Part shown: one piece after another, positions 1 to 64,000 of the stretch
How the letters are laid out: each line of letters begins with the position of its first letter
Position numbering within the stretch: the first letter of the stretch is position 1
NCBI RefSeq assembly: GCF_964204645.1
Contig: NC_134033.1
Coordinates: 7,014,655 to 7,078,654 of the forward strand
DNA: 64,000 nt
Reading direction: 5' to 3'
Source: Tubulanus polymorphus
Taxonomy: Eukaryota; Animalia; Nemertea
The notes under the pieces: generated by a model
What the model was told of the DNA's origin: nothing
Seen by the model: the letters and a program-made list of their open reading frames with translations, nothing else
Database searches by the model: none
Made by a program: the position numbers and the translations under genes

Positions 1-884
1 ATATAATATTGACTTATTTCGACATTTCACATCAATCTGGAGAATTTAGTGAATGTATGTGAAAGTATTAACGTAATCCATAAAATCAAAATTTGTGATT
101 TTACCCGTTTCAATCGTTCCGGTGAGAACTCAAGGCCGACTGTAAAAAGTATGAAAAACACGCCAAACTCGCCGATTGTTTCAACTTGTACTGTAGACTA
201 TTAAAGAATATATAAAAATTCGTTACATGTACATAAAACATAAGTTGTGTAAACAGCCGGAGAACAGATTCTGAAACCGATAATCTCGAAAACCAACACA
301 ATCATAAAACATATCACGACCTACAAGTTTGCAATCGAATGTGGTGAAAATGGATTTGTTATGATGTAAATGGAAATAACGCTGCGAAGCAGCGATAATG
401 GATTTTCTGCAAAGCTTTACCATGCTATTTAGGTGGACGGGAAACATAGAAAATCTAAATACATACATCGCATTGACAGATTCGAACCTAATATGCAACC
501 TCAGTGTAAAGGTGCTGTAGAAGCAATAGTTATAGGATTTTATGTGTATGGGAAAAGATAGTGTGTGTGCAGTGTGCACGATAGCACACACTAGATGTAT
601 GGTTGGTGCGCACACTAAATGCAAATGGCTCGGATCACAAGGAGGGAGTATGTTGAAACGATAGAAAGATAGAACGTTATTTAGTAACTATATTTAAAAT
701 GTAAGGACCAATAAGGCTTGTAGTACTTACAAAATCAGGGTTTCAGGCCAGAGGGCGAGAGAGCGACTCATCACCACTTTTATTTTTATTTTATTATAAA
801 CGGGAAACAGAAAAGTATTCTTAGCGTCCATAAATAACAAAATACAATACGAAAAACAATAAACAAAAAAACAATACGAAATAA

Positions 885-1640
885 AACAAGAGCCCCAAGG
901 GGCACTATGGTCAACCTGTCAGATTCTCATAAAATGGAAAATTATGCATTCTGTGGGTTAAATTTGTCCAAATACACGGCACAACTCATAGACTAGTCAA
1001 TCCCAGGCTAATAATTTACACAATTCAATCGTGTTTTCAAAAGTAGCACAGATAGCGACTGGAGCTGGCAGGAACAAATACCTCAGATAGATCTATTCCC
1101 TAGGTCTTATTGATTTGAATGCGGAATATAATTGAATTTTCTGGAATTTGCTCAACAAAACAAAATTGAATTGGATTTGCTGTTTTATCTTGTTCAATAA
1201 AGTAAAATTGAATTGGATTTGATATTTTTTGCAGAATAAAATTTGATTGAATTTGCAGTTTGACCACTTGGCTAATTAGCATATCAAGGTCATCCATCTG
1301 ATTTGAGAAAAAGCTTTTTTTCCCGGACTTTGCACAATTGTCAATGATATTTTCTGTAGTGCAAATAGAAATATTCCTCCCAAAAACCAAATTAACTAAA
1401 GATTTCGCAGAAATTAATATTGAAATACAATTTTAGATCTTAAAATAAAACCCGGAAGTAAAATGGTAGACGATACCGCGGGTTCACGTAAACACCTGCT
1501 GATCTCTGCGGCTAAGCCAATCATAGAGGAGTCTTTGCTTTCTGATTTGCTTTTTAAAACCGATATTTTTGCGATCAGATTTTCGCAAAAAAGCTCATAT
1601 AAATTTTAACGAAGCCCTCTTTCAAAAATTCAGGTTCATA
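885..1640. repeat. Dispersed non-autonomous repeat inserted in copy 1; related copy at ~18820-19190
   Basis: AAACAAGAGCCCCAAGGGGCACTATGG...TTGGCTAATTAGCATATCAAGGTCATC matches AAACAAGAGCCCCACGGGGCACTACGA...TTGGCTAATTAGCATATTAAGGTCATC at 18820. Right end approximate. Confidence 0.6.
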
Positions 1641-2619
1641 GGGGTTGGAGAACCAATCAAAATCAGTACAATTACAAATCCAGTTGAATAATAAAAATAT
1701 TTGTCTCATGATTTAGAAGGAGTAGAAATAACATTTTCATCTTAATTAACAACATTTTCATAATTTTTTTTTCCTTTTTTAGCTTTTTATATTATTTTGA
1801 TTTAATTCCTAATTGCCGAGACCATTCAATTTGATTCTGTGTTCTCGATTTTTTCTTCACAGTTAATTCTTGCACCTCTTCCACTTTGCTCATTTATTTT
1901 AGAGAAATTGTTATTATCAATGTTTGAAAATGTTATAACTCCAGTTGATACTAATTTCATAAATCCACCTAATTGAAATGATAAATATCCAATCCATTTA
2001 TTTGATTCAGTCAAAACTAAATAAATTTTTTTTTAAATCGGAATATAATTTATTTTCATCTTCAATTGGTAGCATGGAATTAAATATTTTAGAATAACCT
2101 TTTACCACATTTTCTGATATATCGTCACTAATTCTAGCAATTCTCGCAATTTCATGAATCTTTTAAATAATTTGATAATTTGATCAGATTTCATTATATC
2201 TAATTCATTATAAGTTAAATTTTTGCATTTTCCAGGTGCAATTAATATTTCTAATTGATGTTTACTATAAAGATTAAATAGAAATTATTATTTGTTGTAA
2301 TATCATTTAAAGCACCATTATCTTAAGTTAATTTTGTTTCCGTTATTCCTAAATCATCCAAAGTTTTTCAATTGGAACATCGCTATTTTAAGATTTCATA
2401 TTCTTTTCACCTCCCTTTTATATAGCAAAAGATTAGTTGTAATAACTAAAATTTAACTAGGATGTGACAAAAATTGTACTAGATAAACAAGCTAGTTGAA
2501 TTATTATTGTTTTTATTCATTACTTGTTATTATAAGTATTACTTGTATTTATTCAATGAGAATGTGGCTAAAAATGTACTAGATTAACAAGCGAGTTGAG
2601 TTTAAATAAATTCATATTT

Positions 2620-3213
2620 AAATGGGTGTTGTAATCGACATACCAATTTTGATCTTTTGTTGTTTTTTAATTCATCCATATATTCATTTGGTAAATCATG
2701 TGGAATAATATCATTTTCCTTAAGTGCATTTGTCATTGATTTTCTATCTTTAATATAGAATTTTACTAAAAATTTATGTTGTCTCTATAATCTTTAACAA
2801 TTGAATTATACTCTTGATTCAAAACCAATCTTGTTATCCAAAAATGTCTATCAGAAAAAGCTAAATAACATAATTCCGTACCTCTAATTTTTGAATCATG
2901 TAAATTTGCACAATCATCGATAATAAATAATGTATTTGTTCCTTAATAAATATCAATTGCTATTATAATGCAATTATCTAAATTATCTAACTTTAACTGT
3001 TTTAGGATCTAATACAATAAATTTATTATTTCTAGTAATATTTTTTATTATCAGTTAGATTAAATATATATGTTAGACAAAATGATACTATATTATCAAA
3101 ATAGTTTTTTATAAATTGTTTCTAAAAAATTCAAAATAAGATGTTTTTCCACAATTTGTTACATCAGAAATTAACATATTATGAGGTTCAAATATAAACA
3201 ATTCCATATTCAT
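2620..3213 (-). pseudogene. Packaging ATPase (A32/FtsK-HerA type) of Polinton copy 1, disrupted
   Basis: Manual translation: MNMELFIFEPHNMLISDVTNCGK (degenerate Walker A) and TNTLFIIDDCANLHDSK (Walker B); stops and frameshifts present. Confidence 0.75.
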
Positions 3214-3224
3214 TTATTTATTTT

Positions 3225-4225
3225 TAATTCTAATTGATAATATCCATTCATTAAATTCATCTGGCCATCCAACCCATTTTACTAAAGAATTTTTTTTCTT
3301 TTAACAGTATTTGTTTTAATTACTTTTTCAATTTCATATTCTTGTTCTAGTTTTTCAGTAGTTAAACTTAATTGTTCATCATAAAATACCCATCAACTTT
3401 GTCACCATCTACATCCTCTTAATTAGTAGACATATGCTTTTGTTGTTAATCCTTTTTTATTTTATATATTCTCTAGTAAAATTACGATCATATCATTTAT
3501 AAAATATCTTTTTATACTTTGATATTCTAACATTTTGACCAACTTTATATTTAGTTTCACCAAAAACATCTACAAGAAATGCACCACATAAATTATTCCA
3601 AACAATTTCAGCATTTTCAGGTTTTCTAGCAACAATAGGTTTCTATCCAATAGATGAATGATTAATTATTATATCTTTCTATTAATTTTGGTAAAATATC
3701 AATCCATTTAAAAGTATCATTTGCTAAAAATATTTCCACATTCTTGTTCTTAATGTTCTAATAAATCGTTCAACAACTGCTGCTTTTTTATCCGATTTTG
3801 AGTCCATGAACTAATGAATGATGAAATTCTTTCACGTCATCAAATTTTTTTCTGGTTTCACTTTACCTGAAAGAATATTTCTTTAAAATGTTGATGTTTG
3901 TACAGCATCATTTCTGGGTAGTGGGAAACTCCATACATAACGACTAAAAATTTTTAATCATATTCGATATCCACCAATAAGCATTATTATCTTTTTAAAG
4001 ATTTTTCATATCAATCAAATCTCCCTGCCATTGTTGATCTACATAACTTACCATAGTCATAGATTTTGATATTATCTTACAATTCCTTTATGTGTTGTGT
4101 ATGTTGGTTTTTCTAACATAAATTCATTTATATCTTTATATTGAACTGAATTTTGCGGGATTATCTTATTTCATTTATCTTGTTTTACTTCACGCCATAT
4201 AATTTTTACAGAAAGATAGGCAACT
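3225..4225 (-). pseudogene. rve (retroviral-type) integrase with C-terminal chromodomain, copy 1, disrupted
   Basis: MVSYVDQQWQGDLIDMK, KKAAVVERFIRTLR, and chromodomain-like YEIEKVIK...LVKWVGWPDEFNEWI. Confidence 0.85.
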
Positions 4226-5058
4226 AAATAAATTAAAACACCTTTAATAGATCTTCTAGGAAAGGTAATATTTTCATTTATCATTTCATCACTTGCATTG
4301 ATAGTTTCAGTTTTAAATTTATCTATATCGTCATATGATAATGAAAATCCCTGATTATATCGAGTTTGAATTGTGTTAGCAATATTTTCATTAGTTATTG
4401 TATTTCATTCTAAACACGTATTTGATTATTATTTATAACCCACATCTTTAATTACACTAAATAATAAAATTTCATTCACAGGGGCAAAAGTTATTTCAAA
4501 TATAATATCTTCTTGAATTGCATATTTATATAAAGGTGCATTATTAGTCATTAATTCAAAATCTAATGGAATTTTATATTTACTACCATAGAGCGTTTTA
4601 ATCAAATTATCCACGGTATTAGTTACTATTGCGTTATTAGCTTTTGATCTCAAATTATTTTGGTTTTCTCTTTGAATTCCTTGAAATATCATACTTTTTT
4701 CTATTTTCTTTACTTAACCATCAATCTTTATAATGTGCAAATAAATTATAATCAGCTAATGTCAAAAAACAGTTTCTGGGCCAATTTTAATAGTTGATTT
4801 TTGTATCAAATATCTACCAACATTATCTACAACATAATTATTATTATTACCAGTTAATTCTATATCAGCTGATATATAAATACTATCTGAAACATAAAAA
4901 TTATTTTGATTTAATCTCGGAATTCTAACTTATAGAGTCTCATTTGGATTGATATTTGAAGGATTATGAGTAATTATATGATGATTACGTTCTGCTTTAA
5001 TTGCCTTAGATATTCTAGAATTAATTGAAGGATCAAAACATATTCCATTCACCATTCA
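4226..5058 (-). pseudogene. Major capsid protein, copy 1, C-terminally deleted
   Basis: YGSKYKIPLDFELMTNNAPLYKYAIQEDIIFEITFAP is nearly the same as ORF 25566-26039. Joins directly to integrase sequence at ~4226. Confidence 0.7.
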
Positions 5059-5079
5059 TTAAGAAAAAAGATTTCTTTA

Positions 5080-6040
5080 ATTATGTTTTATCCTATTCAC
5101 GCATCCAAAAATAATTGCACTTACAACTGTTCTTAAAAATAATGTTATATGTTCTGCAGCAAAACTAATAATACTTCCAACAGATTTTAATACAAAACTA
5201 ACGATCGATACTATAACTCCAGGTAAAGCTGCAGCAGATTTTTAGATAGTTCCCATAAATATTTTGCTAATTTTTTCTAACCATCTAAAACTTCATCTTG
5301 TATTGAATTATTATTATTCAGTTTTTTATCTGGTTTATGAGGACTTTTTAGGCTAAACAAAAATGATACCTTGTTTCTCCGCAGCGGCCGGGTCATTTTT
5401 GTAAAATATGATAAAATTTGTAAACAGTTCATTTCTATAGCGGCCGGTTCTGTTATGGTAAAATTGATCACGATTTTAAAAAAAAGTAATGTATAAGGTA
5501 GATAGGCGGCCGGCCGGGTCAACATTTAAGCTCAGCAGAGCGGAGAAACAAGGTATCAATTTTTTTTAGCCTTAGATCTAGATTTTAATGAATTTGATAT
5601 AGATAAACCATTGTTGTAAATACCATAGTTATTGCTGTTAAAATTGAAAGAATTGTTATACCTTCTAATTCAAATAATGATTTCATTCTATCTTTCAATG
5701 TTAATTCGGAATTTGCTTTAAATCTAAATCTTTTAATTTGATTAGCACCTGATAATAAATCATTTTTAAAACAATTTTCTTTAATATAATCAATTTCTTC
5801 TTCTGAACGTTATTCTTTTTCTTTATATTCTATTTCATCAATTACTTGACGATCCAAATCAGATCTTAATTAATCTAATTCTTTATTTAATTTAAAAAAT
5901 TTATCTTGTAAAGTCATAATTTTTTCATCTCTTTCAAATTTCATCTCAGAAACTTTAAGAGCTTAACTTCTAATACTTATCATTTCTCTAATTGCTTCAC
6001 CAGAAAGTGATTTATTTAGATCAAGATCTAAAATATGACG
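5080..6040 (-). pseudogene. Coiled-coil/membrane protein C-terminal part, copy 1, interrupted by a MITE
   Basis: Homologous to 26371-26796 (YLWELSKKSAAALPGVI). Confidence 0.7.
5351..5571. mobile_element. MITE, probably PIF/Harbinger type
   Basis: TIRs GGCTAAACAAAAATGATACCTTGTTTCTCCGC / GCGGAGAAACAAGGTATCAATTTTTTTTAGCC; 3-bp TTA TSD (5348-5350, 5572-5574); absent from the homologous site in copy 2 (~26640). Confidence 0.8.
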
Positions 6041-8127
6041 GTGAGAAAGGTTCATCCATTTGGAAGAAATCACGACCAGAAAGAAACTGTCCATGATGGG
6101 TTTCTGTGTAATTGTTTCTGTTTCATTCACCGAACTCGCTGTCAACAAGGTATATTTCTAAAAGGAAATATACTGCGACAGGTGGTTTTGCAAAGTCATT
6201 AAAAATCAAGATCCTATTGTATCTAAGGATACAATTATTCCGATTTTGGAGAGAGAGAAGTCATAAAGAATGAATAAATTAATGAAGATTACAAAATCGG
6301 AAGTAACAAACGAACAGTTTAAAAGCGGAAGCACCCGTCGCGATAAAATGAAGATTTAAATATTACAAAATCATTATGAAAAACGAAATGAAAAGAAACA
6401 AATGCTACCGTTGATAGTATTCACGTACAAATTGTAGAATGAGAATAGAAAATTTAATTGAATACAAGTTCCGAGAAGAGCAAAGAGATTTAGACAATCA
6501 ATTCGGCGGCTTGAAATAAAGAAACTGCTTAAAAAATGAATAAACTCGAATGCAAGATCCTTGCTTCCGAATAATTTGTTAATTACAAGGGTAGACCTAA
6601 GGTTCATATAAATCTATATTTTTGAATTTAGAAATCAGGGGATCTAAAAATAGTATTCATCATTACGGGACGTCGATTCAGAAATTAATTTTTCAGGGAA
6701 GAGCCGATCAGCCTTCCAGAAAGGGAATGCGCATCATCCGTGAGTGTCGCAAAAAATTATCTCATTGCTAATTAAAGTTGAAAAATAACATGTACGTTGT
6801 TTTCTGAATACTAAAAGATTCTTGATTTTATTTGTGTTCTGTCTACTTAATTGCGGAAATCCGATGTATTTGCAGTACTGGGAACAATAAAGTATTGAAT
6901 AAAGTAACAATTAAGTATATTTGATGAGTATCAATAAAGTATATTTGAACTTGAATTTGAGCCCACTAGGTGGTGGTATTGGAAGACACCAGGTGGTTCG
7001 ATCAACTTAATATGCTCCAGCGCCGTGGCGCTGTCGCAAAAAGGCGATTCTCGATATAAATAGTAATGGGTTTTCCCCGCGGGATACCCGCTTTGGGAAA
7101 GGCACCTGAATCGATGCTACGAGTTCGAATCCCAATATTTAGACGTAATTTATTATTCTTTGAAATAAATTCTTAGAATTTCTATTTATGATAGGATGTG
7201 CAGGTTTTGATTTGGTAATGATGTTAATAAAAGTTAACCTCTTAAGGTATTGTTTTCTATCTATTATTTGTGACGGATTAGTTTCGATGCTCCTCACAAC
7301 CCGCCCCATCACGTGTCACTTATTCACGGACACGCGGATTGTATCATTTGTAATAGGCCTACCACATGAAAGAGTCCATGGCCTACCGTAGAATAGTAGG
7401 GCCTACCGATCACGCTATGTGCGATGAAAGTAGTGTTTGAATAAAACAAATTTTTAATGAAATAAACATTATTTATCATAATTAATCAATAGATCAGGTG
7501 CCGCCTAAATAATTGTTTGTTTCGTGAAATTTGTACAAAACTTTGCGACTTCGTCATGTCTTGTGACCCTGAAAATACTAGAAGAATCATCGGTAAGCTT
7601 ATAAAACGGCGAGGTCAACATAGTAACAACAACTTCGGGGACTGAAAAAAAAAACTCGAAAGAATTATTTCTTATACTGATGAGTTATACTGATGGGGAG
7701 TAGCGACCGTCATTGACACCGGTTATTTATCCATTCACTATCAAATGTGACGAGCCCAATAAATGATTGCGCATATATTCGGCCTCTCAGCATTTAGCAC
7801 AGCAGTTCCGAGAAGTGTTAAGACCGATCAGCGCGCTTGCTATCTAAAACCGGTGCTAGTACGATCAATATCTACAGGTATATACGTGTTCAGTATTACA
7901 CAGCGAGTACCAGTATGTTGATCGAGCGTCGTCGTAGCAACGCGCTATACAGCGGCTTGAACTAGCGAGTAACGTTAATTATCTTTTAACCAAATTAGAG
8001 CACTTATAACCATCGGAATCAAATATAAACCAAGCTGCACCATCTACATCAAGTAGAGATTACCTGTGTGAAATTACAGAATTGTCGGTCCACACAAACA
8101 GCTTAAATCGTGTCATAAAGAAACATC

Positions 8128-8129
<2 letters not shown>

Positions 8130-8177
<48 letters not shown>
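8130..8177. repeat. (GACA)n microsatellite
   Basis: Direct reading. Confidence 0.9.
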
Positions 8178-8803
8178 TATGACGACGATGCCATAGATGG
8201 GTTCGTCTGACGACGAAACCCATCAAAATGAAATGAAACAATATCATATCTCGTTACTATGGACATGTGTTTCCATGGAAGTCTATGTAACTGTAACTGT
8301 AGCTGTTTGTTGTACCGAAGAAGGCTAAATGGCCGAAATATCTACAACTTAAGATAATATAACAAGATATCTCAATTGGTCAGTTTCTGACCATCATGGT
8401 GTCACCATTGTGGTCTATAGCTCAAATGAAACATGTGGAACCGACGAAGGGGCCCAAAAGCGTAAGTCATTTCCTGAGTTATATGTGATCCAAAAAAAGC
8501 TGGAAACGGCAGTCTCTGGAAAAGGCAGTCTCTCAATTGGGTGAAACCAAATCGGACAGGACAATTAAAATTTGGGAAGGCCACGTACAGGCATTGGTCT
8601 TTCTACGAAGCCAACGCGGTGCGCGTATTATTATGAAATTTTTTTTCACCATGTACCACATGAAGTAGGTCTACCGTAATAAGCATTGTTGTAAGCACTT
8701 GAAACACCCATTAACGACTTGAAACTGTCAGATCAAACATCATACCGCATCCCCGCAAAGAGGGGTAGTTCAGCAAACCGGGGTTTGCATTGGCCTCTCT
8801 ACA

Positions 8804-9422
8804 CACAGGCACTTGAATATGGGCTTTGATAATGGATAAATATTTGATAATTTACCAGCGATACGTTGTTCCTACTGCGATAGATCCGCCATGTATTATA
8901 GTAAATTTACCCATTATGCAACGCGCGCCGGTCGTTTAGCTATACTATACAGAAAGGCTGGAAACGCTCCTATCTCCGTAATGCTTAAATCTACCCGCAG
9001 TTATCGGGACAGCGGTGACGCCACAGCAATCCCGAAGAGGCATCGCGAATTTTCAAAAATCAATTTTGTTGCCATTTAAAATCTTTAATGGAGCTAAAAC
9101 AGTGTCAATGTTTCCAAAAAAATCATCTACAATTGAAATTATGGGCGCTCCTTATATTTCAGGATTAAAATTGACACTAAGGACGTACTTCGCCAATCAT
9201 CGGCAGTGTTCGGCTGTCCCGATAACTGCGGGGAGATTTAAGCATCACGGAGATAGGAGCGTTTCCAGCCTTTCTGTATAGTATAGCTAAACGACCGGCG
9301 CGCGTTGCATCATGGGTAAATTTATTATAAAACATGGCGGATCTATCGCATTAGGAACAACGTATCGCTGGTAAATTATCAAATATTTATCCATTATCAA
9401 AGCCCATATTCAAGTGCCTGTG
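8804..9422. mobile_element. Foldback MITE with ~200-bp TIRs and 7-bp TSD
   Basis: Ends CACAGGCACTTGAATATGG / CCATATTCAAGTGCCTGTG; TSD CTCTACA at 8797-8803 and 9423-9429. Confidence 0.85.
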
Positions 9423-10599
9423 CTCTACACTACCCCGCCAGTACGGGTAGCCGAGCAAACCTTCTTTATCGGTGCAGTGGGTAGATATTTTCAACTGACT
9501 TTCTTCTTCTAAGACATCACCAACACCGCTGCGTCACGATGTGATGTACAAGGGACTCCCAATTTGTAATGTATATGATGTACAAACTGACTTTAGACCG
9601 TTTAATATCGGCGACAACAAGATAACACCGACGCTGACATTTTCTGACGCTAAGTAGAATAACCGCTAATGCGGCCTAATGGAATGGACCAATTCAATTC
9701 AATATAAAAAACGCGTACCGGTACAATAGATAAATAAACCCTGTTGAATTTTCGTAGTATCGATATCCGCAAACAAAACAAATATTATTAGGCCTATAGA
9801 ATGTTTAAAAGGAATTCTTTTTATAACTGAGTATGAATAAACTTATTTCACAAACAAGGAAGTACAGTTTGAACTTGCGAATGGTCGAACCCCAATTATT
9901 CACAGTAACCGGTGATTTGGAAATTCTCGGAGCCTTCCTTTTTCATTTATCTATGAAATGGCGTTACGAACTTCCAGATTGCACAAGTCTGCGCCATGAT
10001 TGGCGATTTCTATTTCCACCGGTGCTATCTTTAAGTAATTTTAAGGTGAAAATAGGATGCACAGTGCATCCATAGAATCTACGCGGATAAAGAGACTGTT
10101 ATATTTCTATCAGAGTTTAACATTTCGTTTAAAAATTGTTAGTGGTCGAATCTGATAGATGATTTTTATTTGACGATACTAAGTGGAAAATATGTTAAAA
10201 TAATAATCAGCAGGAATACAATAGCGTTTCTGCGAAGGCAGCCAGAAACCCTTACAAATGGCACCTGCATTTATTAGTGTTGTAGGACCGGCAATTGTAA
10301 ATACAGTAGCATTTCTGTGGAAGTTATTTATTAAAAAATGAAAAAAATATCGTTCATCAATCTTTCTATGATTCTTAAACCTCAACAATAGAACAACATA
10401 TATTGAAATCCTAAAACTAAAAATTACTACAGTTCGTGTGCAGTGGAGAAATAAAGTACACAACATCTTGGCGCAGCGGCGCGCCGTGCTGATGTAACTG
10501 ATGATGATGGTTCATCAATCACAACCAAAGCGACAAAATTTAACAATAGAAAAACTATAGTGGAGCCAGTGAAGAAAATGGAGAAGACGAAATTATATT

Positions 10600-11155
10600 G
10601 ATTACATAAAAAACAAATGTCATGAAGTGAATACAGTATGCCTCGACAACGAGTTGTTTAAAAAAATCATTGAATATAGTTTTCAAATTTTAACCATGCG
10701 GTGATTTGGCATTATGTATATCCTTATAGTTGAATCTGATTCATACGATGGTATTGTGCACCAGGTTTTCATTTCCTATTCTATCACCGGCAAACTGTAC
10801 TCAGTTTACGTAGATTTTCCTCGTACAATTGTCCCTGGTTTAAAAGCCGTATGCGCTGATTGTAAGCAGCAAAACGTTTTGTGAAAAACGTGTTTTCTAA
10901 TTTGATGAAACAAAACACATGTGGTGTGCGTTGGTGTTTAAACTCGTTAAACGGCAATAATTCCAAATCTTAAGTCTGTTTTGAATTCAAAATTATGAGG
11001 TTAAAAGCTAACGTGATTGTAATTACCTTAAGAAAATTTGCACCCGATGGCCCGAGAATTACGCCTCCAATCACGTAGCCGAACATACATGGTAAATATA
11101 TGATATTGCATATGGCGCTAACCAGAAACGACACGAATACCATTGCAATAATGTC
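10600..11155. repeat. ~550-bp dispersed direct repeat; second copy at ~19528-20075
   Basis: GATTACATAAAAAACAAATGTCATGAAGTGAATACAG...CCATTGCAATAATGTC present at both loci. Confidence 0.85.
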
Positions 11156-11359
11156 CTGTAAAATGACGAACCATACCGTTCTCGTTAATACATATTTCAG
11201 AACTGTTGATTTAGCGAATGATTGATTCAGAAAGTAACACAGCTATCGTATGTGCGGCAGGGTTGTTATACCACGGTGACTTATACCTGAATGAGTTGAT
11301 GATCTTCATGAGGAACAGTAGAATCTTTGGCCTTACTCATTACGTATTGATTATCGTGT

Positions 11360-14300
11360 GAATCAACTAATTTCATACTTATTTCATTTGGCCTCTGTCT
11401 TGTAAGATTTGAACCTTCTTCCCCATGACGATTAGCGGGTAGGCGAATAACTGCTTCAACTTCTCTTCCATTGCCCTATTGAAAGATGATTTTTGATACA
11501 AAGATAGACGGACAGATTAAACAACTACATTTGAAACTGCTTGTTTTAATAAAATTATAACACAACCTCATCGCCAGCAATCGCTTTGTCAAATATATGA
11601 TCATCTAAATCGTTTTCGAGTACGTCCGCTGCTCTGGCAACATCATGCAGGAGCCCATCTACAACTCGTTCTATTTTAGAATCCGCGGTGGTATTTTCGT
11701 GATCCAGTAAAAATATAACAAATTGTTATCGAAATAATTGCAAATATTAGTATCGTTTTCGTCTTTGAGTCAACTTCAATGAAGTATAACGAAGTTAGAC
11801 TTCAAAGTACAATATACATAGTATTATACATATAATACACATATCGATAGACCGATTTCCAATGGTCTGTAAAAATAGCGAATGGCTTACTTGCACATCC
11901 TTTAAGCGATCACCTTCGGCCTTTATAATGTCGTTGTATTCTTGTTGTTCTTTCAGCACTGCATCGTTCAAAGCATCGAGCCTCATTTTACTATTCTTTT
12001 TTATATTTAGAAACTCTTTGAAATTTCCGGAAAGTGCTTCTTCCAGCCAGTTCAAGGCTTCGTATATCAAATTTTCACCGTCATTCAGTTCTTCTTCAAA
12101 TATCTAAATTCAGAGGAAAGTTACGTTTACGACAGGAAAGCATTTGGTAGCTTTGGGTCCGATCAGTAGAGTGATCTGTGTGCATTTGCTGGCCAGCACA
12201 CAGATCACAACGATCATTGCCAGTCAATTCGGCTGGTGATTTTTTGTCAATGTGTGAAAGCGGTTACTGATGAATGCGAGTTAGGAAATCCAAGGAAAAT
12301 GTTAGAAAAATAGGGCGGTGAGGGCAGTATTCAAACCCGGGCTAGCAATTTACAATTGTAGCAAGTTTCCAGGCTTTTGGGATCCATTCTAATGCACTCC
12401 CTGACCCTGCTTGACGCAGCCATCGTAATGTCACGTGAGTGCTTCGTTGAATGATGCGTAGTTTGCAATAGACGTAGACTGGCGCGGTTCCTGAACTTCG
12501 CTGAAAAAGCTGAAACGCTGAAAATGAAACGCTGAAATTTCAGAGAATTCCAGAAAAACGCTGAAATTTCAGGGAATTTCCGAAAAACGCTGAAATCGTG
12601 CTAGGAACCGACGATACACGTTTTGAAAATTTTTCCAAGCCCGGTGTCTGCTGCCGGGTCCTAAACCGTGCTTTTGTCTTTACCGAATTTTTTCGGGTTA
12701 CAGAGATACGCCTACAAGGTCGTTGTCTTCGGCTCCCTTCAACATTTCATTTTCAACTGGCATCAGACCACAATTAATAGGTTAGTAGCTTGAAGATGCG
12801 TATGGCCGGACCATAGTAGCTAGAGTGAAGAAGAGGTAGAAGAGGATGAGATAGTGGTCTGAGCTCAACTTTTGATCGATTGATGGAGGACCTCATTTCC
12901 TTGACAAGAAGAGCCGGAATCTTCAGTTGAATCAGGAGGAACAATAATTGTTCAGGACAAACTGTATAACATGATACCTACTAGCCAAAAATTAGTTCAA
13001 ACTGCAGTTCCAAAAACTACCATCATGCTTCCCCAAAATGGAAAATAAATAAATAATATTTTACTTTCATTTGTCTGTGCATCATGATATAAATTGTTGT
13101 TATGAGCTAACAATGAAGTTTTCACTACATTTGAATAAATTCTTAACTACAGTAATTCTAATTCTCAATTGTTTTTATTATTGTTTGGTTATTCCTTGCA
13201 ACTTCTCATTTCCACGTTTCATACAAGAAGTAGTTGAATGAAAGTACAGTTATGCTGAACCTGACAACCAATGATAAGTGCTAGCATCGAGATTTGATTA
13301 TTTCGATTTTATTTTCGGTGTCATTGAAATTCGTAAATAAAGGTTCAATTGTCATTGTACTTAGCTTAGCTTAGATTGGGTTTCATGTTTCTACATTTTC
13401 TACAAGGAGGCCTTAAAGGGTAGTCCCCGGGTAGAAGTCAAAACTTGGTTTCCATTCTCAATTTGCTGGAGACTACCATCTGCATTCATACCTCGATTTG
13501 TCTGGCCTATGAGAGTCGAACAACATTTTCCCATGCACAGGCTTGGCTTTAGAGTAGATAAAGGCTAGGCACTGCACATTGTGGATTAACTGAAACTCTA
13601 AACTTTCAAAATGAAACGAGTCAACAAGAAAGATCCAATAATTGAACGTTTATCTAACTATATTAATTAACAGCTTAAGAGATATACATTATACATTATA
13701 CACAAAAGAAATCAGTTCTACATTTTATCCGAATCAAGCGTTAAAGCCACAGATTCGCTTAGCTTGGGCTTGAATTCTGGTTCCATTGCATCGTATTCTA
13801 TTGAATATCGCTTAGCTTTTAAAGACTACAAATTTGGTCCCAGGAAAACCAAGTAAAGCGGGGTACTACTGTACATCAGCTGTTGACTTATTTTTCTCTG
13901 GTCGAATCAAGTTATTACTGAATGAAATATAATCACTGCTGCTACAAGAAGTCTTTTCTCAGTATCTGTATGTCCATCTTAGCAAATCAACTTGGTCCAT
14001 GATTCCTTCTTTTAAAAATAAGAATTGTTACATTTTTCTAACAGATGCTATGGCATTTCTTTAAAAAACCTGATGATTTTCTCACCACAGCAAATAAATT
14101 ATTCGCTATTGTTAAATCCATTCCATGCGCAAAATGAATTAAAAAGAAATTAAGTAAAATCCCTTTTGTCCAAAAGCCGCATCATCATTATAACTAGCTA
14201 TCAAATTTAACTTACCTCAAGTCTCCAACAGAGAATACCACAGTCGCCCATAGTCATGCGTGACGTGTTGAAAAGAAAAGTGGTTCTCATAATCATATTT

Positions 14301-15249
14301 ATATACATTGAAATGTTCAAATAAGATTATTTCGTCTTGTAGACGTAAACCACATTCTTGGAATATTCAGCATAGTGTTTAAAGTTGGCTTGTGCGGTTG
14401 TGATAGGGTTTTGATACTCCATACATACTGTTTATGCATGTCTCTATAACCAAAAATTAGGTAGAGACTAAAGCAAAGGTTCAGGACTCGGCAGCGGTCC
14501 CGGCCCGGAAAAAATGAAAAAATGTATTGTCGGTTCCAAGCACGATTTCAGCGTTTTTCGTGAATTCCCTGAAATTTCAGCGTTTTTCGGAAATTCCCTG
14601 AAATTTCAGCGTTTTCTTTTCGGCATTTCAGCGTTTCAGCGTTTCAGCTTTTTCAGAGAAGTTCAGGAACCGAGACTGGCGCAGACATTACAGTAGTGTT
14701 GTTTTGTTTTTTAATGTCCTATCCTTGGAATTGATGAAGATTGATTGAATTTGATTAATAACCTACAACCCCTCATTATTTTCACGAAATTAACTTCTTA
14801 CTGACTACAGATAAGAAACATTGAACGTCTCTTTTTAAGAAATTACCAGGGGTCAATGCGTCGAGCAAAAATTTATGAGCTATGGTTCCTAGCACTATTT
14901 TTACAAATTGTTCGATACAATATGTAGATGAAAAATTTGCAATTCGAGTAGTACGCATTTCGTAGATTTATCAATGTAGATTTACCGTAAACAATTTAGT
15001 TTGCCAATTTCGCTCATTTTCTGATAATTGAGAATTCCTCGATGACCGTTGTATAGCAGAGTGTAGACGAAGAATAACATTTTCTTTTTTTTTAAGAATT
15101 AATCTTATTTGTGGACACAATAGTCGTTTCGTTATCCTTCGACGGCTCAGTGATATTTGAGAATGTAAATTCCTTATTGGTTTGGCAGCTTCCGTAACAT
15201 AGCACATCATGGCCCACGCCAACACCAGGTTGAACATGATATATCGCAT
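11360..15249 (-). CDS. Possible multi-exon gene or pseudogene for a secreted protein (exons ~15249-14987, ~12105-11891, ~11705-11570, ~11480-11380)
   Basis: Signal-peptide-like MRYIMFNLVLAWAMMCYVTEAAKP; downstream acidic/coiled-coil segments with plausible GT/AG borders. Linkage of the exons is not proven. Confidence 0.3.
12165..14960. repeat. Non-autonomous repeat family member with a terminal hairpin, split by the MULE at 12485-14672; related copy at ~32364-32985
   Basis: Hairpin GATCTGTGTGC...GCACACAGATC at ~12173-12206 and ~32405-32437; shared CTAC(A/C)ACCCCTCATTATTTT at ~14763 and ~32529. Confidence 0.5.
12485..14672. mobile_element. Non-autonomous Mutator-like (MULE) element
   Basis: ~230-bp TIRs CGGTTCCTGAACTTC / GAAGTTCAGGAACCG with internal CGCTGAAA subrepeats; perfect 9-bp TSD AGACTGGCG (12476-12484, 14673-14681). 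Confidence 0.85.
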
Positions 15250-15430
15250 TTCGTGGATTCAATGTGCCTGCAACAAAATTCATAAAATGGTAAACATATT
15301 CTGGTCAGGACAATCTTCGAAGAATGAGACGGATTATCACGAGTTCGTAATTAGGGTTTTCTGCTCTTTTGCAGAGAGCCAAATATTTTAAATGAGGATT
15401 TTATAGTTAAATTCAAATGTGAAAATGTAT

Positions 15431-17561
15431 CCCTTACAAAAAATTCACACATGTTATATGTGTGAATAACACACATTACATGTGTGAAAGGTGTGAAAGA
15501 CACAGAAAACACATGTGATTCCAGCTATCACATGTGTGATCTGTGTTGTGGAGCATATCACATGTGTGAATAACACATGCTCACATGTGTGATTCTGAAA
15601 TACATGTGTGATTGAGAAATACATGTGTGATTCACACATGTGATTGGATCAACAACACAGATCACATGTGTAACCGCTAGGATCACACGTGTCATTAGAA
15701 TAACACATGTGATTAACATCAGTTATTCCAATCTACAACACAGTGTGAATTTCGGATATGAACCATTCCCATGTTGGTTCCAAATTCTGAACATCTGCAT
15801 TTTAGTCATAGAATCCATGTTGGAATAAGAATATTTCCATAACTGTACTCTTTATTTCAACATTTTCAACACATGGTTAGATTTTATCTAACACTGACAC
15901 CCCTACTGTGCAAAAACCAAGAACCAATGTCCACGGACTAGTGAGTTTGTATTTTCATTCGGCTAAATAAATAAAATAAGGTTATGATATGTTTTTACAT
16001 TCGCTGTTGAGTTCTAAAAATATATTAATATTCAAAAACGACTTCGAAAAATTAGCAGGTATTTACGGGATTCGAACCGTTGACGACGGCTAGCAAAGGA
16101 CTTGGAATGAGCATGCAGGCACGCACGGCGCCATTTGCAATTATTTCGAGGATTGTCGTTGCTGTTTTTAATCAATTTTGATGGTTAATTTCTTAGTTCG
16201 AAAAGTCTGGTGTTTGAATCCAAGCTCAAAAGCAAGTATTATTGTGTTTCGTCAAATATTCATAGTCGATAATGTTAATTGAATGTACTGTAATCGGTAA
16301 AATCAGTGGCGTGTACCAATCAATCAATTAAATCAAATTCATCCAAACTTTATTTCATGGACATGATTGATGCATTACAAATATTTCATGATTGATGCAT
16401 GCAAAGTACAACATGTCCATGCCTAACAAGTAGGCCTAGATTACACCATGAACTATTTTTTAATCACGATATGTCCAGGAATAAGACACTCGTTTGCATA
16501 CTAGGCCTAATACTATATTGTATAATTCCTAAACTGAACGCTCAGCCGGTATTGAACAGTATTTGCCAATTCTTTCTACATAGGAATGAATCATTTACAA
16601 ATTAAAATGGAATTTTCCGTTATTAATCTAGGGAGTCAGTACATTTCCTCGAGTAGTAATTTATCTACACGGAGAATGAAACGTATACTTTCAGCCGGAA
16701 CAAATTACTGAAAAAGAGGTTTTGAGTCCTGTTATGGTAAGTGTTGATTGAACAAATTTATAAGCTAGTGTTACAATAGCGCCGTTTTTCGTCTGGTTTC
16801 ACTTATCGTAATAATGTAACTTTGGCTTTTTTCATCAGATGATTGATATTAGGGATATTGATTTATTGATTTATTGTTTGGAATTGTGTGTAGTATTTAA
16901 ATGTTTTATAATTTTGTCTCATTCCAGATCATGTTCTGAATTGTAGATTGGGGGTTACCGCGGTCCAAATTAGAAAGAAGATTGGACAAATGCTGAAACA
17001 GTATAAATTTACGAAGTAAATCTGTAAATATTTGAAAATAAAATTCCCATTAACATGTAAGCTTACACAAGTGAGTTATTACATTTGGTTGGTAATTTTG
17101 AAACTTGAGTTGGCAATGAGTTTTTAGGAAATTGTGAAGTATGGATGAAACATCATGTCCAATGAAGGAAGTGGTCAAATTTTGACCATTATGAATGTGT
17201 ACTTATACTTCTTCTTGAATACAGTCGTGTGGAGCTGGAACAATGAGGATGACTGCAGATCACATGCGTTATAAATCACACATAACTGTGTTATATGACA
17301 TGTGTGATTTACATTCAGGGCTGTATCACACGTGTGATTCACATGTGTAAAAATGGGACAAAATCACATGTGTGATTTAGAAAATCACACATGTGATACA
17401 GCTTGAATGTGAATCACATGTGTGATTCACATGTGTAAAAATGGGACAAAATCACACGTGTGATTCACATACAGAATCACATGTGTGATAATATCCCATT
17501 TTTACACATGTGAATCACACGTGTTTTTTAAAAAATCACATGTGTGATTTTTTTGTAAGGG
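15431..17561. mobile_element. Non-autonomous EnSpm/CACTA (CMC)-like element
   Basis: Ends CCCTTACAAAAAA / TTTTTTGTAAGGG, 2-bp AT TSD, dense subterminal CACATGTG repeats at both ends. Confidence 0.75.
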
Positions 17562-17889
17562 ATATCTTATGATTAATAGTAAAATAACATTTGCAAAAGA
17601 CACTCTATTGATTTAGTAATTACCAACTATGGAGAGAGATAATTAGTATCATCGTATATTCGGAATAGTAAGTTTGGCACTCTCTAACATGTCAGTTTAA
17701 CACACACGTCATTGTCACATTGTCACATCCATTATAAATATCTAATAAACATTTTTGAGAGGAGAATAGAACAGAACGGGATTAGAGTGGGAGTTAGAGA
17801 CACGCCGAATAAGTTATGAAACCAACGAGGGCTGACCTGCGAGTCGTGAGCTTTGATATACTTAGATAAATAATATTCAGATCATCGAA

Positions 17890-18180
17890 AATATCATCCT
17901 CCCGGTGGGGATTCGAACCTGATGCCATCGAGATTGCCACGGTGCGAAACCCTGCCACACTAGACCGAATGCGCAGCTACACGCGCAGCTTAGATGATGT
18001 CATTATTAGCCAAACAGATATCCCGTTTTACTTTAGCCCGGGTTTTCCCATTAAAAGTAAATTTACCTAAGCGATTATACAACGAACAATCTGATTGATG
18101 CCGCAAGTTTTCGTGTGGCAAAGCTGCGCATGTACCTGCGCATGTACCTGTATGTTCGAATCCCTGCCAAGGGAGGATGT
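17890..18180. repeat. tRNA-derived SINE-like fragments in opposite orientations
   Basis: B-box-like GGGATTCGAACC (~17908, minus sense) and GTTCGAATCCC (~18154); no complete cloverleaf. Confidence 0.35.
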
Positions 18181-20299
18181 GAAAATATACTAGTTAATCA
18201 CCATTCTGCATCAAAAGACCCTTCAAGTTCGTCTGGCTCGACATGTTACAGGCTTTGAGAATATCTAAGTGTCAGAATATGCAGAGAAATATTCACAAAT
18301 ATTCACCACAGTTTACACTAAAAACGGTGCACTGATCGAATACAGACTTTTGGGAATGACACTTGAATTTGAAAAATGTTCACTATATACTTTTCACCAT
18401 AACTTATCACAATTTACTGCTAAATCCACATAATCTGATTAAAAGTTTTATCCATACCACTGAAACAATCCCTGAATCTTTATCTTTTTGATATGACTCG
18501 CATTACTGGAGGGATAAGCTCTGCATATATATATTGTAGCAAATACATTTAAGTTCTTTATTGACAAGTTATGATAATTCCGTCTAATTTTGCAGAAATT
18601 GCAATGGCTTTTCCCGAGGGACAGCCAGTAAAAGGTCATTCAGAATTTTGCCAATATTAATTTTCGAGAGGGGAATTGCCTAGACTTGGTATATTGGTAG
18701 TTATATTGACAATAGCAGAGACTTTCAAAAAATCGAAAATCGCATCCACTTTTGCCCATTTAGAGTAGAATGACCCTGAACTAGTTTGCCCATGCCATAT
18801 TCAAAGAAATGAGATGATTAAACAAGAGCCCCACGGGGCACTACGACCAGCCTGTCACATTCGTTTTTCATAAATGATGCAATCTGTGGACACAACTTGT
18901 CAAAAATACACTCCCAGCTAAATACAATCACGTTATACTTAGTAGCACAGATGACACTTAGCTCAATCTATTCCGTTCGTCTTATTGATATGAATGCAGA
19001 TAAAATTGAATTGGATTTGAAGTTATTTGGTCAAAGAAAATAAAATTGAATTAAATTTGATGTTTTTCATTCGATTAAATAAATTGAATTGTATGCGATA
19101 TTCATTACCAAATGAAATTTGATTGGCTAATTAGCATATTAAGGTCATCAATTCTATTTGAGTAAAAGCTACTTTTCCCATACCATGCACGATTAAAAAC
19201 CGAATCAACATTTCGATATATACCGATATGAATATTTCGATGTATATTTGAATGTATAAACTCTGTCAAACAATGGCTTTAGTGACACGGATATGGCTTA
19301 CGTCACGAGGGTACGTGGAGTCTAACGAACGTACATAGTATTGAAGACGAGCTGGTGTCGCTGTTGACTTTTACACAACGTAATTTACAGTGGTAATAAA
19401 AAGGTGCAATCGACGTCGGCACTATGAATTTTATTGAGAATTCTATCAAGCTATGACCCAACATTGCCACACTTTTGTACTAAGTTTGTATGCTAAATTG
19501 GATAATTCGAAAAGAAGAAATTATAAGGATTACATAAAAAAAACAAATGTCATGAAGTGAATACAGTATGCCCCCACAACGAGTTGTATAAGAAAACATT
19601 GAATATAGTTTTCAAATGTTAACCATGCGGTATTTGGCATTACCATGTATATCATTATAGTTGAACCTGATTCATACGATGGTATTGTGCACCAGGTTTT
19701 CATTTCCTATTTTATCACCGGTAAACTGTACTCAGTTTACGTAGATTTTACTCGTACAATTGTCCCTGATTTAAAAGCCGTATGCGCTGATTGTAAGCAG
19801 CAAAACGTTTTGTGAAAAACGTGTTTTCTGTTTTGATGAAACAAAACACATGTACCGTGAGTTGTTGTTTAAACTCGTTAAACGGCAACAATTCAAATTC
19901 TGTAACCTGTCTTGAATTCAAAATTATGAGGTTAAAAACCTACGTGATTGTAATTACCATGAGAAAATTTGCACCCAATGGCCAGAGAATTACGCCGCCA
20001 ATCACGTAGCCGAAGCATGGTAAATATGTGATATGGCGCTAACCAGAAACGACACGCATACCATTGCAATAATGTCGATGTATATTTAAATGTAACTCTG
20101 TCAAAAAATGGCTTTAGTGACACGGATATGGCCTACGTCTCGAGGGTACGTGTCACCCTGATATAAGTTGCATATTCTATAATCATATATATCTACAATT
20201 TCATATCGAATGGTTCATAATATTTCATATCTTTTACTTCATGAAATCCTTAATGATAATAATTATAGTATTAATAATGTAATATAACTTATGAATATA

Positions 20300-20390
20300 A
20301 GTAATTGGTATATGTGGGTTTCAGATCAGAGGACGAGAGGACGACACACCACTCAACACCACAAGTAATTTTTTCCCATAATGAATGGGA
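20300..20390 (+). repeat. Left TIR of Polinton copy 2
   Basis: AGTAATTGGTATATGTGGGTTTCAGATCAGAGGACGAGAGGACGACACACCACTCAACACCACAAGTAATTTTTTCC is the imperfect inverted repeat of 36593-36684. Confidence 0.9.
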
Positions 20391-20711
20391 GATAGAAAAG
20401 CATGTTTAGCAACAATAAATAACGGAATAAAACCAGCAAAAAAACAATTTTAAATAAAAAAGTTAGTCGATGTTACAAAAGAAATTTAACACAAAATATT
20501 AAAATTAGACAAGATAAAAACTAAATATGGAGAGAAAGTATCAGCAAATTTAAGTTACTGTAATGTAAGTACAACGCGAGAATTTGAAGTATTTTTACCG
20601 GATAAATGGGTTTTATTGAGTACAGAGGAATTAAAAGATTTAGAAGGATTTAAAATAATTCACCATGGGAAAAATGAAAACGGGCATCATGATTTAGAAG
20701 TTGTTGATTAA
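20385..20711 (+). pseudogene. Small Polinton accessory protein, disrupted
   Basis: ATG within the TIR; later segment reads TKYGEKVSANL...FEVFLPDKW...HHDLEVVD*; internal stop and frameshift. Confidence 0.45.
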
Positions 20712-21608
20712 AAAAAAATAAATTGATAATAAAATTAATTAAATATTAAGAATCCGAAATGACTTATCTGGACAATTTGATTGCTCCGCATAGATAGACA
20801 AAAGTAGTGAGATATATAATTAATTAAAAACAAAATATTTTTTTTTGCTTTTTTTCTAAAATATTAATCCATTTCTTTTATTGCGAATTTTGGAATTTCA
20901 GAAGTATTTTCATTTTTGATAGTAGTAGTTTCAGAACTATTAATAACATTTTTTAAACCAACTACACCCAATCAAAATGAATACAATTACAAATCCAGTT
21001 GTAAAATATAAATATTTATCAAGTATTCAATTATCAGAAATAAAAATATTTTCACCATTATTATTAACATTTTCATTATTTATTTTTTCTTTTATAGCTT
21101 TTTTAAATTCTCTCGATTTAATTCCTAATTGCCGAGACCATTCAATTTGTTTCTATGATCTCGGTTTTTTCTTCACAGTTAATTCCTTCACTTCTTCCAC
21201 CAGTCATAACTAAATAATCATTTTCTAAATCGGAATATAATCTATTTTCATCTTGAATTGGTAGCATATATTTACACAATTTACTATAACGTTTTACTAC
21301 ACTTTCTTATATCGCATCATTAATTCTAGCTATTCTCGCAAGTAATAGGGGTAATAGGCTTTCAGTCGAGCGGTCGAGCTCATAAAAAATGAAAAATATG
21401 AAAATAATAACAATTTCTGCTTGAATTAGTCGCGAAACTCATAAAAAATGAAAACTAATTCTCACACACTCGAATTTATTTTTCATTTTTACTCGCTAGA
21501 AAAAAGTGTGAGTAAAGTGTGCCTCAATCCCCCTTTTTTATTAACTTTTATTTTCATACATTTCAACTAATATATTTTATATTTTCAGCTAATTTAACAG
21601 TCGATTTC

Positions 21609-21914
21609 TTATTTTGATTCATATAATTTTTCATCAAGTTCATGAATATACATGTGATTTCTCAAACTCTTTTTATTTTTATATCTTTTATTGCATATTT
21701 CAAAGCATTTAATATTATTCAATCTATCTGAAATATAATTCATATTTTCTATTAATTCAGTGTATCTAATTTTACAGCAATCATAGAATTCTAACAACTG
21801 TTTTATAGTATAAACTGAGAATGAAAATAAACCTGAAATCATAATAATTGATTTAATATTCTGTTGATTTTTATATATTAGATGTAATATTTCTAATACC
21901 TTATTTTCACTCAT
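21609..21914 (-). CDS. Hypothetical 101-aa protein with a hydrophobic segment and a C-terminal C2H2-like finger
   Basis: CFEICNKRYKNKKSLRNHMYIH; intact ORF. Confidence 0.55.
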   Translation of the reverse strand: MSENKVLEILHLIYKNQQNIKSIIMISGLFSFSVYTIKQLLEFYDCCKIRYTELIENMNYISDRLNNIKCFEICNKRYKNKKSLRNHMYIHELDEKLYESK

Positions 21915-21961
21915 TTTTATAGTTAAAATATATAGAATAAATTAAATTAAAAGATGCTGTT

Positions 21962-22180
21962 TTAATCCTCCAAATCATTTAAATCATTAACTTTTTTATT
22001 GTTATTCTTTCTGTGATTGTTTCCATTTAACTTCTTTAATTTCTTGCTCAATTTTATATTTTCATTAATCAAATCCTTACTGATATTTTCATAATAAAAG
22101 AAAAGCGCAGCCAATATTAATCCGCCTGCTACTAAATAATGTTTCAAATCACTTTTCCCAGTCGGGATGAAACCATCCAT
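21962..22180 (-). CDS. Hypothetical 72-aa single-pass membrane protein
   Basis: YLVAGGLILAALFFYY hydrophobic stretch, then basic/coiled-coil tail; starts in AATTTTTCTCTTAAATAAATG context. Confidence 0.6.
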   Translation of the reverse strand: MDGFIPTGKSDLKHYLVAGGLILAALFFYYENISKDLINENIKLSKKLKKLNGNNHRKNNNKKVNDLNDLED

Positions 22181-22289
22181 TTATTTAAGAGAAAAATTAA
22201 ACAGTTTATATAATATTTGCTAGTTTTTAATTAAATATTTTATAATCATTTTAAAAATATTAAACTTTTAAATGATTAAACCAAATAAC

Positions 22290-22785
22290 AATTAAATTTA
22301 CAGCCAAACAATTTAACATTTCAACAGTCTAACAATTTAACATTTCAACAGTCAAACAATTTAACATTTCAACTGTCAAACAATTTAACATTTCAACTGT
22401 CAAACAATTTATCATTTCAACTGTCAAACAATTTACCATTTCAACTGTCAAACAATTTATCATTTCAACTGTCAAACAATTTATCATTTCAACTGTCAAA
22501 CAATTTATCATTTCAACTGTCAAACAATTTATGATTTCAACTGTCAAACAATTTATCATTTCAACTGTCGAACAATTTATCATTTCAACTGTCAAACAAT
22601 TTATGATTTCAACTGTCAAACAATTTATCATTTCAACTGTCGAACAATTTATCATTTCAACAGTCGAACAATTTATCATTTCAACTGTCAAACAATTTAT
22701 CATTTCAACTGTCAAACAATTTATCATTTCAACTGTCAAACAATTTATCATTTCAACTGTCAAACAATTTATCATTTAAACAGTC
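22290..22785. repeat. 24-bp tandem array, ~19-20 units (TCATTTCAACTGTCAAACAATTTA)
   Basis: Direct reading; the minus strand is open as (MINCLTVE)n. Confidence 0.95.
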
Positions 22786-22837
22786 TATTAGATATTTCAA
22801 TCATTTAACTCAATTCAATAATTATAATGTAGAATTG

Positions 22838-23488
22838 TTACTCTTTACGCCAGTTTTTATGTTTAATTGTTTCATAATGCTTTGATTTATGTGATTTTAA
22901 ATATTTAAATCCGCAATAACAATGCACTTTTTCATTAGGATTGAATTTTCTAAATTCATCATCTAAATTACATTGAACTGCAATATCTTTAAATGATTTT
23001 TCATTATCTAATTCACATTGAATTCCAATATTTGATGAATTTTCATTATAGATAATTTGTTTATTATCAAAATTGAAATAATATAATTGTCTTTTTTCAA
23101 TTCTTAAGTTAATCAAATCAATGTAATCTTTTGAAAGTATTATATCATCATTTCTTTCATTGAAAGGAGTTTTAAGAATATTAATTATGTTTTCATCTAA
23201 AGTTCCTTTAAAATTTAAAACTGTATTGAACAATTTAGGATTTTTAACACCATTATCAAAAGTATCAATTAGTTTAGTAATTAAATATGTTTCATTTGAT
23301 AATATTTGATTAATTACAGTAATATTTTCAATTTTATAATGTCTTGCGGACACTAAATTTGTTGCTGAAATATAATTTTTAATGTTAAACTGTGAAAATG
23401 ATTTATTGGTTTCATTGATTTCGATTTTAAACTTGGGTTCTTCTTCTTCTTTCTTCATTTTTATAACAAAATTTTTATTAAAACTCAT
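22838..23488 (-). CDS. Hypothetical 216-aa protein with a C-terminal zinc finger
   Basis: VHCYCGFKYLKSHKSKHYETIKH resembles the fingers at the PolB N-terminus; duplicated IGIQCELD/IAVQCNLD motif; intact ORF in AT-rich DNA. Confidence 0.65.
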   Translation of the reverse strand: MSFNKNFVIKMKKEEEEPKFKIEINETNKSFSQFNIKNYISATNLVSARHYKIENITVINQILSNETYLITKLIDTFDNGVKNPKLFNTVLNFKGTLDENIINILKTPFNERNDDIILSKDYIDLINLRIEKRQLYYFNFDNKQIIYNENSSNIGIQCELDNEKSFKDIAVQCNLDDEFRKFNPNEKVHCYCGFKYLKSHKSKHYETIKHKNWRKE

Positions 23489-24087
23489 TCAAATATAAAT
23501 ATTCAATGTTTTAAATATGAATTATTTCACTCACACTTTTATATTGCATAATCTATCAATTTATATGTTATTCATATATATTTTATTCATGTATATGAAT
23601 ATTTTAAGAGTAATAGGGGTAATAGGCTTTCAGGTTAAAGGTTGAATGGTCGAGTTCATAAAAAAATGAAAAATATGAAAATAATAACAATTTCTACTTG
23701 AATTAGGAGTGAAACTCATAAAAAATGAAAAATAATTCTCACACGCTCGAATTTATTTCAGTCACACTTTACTCACACTTTTTTCTAGCGAGTAAAAATG
23801 AAAAATAAATTCGAGTGTGTGAGAATTATTTTTCCTTTTTTATGAGTTTCGCGACTAATTCAAGTAGAAATTGTTATTATTTTCATATTTTTCATTTTTT
23901 ATGAGCTCGACCGCTCGACCTTTGATTTGAAAGCCTATTACCCCTATTACTCTCGCAGTTTCATAAATCTTAAAAAATTTAATAATTTCATCTGATTTCA
24001 TTGTATCTAATTCATTATAAGTTAAATTTTTACTAATAAAACATTTACATTTCCCAGATGCTATTAATATTTCTACTTGATTCTAGA

Positions 24088-25129
24088 TTAACAGTTTTTG
24101 TTTTTAATACTTTTTCAATTTTATATTCTTGTTCTAGATTTTCAGTAGTTAAACTTAATTCGTCGTCATAAAAGTACCCATCAACTTCTTCACCATCTAA
24201 ATCTCCTAATTAATGTACATATGGTTTTGTTGTTATTACCTTTTTTATTTTATAGATTTTTCTAGTAAAATTACGATCGTATCCTTTGTCAAATATCTTT
24301 TTATACTTAGAATTTCTAACATTTTGACCAACTTTAAATTTCCAAAAATCACCAAAATCATCTACAAGAAATGCTCCATATAAATTAGTCCAAACAATTT
24401 CAGCATTTTCAGGTTCTCTAGCATCGATAGGTTTCATTGCAATAGAAGAATGATAAGAATTATTATAACCTTCTATCAATTTTGGTAAAACCTCAATCCA
24501 TTTAAAAGTATCATTTGCTGTAAAATATTTTCACATTCTTGTTCTTAATGTTCTATTAAATCGTTCAACAACTGCCGCTTTTTATCCGATTTTGTTGAAA
24601 AATATTCAATATTATGATTATCGAAGAGTTCATGAACTACTGAATTATCAAATTCTTTTCCATCATCAAATTGTATTTTTTCTGGCTTTATTTTACCACC
24701 TGAAAACAATTTTTTAGAAACTAATGATGTTTGTGCAGCATCTTTTCTATAAAGTTTGAAGCTCCATGCATAACGACTAAAAATATCAATTATGTTTAAG
24801 ATCCACCAATAATCATCATTATCTTTCTTAACATTTTTCATGTCAATTAAATCTCCTTGCCACTGTTGATCTACATAACTTACCATTGTTTTACGAGTTT
24901 AATATTTTCTAACAATTTTTTTATGTGTTGTATATGTTGGTTGTTCTAACATAAATTCATTCATATGTTCATATTTAACTAAATCTTGTGGGATTATCTT
25001 ATCTAATTTATCTTGTTTTACTTGACGCCATATATTTTTGGTAGAAGAATAAGCAACCGAACTCTCAGGGTTATGATATAAATTTCTTAAATATTGTTCT
25101 TTAGTATTTCGAGTTTTTTTACCCCCCAT
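24088..25129 (-). pseudogene. rve integrase of copy 2, disrupted, chromodomain truncated
   Basis: QWQGDLIDM, IIDIFSRYAW, KIQFDDGKEF, VVERFNRTLR (after frameshift), YNNSYHSSIAMKP, KFKVGQNVR. Confidence 0.92.
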
Positions 25130-25159
25130 TTATATATCGTAATGTTCAACTTTATATTT

Positions 25160-26350
25160 TTAATATTGAATATTATGTGATTGAGAATTTACGATATTTA
25201 ATTGCGCATCAGATATGATATAAATGTGTATTTTGAAATTTCTTATTCCTTTTTTCTGTTTCATGAGTAATTGTATCCCATCTTTAGTGTTCTGTAATCT
25301 TTTCCCAGAACCAGGCAATAAGTTATCCTCTGTTGTTCTAAAAACTAACCATAGTGCATATTTATTACCAGTATAGTAATCAATTTGATCAATATTACAA
25401 TTTTCAGATGATTTTACTTTTTCATTCATATAATGTTTTCTAATTTCTGGCCATTGATCTATCATTCTCATTCCTTGGCAAAATATTTTATTTGCTATAC
25501 CTTCAATTGTTATTTCTTCTTTTAATATTTCTGGGTTATAATAATTATCAACATTTATTGCACCATTAGAATATGTAGCAATGGTAAAAAAATATTACTA
25601 CACCTTTAATAGTTCTTCTTGGGAAGTTAATATTCTCATTAATTATTTCATCATTTGCATTAATAGTGACAATTTTAAATTTATCAATATAATCATATAC
25701 TAAGGAAAATCCTTGATCATATTGTGTTTGAATTGTGCTAGCAATATTTTCATCAGTTACTGTATCATATTCTAAACATATATTCGATAATTTATAATCC
25801 ATATCTTTAACAACGCTAGATAATACAATTTCATTAAAAGGAGCAAATGTTATTTCGAATATAATATCTTCTTGAATTGCGTATTCATATAAAGGTCCAT
25901 TATTATTTATCAATTCAAAGTCTAATGGAATTTTATATTTGCTTCCATAAATATTCTTTATCAAATCATCTGCAGCATTAGTTACTATTGCGTCATTATT
26001 TCTATTTTCTTTTGTTAACCTTAAATCTTTATAATGCATAAATAAATTATAATCATCTAATGAAAAAACTGTTTCTGTTCCAATCTTTATAGCTAATTTT
26101 TTAATTAGATATCTCCCAACATTATCAAAACATAATTATCATCATGGCCAGTAACTTTTATATGGGCTGATAAATAAATACTATTTGGAACATAAAAAGT
26201 ATGTTGATTTAATCTCGGGATTTTAACATATAAAGTTTCATCAGGATTAATATTAGAAGGATTATGAGTAATTATATGATGAGATCTCTCTGCTTTAATA
26301 GCATTAGATATTCTAGAATTCTTAGAAGGATTTATATAACTCCCGCTCAT
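25160..26350 (-). pseudogene. Probable major capsid protein (double jelly-roll), split into three ORFs
   Basis: ~400 codons, beta-strand rich (THNPSNINPDETLYVKIPRL, KYKIPLDFEL, LSNICLEYDTV), next to the integrase. Fold is inferred from context and remembered family pattern. Confidence 0.7.
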
Positions 26351-26370
26351 TTATTTAACAAAAAAATTAA

Positions 26371-27825
26371 TTATTTATTTTTTATCATATTCACTAACCC
26401 AAAAATAATAGCACTAACAATTGTAATTAAAAATAAAATAATATGTTCAGCAGCAAAACTAAGAATATTTCCAGCAGATTTTAATACAAAACCAACAATT
26501 GATGCTATAACTCCGGGTAAAGCTGCAGCAGATTTTTTAGATAGTTCCCATAGATATTTTGCTAATTTTTTTAAACCATCTTTAACTTTATCTTGTATAG
26601 AATTATTATGACTTGGAGGTTTATCCGGTTTATTGGGTGTAGGCGTAGATTTTAATGAATTTGAAATAGCTAAACCAATTGTTGTAAATAACATAGTTAC
26701 AGCTGTTAGAATTGAAAGAATTGTTATACCTTCTAGTTTGAATAATAATTTTATTCTATCTTTTAATGATATTTCAGAATTTGGTTTTATCAACAAATCT
26801 TTAAAAATAACTTTTAACGTATTAATATTATAATCATATGATTTTAATGATAATTTAATTTCTTCTTTCTGTAATTCTATGTTATATTCTAAATCATCTT
26901 TTCCTTTTTCTAAATATGCATTTCTTTTTTTAAATTTAATTTCTTCAATAACTTTATTATCTCCATCTAATTTTAATTGTTCTATTTCTTTAATTTTATC
27001 AGTTCTATCTTTTTCTAAAGTTCTAATTTTAAAATCTCTTATACTTTTATCATGCGCAATTTCATCAGATGCAAGTCTTATTACTTATAATTTCTCTAAT
27101 TGCTTTATCAGAAAATATATCTAATTCTTCTAATTCTTGATCTGTTGCGTCAAGTAACCCATTTGGTAAAAGTTTTTCGATTGGAACTTTATTTGATTTA
27201 AGTTTACTAGTTTTGGAAGTTATATCCTGTTCAGAAGTTGTGTCTGTTTCTAAATTATTTTTGATTATTTCAAATAATTCATTAATTCTTTGTTTAAATA
27301 CTCTTTTTTATTTATTTCTGTGTCGGTAACATTTTCTATTTCATTGCTATTACTTATTCTTTTTATTCTAGATGATTCTAAATTATTCAAAGTTGATTCT
27401 GCTAATATTTTGTTTTGATTCTTATAAGTGATATTAATATAATAATCATCTTTAAAATGATAGTTATATTCACCATCTAAAGATTTTGATTCTTGTACTA
27501 AATATCTGGCACCTCTATCATTTATATCATATCCAGATTTTTCAAATATAGGTTTAAAATTATTTATATATTCATTATATTCTAAATGCTGTCTTACTAA
27601 ATCTGGATTTTCATTTTCAATATTTATTCTCCGTCCAGCTCTTCTATCAAAATCGCCTGTTGTTATTATATTATCATTAAAACCACTATCCGCTAAATTA
27701 TTATTATATTCTGGCATATTACCGTCATTAAAACTTGTTTCATTAAAATCAGGTGGTTGTTCTTCAGTTATGCCGGGTTCATCAAAAGTATCCATTCCAA
27801 TATCTTCTCCACCTTCTACATCCAT
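26371..27825 (-). pseudogene. Long acidic/coiled-coil protein with C-terminal hydrophobic helices
   Basis: ORFs 27265-27825 and 26371-26796 linked by disrupted charged sequence; GITILSILTAVTMLFTTIGLAI and AAALPGVIASIVGFVL. Confidence 0.65.
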
Positions 27826-27844
27826 TTATATAATAAAAAAATTA

Positions 27845-29228
27845 ACATTAAAAATAAAATATTCCTCCTATTACAATTCCTTTACAAGTAATAGCTAATT
27901 TAGTATTTTTCATGTGATTTATTATCATTATTACTTTTAATTATTTCATGTTGAATATTATCCGTTTTTATATTTTCTGTAGTATTGTTATCTTTTATTT
28001 AATTATCATTATCCAATTTAATATTTTTAGTTTTAGTTTCAGTTGATTGAATATGCTTTTTAATTTTTTCACCTTCCATTTGTTTTGTAGCAGTAATAAT
28101 CTTTTTATTAATATCATTTAATCCAAACTTATTATTTTTTGTTGCCGTTTTAATCAGATTATTATGACCAATTATATTTCCGATTTTTAATATCAAATCA
28201 TTTGAAATAATTAACAAATTAGGGCCTATACAATAATTTAATTTTACATGCGATTTATCTAAATAATTTTGGTACCTAACTATGTTTTCTGGAATCGATC
28301 TATTTTTATCATTATGAATTTAATCTTCAAATAATACTTTGAATTGTTTTTGTGTATCAAATGATGTATTTAAATTTCCAATTATCGGGGATCTTGTTTC
28401 AACTTGTGATCCGAGAATACATATCAAATAAGCTCTAATTGATTGATTCATTCTTTGTATACCAGCTTTAGTAAAACCTTCACTATTTTCTAAAATAAAA
28501 TAAACCCAACCATTATTGTTTTCTTGTTTTAAATTATCATAGAATTTCGGTAATTTATTAAAATTTAATGTTTCTAAATCCTTAGTTTCTATTTAACCAT
28601 AACCTAATTTATTATTATAGATATTATAAAAACTATTAGATGGTATGGGAAGTGTGCAATATTCTGCAATTTTTTTAGGGCAAGGAAGTGACCTTATCGT
28701 TCCAAGTTTTGTTTTAAAATCAGAATGATTTATATCTATATTAAATTCATTACAAATTTTATAAAAATTTGATGAATTAATATTATTATTTAATTCTAAA
28801 ATACCTAGATCCTGGTAAAGGGGTCTCTAATTCATTTGATGTCAATCTTATTTGAAAACAAGTATGGAATCTAAATAAACTTTGAATTAATTTATATTTT
28901 GAATTATTTAAATGACCATTCCAACGAATTCCACATCCTGTCGTTGCACAATACACTGCACAATTTAATTGGTTCTGCCAATACTTCATATTAGATTTCA
29001 ATAACCATTGTTTTTCATATTTCATTTTTCAAAAATTAATTAGATATACATGAAATATATTTTCCAACTTTGCATTAAAATTATTAGTTTCAGTAACATA
29101 ATATCTAAATTAATTAATGAAATTTAAACTTCATCCCTATATGAAATATCTTTATTAAAATCTTTTGCTGGAATATTATATTTAATTGATTTATTATAAT
29201 GAAAAGCTTTTGATAAACTATCTACCAT
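27845..29228 (-). pseudogene. Polinton hypothetical protein, disrupted
   Basis: Starts MVDSLSKAFHYNK after TAAATG; contains YWQNQLNCAVYCATTGCGI; hydrophobic C-terminus. Confidence 0.55.
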
Positions 29229-29241
29229 TTATATAAAAAAA

Positions 29242-29676
29242 TTAATAATTTATTAATTCTTTTAATAATTTATCCTGTTCTTCAACTGTTATATTACCAT
29301 TTAAACTCATTATATAATCTAATGTATTTTTTAATTTATTAATTTCATTTATATTAGATTTTATTTTTTCTTTATAACTTTTTATATTTAATTTTGACCT
29401 TATGCCGGTTAATATACTTGAACTTAAACCTAAAGCTCCAATTGAGATAGCTAAAGGTGTTAATGATGAGAATATTGCTAGAAATGTTATTACAGAATTA
29501 ATTGTAACTGAACTACTAATAATAAAATAATATATAATTTTACTTTTGAAATATTTTTTCTTTTTAATTTTTAAATCATTTTCAAATTCTAATAGTTGTT
29601 TTTCCAAATATAATCTTAATAAAGTTTTATTTATATCATGAGGAATAATATCAACATTATCAACTTTATCATCCAT
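29242..29676 (-). CDS. 144-aa protein with two predicted TM helices flanked by coiled coils
   Basis: IIYYFIISSSVTINSVITFLAIFSSLTPLAISIGALGLSSSILTGI; intact ORF with TAAATG start. Confidence 0.7.
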   Translation of the reverse strand: MDDKVDNVDIIPHDINKTLLRLYLEKQLLEFENDLKIKKKKYFKSKIIYYFIISSSVTINSVITFLAIFSSLTPLAISIGALGLSSSILTGIRSKLNIKSYKEKIKSNINEINKLKNTLDYIMSLNGNITVEEQDKLLKELINY

Positions 29677-29699
29677 TTATTTAGAAAAGAAATTACTAA

Positions 29700-30118
29700 T
29701 TAGTTAATTTATAAGCAACAAATAATACAATAACTGTTCACCCTAAAAATCCAAATTATTTCATATTTCTGTTGTTCTTTTTTGGGGTATAATAATCTGA
29801 TAATTTAGGTTTGTATAGATGTAATTTTTCTTTATTGGTTACTGCGTTATATAAACTCATAGCTTCATCAACTGATTGAAAATCTCTATGTGTAATTTTC
29901 TGATCATATAATTCTTTGTTAATATAATCCATATAATTTTGTCTCTTTTCTCCATATTCTTCTGCAGCTTTATTGTATTTCTCTAATGCTAAGTTATGTC
30001 TTCTTTGTTCTCCTAATGAACTATTTTTATCAATGTGCTTAAATAAATAACCACCACCAGTAAATGCTTAAGCGTTAACAATTGCTGACCCTATTATAGT
30101 TATAATATCAGATGCCAT
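29700..30118 (-). pseudogene. Small Polinton membrane-associated protein, disrupted
   Basis: MASDIITIIGSAIVNA*AFTGGGYLFKHIDKNSSLGEQRRHNLALEKYNK. Confidence 0.55.
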
Positions 30119-30124
30119 TTATTT

Positions 30125-30362
30125 AGTAAAAAGATTATTTATCGATATAGGAGGAATATATTTTGTTTTTTAAAATAATCAATTGTTAAATTAGATAAAG
30201 TTACTGCTAATGTGAATTTTAATTTATCATTGATATCAAATTTATCAACATAAATACTTCCCATTCTAAATACTTTTTTTAATACCATTGTATAACCAAA
30301 GTTCCCGCAGATAATAATGCTCCATTATATAAACCAGTTATTATCCACTTCTGATCCGCCAT
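30125..30362 (-). pseudogene. Small hydrophobic Polinton protein
   Basis: MADQKWIITGLYNGALLSAGT...VLKKVFRMG...KLKFTLAVTLSNLTIDY with a frameshift; TAAATG start. Confidence 0.5.
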
Positions 30363-30716
30363 TTATTTTAGAAAAAAATTACTCTCTTCAAAATATTTAG
30401 TTAACTTACTTATAATTATTTCATCATTTATAATATTATTAGTTTCATTTTCATATATATCAGTTATTATTTTTTTAATATCATTAATAATAAAATCTTC
30501 ATCTAATTCATAAAATCTTAAAGACTCTCTAATTAAATCAGTAATCTTTTCTACATAAAAAGTTTCTTTATCTAATGTTGTTTCATATTCAAATGACGTT
30601 TCATTAAAAAAATGTAATATTTTTAATATGTGTTATTACATCGTTAATGTTGAATTTCATTTCTTTCTCACGTCTAAAATCAAATCCAAAACATATACTC
30701 GGTCCTACTGTTATAT

Positions 30717-31486
30717 TCATTGTGGAAAAATTACTTTACATCTTATAACTAATTCATAAATTACTGGAAAGTTATTCAAATCAATTAAGTATCCATTATG
30801 ACTTCTAATTTCTAATTTAAAATTGTTGAATTGAGGAATACAAGGTTTAAAATCACATTCAGCTAAATAATAATTTATTTGAGTTCCAAATTGTTTAACA
30901 TTTTTTAATGTTAAAATATTTAATATACTAGAATTACAAATTGTATCTTTAGTTGCTTCGAAAGTTTTTACAGGGTCAATTAAATTGCAATAAATATAAA
31001 AGTGTGTAAAAGGCATTAAGATTGGTGTAGCTTCGGCATTACGTTTCCTTACATCTGGGTTAATTCCTAACAGTTTTGCTATAGGTTTTTTAACCATAAA
31101 TTGATGTTCTGATATCATTAGCTAACTTTATTTTTACTTTATTATTGATATCACTTTTAAAAAATTCAATTCCAAATCAAAAACCCTCCCATTGTTAAAA
31201 GAGCTCTTTTATTAATTTCTTGCGCTAATGTTTCTAGATTATATAATCCAGGTTTTAAAAATAGATGATACCATTTATTCAAATTTCTAGCATGAACTAA
31301 AAAAGCTAAATGATCAGGACTTTTATTTGATATTTTGTAAAAAGAGTTACATACACTTACATTTACTTATCTTAAATCTACACAATTTTTAAATTCTCTA
31401 TCTTATTGTACTAGTAAATTATGTGATTTATAATATGTAAGTTTTCTAGAATCAACAAATATTCTATATTCTTTTAATTCAACCAT
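30717..31486 (-). pseudogene. Probable minor capsid protein (penton, single jelly-roll), disrupted
   Basis: AKLLGI...FYIYCNLID...FKLEIRSHNGYLIDLNNFPVIYELVIR is the typical C-terminal pattern; start MVELKEYRIFVDSRK at 31486. Confidence 0.7.
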
Positions 31487-31554
31487 TATTTATAACACAA
31501 AAAAATTACCTCGAACCATTAGATATTAATTTTAATAAAATTTTTCCTAAATAA

Positions 31555-32363
31555 ATGGATGAGAAGATAGAATGTGAAATTTGTGGCGACCTTCAAAGAA
31601 AAAGTAATATGGCTTGAAATATGAAAAAACATGATAAAAATTATAAACCCCCTAAATAAACTGCCCAAATTGTAATATATTGTTCTCAAGAAATCATGTT
31701 AAAAAAATTCAGAGAAGTGTAAAATTAATGATCCAACGGTTAATGTTGATAGTAACGAAAGTAATAATATTTCCGTTGAAACTGAACCTTAAATTTTTTG
31801 GAAAAAACCTTTCTCATTCTATGATAAGAATAATATAAAAGATCATTTCTGTGAGCCTTGTCGAATAAAATATAGCCCTGAAAATATGGAAGATTTGGAA
31901 AATCATCAATTTCGTAAAGCACATATAGATAAAATTTCTAATAAATTTGAAGCAGAATTCAATGAAAGAAAAAATAATATATTAGAAAACATAAACTATG
32001 AGAAAACGTTGCCAGATAATGGAAAAACAATATGATGAATTAGTAAGAAAAAAATATTATTGCAAATATTGTAAATTGATTATTACAACAATTAATTCAA
32101 ATCTACATAATAAAACAATAAAACATAAAGAAAACGTAAGAAAATACCAAGAACTTAATGAAGATCTATCACCAAGATATGATAGAAAAAAATGCCCACA
32201 ATGTATCTATGTGTACTTAAGACAAGAAGATTCTGTGATATTTTGTAATGAATGTGGATGGCAAAGAAATTTATGGGGTGATGAAAAAACTAGAGATATT
32301 CTTATAGAACCAAAATTAAAATATCCAGGAAGAAAGACACTAAATATTTGGATGGATATATGA
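31555..32363 (+). pseudogene. Multi-zinc-finger protein(s) of the Polinton, divergently transcribed
   Basis: MDEKIECEICG; YYCKYCKLIITTINSNLHNKTIKH; zinc ribbon CPQC...FCNECG. Confidence 0.6.
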
Positions 32364-32985
32364 AAGCTGTGGGTACTGGAGTGTGTAATGAATAGTGTAG
32401 TGCGATCTGTGTGCATTTGTGGCCAGCACACAGATCACATGGTTCATTGGGGTTTGGTCCAGGACTCGCGAGATTTTCAACAACACGGAAGTAACGTGTA
32501 ATAAATGATGACTCGAATTGCATGACTACCTACCACCCCTCATTATTTTTGGAAAACTAAACGTTACGCACTGACTCAAAATTAGTAATAGCATTTTAGA
32601 AATTGCCAGAATTTTAACTTAGGTTCTATCTCATTTTTATTTAACAATTGCCATTGGTATAATCTTTTTTTAAACGGCCGTTAAGGCTTCATGTTTCGTC
32701 TGCAATTCACTGCAAATAGTTGGGCAACTACGCACATTTCAGTGTTTTTGGCAGCTGTACACTCAATCGGCACCGTTCGTGACTAGCTTCACTGCGGAAT
32801 TATCATTAATTAACATCGCCATATCACATCATCAACTTATATTGTGCCTTAAAACCCTAACAGCCGAAATAATTGAAATGCACACACAATTTCTATCATT
32901 GAAAATTGAGAGAGTGGCCATGTTTGTGTTCTACTGCTTCGCGTAAATACCGCGCGGAGTGAGTGGGGCCGTTACGTCTAGATGA
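32364..32985. mobile_element. Host repeat inserted into the Polinton
   Basis: Abrupt rise in GC; shares hairpin and internal motif with 12165-14960. Boundaries approximate. Confidence 0.55.
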
Positions 32986-33199
32986 AATTTTTAAGATATT
33001 TTCTATGGAAGATCATACACCAGAATATAAGCAATGGCTTGAAAAAATGAAAATGATAGAAAATAAAAACGGTGAAATAACTAAGAAAGATATAATAAAA
33101 ACAATTATTCCATCAACATATAACACAAAAGAAGAGAAAATTTATCTATATTTATTATTTAACGATTATTATAAAAAACCTAAATGAACAAAAGAAGAT

Positions 33200-33499
33200 A
33201 TGGAAAATATAAAAGAAACATTCACAAACATATTAAAATATTATGTGGATAATAAAATAACAGATTCAATTAACTATGAATTCTGTTTAAATAAGATCGT
33301 AAATTTTTTAAACATCGATATTTTAATTCCATTTGATGAATTAACGAACAAAGAGAAACAAAGAGAGCGAGATGAAATGTGGAATAATATAGAATTTTAT
33401 TTAAAAGAGAAAAATGAAATGGAAGAACCTAAACAATTAAATAAATATGATGAAACCAGTAGTGATTTCGAGTATGATGATATTGATTTTCTTTTGTAA
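33200..33499 (+). CDS. Hypothetical acidic 99-aa Polinton protein (preceded by a ~60-aa ORF at ~33005-33187)
   Basis: Intact ORF with AT-rich viral-like composition. Confidence 0.45.
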   Translation: MENIKETFTNILKYYVDNKITDSINYEFCLNKIVNFLNIDILIPFDELTNKEKQRERDEMWNNIEFYLKEKNEMEEPKQLNKYDETSSDFEYDDIDFLL

Positions 33500-33509
33500 T
33501 GGCCATAAG

Positions 33510-34053
33510 GTAATGTTCTTTATTATTATTATTATTTCTTTATTCTTTCTAATGATTTCAAATCTTGATTGCATAAATACAATATTGAGTGCGACTAACA
33601 TAATTATACACACCTGCTGAACCATCGCCCATAAAAAATCCTTTGATAAAATATTCTTTTTCTTCTAATGTTTCAGGTTCTATGTTATAAATATTATCAA
33701 TTATTTCATCAAATGACATATGATTCATTGTTGGGTAAAATCTCTTATGTAATAATTCCTCTCCAATTTTTATATCAGTTGGTTTTATTTCATCACCATT
33801 ATTTCTAATTAAACTATGATCTTCTGTAACATCAACAAACCCAAATTTAGTTCTAACTCTATAAATTCTTTTATTTGTTAAATAAAATTGTATTTTTATA
33901 TGTCTAATTATATTCGTTAATTTTTTCCATCCATTTATCCATTTATTTGTATTAATTTATTAGTTCATTTTGTTTTGAAATTATTTCTGAAATTCTTCTA
34001 ATTAATATTTGATTTTTGTATTTTAATGATATTGGGGTATCAGCTGTTACAGA
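33510..34053 (-). other. Intein (N-terminal Hint blocks plus start of a LAGLIDADG homing endonuclease) inserted in PolB motif C, truncated
   Basis: Block A SVTADTPI right after YFD; after a frameshift, GWKKLTNIIRH...KRIYRVRTKFGFVDVTEDHSL (TxxH at 33816-33827), IKPTDIKIGEELLH, and FIKGFFMGDGSAG (33621-33641). Confidence 0.88.
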
Positions 34054-36599
34054 ATCAAAATATAATATTTCAATATGTTTTTCCCCAAAAAGTGGTTGTA
34101 AAACATTATAATAAAAATCGTACATTAATAATTTTGGTATTTCTAAAACAGTTGAACCAATGAATATAGGTTTATTAAATTTCATTGACGTTCTTTTTAA
34201 TTTTACCGCAGTTAAATAATCTTCAAATCTTTTATTTCCTAAATGTCTAGGACTTGATTGTAAATGTCTTAATCGTTCGGAATTATTTACTAATTCAATA
34301 TCATTTCTACTTCTAATATTTTTACATGATTTTCCATAACAACTATTATTCATTAATTTGAAGAAATCATTTTCAAAATCTGTTTTTGATATGGTTCTCT
34401 GTTGAGTATTAAAATCTATATATTTTTCTAACCACTTCGATTGATTAAATTCAATATATCTTTGTACTTTCTTTAATTTCATTTCTTGTTTTAGATAAAA
34501 TTTTAACATTCTATAATGAACAATATAATTGTATTTATTATTTTGAGTAAGTATTAATTTTTCTGTAAAAACATGATCTTTCGGTTTTATTTTCTTCTGG
34601 TATTCACTTAGATAACTATCATCTACGGCTAAATGTTCTGGGCAATATGGTAAGTTTCTTATTTTAAACTTTATGTTATCAGGATATTCTAAATCAACTA
34701 CAAAGAAATAACCAATTGGTGCTTCATCTTTTAAACCCATAATTGCACTTTCCCAATCAGTTTTATCATCATTTTCAACTACTGTTAATATAACATTTTT
34801 GTATGGTTGGGGTTGCATCATTGCTCAACCATATAGATTATTTGCATCAAAATACAATAATTTATATTCATCATTTGTTTTAAAATGTCTATCTCCCATA
34901 ACACCACTAATTCCACCTCTAATTGATTTTTCAAATAATAAAACCATGTCTGGTTCTTTTAATAAATCCAATTCTACATTTGTATATTTTAAACCACATT
35001 GCCAGGTTAAACCAGACTTGAATAACAATAACAAGGATCAACATTAAAATGATTTAAATTAACTTCTCTAATTTTTTTCAAATATATCAGCCAATATCAT
35101 AACATCTGATTTTAAGTATAAATCTACTAATTCACCATGATTTTTTATCTTAAAATGATTCCAAATATTTTATGATTAGTAAATTTCAATTTATAATCTT
35201 TTTCTGTTGGCATTATTAATTTACAAAAATCTTTATTATCACATAATTCTTTATGTTTTAATAATGTATTCTCAGTCATAAATTAAGATAAACATTTTCT
35301 TCATAATAAATTTTATTATGGTGATCACTTTCTGTTCTAAAGAATAAATCAATTTGTTTTAACCACATATAATGTTCATTTTCATCTTTTTTTGTAATAT
35401 AACAAATCTATAGCATTTTCATCATCATAATATTCTGTTAAATATAAAGCTTCCAATGTATAATCTTTAATATTTTCACCTTTTGTTTTTGGTAATTGCA
35501 TTAATTCAAAGACATTTATTTTTAAATTATTAACTTTTTCTATTTTAGAAATCATTTTTATAGTTACTGGATATTGATCAATTTTATATAATGTTTCATA
35601 TTTCCGGTAATATGTTATTCTACAAACATTTTCCTGTGTTGGATGTAAACAACTAATAATTGACCATAGAAAACATTTATTATCTTCATTTTGAATATTT
35701 ATTACTGCTTTTGTTGTAAATGGTAATTTAATATAAGATGATGCTTTAATATCCTTTTCTGTTGTAAAGTTTGAATCATTTTTAAACATTTTATTACTTT
35801 TTGATGTTTTATTTCTTTTTGTATTGTAAACATTTAAATCTAAATATATAATTTCATTCAATGTTAAGCCAGAACCCTCAAAATATCTTTCTTCAATATG
35901 ACGTTTAAATTCATTAAATATTTTTTCTAACTTCTCTTTTATTTGTGTTTTTGAAATTATTTCTTCAGAGTGTGTTTGAATATTATAATCCATTTTTTCT
36001 TCTGACTTTATAAAACTGACTTTCCCAGAGATACTAATTTTTGGATATTCAACATCTGTTATCAAATCTAGTATTTTTTCTATTATTTCATTAAATTTAC
36101 TATAATCTTCTATTGTTGTACCTTTAAAAAATCTAAATATAATAGCTGCAGGGCCAATTTTACTATGTAATGTTTCTAAAATTTCAATTGTATCTTTTAT
36201 TTCTAGTGAATCAATATAATTTCTAACATTTTCCATGTAAGGTTTATTTGAAATGGATTTAGTTTTTGAATTTGGTTTTTTTACTTTTTGAGGTTTATCA
36301 TCAAAATAATCTTTTCCTAAAACATTATTACTCAAATTTTGATGGTGTTTTTGTGATTCGAGATGTCTATTATAATTCCTTTTTACTATAAATTCATTAC
36401 AAACTTCACATTTTATTTCAACCACATTCATATTTTCTAATCTTTCTTTTCTTTCAAAATCTATTACATTTTTTATATGATTTGCAGTTTTTTCATGTCG
36501 TGTTTTATTAGATGTATCGACGTATTTTTTACAATATGTGCAATAATATTGATTTTTATTAACATTATTGTTTTCTGTCTGGTGTTCATTCTCCCCCAT
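33510..36599 (-). pseudogene. polB: Protein-primed family B DNA polymerase with N-terminal zinc fingers; internally deleted, intein-containing, C-terminally truncated
   Basis: YIKLPFTTKAVINIQNEDNKCFLWS; Exo[18 protein letters not shown]; SIRGG; motif A LYFDANNLYG; motif B FKLMNNSCYGK; motif C begins ILYFD. Confidence 0.93.
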
Positions 36600-36684
36600 T
36601 TATTAGGAAAAAAAATTACTTGTGGTGATGAGTGGTGTCTCGTCCTCTCGTCCTCTGATCTGAAAGCCAACTTTTCCAATTACT
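36593..36684 (-). repeat. Right TIR of Polinton copy 2, overlapping the polB start codon
   Basis: Reverse complement reads AGTAATTGGAAAAGTTGGCTTTCAGATCAGAGGACGAGAGGACGAGACACCACTCATCACCACAAGTAATTTTTTT. Confidence 0.9.
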
Positions 36685-37064
36685 TTCTCAAACTGGAGAT
36701 TAGTGATAATGTAATAAGTGAAACAATGTTTGGTTATCAATCAATAAATCTAGAATCATATGTAGCTAGTGCCAATATTCTGATTTAAGGGTCCAAAGTA
36801 TATGCAGCTTAGGGCATGTGTTAGGCACAATGGTGTAGACACGTTGTCTGGGCATTATGTGGTACATGCGCTTGATAGAAGAAATATGTGGTGTTTATTT
36901 GGTGATCACATTGTAAGTTTTTGCTATCCCAAAATATATTGTTTAATGTCCTTAGGGTAACAACAATGTGTAATATGTCCCTTATTTATTTTCAGGTAGA
37001 TGAAGTTGACTTTCCTTTATATTCAAACAATGATTATATTTTATTTTATCAAGATATTTCTGAG
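36685..37064 (+). pseudogene. Two exons encoding the C-terminal His-box half of a USP (peptidase C19) domain
   Basis: YMQLRACVRHNGVDTLSGHYVVHALDRRNMWCLFGDHI, a phase-0 GT-AG intron (36913-36995), then VDEVDFPLYSNNDYILFYQ. Confidence 0.7.
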
Positions 37065-39399
37065 GTACTCGTGTTGTGATCGAAAGTTAATCATTTTAAT
37101 TTTTCAAATGATTACATAACCCATAGCCACTACATTTTTGTTCGATTTAGACTGAATACATTGCTCAGATGTCTGAAGACTCATCAAGGTAATTATAAAT
37201 GGGTAAATAATCATGCTTTGAATGTTTGATCAAAGAGATAATTCAGTCCACTGTGTGGCTAGATTTGTTTTTCATGATAAAGAGATAAAATGTGTTCATC
37301 TATGTTTGTTTACTTACAGTTCAAATATTAATCCGAATGAGAGTACAAATTCCATAGTGATTTCATCCGATGATGAATCGGACATTGTTGATTGGTAAGT
37401 TATGCTTATTTGGTGAATTTCATGACTTTATGCTATCATATATATTCCTTGGCTATTCGTGTATTGATTACCTCATTTCTCAGTAACTTGTCGGTACATG
37501 TATAATCAACTGCATCCCTAGACATTCCAAACAGGGCACAAGTTACCTAGACCCCTATTTTACTATTTATTTCTCATGTCTATTTCGTAAAATGTAGACG
37601 TAGCTTTAGACTCCATAAGAATCAGGCATGAAATTTAGGCTAAAACTATAAATATGTTGATTTTCTGTATTACATGTGTTCATTGGGTTGTGTTGTTTTT
37701 TTTCTTTCAGTGAAACCAGGGAAATAGGAGAGACCTTAATTGTGCTTTCATCTGATACTCAATCAGACAGTTCCACTGAGTATGTATTCATATATAATTT
37801 TGGAAATAATATTGATTTCTTAAGATATTATTTAATGATATCTTAATACTAATAGTATTTGAAATGGAAATTTCTATTCAGGACATCCTAAGAAAAGCTC
37901 ATTTTGCAAGTATTGATATGGTGTGGCCTAGATGGGAATATCACCACTCTTCATGATTTTGACTGTATTTCAGTATATTTGATGACCATTCCATCAAGAG
38001 GTATAAGAGGAAAAGGCGTCAAACCACCGAAAGAAATGCTGAATGCTTTAAGACAAGGTTTGTATGTACAATTAATCCTTATCGTCAATTTGTATTAAAC
38101 TTATTTTTGTGGCAACTTAGATACTTTGAAAAACACCAAATTGAAAAACATCTATCTGATTTTATTACTGCAATTGATTCAAAAGTGTGAGTTGACTTAT
38201 TTAACTTATATGATAAGTGCTTAACATGTTTTGCCATAATCCTGATATAAGAATCACAACAAATGTAAAATATGACAATGAAGGGTTTAAATGAAATGAA
38301 ATAACAAAAGGATAATATTCATCTTAACAAAAGAACAGCATGGGTGGTATTTTAACGTAGTTTCATTCATTCTTTCATCAGTCGAAGATTTAAACTCATA
38401 TGTTTTCAGACCTTCAAGAAACTCGAAAAGATCGTCGGAAAAGAATTCTGTAACCAAAAATTGTACAACAGTTAATAGGTAAATTTTGCTTAGGGAATTA
38501 GGATAACTATATGACCATGTATTGCGTCTTGGCACGGTAAAAACCCTTACGATAATGATTATATACATTGACATGCTATTTACGGGGTTATGTGTGAGTC
38601 TTATATTATTCATTGTCGACAATATTAAGCAGTATATGTGTTATTTATCGAGGCGTCAATATACTTTCAAGTTAGTTTTCTTGTTTCTACTACCTTCCCG
38701 CTTCTTACTGATTCATGAAATGACATAACTGCTTCCAAAAAAACCCTAGTGTCAGTGCTTCATCTAGCATTGAAAAGGGCAGGGTGCTGATTTCAAATAA
38801 GGGCATTTTTACGCGTGATTCCATTGGAGCAAGGGCACATAATAACGCACTCACGTCCGTTTTAGGGGCAACCTGCAATGTTCCCTATTGCATAGAATCG
38901 AGGTACCCCCTACTACAATTGAGGACTAGAAACTATGTTTCACTCTTCCCACGAGTGACACACTTGACCACAGTACATCCTTACACCTATGCCTGTCAAT
39001 GAACAAAAATAATCAGATAGGGCTTTCAAAATTATTTGGAAAACCAGTTGCAGACAAAAAATGGCAGAAAAAAGCAATCTCAAAAAGCAAATGATACAGC
39101 AAAAAAAAAGCCAGCAATAGTGTATAGGCCTACATGAAGCTGCATATTTTTAATCTTAGAAATATCAAATTAATTGATTTAAATTGATAGTGTTAGTGAT
39201 TGGCGAGTGACTGTTGATAATTGGTAGGCAGCCAGCTTAAGAACACATTTTTGCTATTAGGCCACTCAAACTAATTGTCTCTCCGAGTCTCTCTGTGAGT
39301 TCACCGAAAAAAGTTGTTCACCTTGTGTATATAGAATTTGTCTAATAGTCTAGATAAAAAGATCCAGAACATCACGATCTGTTCAAAACGAAACAATCC

Positions 39400-42300
39400 A
39401 TCGAATATACACTACCAGCTTTATAACGTTAGTCGCTAGAATAATTGTGCGCTTTTTCGATCGTAATAGGCGGGATTTTATCATTCGGAAACGTGCGACA
39501 TTAAAGGATTCAGGGATTATAATACGCGAAGATCTTTGCCCTGAAATTGCAAAACTAGTTAATCGCGCGGTTAACTCGAGACTATATAACAAAGTGTGGA
39601 CAATCAATGGAGAAGTATTCGGTTGCACTGAGAATGGTGAGAAAAAAGAATTAACATTTTCAAACCACTGCCGAAGTAATAGCAGTACCGGTAATTAGCT
39701 AATTGTGAATAACTAACTTTTTTCCTTTCTTCATTCGTTTATGCGTTACACATTGTTAGCAATACAGGTAGCTATAACTTAATAGAAAAACACAGAATTA
39801 ACTCAATGAAAGGTGGGGTGGCGATTTATGCAAGCAAGCGACTTTCCTATAAGATCAGAAATAACATAAGCGTATTTAAAGAGGGTAAATTCGAATCCTG
39901 TTTTATAGAAATAATTTCTAAAACCGGGAAAAACGCTAGAAATATTATTGTTGGAGAACTATTTAGAATACCGGGAACTAGCGAATCTGATTTTTTGTTA
40001 GATTATCAAGGCATACTAGAAAAAATAAATCATGAAAGAAAAGATATAATCATTGGGATGGACCAAAACTTGGACCTCATCAAATCTGAAACCCACAGAA
40101 ACACTGCTAGATTTCTTGATTTGAATCTCTCCTATAAAGTAATACCAACAATACTACGTCCAACTAGAATCACACATAATACAGCCACCCTCATTGATAA
40201 TATATATATAAGCTCAAAACTAACTGACCATTATAGATCATGCATCATCACAACTGACCTATCAGACCATCTGCCCTGTTATATATCAATCAAAGATAGG
40301 AACTACAAAATGAAAACAAAGGAAACTAAATTATTTCGAAGATTCAATCGAAGCAACTTAACCAATATTAATAATGAACTCTCTGAAATTGATTGGGCTG
40401 TAATTGAAAACATGAACAGCGATGATGGGTATAGCTTTTTAATTGAAAAGCTCACTCAATCTTTAGATAGATATGCACCCCCGACTGAAAGGAAAATTGG
40501 GCATATAAAGATAGACGAACCATGGATGACACATGGTCTACTAACATCGTCAAAAAAGTGTGATCGTTTGTATCGTAAGGTACTTGGTGCTCCGAAAAGT
40601 GATCCAAAATACGTAAGATATCTTAATTATCGAAATCAGTTGAATTATTTAAGAAGAAGAGCAAAGCATAGTTATTATGCGAATAAGATACTTAGTTTTA
40701 GAAATAACAGTAGAAAGTTATGGGATTTACTTTAAGACCACCATAGGCAAACATAATGACAAATCATCTACTATTGAAAATCTAAAAATTGATGGAAAAA
40801 TTGAAAAAGACCACAAAAAAATTAGTGACTCACTGTCTTTGTTTTTTTTAGTAATATAGGAAAAGAGAATGCCACTAAAGTCCCAACTTCTAAGCATTCA
40901 TTTCAAGAATACCTCAATATCCATAACAATATTAACATTTTCTTTAGACCCACTGACACTAATGAGATCATTTCTTTAGTGAAATCATTACCAAATAAAA
41001 GTAGTACTGGTTTCGATAACATTAGCAATAATCTGCTAAAACAAGTAATTTATACTATATGTGATCCGTTATGTACAATATTTAACAATTCATTAAGAGA
41101 TGGCGTAGTACCCAAATTAATGAAAATTGCAGAAGTTATTCCTATCCACAAAGGTGATGATAAATCCCAAGCAACTAACTACAGGCCTATCTCACTTTTA
41201 CCCGTAATATCTAAAATACTAGAAAAAAATAGTTCACAACAGGCTATATAACTTTTTTATTACAAACAACTTACTCTACAGCAGCCAATATGGGTACAGA
41301 GAAAATCATTCAACTGCTCAAGCAATACTTGAATTAACCGGAAATATAATTAGTAGCTTCGACAATGGTAATAACACAATTGGAGTCTTCCTTGATCTGT
41401 CTAAAGCGTTTGACTCGCTCGATATCCCAACGTTGATATACAAATTAGATGGAATAAGAGGAATTCCATTGCAATGGTTGAAAAGTTACCTCAGTGAAAG
41501 GAGAATGTATGTAAAGGTCGACGGAATCAAATCAAATCTAACTAAAGTCGAATACGGAATTCCTCAAGGCTCTATACTCGGACCACTGCTTTTTCTTATA
41601 TATGTTAACGATGCCCATCAAGTTTTAAAATCCTGTAAAAGTATATTATTCGCAGACGACACTAGCATATATATTACCGGAAAGAATCTTAACACTATTT
41701 TAGATCTTCTGAAAGATGACCAACCTACACTGATCGATTGGTTCCATGCTAACAAATTAACAGTCAATTTCAAGAAAACTAATTGCATGATTTTTAGGCC
41801 CAGAAGTAAAAGTTTCCAAACAGATATAGATCTCATATTTGGCACTGAGAAAATAAGATCAGTAAAACAGTGTAAATTTTTAGGAGTACTTATTGATGAA
41901 AATCTATCTTGTGAACAACAATTCAAACAAATCTGTTCAAAAATCAATAGAAACTTGTATTTATTAAGAAGAATAAAAAAATTTATACCTGCTTGGAGTA
42001 AGAAACTGCTGTATTATGGCTATATAAATACACATTTATCTTATGCAGTGACATCGTGTGGCACTCTTCTCTCAAAAAAGCTAATAGACACCATTTTCAA
42101 ATTGCAGAAAAGGGCAATCAGATATATCGATAACAGCCGCTATAATGCCCCCACATCACACTTATTTAGAAAATATGATATCCTAAAATTTGAAGACATA
42201 ATAAATTTAGACCTCGCAAAAATTAGCTACAAATACTTCGAAGGAAAATTGCCCACCCCGATAAGAGCATTGTTCCAACATAACCAAGTAAACCACACAC

Positions 42301-42792
42301 ATAACACAAGATCAAGAAATTATCCACAATCTGCCCGTCACAAAACGAATATGTTCAATAAATCGTTTCTTAACAAAGTTCCAGTCATTTGGCAAACAAT
42401 CGATAACACAATCAGAAAATCTCCATCAATTCATTCATTCACCAGGCTCTACAAAAAACAGCTCATCAATAGATATTGAATATTCATCCCGTCCCCCTAA
42501 AATATTCTATCATGGTATGTTTATGTTATATAATAGTTATTGTAGTATAATTACCATTGTATGTTGTATGTGGTTTTGAAAATAGCTTACCATAGATAAA
42601 CCTTATAATATTGACCTTTGTATCTTTGTCATTATCATCCATTTCATAGTCACCGGGGCTCGTCCACTCTGTTCAGAGCTACGGCCTTCAGGCTCTGGAC
42701 GAGTCCTTCATAGTTCATAGTTCATTGTGGTATTTTGTAAGATAAATTATTATACTAAACTATGTTCTACGAAAATAAAATCAATCAATCAA
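39400..42792 (+). mobile_element. Non-LTR retrotransposon of the CR1/L2 group (Crack/Daphne-like), frameshifted
   Basis: ORF1 remnant 39447-39698 (IIIREDL...VWTINGEVF); APE endonuclease (GGVAIY, PTRIT, TLIDNIY, LSDHLP); RT (NYRPISLLP, GIPQGSILGPLLFLIYVND, LFADDT); AATAAA plus (ATCA)n tail. Confidence 0.92.
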
Positions 42793-43375
42793 AATTGGCA
42801 GTAGTTTGGAAGGCAGCCAATTTCTTGGAAGCTAAAACTAGGCCACGCGTCTGAGGCACGTTTTCACACGATGCACACTGACTGCAGTACATTTAAATAT
42901 AACCACTGATCACATGGGCTACTATCGTTGATATCATACGAGATATTTCATAGCCGTCGCACGATTCTTACTTACAGTCAGGTGCGAAAGCTTATTTTGA
43001 AAGCCCTGACTCATTACTCGTGACTCGAGGGCGGACCTACGGCAAGTGATGAGGGCACAAGGGCGAACATTGGACACATCTGAAGAGCACAAGGGCGGCT
43101 ATTTTCGGGGGCGGGGCGGACCGCCCCTCCATTTTTGGCTAGATGAAGCACTGAGTGTACATAAATTCCCTGATTTCCTAGTAGGATATTTATATTTCTA
43201 TACTGTCATTTCACCCAGGAACAAGAGCAAAGATGATGATCATGATCATGAACTTGAAATGGTCATGGAAGATGATATTCATCCAAGGTATGTTGATAAC
43301 CTGTATAGCTACAATTGCCTTGCAAACATTTTAGCTAATGAATTATGTTGTATTAAGAATCTTTATCGTTTTCAG

Positions 43376-45810
43376 ATTTTTGCATGGTGATCCAGATCAA
43401 CCAATATTTTCAACAGAGAACCTCACCCTTCATGGTATTTGCGCGGCATTAAATTCTTCTGATAAATTATGTAAAAACGTACCGTATCGTGTGCAAGAGA
43501 ATATTTCATTTTTGATTGACCTGAATGAGGTTGATGTCGATGATTTAAAATGAGATGGTAATGGTGTTTATTTGAACAAAGGTATTTCTCGAAAACCAGT
43601 GGAAAAAATTGGTGATAGATATCAAATTCAGAAAGGATCCAAGGTTTTTCTGAACAAAAACATATTATGTTCATAAAATTTACCATGATTTTCACAGACA
43701 TATATCTACTCTCTGTGACACATCTGGTAATGTAATTAATAATTTGGCATTCATCCATTATTATTTTGAACATGAGCCTCATGAGATTATAGTTCAAGCG
43801 CATGGAAATTCGAAAAAAATACAAAACCTTATTCTAAAGTCAAACCTAGTATTGTCAAGGTTGTCAAAGATAATATGCTTGGACATCTGAAGCAGTATCT
43901 ACAGCCATTTCATCTCAAGGAGGTATGCTAAGTGAAATCTTTAGCCGATTTACCATCTCGGGCATCTTCGTATAAAATTTCACAATCTAGGTGATCAGTA
44001 ACGCATGCTAGCAAAGATGATGAAGTATCCGCTGTCTTAGATATGGCCAAAGGCCAATATTCCAATTTTATTAAGGATGTAAGGGTACATCCTAAACTTT
44101 CTGTAGTTATTTTTCTCGATGAGAGTGTGTGTGATATAGCTCGTTTCAGTTCCGATCCAACAGATATGTATCCAATTGCCTTTGATCCCACTTTTAAGTT
44201 CGGCCAATTTGACGTTACCCCAATTACATACAAACATCTACATTTAAAGAGCAAACGGACAGGGAATTGTCCAATATTTACCGGACCTGTCCTTTTACAT
44301 TATAATAAAACTGTGGATGATTACAGCCAAAATTTTTTCTGCAATGTCAAAGTGCTGTTCGAATATTAGTGATATTTTATCTTTAGGTACTGATGGAGAA
44401 AGTGCATTAAGTGATGCTGCCAATCAGTTTTTCACAGATGCCGTTCATTTGAGATGTACACGCCATTTCGAAACGAATTTAAAAAATCATCTCAAGGGTC
44501 TTGATCTTTTACCTAATGTTCCATTATCAATAATTAAGCAAATAGTTGGTGACAAATTTGAGCCTGGATTAATTGACAAAGATTTAAAAGATTTTGATGC
44601 ATATCTTAATGAATTAATTATTTCATGGTCATCCAAATATCCAGGAAAGTTAGAAAAATTCATGAGATATTTGAAATAACAGGCAAGTATGATGAAATCA
44701 TCTATGACATCTAATGTTAGAATTTCCTCGGGTTTAGGATTCCCACCTGATAGATTTTACACCAATTCTGCTGAAAGTACAAATGCCAAATTGAGACGTT
44801 GGGTGCAAAATCGAGAAATGGGATTATCATCTTTCATCGAATCTACATATAAATTAATTCAAGCCGAACGCAATGAATTATCAATGGCATATGCGAACCT
44901 ATCCGATTTGAATGATGTGCGGGATGAATTTAAGTGTTTTGCTGGACAAGGAGCTACTGGAAAAGTCTATTCCGCAGAGGCAAACATTTTTTAAACATGC
45001 TAACTGCATTACAATGCACGAATTGCACTCGCGTTCAAATTCACTTTTAGATTCATCCACTGTCAATGGTGAACCAAACCTTTCTGTATCTGTTTCAACA
45101 GCTAGGAGTAAATATTCGGTAAAAATTGGTGAATTTGTTTTGAAAGGTATATGGAAAAAGGCTGGCAAATTATTGGATTCTCATAGTTCTATTTGTGATG
45201 CCCCTAATAATGATATATCATGTTTGAAATTTAGTGTTCTAAGTGAGTCATCGTCAATTAATAATCAAGTTACTTTCCATTAAGTCAACAACAAATGTGC
45301 ATGCACATGTAAGCAGTACCGTTTTCATTTTTTGTGTTCGCACAATGTAGCTGTTGCTGAAAAGATTGGTTTCTTGGAGAAATACATTATTTGGCACAAA
45401 TGGTCTTCCAAGACATCAAATTTGACAAATATGGCTATATTCTGTTATCTTCTGTTGGTATGAAGGGTAGTCAGCAAGGAAGGAAGCGCTCCCTTGAAAC
45501 ACCTAAATCGAATAATTCCAATGTACTTGATATGTATCTAACCTTTGCTCAAGGAAGGTTTTCAGTTTGTTACGGCTGTCGTAAAAAATTCAATGAGACC
45601 GATTTGCAGTCCCCTAAATACCTAGTCATTAGAAAGTTGGATTGTAGATCCTACGTTGATAAGAAAACCGGTGAACCAAAGGTTACCCCACACTACTAAT
45701 ACCCCACAGCATGCATATTACCATTTGAATAAGCGATGTGTCAAAACTAAGTATCCATTTTTCGAGGTCAATCACTTAACCATCAATCCGGACATAGAAA
45801 TAGTATGAGC
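43376..45810 (+). pseudogene. MULE (Mutator) DDE transposase with SWIM finger, disrupted
   Basis: FDPTFKFG, GTDGESAL, HLRCTRH, YTNSAESTNAKL, CACTCKQY...CSHNVAVA, C-terminal VCYGC. Confidence 0.85.
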
Positions 45811-45865
45811 CCATGCCATTTAAGTAAATTACAGGAGTTTTTACAGCGGGGTGTTTATCGTAGAG

Positions 45866-46197
45866 GATTCTAGGACAATTGCCCCAGACAATTGCCACCA
45901 CTTATAAATCTTTTTGATCGTAAAGTAAAAACATAGATTAGACAAAGCTAACTTACTTTCCTGCAGCTATTTACTCTAGGACTGATTTAAAGTTTTTATT
46001 GGCTAAAGCAACACTCAAACTTATTCCAATAAATGAGTCGACGTTAACTAATGCACTAATAAGTGGACTAACTAAGTTTCCTTTGATTTGGTAAGTTAAC
46101 TGTATACATGTAGTTACTTAAAGATTAAAAAGACTATAAAGGATTTAATTCGTGGGCCATTATCGGGGGGGGGGGGGGCAATTGTCCTGATAGGATC
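45866..46197. mobile_element. Small MITE
   Basis: AGGACAATTGCCCC / GGGGCAATTGTCCT inverted ends; GTAGAG flanks both sides (45860-45865, 46198-46203). Confidence 0.55.
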
Positions 46198-49100
46198 GTA
46201 GAGAGTTGCAATAAGATAATCCAGGCTTCTTAGAGAAATAAAAACCGGTGTTTTTAGTCAACGTAGGACCTTAGTCCCGCTTTTGCGTTCACTTTTCGTT
46301 CGTCGTCCGTCCATCGGCTGAATTATAGATTCACCCACTGTCATTGGTTAACCAAACCTTTCTGTATCTGTTTCAACATTGGTGAATTTGTTTAGAAAGT
46401 ACAGTATATGCTTGTGGAACACAATTTTTTCTTTATCTTAAAATAGCGATTGTCCCTGTTATTTATTTGGTTGGTAAATTTCGTTTAATTATTTTGATTG
46501 TGTGTCTCTTACAAACCCACCACAGGTTTGAAATCGGAAATCGAAGTACAGGTGAGGGATCGGCGGTCTAGTTTTCAGATTTTTTTTTTGTTTAAATCGA
46601 AGTACATAATTGGTAAATTCGGTTCCGGTTCATTCAACGATGGAACAATATATTTTAAACAGGATACCGTGGAACCTCGATAATTAGATTTTATTGTTAA
46701 TATTTTTGTACTACATATTCTATGAGTAAAAATGTTAGTGCTTCGTATGTTTTGATTTTGTATATTTTTCTAACAAATCTGCAATGCTGGAACGTACGTC
46801 AAATGAAATTTTATGTAACTAAATAAAGTACCTGTATTCATAGGTTTTTTAGTATTTCTGTCTTTTTTGCTGGAAGATTTGGGAAATTTGGTTCGGTCTT
46901 GGTACTATCTACACGTATATACGGTAGTTAATATTTATGCGTGGTAATATTCTCGAATAGGTGATTAAGCTGAATGAGGGGTCCACAGAGCAAATCCCTT
47001 CAAAGCTGTAAGGTTAAAACTCGCACAGAATCATATGTGATTTTCGTTTAAACAGCAGTTGTTGTTTTAAAGGGAATTCCTCTGTTGAATTTATCACATG
47101 TAACACTACCGATCGGCGATACAACTATTGCTTAAGTATTGCCCTTTCTTCACAGAGAAATGGCTCTCACCACTCGAACGCCACGGTTGTACATGTACCT
47201 GTATCAGTTTCTATTCTATGGTATAAATAGTACCGGTGATCATCGCCGAAGGCCGTTACCGCAGTCCGCAAAATACTACGTCCGTTACCGTAGTCCGTGT
47301 AACTGGATTTTTTTTCGAATATGTAACGAAATTTCTCATTAAATCGATCAAATAATTAATTTTCTTTAGAATATGTAAGATTTGCATAGATTCAGCGTAT
47401 TTAAGAATAAATTCAATGATTCAGCGAAATTAATATAATAATCAGTGATTCAGCGAAGTTCGAACACCCTGAATTAAGATCTAATTTACTAAATATCATA
47501 GTAATGTATTCGGCACAGAGCTAAATTCACCTACTAGATTCGCGTACATCAAAATGCCTTCTTCTTCCTTGTTAAGCTACAACTGTAGCAAAACCACCGC
47601 AGCAAACTTGACACAAAGAACGCAAAAATAGTCCCATGCTCACTGTTGTTACTACAGGCCACGAAATGTGACCCATTGGAAAAAATGTCTGATCAAAGAA
47701 ATAAAGTTGTCTCGAACTAATTTCGTGGCTTAAAGAACACAAATAAAGGTATTTAATTCAACAGACGTAAGTATAGGATTGCACCTTTTTATTGATTTGA
47801 GGGTGAACCGATTTTCGAGTCATATTAGTAACTAAAGCTAAAAAGAACAACAAGAAGACATCCCAACATCCGTCTGAACGGTTGTAAACAAAGATCTCCT
47901 TTTCAGCCACACGGTAAGTTTTTGTTTTATTGTATTTCGAAGCCTAGGATTTTCGCATCTGTCCGGAAATGAGAAACAAGGTATCTTTTTTCAGAGATGT
48001 GGAGGTTTGTTGTTATACCAATCTTAACATACTGCCCTAGAAACAAGACCTTTTCTTCGCGAACATTTCCCAGATCGGGTAATCTGTGTGTGGCCTCTTA
48101 TTGAACAGGAATGGGTTACCCGTCCAAGACCGTGACCAGTTAATTAATCAATGATAAGTAAGTTCACTTAAAATGAGTAATCTTCATACATTGAATTATT
48201 AGCCTAGCACAGAAAAAGCAAATCCTGTAATCTCATTACGATACTAATAATACCTGTCTTCCACGTCTGAGTGTGGCTATTCTACCATTACTCTAGTGGG
48301 TATGTTAACACATTTTTCTTGAAAAAAAAATTGTAAGCAGCAATGGTATGAAAATCACGTGAATAATTTGCTCACCTTTCTTCTAATCTTGTTAACGTGT
48401 ATACTTCACAGTGGAAATGTAATGCTTCGAATATGTCGATATACGAGGAACATATGATTTAGGCCGCCGGCTGATCAGATGTGCAAATGTGTCGCGTTGC
48501 CCATAATCAATATTGCTTCTGCCGGCTCATGCGCCATATGTTCAACCAGAGAATTAAATCACACGTATGTTCAATTGAAAACAACATAATACTTACTATG
48601 CGCGTTCAAATTAAAATGACGGATTGAGTAATTTCAATACTTTACGTACTATCTAGAATAATCTATGCCGATATTTCTGATTTGTAATACGACTCTACGT
48701 TATTTGTAGCAATCGAGGATTCCGCTTGTGACTTTCATTTAATCCCGGAGACAAGTACCAAACATCACAAAGCACTACATTATTGATTTCATTAGAGTTA
48801 ATCAATCAGACTTATTCGCATTATCATAATGGTTATGTGGTGGGACTTAACGATCTGTACCACTTGTAATCCCACTAGATTCTCCACCACTTGTTTTGTC
48901 ACTTTGTTCTTCTCACTAATGCTGTGCCGCTGGATCACCTATGTAACTGATCCTCGCTGACCTGCCTCTTCCTTATGTAGATATTAACTACTTACACCAA
49001 TTCTTATCACCTTAAATACATGGAAATATTGAATCATGACGTCACCTTCATCATTGCAAATTACAATCTATCCTCACTCCAAATTATTACCTAAAATATT

Positions 49101-49900
49101 CACGTCTTGTTAAAATAGTTTCATTCTTTCCCACAATTTCTTCACCCTTCCTTGACAATGCGTATCCGGTCTATCCCCATTTTCTCAGTTAATCCCCGTT
49201 TATCCGTAATCTAGGGATAGATAATACTAGTCCATCACTCACGGGATGGCAATAAATGCGGGTAAGTTCTCAAATCATCATCCTGTTAAATAAACTGGCA
49301 GAATCATTGAATTTCCACGAACCCAACCGTAGCCCAATACATCTTCATGAATTATATATCACAAATAGAATGGGTATCACAATCACCCACTCAATAGTTT
49401 CAAAACTATACTTTTTAATAATTCCTCCCAAGATATCACGAAAATAACCTATCGCGACATAGTTATTCAAATATTTTAGTGCAGAAATACCTCTTTGTTT
49501 CCGTTCCCTAACCCCATGCCGCGCGCCTTACCGGAATATCCAACTACTACATCCATAAAACATGGTTCTGGCCGACAAATTACAATACACTACTGGTATA
49601 TTCTTAAAAACATTTGACCCTATCGAGTACCACTTTTTTATAGAAATTCAACCCAAATGCTAGCCCTATACATATCAATATGTACTTTCAAAGAGGATTA
49701 AACCATTCCTCGAGCTCTAGACCTCTGCCTATTTCAGGAGCACCCCATGAGCATCCCTCGCTGTTTATATCTGGGGCTCCCAAATCCACTGAAATTATTT
49801 CGACAAGAACTATAAATTCATAATCGCACTCTCATCTAAACCCCTCCGCTAAGCTCCACCCTTGAGTGCTCAACCCCAAAGAATTCCTTTGGCACAAGCT

Positions 49901-52900
49901 CGTTGTAAACTTAAAATCGTTTCATTGATTTGTTTTGGTTCTCTGGTTTCGTGGGCGACAGCAAAGCATTACATGCTTCGTTGATTTTGTATGTTTATAC
50001 GGGGAAGTTATAGTTAGTTGAAATATAGCTGTGGACATGGAAGCATACAGTTCTTGAGTTAGTTACTTCACGACATTTTTGGTCCCTCGAAAGCCGTTTT
50101 AGCAGTATAGATAGTATAGCGACTCACGATTGATAAGGACCGACGAAGTAGGAACGCTCATGGAGGACTTTTAAAGGTATCTTTTACCGCAATTGATGAA
50201 CAGTTAGCTAAAGATCAGTATGGAAGTTTGTTCTCGCATCAAGACAATTGAAGACCTGAATGAAATAATTTACGGAAAGCTCGACGATACTGAGCATGAA
50301 AAGTTTTTTGAAGAAGCCGAAACAGAGATTTCATGCCAGAGAATTCTTGCACGTAGACACGAGAAGACTACATTAAAACATTTAGATAAGCCAACCCCAC
50401 CAACTGAACCTGTGAAACCTGCACCTAGCGACAGCTTAAAAGTACATTTGCCGAAAATAACTTTGTCGAAGTTTTCGGCTGCAGTATTAGAATGGCATTC
50501 GTTTTGGGACTCTTTTGTTGCGGCTATTGGTTCCCAGAAAAATCTAGCATGTGTCTGCAAATTCAACTACCTGAAATGCCAATTGAGTGGTGAGGCGTTG
50601 GAGAGTATTGCGGTATCCCTTTAACGGACAGAGGTTATAGTGAGGCTGTCGAAATTCTCCAGGGTCGTTATGGCATGGAACATAAGGTCGTTAAAGCCTA
50701 CAGAAAAGCGATAATAGACCTCCCTAGGCCGTCGTATTCTCTCGCTAGCTTGCGACAATTCATGACAAACTCTGCAACTACATTCGTTTACTTTCCACGT
50801 TGGGAAAAGATGACTCTCATTTTGGTGGTTTACTTGTCTAGTGGTAGCGATAAAAGTTCAGATAAAAGTTCTCAGTCGACGAGTCCTGTCGAAATGTCGG
50901 ACGAAAGCCGTCAGTCGTCTCAAACGGCTGAAACCGTGCAAATGCATACACGGGCAGCTCATTCTAGCGTGTTATTGAAAACAGCCGTTTCAGAAATACG
51001 CAATCATAAAACCAATTCACAAACTCAGTGCGGTATTATGTTCGACGATGGGTCGCAGAAAACTTTTATCAAACAATTTCTGGTTGATATTTTAGGATTA
51101 GTGCCCGTTGCAAGTGAGCCGGTCAAACTTTCAGTTTTCGGTTCGCTTACGCCAGAGCTCCGTATTTTAGACATAGTACGTTTCAATCTGATATGCTTGG
51201 ATAAAACTGGCCTCTTAATGCAAGCTTATGTAGTTCCAGATTTTAGTGTTCCACCTATTCGTACAAATGTCAATTTAGATTCGTATAGCTACCTTTTAAA
51301 GGTTTAAATCTGGCTACAGCGGTTGGTCCAGAACCATTGCACATCGGTTTACTTATGGGTTCTGATTACTACAATAGTATAGTTATAGGTCGTTTTATTC
51401 GTAGTCCAACTGGTCGATGTTACCTCTCATTTTGAGCGATTCATCTAAAGTTTTCGATCCGCTTGGTTGGATTGCTCCGGTTGTACTAAATGCAAAGTTG
51501 TTATTGCAGAAACTCGGAAACTTGCAGATTTGGAATGGGATACACCAATTCCCGACACTCTTCGTGAACAGTGGTCTAGGATCGCCAGCGATATTTCTAA
51601 TGCAACGTCGATCGCTTATCCTCAGATATTTTGATAAAACGTCATCTTTGGATGGCTGCGAGATCGATATTTTTGCCGATGCTAGTGCTACGTCTTATGG
51701 CGCTTGTGCATACATTGTTTCGCCTGCTCGCGAATGTAGCTTGTCAATTTCGAAGTCGAGAGTTGCACCAGTAAGACCATTGACTATTCCTCAGCTCGAG
51801 TTAATGGCCGCGTTAATAGCTGCACGTTTGGCGAAACTGTTGAAGGAAAGTTTTCCTACTTGTAAATATTATCTCTGGTCTGATAATCATTCCGTGTTAT
51901 ATCGATTGTCAAACGCGAATAATCTTAAACCCTTCGAACAGAAAAGAATCGATGAGATTAAACTGTTGACAGAATCCGATTCATGGGGTAACTGTCCAAC
52001 GGATTCGAACCTGGCTGATATTTCTTCGCGCGGTAGTAACTATACTGATCTTGTGATAAATAATTTGTGGAGGAAAGGTCCAGATTGGTTAGTTACAGGT
52101 GATTTCCCAGTTTGGGATGTTAATGATGTTTCCTCTGTACGTAGCGTTGACTCTGTAAATGTTGATTTACCTGTATGTTCTGTTGTTGAGGATGAAACTT
52201 CATCTGAGTCTAGTAGTTATCGTAAAATTGATTCGCTCATAGATATCACCAGGATTTCTAGTTTGAGAAAGCAATTGCGTGTCACCGCGTACGTTTTGCG
52301 GTTTATTGGTATTTGTCAAAAACGTCGGAGTCGTGGTGATATACTAGAGCCATCTGAAATTGAAGAATCCAAGCTCGTATGGGTTATGTACGTGCAACAT
52401 GCAGCTTACCACGATGTTTTTGATTATTTTGAAAGTGGTAAAGCAAAACGACCACATATTGTGTCTCAGTTTGGCTTGTATATAGACGAGTCAGGCGTAA
52501 TTCGTTGTGCGGAAAGACTGGCTTTTTCTCAGTTGCCGCCATCATCTCGCAATCCATTATTGCTACCTAAACATTCTCGTGTCACGGACCTTGTAGTTTT
52601 AGCAGCTCATGCCAAGGTCAAACATCTCAAGGTTAAATCCTACGATGGCGTCAATTGGAGAGGAGTACTGGATTCCTCAAATCAGGCAATGTGTAAAGCG
52701 TGTTAATAAGACCACGTGTATTGTGCAGAACGTTAGAGGGTGCATCTTACGGGTCACGTACTCCACCTCCTTTGCCTTACCCCAGGGTTTCAAATGTACC
52801 AGCTTTCCAGTACACTGGTGTCGACTTGTGGTCATTTTAATGTAATTTTGTCAAGTAATGAATCAGAGATGGTGAAGTGTTACATTGCATTATTCACGTG

Positions 52901-54066
52901 TGCGGTCAGTCGGGCAATTAATCTCGAGGTTGTTAGAGATTTAGGCACTGGTAGTTTCATCGTGGCATTCATTAGATTCGCAGCTCGTAGTTCTCTTCCA
53001 TACAAAATGATATCTGACAATGCAAGCACATTTTATGCAGCCAGAGACGAGTTGAAAGCTATATTCGATTCCCTGAGAGAATACTTGGCCATTCAGGGAG
53101 TCCAGTGGAAGTTTATCGTAAAACGTGCCTCTTGGCATGGGGGTTTTTACGAACGATTTATAGGTTTGACTAAAAGTGTTTTAGGTCGCGCCAGGGTAGC
53201 ATTGGATGAATTCCGTACCCATAGTGACTGAAGCAGAGGCTACCATCAACGATCGACCTCTCACGTATCAGTCGTCAGATATTAGCGATTTGGAGCCGTT
53301 GACGCTTTCGCATCTTGTTTGCGGCCTGAAAATCACAACGCTGCCCTACCGTGTTAACGACGCTTCAGATCCGGAGTACGGGATTAATCAGGACATCGCT
53401 GTGGAACGGGCGAAGTTGTGCGCGTCTGTTATAAAGGAATTCAGAGAGCAATGGGCTAAGGAATATCTTGTGTCTTTGCAGGAAAGGTCTCTTCCCGGTC
53501 AATAGCCGTTTGCTAATGCTCAGAAAGGTGTTGTTATTATACATGGGAAAAGTGACAATGTTCCACGGTTAAAGTGGAAACTTGGGGTCATCACCGAGTT
53601 GCATGCTGGTCCGATAATATTGTGAGAAGTGCGACGGTTAAAACCGCAAATGGGATCACAAATCGCCCGCTTAGCAAATTACACCCCAGAAGTCATGGCG
53701 ACTAAAGACCTCTTCTTCGGCAAACCTACGGCAAAATTTTAAACTGTGCGAGCAAGACCGCCGAAGCGTGAAGCTGCGTTGGCAGCGAGACTTGCGATCG
53801 CTGATAATATCGGTAGTGAAAGTGAAAGTGACTCTTAAAATGTGTCTTGTTGATAATTTGACATTTTTCGTTTTGTCGTCGCCCCCGAGAATGTCGTAAA
53901 CTTGAATCGTTATAATTGATTTGTTTGGGTTCTCTGGTTTCGCGGGCGACAGCAAAGCATTACATGGTTCGTTGATTTTGTATGTTTGTACGGGGAAGTT
54001 ATAGCTAGATGAAATATAGCTGTGGATCTGAAAGCATACAGTTCTTGAGTTAATTACTTCACGACA
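49901..54066 (+). mobile_element. BEL/Pao LTR retrotransposon, RT deleted, frameshifted
   Basis: 175-bp LTRs (49901-50075, 53892-54066); PBS-like TTTTTGGTCCCTCGAA; gag (LPKITLSKF, WHSFWDSF), protease (MFDDGSQKTFI), RNase H (VFDPLG, FADAS, SKSRVAP, IPQLELMAA), integrase (SDNASTF, GGFYER); near-TSD AAGCT/AATCT. Confidence 0.92.
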
Positions 54067-54239
54067 AATCTATCATCTTCCACAAATATACATAAAACTC
54101 ACATACATTTTTTTTGTCTCAATGATGGAAGACAACTACGAAAATTCCTAGACTTCGATGTTCTTGTCTCAATGATGGAGCACAACTGCGAGAATTCCAA
54201 GACGTTCGATGTTCCAGTCTCAATGATGGAAGTCAACTC

Positions 54240-54637
54240 TGTCGTGTTGATAATTTGGCTTTTTTCGTTATGTCGTCGCCCCCGAGAATGTCGTAAACTT
54301 GAATCGTTATAATTGATTTGTTTGGGTTCTCTGGTTTCGCGGGCGACAGCAAAGCATTACATGGTTCGTTGATTTTGTATGTTTGTACGGGGAAGTTATA
54401 GCTGGATGAAATATAGCTGTGGATCTGAAAGCATACAGTTCTTGAGTTAATTACTTCACGACAAATCTATCATCTTCCACAAATATATATAAAACTCACA
54501 TACATTTTTTGTCTCAATGATGGAAGACAACTACGAAAATTCCTAGACTTCGATGTTCTTGTCTCAATGATGGAGCACAACTGCGAGAATTGCAAGACGT
54601 TCGATGTTCCAGTCTCAATGATGGAAGTCAACTGTGA
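54240..54637 (+). repeat. ~400-bp tandem duplication of the BEL 3' end, LTR (54289-54463) and flank
   Basis: 53843-54239 is repeated immediately downstream. Confidence 0.85.
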
Positions 54638-55059
54638 AAATTCCAGGCACTTCGGTAGAATGATTCATTTCGTTTGCAACGTTAAGGTTATGTTCGGCCC
54701 GTCGATTGTATCAAGTTCGACAGGAGTGGAAGTTTAAAGATCTGTGTATCAAGAAATCATACCAAAGTTAACTTATAAATTTTACAGTTATTTATAAATT
54801 TGTGACTATGCAGTTGAAAGGTCCATTGACTGTGGTAGAAACTTGAAAGTGAAAATTATTACCTTATAGATTATAAAGGGCAGATAAGAACATTTCATAT
54901 TAATATGCTAATAGAATATTGAGAGCGGGAGCACATTATTTGTTGTCCATCATTATGTTAACCCTATTGAGTTACAGTTGTTCGCTAAAATTATAATGGC
55001 ACAGCGGAATGCCAAGAAGGTGACTCATGTGACATTGAATTTCGTTCTTTGGAATCAAC

Positions 55060-55420
55060 AGAAACTTGGAAAGATGTTGACATTAATCCTGATTTAAGTT
55101 CAGATCAAAAACAGGAGTTGTGGAATTTACCTGAAGAATACAAAGAAGTATTCTCTGATTTGCCAGGTTAAACCGATTTTTTAGAAATGCATATCGAATT
55201 GGATGACGATATACCTTTCGTATCAAAACCTATCCCATTCTATTCGCCTTTGAAGAAAAGATGGATAATGAAGTTACTAAGATGAATAGAATGGGAGTTA
55301 TTAAGGACTCAGAGAGTTCGCAAGCCCTCCAATAGGAATAGGCAAACCCGATTTAGCGCTATGGTATTGTGTTGATTATCGTCGTCTAAATTCTCAAACC
55401 AAGTTCTTAGCAGAACAGTA
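55060..55420 (+). pseudogene. Gypsy/Ty3 pol fragment (start of RT)
   Basis: EEYKEVFSDLPG*TDFLEMHIEL...MGVIKDSES...YCVDYRRLNSQT. Confidence 0.7.
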
Positions 55421-56849
55421 TAGAAATTTGGACCGGACCTGGTTCAAATTTAGACCGGTCTAAATAACGCCGTCTGAACGCGCCTTAAGTTCAGACAGTT
55501 ATGTATCACTTGAATATACACGCTTTATTCGGTACACATCTACACGATCCAAAATGCCTTGTGGAAACTGTGTATTTCATGATAACTGGTTTCAGGTTCC
55601 AGACTCATTTATTGTTTTGTGTAAACAGTGAAAAGGTCAATATGAATTGGAACTAAGTTTAAAACCCACAATGTTCCAAATTTAAAAGATGAAATACAAA
55701 TTTAGACCTGTGATCTCCAGTGAGAGGTCGAAATGTTGTGTCATTTGATTTCAATTCTTGATTATTAGAATTTTTGTTTAATCTTAATGCAGTATACATA
55801 GTGGGTTTAAAACATATTAGACTATTCAGAGTGGAACTACTAAAATAAGAACTAATTATATCCCTTAATTATGTCTGCCTACTGTCATTGTACTCACAAA
55901 GACTTGTTTATCAAGTTATGCGTTTTGATTTCTCCAGTAGGGGCAAATGTAATTACAAAGGCCTTAGTTAGTTTCCTAATTTACTCAATTGGCAAGTTGA
56001 TGGAATAACTTTCAAATAGGCCTATAAGACGATGAACAGTTCTAACAGTTCTCTCAAGTCTATATGTAATCGTTATTAGGTAATAACTAAATTTTCCAGG
56101 CTAGTCTAGGAAGGTCTAGTAAGATATTATTTTCAGTAGGCCTATATTCTTCTGATAATTGTGTGTAGAGAGTGCTGTGGATGAAAATTAAGCGAAACTG
56201 GACCCCTCAAATTTTTAACAATACCCTTAAATACCCTAACATTGATTGTGTGGACAATAGTCTTTTTAGTATTGGTGCCTATGTATGCATATGCAAATAG
56301 TAGCTCCTGTCTTGAGTGAACATCAATATAAGTAAAAAGATTGCCAACCTCACATTCTTGTTGCTATGGCACCACACTGTTTTTGTAAAGATATGCCTAA
56401 AGCAGTCTATTTATTTGAAATGGTCGAAGTTTTGAGACCGGATGTCTCCAAAGTTCCATGTCCAATGTTTTATTTTATTAGAATTCCGTAATAACAAAGG
56501 TTATAATATCGAAGATTTTTTCCTGTCTTAACTCCTATCCTAATAGGAGTAAGGTTTATCTATCATGGCCCCTAAAATTCTGGAATTCGTTTTTTAGTGG
56601 TGATTTAAATATAATAATCTGGTATAGTTGTCTCTATCTATAGTTGTCTCGTCAACATCAAAACATCCAAACGGCTCCCTCAACGATGGCAAAAATTGCC
56701 CCAATCGACATATAAATGGGCATTAAGCAGAAAATTTTTCCCTTACTCAATTATTATAATAGATTGGGTCACTTACAAGAGCAAATTCTAATCATTATTC
56801 TATGAGACTATGTGGAAATTATTTTGTATCAATATTATTACCTTATAAG

Positions 56850-58560
56850 TTATAATGATATATATTGACGATGCGCAAGATAAAATGATGCGCAAGACAA
56901 TTTACTTGTATATGACATTAAATTCTTTCACTACTCAAAGTTATGATGATATATATTGACGACGCACAAGATAAAATGATGCGCAAGACAATTTACTTGT
57001 ATATGACATTAAGTTCTTTCACTAATAATAATAATAACAATAATAATAATAATAATAATAATAATAAAGGATCTTATATAGCGCTAAATCCGGCTAAGCT
57101 GCCCAAAGCGCTTTACAAATTATAAAATGCCTCCTTAAAAAGGAAGCATTTTAGCTGCTTCCTGAATCGATCTAATGATGTGATAGCACGAAGGCTAAGA
57201 GGAAGCTGGTTCCACAATTTTGAGGCGCTGTTGGAAAATGCCCGACTACCTGTAGATTGACTATGACACAAAGGGACAACTAGTAGAAACTGATTGGCTA
57301 ATCGAAGTGACGAAGTGCACTACTGAAGTTATGATGATATATATTGACGACGCACAAGATCAAATGATGCACAAGACAATTTACTTGTATATGACATTAA
57401 GTTCTTTCACTACTGAAGTTGTGATGCTATATATTGACGGCGCACAAGATAAAATGATAACACAGGACAGTTTTCTCGTATTTATACGTATATTGTGTAT
57501 CTTGTCTAACATTCAGTATATACGACTAACGCTGAATCCTATCTACATTATTTCTCTTTCACTTTTAGTATCAAACTTGGTTTAGCGCAAGGTTTATTCC
57601 TCCGCCCCCTGAGTATTTGCGACCCCTAGTTTCTTCTGATGAAATACATCATATTAACCAATCTCTATAAAACTTGCCCACCCTAATTTTATTTTGAAAA
57701 ATCTATTTAAGCTAGCTCTTCCCATTCTAGGAGTAATAACTTAAGAAATTCTGCGCCAGCTGCTGAAATACAGCCTATCATGCACAAGACAATTCACTTG
57801 TATATGACATTAAGTTCTTATTATGTTGGTACCTAGGCATATTTTATAACCATGATAAATCAATTGCAAAGTTGTAGCTCATGACATGTTCTATGATTGT
57901 GGTGAGTTTCAAGGTCATTGGGTTTCGCATATGGTCACAAGGGGGCGATGAACCCCTCGTTTAGTGGAGATATAAATATAATAATCTGCTGAGATTTGTA
58001 GTTGTCTCGTCAACATCCAAACGGCTCCCTCAACAATGGCAACAATTGCCCCAATCGACATATAAATGGGCAAGTAGCAGAACAGTTTCCCTTACTAAAT
58101 TATTATAATAGATTGGGTGACTTACGAGAGCAAATTCTAATCATTATTCTATGAGTTTATGTGAAAATGATTTTGTATCAATATTATTACCTAATTAGTA
58201 ATAATGATATATAACGATGCACAAGATAAAATGATGCACAAGACAATTTACTTGTATATGACATTAAGTTATTTCACTACTGAAGTTATGATGATATATA
58301 TTGACGACGCACAAGATAAAATGATGCACAAGACTCTTTACTTGTATATGACATTAAGTTCATTCACTACTGAAGTTATGATGATATAAATTGACGATGC
58401 GCAAGATAAAATGATGCACAGGACAATTTACTTGTATATGACATTAAGTTCCTTCACTACTGAAGTTAGGATGATATATATTGACGATGCGCAAGATAAA
58501 ATGATGCAACAGGATAATTTACTTGTATATGACATTAAGTTCTTTCACTATCGAAGTTAT
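56850..58560. repeat. ~90-bp minisatellite within a larger ~1.4-kb duplication
   Basis: Unit GAAGTTATGATGATATATATTGACGACGCACAAGATAAAATGATGCACAAGACAATTTACTTGTATATGACATTAAGTTCTTTCACTACT; ~56640-56850 is repeated at ~57998-58200. Confidence 0.9.
57023..57318 (-). mobile_element. 5'-truncated L2-type LINE 3' end inserted in the minisatellite
   Basis: Minus strand: TGTAAAGCGCTTTGGGCAGC...AGCGCTATATAAGATCC followed by (TTA)n tail; coding remnant GSRAFSNSASKLWNQLPLSLR. Confidence 0.75.
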
Positions 58561-60689
58561 GGCAGATTACACGGTTCACTGGCCCAATGTCTAACAATTG
58601 TTGGAAAAACTTTTGTTCAGTCATTTGCCATTTTCTTGTCCTCATGAATTTGATAACAATGTTAACTGAAGGCAAGATAACTGAAGGCAAGATGAATAAA
58701 CATGCTTTTCCAGAAAAAATTTTTGTTTTGATGTCAGTAGTCGGTTCTAGTTATTGAAATATGTACCTGTTTGACATGATTAAACTATAATACCTCCTTG
58801 AACCATTGAAGTGATATTTTAGCTAAAGGCATGTTTGAATGTGAACTATTAGTGCTATGAATTAACATTTTTGATAGCCATTGCTGATTTTGTGCAATGG
58901 GCCAATGAAAATTGTCCTGTAAAAAGACTGAAATGTACTGCGATTTTTTATCGTCACATCTAGATATGAAGCCAATGTCAATAAATGATGCATTTTTAGA
59001 CCATATGTCCTAGTCAGTCTCTCAAACAATAATAAAACCGTGCAATTCATAATCTAATGATTGAATAATAGCTTCCCAACTTAGCAACGCGAATGTATTT
59101 TTGACGGAAAGTGGAGCGAATGACTCAAGCATAAGCAACTTCAAAAGCAAATTAACAACGCAGAATTGTAGTTTTAAACGTATATTTGATATTCAATCAA
59201 GGACGCAGTCGATTGTTTTTACAGTCTTTGAAGTACTGGCCAATTGGATGTTACCATACAGTATTTTGAAGATGTGGTGACGGAGAGAATCTGTTTTTTA
59301 TTTCGTCTTGAGAAGGTCCTACTGTTCACTAGTCTGTGTCAAAATATGAATTGAAATATAAAGGATGGAGTTAGTTTCCTTTCCCGATACTGTATTTATG
59401 CTTTTAATCATGAAGGATAATTGTGTTATAGCAATTATAGTAATAACCTACCACAGTTTCAAATTCACGTATTAGAAAACTGCAATTATCTTTAAATTCC
59501 AAATTTCATTTGAAAAGCGACGTCTATGCGCACTATCCCTAAAATGTCAGAATTCCGAAAACTAGGGTTCCACACGGTTAGAATCTTAAGTAAATAAGTT
59601 TCGTCCGAGCAAATGTATCCTTTAAGAAACTAACAGCGAAACTTCACGGGTTGCTAAGGTCTATTAATATTGATGGCCCTGTAGGAACCCTTTAGTCAAT
59701 ATATTCTCAGTTCCTAAATTATCTTTAACAGTAGAGATGTACCGTGTTCATGATGCTTTGGACAAAATGACTAACATTCACAGTAACATTTATGTTGTTA
59801 AACTAAGCCTACTTACTTATTCAAGAATAAAAGGCAGTATTAGGCAATCTGACTTCTGTTCAATTAACTATTCAATCTTTTTTTTTATAGAAATGGAGAT
59901 AGAATATGGATATGGTCTATTTAATGGGTATTGGTACCCGGCATGTATGATTTTAAATTCCAACATTAAAAAACTCCAATTTAATGATGGTGTGGTGAAA
60001 AAGGTAATTACACATTCTTCGAAGTTGAATTTCATTCCATTACCACTGCCTTTACATGATATTAATGTTACTTGCCAAAATGTACTCTTGCGTATTTACA
60101 TGCTACATTGTGTTACTAAATTTAATGGAGCCAATGGCAAGTACATGTATTTGCAAGTTAGAACATTTGCCCCTTCACGTGCAACCATGTTTTTCTTGGA
60201 TTTTTAACAGATGAGAAAGAATAACTATGTCGCATGGCCAGTTTTGCCAGTTGGTTTGAGTGTCTGGAAAAATGACTATCCGTATGGAACCATAATAGAT
60301 AACCGCCTTGAAAGGTTTGGTAATTTGGTAGAGACCAATACGTGAATGCGAGAATGGTATGTGTATATTTATTTTCATTGGCCTAGGTCTCTAGCTGCAA
60401 TCACACAAGACTTTTTTGCCCGGAACAACTGTTCACATGAGTGCCAAATGGGAATGACGTGCCTGTTATGTTTGACCAAACATTTGATGATTCGTTTGAT
60501 AATTTTCGGATTTGGCAGCCTAACAATCAAGTTGAAATGACATCGAAAATGAACTGGTATCGCTACGTTTCATGTTTACAGGTGTTATCGAGGAGATGGT
60601 AAAGACCTCTTCTTCAGCAACAGTGACAAGTACACATTGGTACGTTGAAAAAGAGTAAAATAGTATAATCTCTGAGAATATTTCATGAG

Positions 60690-62340
60690 GAAATTTAGAT
60701 GTAAATCGTTTGAATAATAATAATGGTGTAATTATTTGTATTTTCATTTACAGGAAAAAAACAAACTCCCTTTGTCAAAAAGAGGTTTTTAGTTAATAAT
60801 TTGATACGGTCTTTAATTTACTCTTGACCTCAAATTCTATTGATTTTAGATTATCTTTTGTATCCCATAAAAGTATATGACTGAATATGAATGTTTGATG
60901 ATCTAAGGATCTGAGATCTCAAAAAAATATTATATAGAAGTGTGGTCAAGAGTTAAGTTATGCGTTTTTTGATTGCTTCTGTGTTTACGCCCTTTTTGAG
61001 ATTTTGCAGATTTTCAGAGAAAAAATGTTGAAAGACATAAGGACGAGTTCTATCAAATTCTTTCAAATTTCATTTTCATAGTGTACTCTTCGGATATTCT
61101 TATATTTATATTCAATGCTATTAATCTTTTACTTTTTTTCAGTGAGTACCTGGACAAATACTTCACCGATAGTGAAAAGGAAAAAAGTTGAGTCGCTGGT
61201 ACGAGGTGATGGGGGAATTACAGAACTTGAAAGTAATAGAAGCCGATAATTGTCAGGAACTACAAGGATCAGATGATCGAGAAAAAATGCATTGGTATGT
61301 TGAAAAAGAAAATGATAGTCGATTCAAGTATAATTATCTCTTTTTCCCTAAGAATATGTCACAAGTAAATTTTGATGTAAATCCTTTTTAGAATAATAAT
61401 GGTGTGATTATTTTTTTTTTCATTTACAGGAAAGAAACAAACTCCCTTTGTCAAAAAGAGGTTTTTCAATTTTTTTTAGTCAATTATTTGATATGGTCTT
61501 TATTTTACTCTTGACCTCAAATGCTATTGATTTTAGATTATCTTTTGTATCTAATCAAAATATATGATTGAATATGAATTTTTGATGATCTAAAGATCTG
61601 AAATTTCAAAAAAATATTCTATAGAAACGTGGTCAAGAGTTAAGTTATGCGTTATTTTGATTGCTTCTGTGTTTATGCCCTTTTTGAAATTTTGCAGATT
61701 TTCAGAGAAAAAAATGTTGAAAGACGTAAGGACGAGTTCTATCAAATTCTTTCAAATCTTGATAATGTACTTTTCTTTTATTCAATGTAAATAATCTTTA
61801 ATATTTATCTAGTGAGTACCACGACAACTGCGTCACCGATAGTGAAACGGAAAAAAAATTTAGATGCAGGTACGAGGTGATGGGGTTATGATAGAGGTCG
61901 AAAGTAATGTTGTCGATAACCAGGAATTGCACGAATCAGATGATGCAGATTATACCCCTGATACTGAAATGTTACAAGTACAATTATCTCTTTTTCCCTT
62001 AGAACATTCCATGGTAATTTAGTCTTTCGAATAATAATGGTATGATTATTTCAGTTTGAACAGGATGTCGCCGATGATAACCAGGAATTGCACTAATCAG
62101 ATGATGCAGATTATACCCCTGATAGTGAAATGTTACAAGTATAATTATCTCTTTTTCCCTGAGAATATTCCATGGTAATTTTGTTTTTCGAATAATAATG
62201 GTATGCGTATTTCAGTTTGAACAGGAGGTCGCCGATTATAACCGGGAAGTGCACGAATCAGATGATGCAGATTATACCCCTGATAATGAAAGCGAATATG
62301 ATTCAGATACTTCTGCAGAGATACCAAATTATGAATCCAA
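60690..62340 (+). repeat. Duplicated exon/intron blocks (~0.67-kb and ~0.14-0.17-kb units) encoding acidic peptide repeats
   Basis: 60710-61280 resembles 61390-61945; QELHESDDADYTPD-like unit occurs three times in 61920-62290. Confidence 0.7.
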
Positions 62341-62519
62341 TCAGTTGAAGCAAGATAAATTACAAACCGAACTAATCGCGATGTGGAAGGTCCTAGTGGA
62401 AATTTTGATATTGCATATAGATTACAGTTAAGATCGGGTGAGTAACATGATTGATGGTCGGTGATTTTAAAAATCAAGTTTTAGTTCATTTTTATACGTA
62501 CAGTTTTTTTTTCTTTTAG

Positions 62520-63739
62520 TAACCATACCATACTAACCAATAATAATGGTAAGCGAAATTGTAGCAAGCATGATTACTGTCTTTTCTGCGGAAATTGTTA
62601 CAAATCCCGTATCATCGAACACATCAAATCAGTCCACTACGATAACCCAAGAGTGCAAAAGATGATGTTACTTCTTTTGGACTCGCTCGAGAGAAAGAAA
62701 GCTCAGAAACTTATTCAGAATGTAGGAAATTATAAGCATAACATAGAGGTGAGGATTCAAATGAGCCTAATAATGAGGGTTTTGGTTAAAAATTCAATTC
62801 TCAATCTTAGGTAAATTCAATTTCTGTTTGAAATACAGTAGAATCCTTAATATTCCATGGTACAGGCCGCTCCTGGGTGAATGTCTGAAATCAAATGCTG
62901 TATATCGGTAAATTTGAATTGGTCAGTGGTGGTCGATTTATGACTTTGCAATGGTGAGTCCTTTTTAAGTCTGATACTAAATTCGGTATATCATTCCCAT
63001 ATTCGGGAAGTTTGAATTGGTCAGTGATGGTCAGTTTATTAATTTTTCCAAAAAATTTGTGCTTTCAATAGAACATCGATCAGTGATTGGTTGACTTGGC
63101 TTACTTATCACAACTGCACAATTTAAAATGAGTTGACATATTATGGCTGCTGACTAGCTTTATCTTCCGATGACTGTCATCATAAAGCAATTCTGTTGTT
63201 TTAGTAACAATAAAAACCGATAAAGATCTTAATAGATCCACAAAAAGTTGATGTTTTAGGATCGCAACTATAAGGGCATCTCAATGATTGAAGTTGTTAT
63301 AATCGCACCCACCTAGTATCATTAGTGAACTTTGAATTGTCACGACCTTATATATGATTAAATTTCTAAACTTTTTAAAGTAAACAAGAGAAGAGTTAGT
63401 GAATTGGTTATTGCTCGCCGTCCGACTAACAGGAAATATGTTGCATCAGGTTATTTACCATGTGAATATTATCTTGCGTTTTTGATGAAGGATTCATTAT
63501 GGCAACATCTCTATGATTGTTTATTTCGGCCTCAGAATGAAAAACCCCCGATTCGTAATGCTGTACGAAATGGCAGAACCCATCTCCCGCATCTAAAACG
63601 AGGGGATGAACGCGAACAAAGTTTGGAAGAATTCTTCGGCGGTATGAAAGAGACGGCGGCGAATCCAGGGCTTGTCGCTATCTGCAGAAGTGATGAAAAG
63701 CTTTTGCATCAGACTTAATCGACCGAATGGGTCCGAAGG
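62520..63739 (+). pseudogene. Spliced zinc-finger gene of a probable TE-borne family, interrupted at 63740
   Basis: Exon HDYCLFCGNCYKSRIIEHIKSVH...ERKKAQKLIQNVGNYKHNIE; later exon ELVIARRP...YLPCEYYLAFLMKDSLWQHLYDC. Confidence 0.55.
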
Positions 63740-64000
63740 AGTAATAGGGATAAAAGGCTTTCAAGCCAAAGGTCGAACGGTCGAGCTCAAAACAAAACAT
63801 TAAAAGTAATTTAAAACTATAATATATTTTCATAACCGTGTGTATTTTATATTATAACTAAATATTTATTCTAAGATATCAATAATTTAAAAAGCATATT
63901 GTATTAAATCAATTGGTCGCTCCACTTCGCTACCGCTCCGCTCCGCGACCAATTGATTTATTTACAATACACAAATTCATGTAATCAAATATATTTTAAT
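63740..64000 (+). mobile_element. Left terminus of another Polinton-type element, running off the window
   Basis: AGTAATAGGGATAAAAGGCTTTCAAGCCAAAGGTCGAACGGTCGAGCTCA resembles the satellite TIR; abrupt switch to AT-rich DNA; 16-bp-stem hairpin at 63905-63960. Confidence 0.75.

What the first reader, a model, noticed from the sequence alone, without database searches (positions are those of the whole stretch)
21341..23951. Gene-carrying satellite element with Polinton-type ends inserted inside a Polinton
Seen: 2611 bp, AG...CT ends, ~180-bp TIRs, perfect 6-bp TSD CTCGCA, and the empty site in the sister copy at 2143-2148. It has no integrase, polymerase or capsid, but carries three intact ORFs (two zinc-finger, one TM) that are not obvious deletion products of the host element, plus a 24-bp array. 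Its ORFs are open while the surrounding element is decayed. Known: a 6-bp TSD with AG...CT ends is the signature of Polinton integrase. Inference: a parasite of the Polinton, analogous to a transpoviron or satellite, mobilised in trans.
Basis: partly seen in the sequence, partly recalled or inferred. Interest (0 to 1): 0.75.

Follow-up and report, generated by a model that had tools for sequence, protein, structure and literature searches.

The report
Gene-carrying satellite with Polinton ends
This 2.6-kb insertion is one copy of an abundant family of small mobile elements that have the ends of virus-like Polinton transposons but none of their enzymes, likely ride on those enzymes, and carry three small genes of which one shows natural selection among copies, so Polintons may have gene-bearing parasites of their own.

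Summary
The element is real: 2611 bp, AG...CT ends, 187/195-bp inverted repeats, CTCGCA duplication, and an empty site in the sister Polinton. Its ends are homologous to Polinton ends: 35 of 47 bases match the host's end, 42 of 47 another end at 63740. Reads show a dispersed family at depth comparable to the host Polinton, with many different flanks and several subfamilies. The membrane gene ORF B is under purifying selection among copies: 12 of 15 listed variants are synonymous, pN/pS 0.05-0.09. ORF C shows no significant signal; ORF A has too few sites. All three genes share the host Polinton's start-codon context. Open frames in this copy prove nothing, because it is young. With no whole genome, it stays open whether the genes are a terminal block of an unseen full-length Polinton. 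No targeting of Polintons was shown, and it is not a transpoviron. The scan earlier noted gene-less palindromic Maverick satellites in other genomes.

The parts
21335..21340 (.). Left copy of the 6-bp target-site duplication CTCGCA
   Evidence: single copy at the empty site 2143-2148 in the sister Polinton
21341..21527 (+). T1, left terminal inverted repeat, begins AG
   Evidence: 182 identities, 5 mismatches, one 8-bp gap against T3
21609..21914 (-). ORF C, 101 aa, C-terminal C2H2-type zinc finger; selection among copies not significant
21962..22180 (-). ORF B, 72 aa, one predicted membrane segment and a basic tail; purifying selection among copies
   Evidence: 12 of 15 listed variants synonymous
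22305..22785 (.). Array of 20 copies of a 24-bp unit between ORF A and ORF B; role untested
22838..23488 (-). ORF A, 216 aa (likely start at 23458, 206 aa), C-terminal CxC...H...H zinc finger, no known family for the rest
23609..23758 (+). T2, internal extra terminus in left-end orientation, begins exactly at AG; forms a 343-bp hairpin with T3
   Evidence: joined to the ORF A upstream region in 524 reads
23757..23951 (-). T3, right terminal inverted repeat, ends CT
   Evidence: heterogeneous flanks in 1505+350 reads
23952..23957 (.). Right copy of the target-site duplication CTCGCA
20300..36684 (.). Decayed host Polinton (context): integrase, major capsid and polymerase fragments, TIRs of about 94 bp
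   Evidence: TIR 87%; rve E 1e-8, Capsid_N E 0.001; polymerase B motifs read by eye, recalled, no library hit
63740..63796 (+). End of another abundant family that shares the first 57 bp with the satellite (context; candidate helper or second satellite)
   Evidence: 459+641 junction reads

Best explanation
It is one copy of an abundant, multi-subfamily element that has Polinton-type ends and three small genes but no enzymes, is likely copied and inserted in trans by a Polinton's polymerase and integrase, and likely keeps at least its membrane gene because that gene serves the element's own spread. Shown: the ends, the 6-bp duplication, many insertion sites, subfamily variation, and synonymous bias in ORF B. 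Inferred steps: (1) the conserved outer 47-57 bp is the signal read by the helper's integrase and protein-primed polymerase; the helper is more likely the family whose end lies at 63740, or a relative, than the element it sits in. (2) The right end likely arose when a fold-back mini-element (T2+T3, a copy-back-type derivative of the same ends) inserted 150 bp upstream of ORF A and its outer end became the new right end. (3) The genes are likely transcribed in step with the helper's genes, since they share the same sequence before the ATG. (4) Weakest step: the two zinc-finger proteins would bind the element's own ends (the CTCACAC motif) to favour its replication, and the membrane protein would act on packaging or exclude competing elements.
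For: Terminal homology: the first 47 nt of T3 match 28 or more positions at only 6 of 127,906 window positions, and all 6 are termini. Perfect 6-bp TSD and empty site; a 6-bp TSD is the Maverick hallmark (PMC8097293, passages and section 7). Many different flanks: loose ends at 23951/23952 in 1505+350 reads with agreement 0.34-0.35. Mean X5 depth is 416 on ORF A, 186 on ORF B, 183 on the 5' part of ORF C, 85-105 on spacers and the 3' part of ORF C, against 328 on the host Polinton. ORF A is joined to T2 in 524 reads, about ORF A's own depth, so ORF A is mostly not followed by core Polinton genes on that side. ORF B: 13 of 15 listed variants at third codon positions, 12 of 15 synonymous, pN/pS 0.05-0.09, P 2e-7 to 3e-5. 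The only common indels listed inside ORFs are in frame: 3 nt at 21899 in 52 of 179 reads and 3 nt at 23438 in 82 of 422. A matrix built from host gene starts ranks the three satellite starts 1, 2, 3 of 84 ATGs (4 hand-picked host starts) or 1, 3, 7 of 84 (all 15 host ORFs, unselected). T1/T3 are more alike (182 of 187) than T2/T3 (137 of 149). CTCACAC: 6 of 8 window hits lie in the element, 5 in the termini and 1 upstream of ORF A.
Against: Reads cannot tell satellite copies from full-length Polintons, so ORF B's selection may have acted in an autonomous parent. Depth falls from about 185 in ORF C to about 60-110 at the T1 junction, so half or more of ORF C copies are not shown to reach T1. 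ORF A is twice as deep as ORFs B and C, so not all ORF A copies need carry B and C. ORF C: 5 synonymous and 13 nonsynonymous of 18 listed, pN/pS 0.5-0.9, not significant; ORF A has only 6 listed sites. Only 40 of 158 and 40 of 352 variant rows were shown. This copy has begun to drift: 4 nonsynonymous sites differ from 97% or more of reads, 3 of them in the zinc-finger motifs. The start-codon motif was noticed before it was tested, and ORF A's second ATG was chosen by it. No homologue, fold or expression data support any protein function.
Confidence: 0.5

Rival explanations
1. The three genes are the terminal accessory block of an autonomous Polinton family not present in this window. The 2.6-kb element is a deletion or alternative-end derivative, and the selection on ORF B was inherited from, or is read from, full-length copies.
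For: Most vertebrate Mavericks have accessory gene regions flanking the core (PMC8097293, section 7). The genes have Polinton-style start context and AT-rich codons. Zinc fingers of this kind occur in host ORFs. Depth drops at the T1-ORF C junction and ORF A is twice as deep as B and C. T2 starts exactly at AG, as an inserted mini-element would.
Against: No match to either Polinton copy in the window. ORF A is joined to T2 at about its full depth. None of the 6 listed X5 loose ends in 21490-22300 (19 reads or more) marks a large, sharp exit from ORF C into other DNA; the one nearest T1 (29 reads) resembles the window's own spacer (211 further rows not shown).
Confidence: 0.35
2. One reading: a dedicated parasite of the Polinton family it sits in, using that family's integrase and preferring it as a target.
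For: It lies inside a Polinton gene and shares 33-35 of 47 terminal bases with the host's ends. The empty site exists in the sister copy.
Against: Its ends are closer to the 63740 family (42 of 47; 45 of 50). Flanks are heterogeneous (agreement 0.34). The host copy was already older: at least 22 near-fixed differences in 1233 bp against 6 in 1592 bp, both lower bounds from truncated lists.
Confidence: 0.1
3. A cut-and-paste element of another superfamily with a 6-bp duplication, or a chance union of a MITE with unrelated DNA.
For: Other superfamilies with 6-bp duplications exist (recalled, for example IS3EU). The 343-bp fold-back probably also exists free: 350 reads have heterogeneous flanks before 23609.
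Against: In-register homology to Polinton termini from base 1. The TSD flanks the whole 2611 bp, not the mini-element, which is preceded by TTTAAG. T1 matches T3 over 187 bp, beyond the 150-bp arms of the mini-element.
Confidence: 0.05

Closest known systems
Non-autonomous Polintons of Repbase (the name Polinton-1N1_DR was seen in one passage of PMC9341505; that the N marks a non-autonomous family is recalled)
   Same: Polinton ends, no mobility enzymes of their own, presumed movement in trans.
   Different: Here three small genes are kept, one under purifying selection, and the right end is a doubled, hairpin-forming terminus. I could not read the original description (PMC1450207 not held), so their gene content is unknown to me.
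Autonomous Polintons/Mavericks (PMC8097293, passages and section 7; PMC3014272, passages; PMC6431247, passages)
   Same: 6-bp TSD, AG-starting TIRs of a length inside the reported 46-1447 bp range, intronless small accessory genes.
   Different: 2.6 kb instead of 13-25 kb; no integrase, polymerase, ATPase, protease or capsid.
Transpovirons (PMC5499653, abstract and passages)
   Same: Small linear DNA with TIRs, no capsid, dependent on a larger element; carries a small zinc-binding protein gene.
   Different: Transpovirons are about 7 kb, encode an SF1 helicase fused to an inactive polymerase domain, and depend on mimiviruses. None of that is present here.
Gene-less palindromic Maverick satellites noted earlier by this scan in other genomes (e1-7884660, e1-7907779, e1-7804408; unchecked AI notes)
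   Same: Maverick ends on a fold-back element with hundreds of copies; the 343-bp T2+T3 unit looks like a miniature of these.
   Different: Those are 14-18 kb, wholly palindromic and non-coding. This one is 2.6 kb, palindromic only at one end, and coding.
Phage satellites and copy-back defective viral genomes (recalled; copy-back genomes seen only in the search listing)
   Same: Works like them: borrows a helper's replication and may carry its own genes; the hairpin unit has the geometry of a snap-back product.
   Different: No homology; eukaryotic, integrating by a Polinton integrase; interference with a helper is untested.

Membership tests
Polinton/Maverick superfamily, non-autonomous member | 6-bp target-site duplication | tested here: met
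   CTCGCA on both sides, single at the empty site
Polinton/Maverick superfamily, non-autonomous member | TIRs beginning AG and ending CT, homologous to Polinton ends | tested here: met
   35 of 47 and 33 of 47 to the host's ends; only termini reach 28 of 47 in 127,906 positions. The end reads AGTAAT, not the (AGT)2 or (AG)3 of vertebrate Mavericks, but the host Polinton's ends read the same.
Polinton/Maverick superfamily, non-autonomous member | Dispersed copies with different flanks | tested here: met
   1505+350 reads with heterogeneous loose ends at the right end; about half may belong to the 63740 family
Polinton/Maverick superfamily, non-autonomous member | An autonomous partner with matching ends in the same genome | tested here: inconclusive
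   Host family shares about 47 bp at 70-74%; the 63740 family shares 57 bp at about 88% but only 260 bp of it lie in the window; no genome held
Autonomous Polinton | Encodes protein-primed polymerase B and retroviral-type integrase | tested here: not met
   All frames of 40 aa or more listed; no such domain among the 5 longest scanned
Simple deletion derivative of a full-length Polinton | Interior is a contiguous piece of an autonomous element | tested here: inconclusive
   Not of the host family; ORF A side joined to T2; ORF C side only partly resolved; other families not testable without the genome
Transpoviron | SF1 helicase fused to an inactive polymerase domain | tested here: not met
   Longest ORF is 216 aa with no helicase match; definition from PMC5499653
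Transpoviron | Carried in giant-virus particles | not testable with these tools
   No particle data
Satellite in the virological sense | Own genes kept by selection within the helper-dependent lineage | tested here: inconclusive
   ORF B selection shown among reads but not assigned to short copies
Satellite in the virological sense | Replication or packaging depends on, or interferes with, a helper | not testable with these tools
   Needs experiment

The most novel reading that the evidence does not exclude
Animal Polintons have true satellites: a long-lived lineage of 2.6-kb elements that hijack a Polinton's polymerase, integrase and perhaps capsid, express their own zinc-finger and membrane proteins from Polinton-type promoters, and have diversified under selection without ever encoding mobility enzymes. 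This would be a eukaryotic counterpart of phage satellites, one tier below the virophage-like elements.
Probability: 0.3. Interest if true: 0.8.

Novelty: new variant of a known kind. Interest (0 to 1): 0.55.

Why it matters
Non-autonomous transposons normally lose their genes. A helper-dependent Polinton derivative that keeps a membrane gene under selection implies a stage, likely an extrachromosomal or packaged one, in which the gene helps the very copy that carries it. That bears on the open question whether animal Polintons still have a virus-like cycle. The 47-57 bp shared by otherwise different families points to the minimal end signal, and the variable terminal hairpin is a natural record of how these elements replicate. 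If the genes prove to be a passenger block from a full-length Polinton, it is an ordinary derivative with an unusual end.

Tried and rejected
No whole genome was held, so copy number, TSDs of other copies and target preference could not be read from an assembly. Homologue searches: none for ORF A among 388 candidates, ORF C among 2 or ORF B, all limited to similar lengths. The representative library gave 4 hits, to ORF A's zinc finger only. The Atlas gave no hit at 0.9 or more for ORF A and did not answer for ORF B. PHROGs gave nothing better than E 0.018. Viral contigs gave no locus for ORF A, ORF B, the host polymerase, integrase or capsid fragments, or the terminal pattern. The single metagenome contigs match of the terminal pattern (L001) has no further likeness to the window and is treated as chance. 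The host polymerase fragment had no PDB or plasmid hit. The single-sequence fold of ORF A was unusable (mean pLDDT 31.7), so no fold search was run. No RNA holder was listed; nothing is concluded on expression. Rejected: open frames as evidence of selection in this copy, since all three stay open in 53% of neutral simulations at 0.4% divergence and 21% at 1%. Literature: 10 searches listed no paper on a gene-carrying non-autonomous Polinton. Kapitonov and Jurka 2006 was not held, and Repbase entries and supplements were not seen, so absence from print is not established. Also read as passages without bearing: bioRxiv 2025.02.07.637071, 2024.01.15.575659, 2022.07.12.499685; PMC11296320 as abstract and outline only.

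Full report
Observation. The element runs 21341-23951, starts AG, ends CT, and is flanked by CTCGCA on both sides. A second Polinton copy earlier in the window aligns across the site and has a single CTCGCA at 2143-2148. The terminal repeats T1 (187 bp) and T3 (195 bp) differ by 5 mismatches and one 8-bp gap. The interior holds three minus-strand ORFs and a 20-copy 24-bp array. T2 and T3 form a 343-nt fold-back (-136.7 kcal/mol, z -26, 0 of 100 shuffles). T2 is preceded by TTTAAG, so the duplication belongs to the whole 2611 bp.

The ends are Polinton ends. The surrounding element (20300-36684) has an rve integrase (E 1e-8) and a capsid match (E 0.001); its polymerase B motifs were read by eye. 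The first 47 nt of T3 match 28 or more positions at 6 of 127,906 window positions: T3 47, the end at 63740 42, T2 40, host right end 35, T1 34, host left end 33. A 6-bp TSD and AG-starting TIRs define Mavericks (PMC8097293, passages and section 7). Use of a Polinton integrase is therefore likely. The closer match to 63740 suggests that the helper is not the family it landed in.

It is a family. No genome was held, so I laid one raw DNA run (X5, 12% read) and three contig sets on two stretches either side of the array. Mean X5 depth was 416 on ORF A, 186 on ORF B, 183 on the 5' part of ORF C, 85-105 on spacers and the 3' part of ORF C, about 2000 at the terminal peaks, and 328 on the host Polinton. 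There is no single-copy baseline for X5. In X1, single contigs have depth 26-48 against site totals of about 2,300-11,000 at most listed sites, which suggests copies of the order of a hundred; the tool warns that summed contig depth is no copy number. At the right end 1505+350 reads leave into heterogeneous flanks; about 1100 reads belong to the 63740 family, so roughly half of the terminal reads are this family's (rough). 524 reads cross from T2 into DNA that resembles the window's own sequence upstream of ORF A, offset by a short duplication. The ORF A-T2 joint is thus the common form. The hairpin loop is shortened in at least four ways (596 reads), one of them symmetric (arms 103 and 102 bp). 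350 reads with mixed flanks before 23609 suggest free fold-back mini-elements, though T1 reads could contribute.

Selection. This copy is young: 6 listed sites differ from 90% or more of reads in 1592 bp, against 22 in 1233 bp of host, both lower bounds. At that age open frames are expected (53% of simulations at 0.4%). The informative signal is variation among copies. I classified all 33 ORF rows of the 40 shown (7 were non-coding; 118 rows not shown) and the 6 ORF A rows of the 40 shown (34 were host; 312 not shown). ORF B: 12 of 15 synonymous, 13 of 15 at third positions, pN/pS 0.05-0.09, P 2e-7 to 3e-5. ORF C: 5 of 18 synonymous, pN/pS 0.5-0.9, not significant; one apparent stop pairs with a neighbouring change of equal share and is likely a double change in one codon. 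ORF A: its 3 intermediate-frequency sites are all third-position, too few to judge. The common indels listed within ORFs are both of 3 nt. Frameshifting ones appear in at most 4 X5 reads or single contigs (5 rows not shown). Four nonsynonymous sites are private to this copy, three of them in zinc-finger motifs, so this copy is drifting. The caveat is central: reads do not say whether the variant copies are short or full-length.

The genes are Polinton-style but orphan. None matches the two Polinton copies in the window or has a full-length homologue in the searches run. ORF A's last 50 residues match small repeated CxC...H...H fingers. A matrix from host gene starts ranks the starts of ORF B, ORF C and ORF A's second ATG 1, 2, 3 of 84 ATGs (4 chosen host starts) or 1, 3, 7 (15 unselected); the motif was seen before the test. 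CTCACAC occurs 8 times in the window, 6 of them in the element, 5 in the termini and 1 upstream of ORF A. [quoted passage not shown]

How it likely works. Shown: ends, TSD, dispersal, subfamilies, ORF B constraint. Inferred: a Polinton supplies integrase and protein-primed polymerase, recognising the outer 47-57 bp. T1 and T3 act as the working pair, which fits their being more alike (182 of 187) than T2 and T3 (137 of 149). The T2+T3 unit likely began as a copy-back mini-element that inserted upstream of ORF A and donated the right end. The genes would be switched on with the helper's genes. The zinc fingers would bind the element's ends and ORF B would act at a membrane; these last steps are speculation with no direct test.

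Rivals. The strongest (0.35) is that ORFs A-C are a terminal accessory block of an unseen full-length Polinton; such blocks are usual (PMC8097293, section 7). The ORF A side argues against it, while the ORF C side is unresolved because depth halves toward T1. A dedicated parasite of the host family (0.1) lacks support. Another superfamily or a chance union (0.05) is contradicted by the terminal homology.

Comparison. It meets the tested features of a non-autonomous Polinton and fails those of an autonomous Polinton and of a transpoviron (PMC5499653, passages). A Polinton-1N1_DR family is named in print (PMC9341505, one passage). Ten literature searches listed no gene-carrying non-autonomous Polinton, but the founding paper, Repbase and supplements were not seen. 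The scan's own notes describe gene-less palindromic Maverick satellites in other genomes (unchecked), and nothing alike by place, sequence or other words.

Verdict. A real, abundant non-autonomous Polinton-family element with its own genes and a doubled hairpin end: a new variant of a known kind. Interest 0.55. The probability that it is a true satellite lineage with helper hijacking and selected genes is about 0.3, and the interest would be 0.8 if so.

Noticed in passing
window 63740-64000: Another Polinton-type end (45 of 50 bases identical to T3) that diverges after 57 bp, is abundant in reads, and is followed by a hairpin at about 63897-63970. It runs off the window; candidate helper or second satellite family.
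   Followed up: partly
window 23609-23951: The fold-back unit occurs with several shorter loops in reads (skips of 138, 74, 75 and 73 nt; 596 reads); the 138-nt form has symmetric arms of 103 and 102 bp. About 350 reads suggest free copies.
   Followed up: partly
window 20300-36684: The host Polinton's two ends are flanked by AATATA and TTCTCA, so it has no intact target-site duplication; it may be a recombinant or decayed at the ends.
   Followed up: no
window 26350, 27825, 29676, 36599 (minus strand starts): Host Polinton genes share a T-run followed by a TAA-rich motif directly before the ATG, which recalls poxvirus late promoters (recalled, not tested).
   Followed up: partly
window 33558-34824: The host polymerase fragment seems interrupted at its catalytic motif by an intein-like stretch (read by eye; no library hit).
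   Followed up: no
window 29242-29676 and 33188-33499: Host ORFs with a weak SLATT two-membrane-helix match (E 0.003) and a poxvirus VLTF3-like match (E 7e-7), both.
   Followed up: no
window 8804-9422, 12485-14672, 15428-17564: Three further inverted-repeat elements: a fold-back with 210-bp arms at 97%, and two TIR elements with subterminal tandem repeats.
   Followed up: no
window 39713-42479, 50200-53500, 56593-58561: A LINE-like endonuclease/reverse transcriptase, a BEL/Pao-like LTR element and a 90-bp satellite (labels by eye).
   Followed up: no
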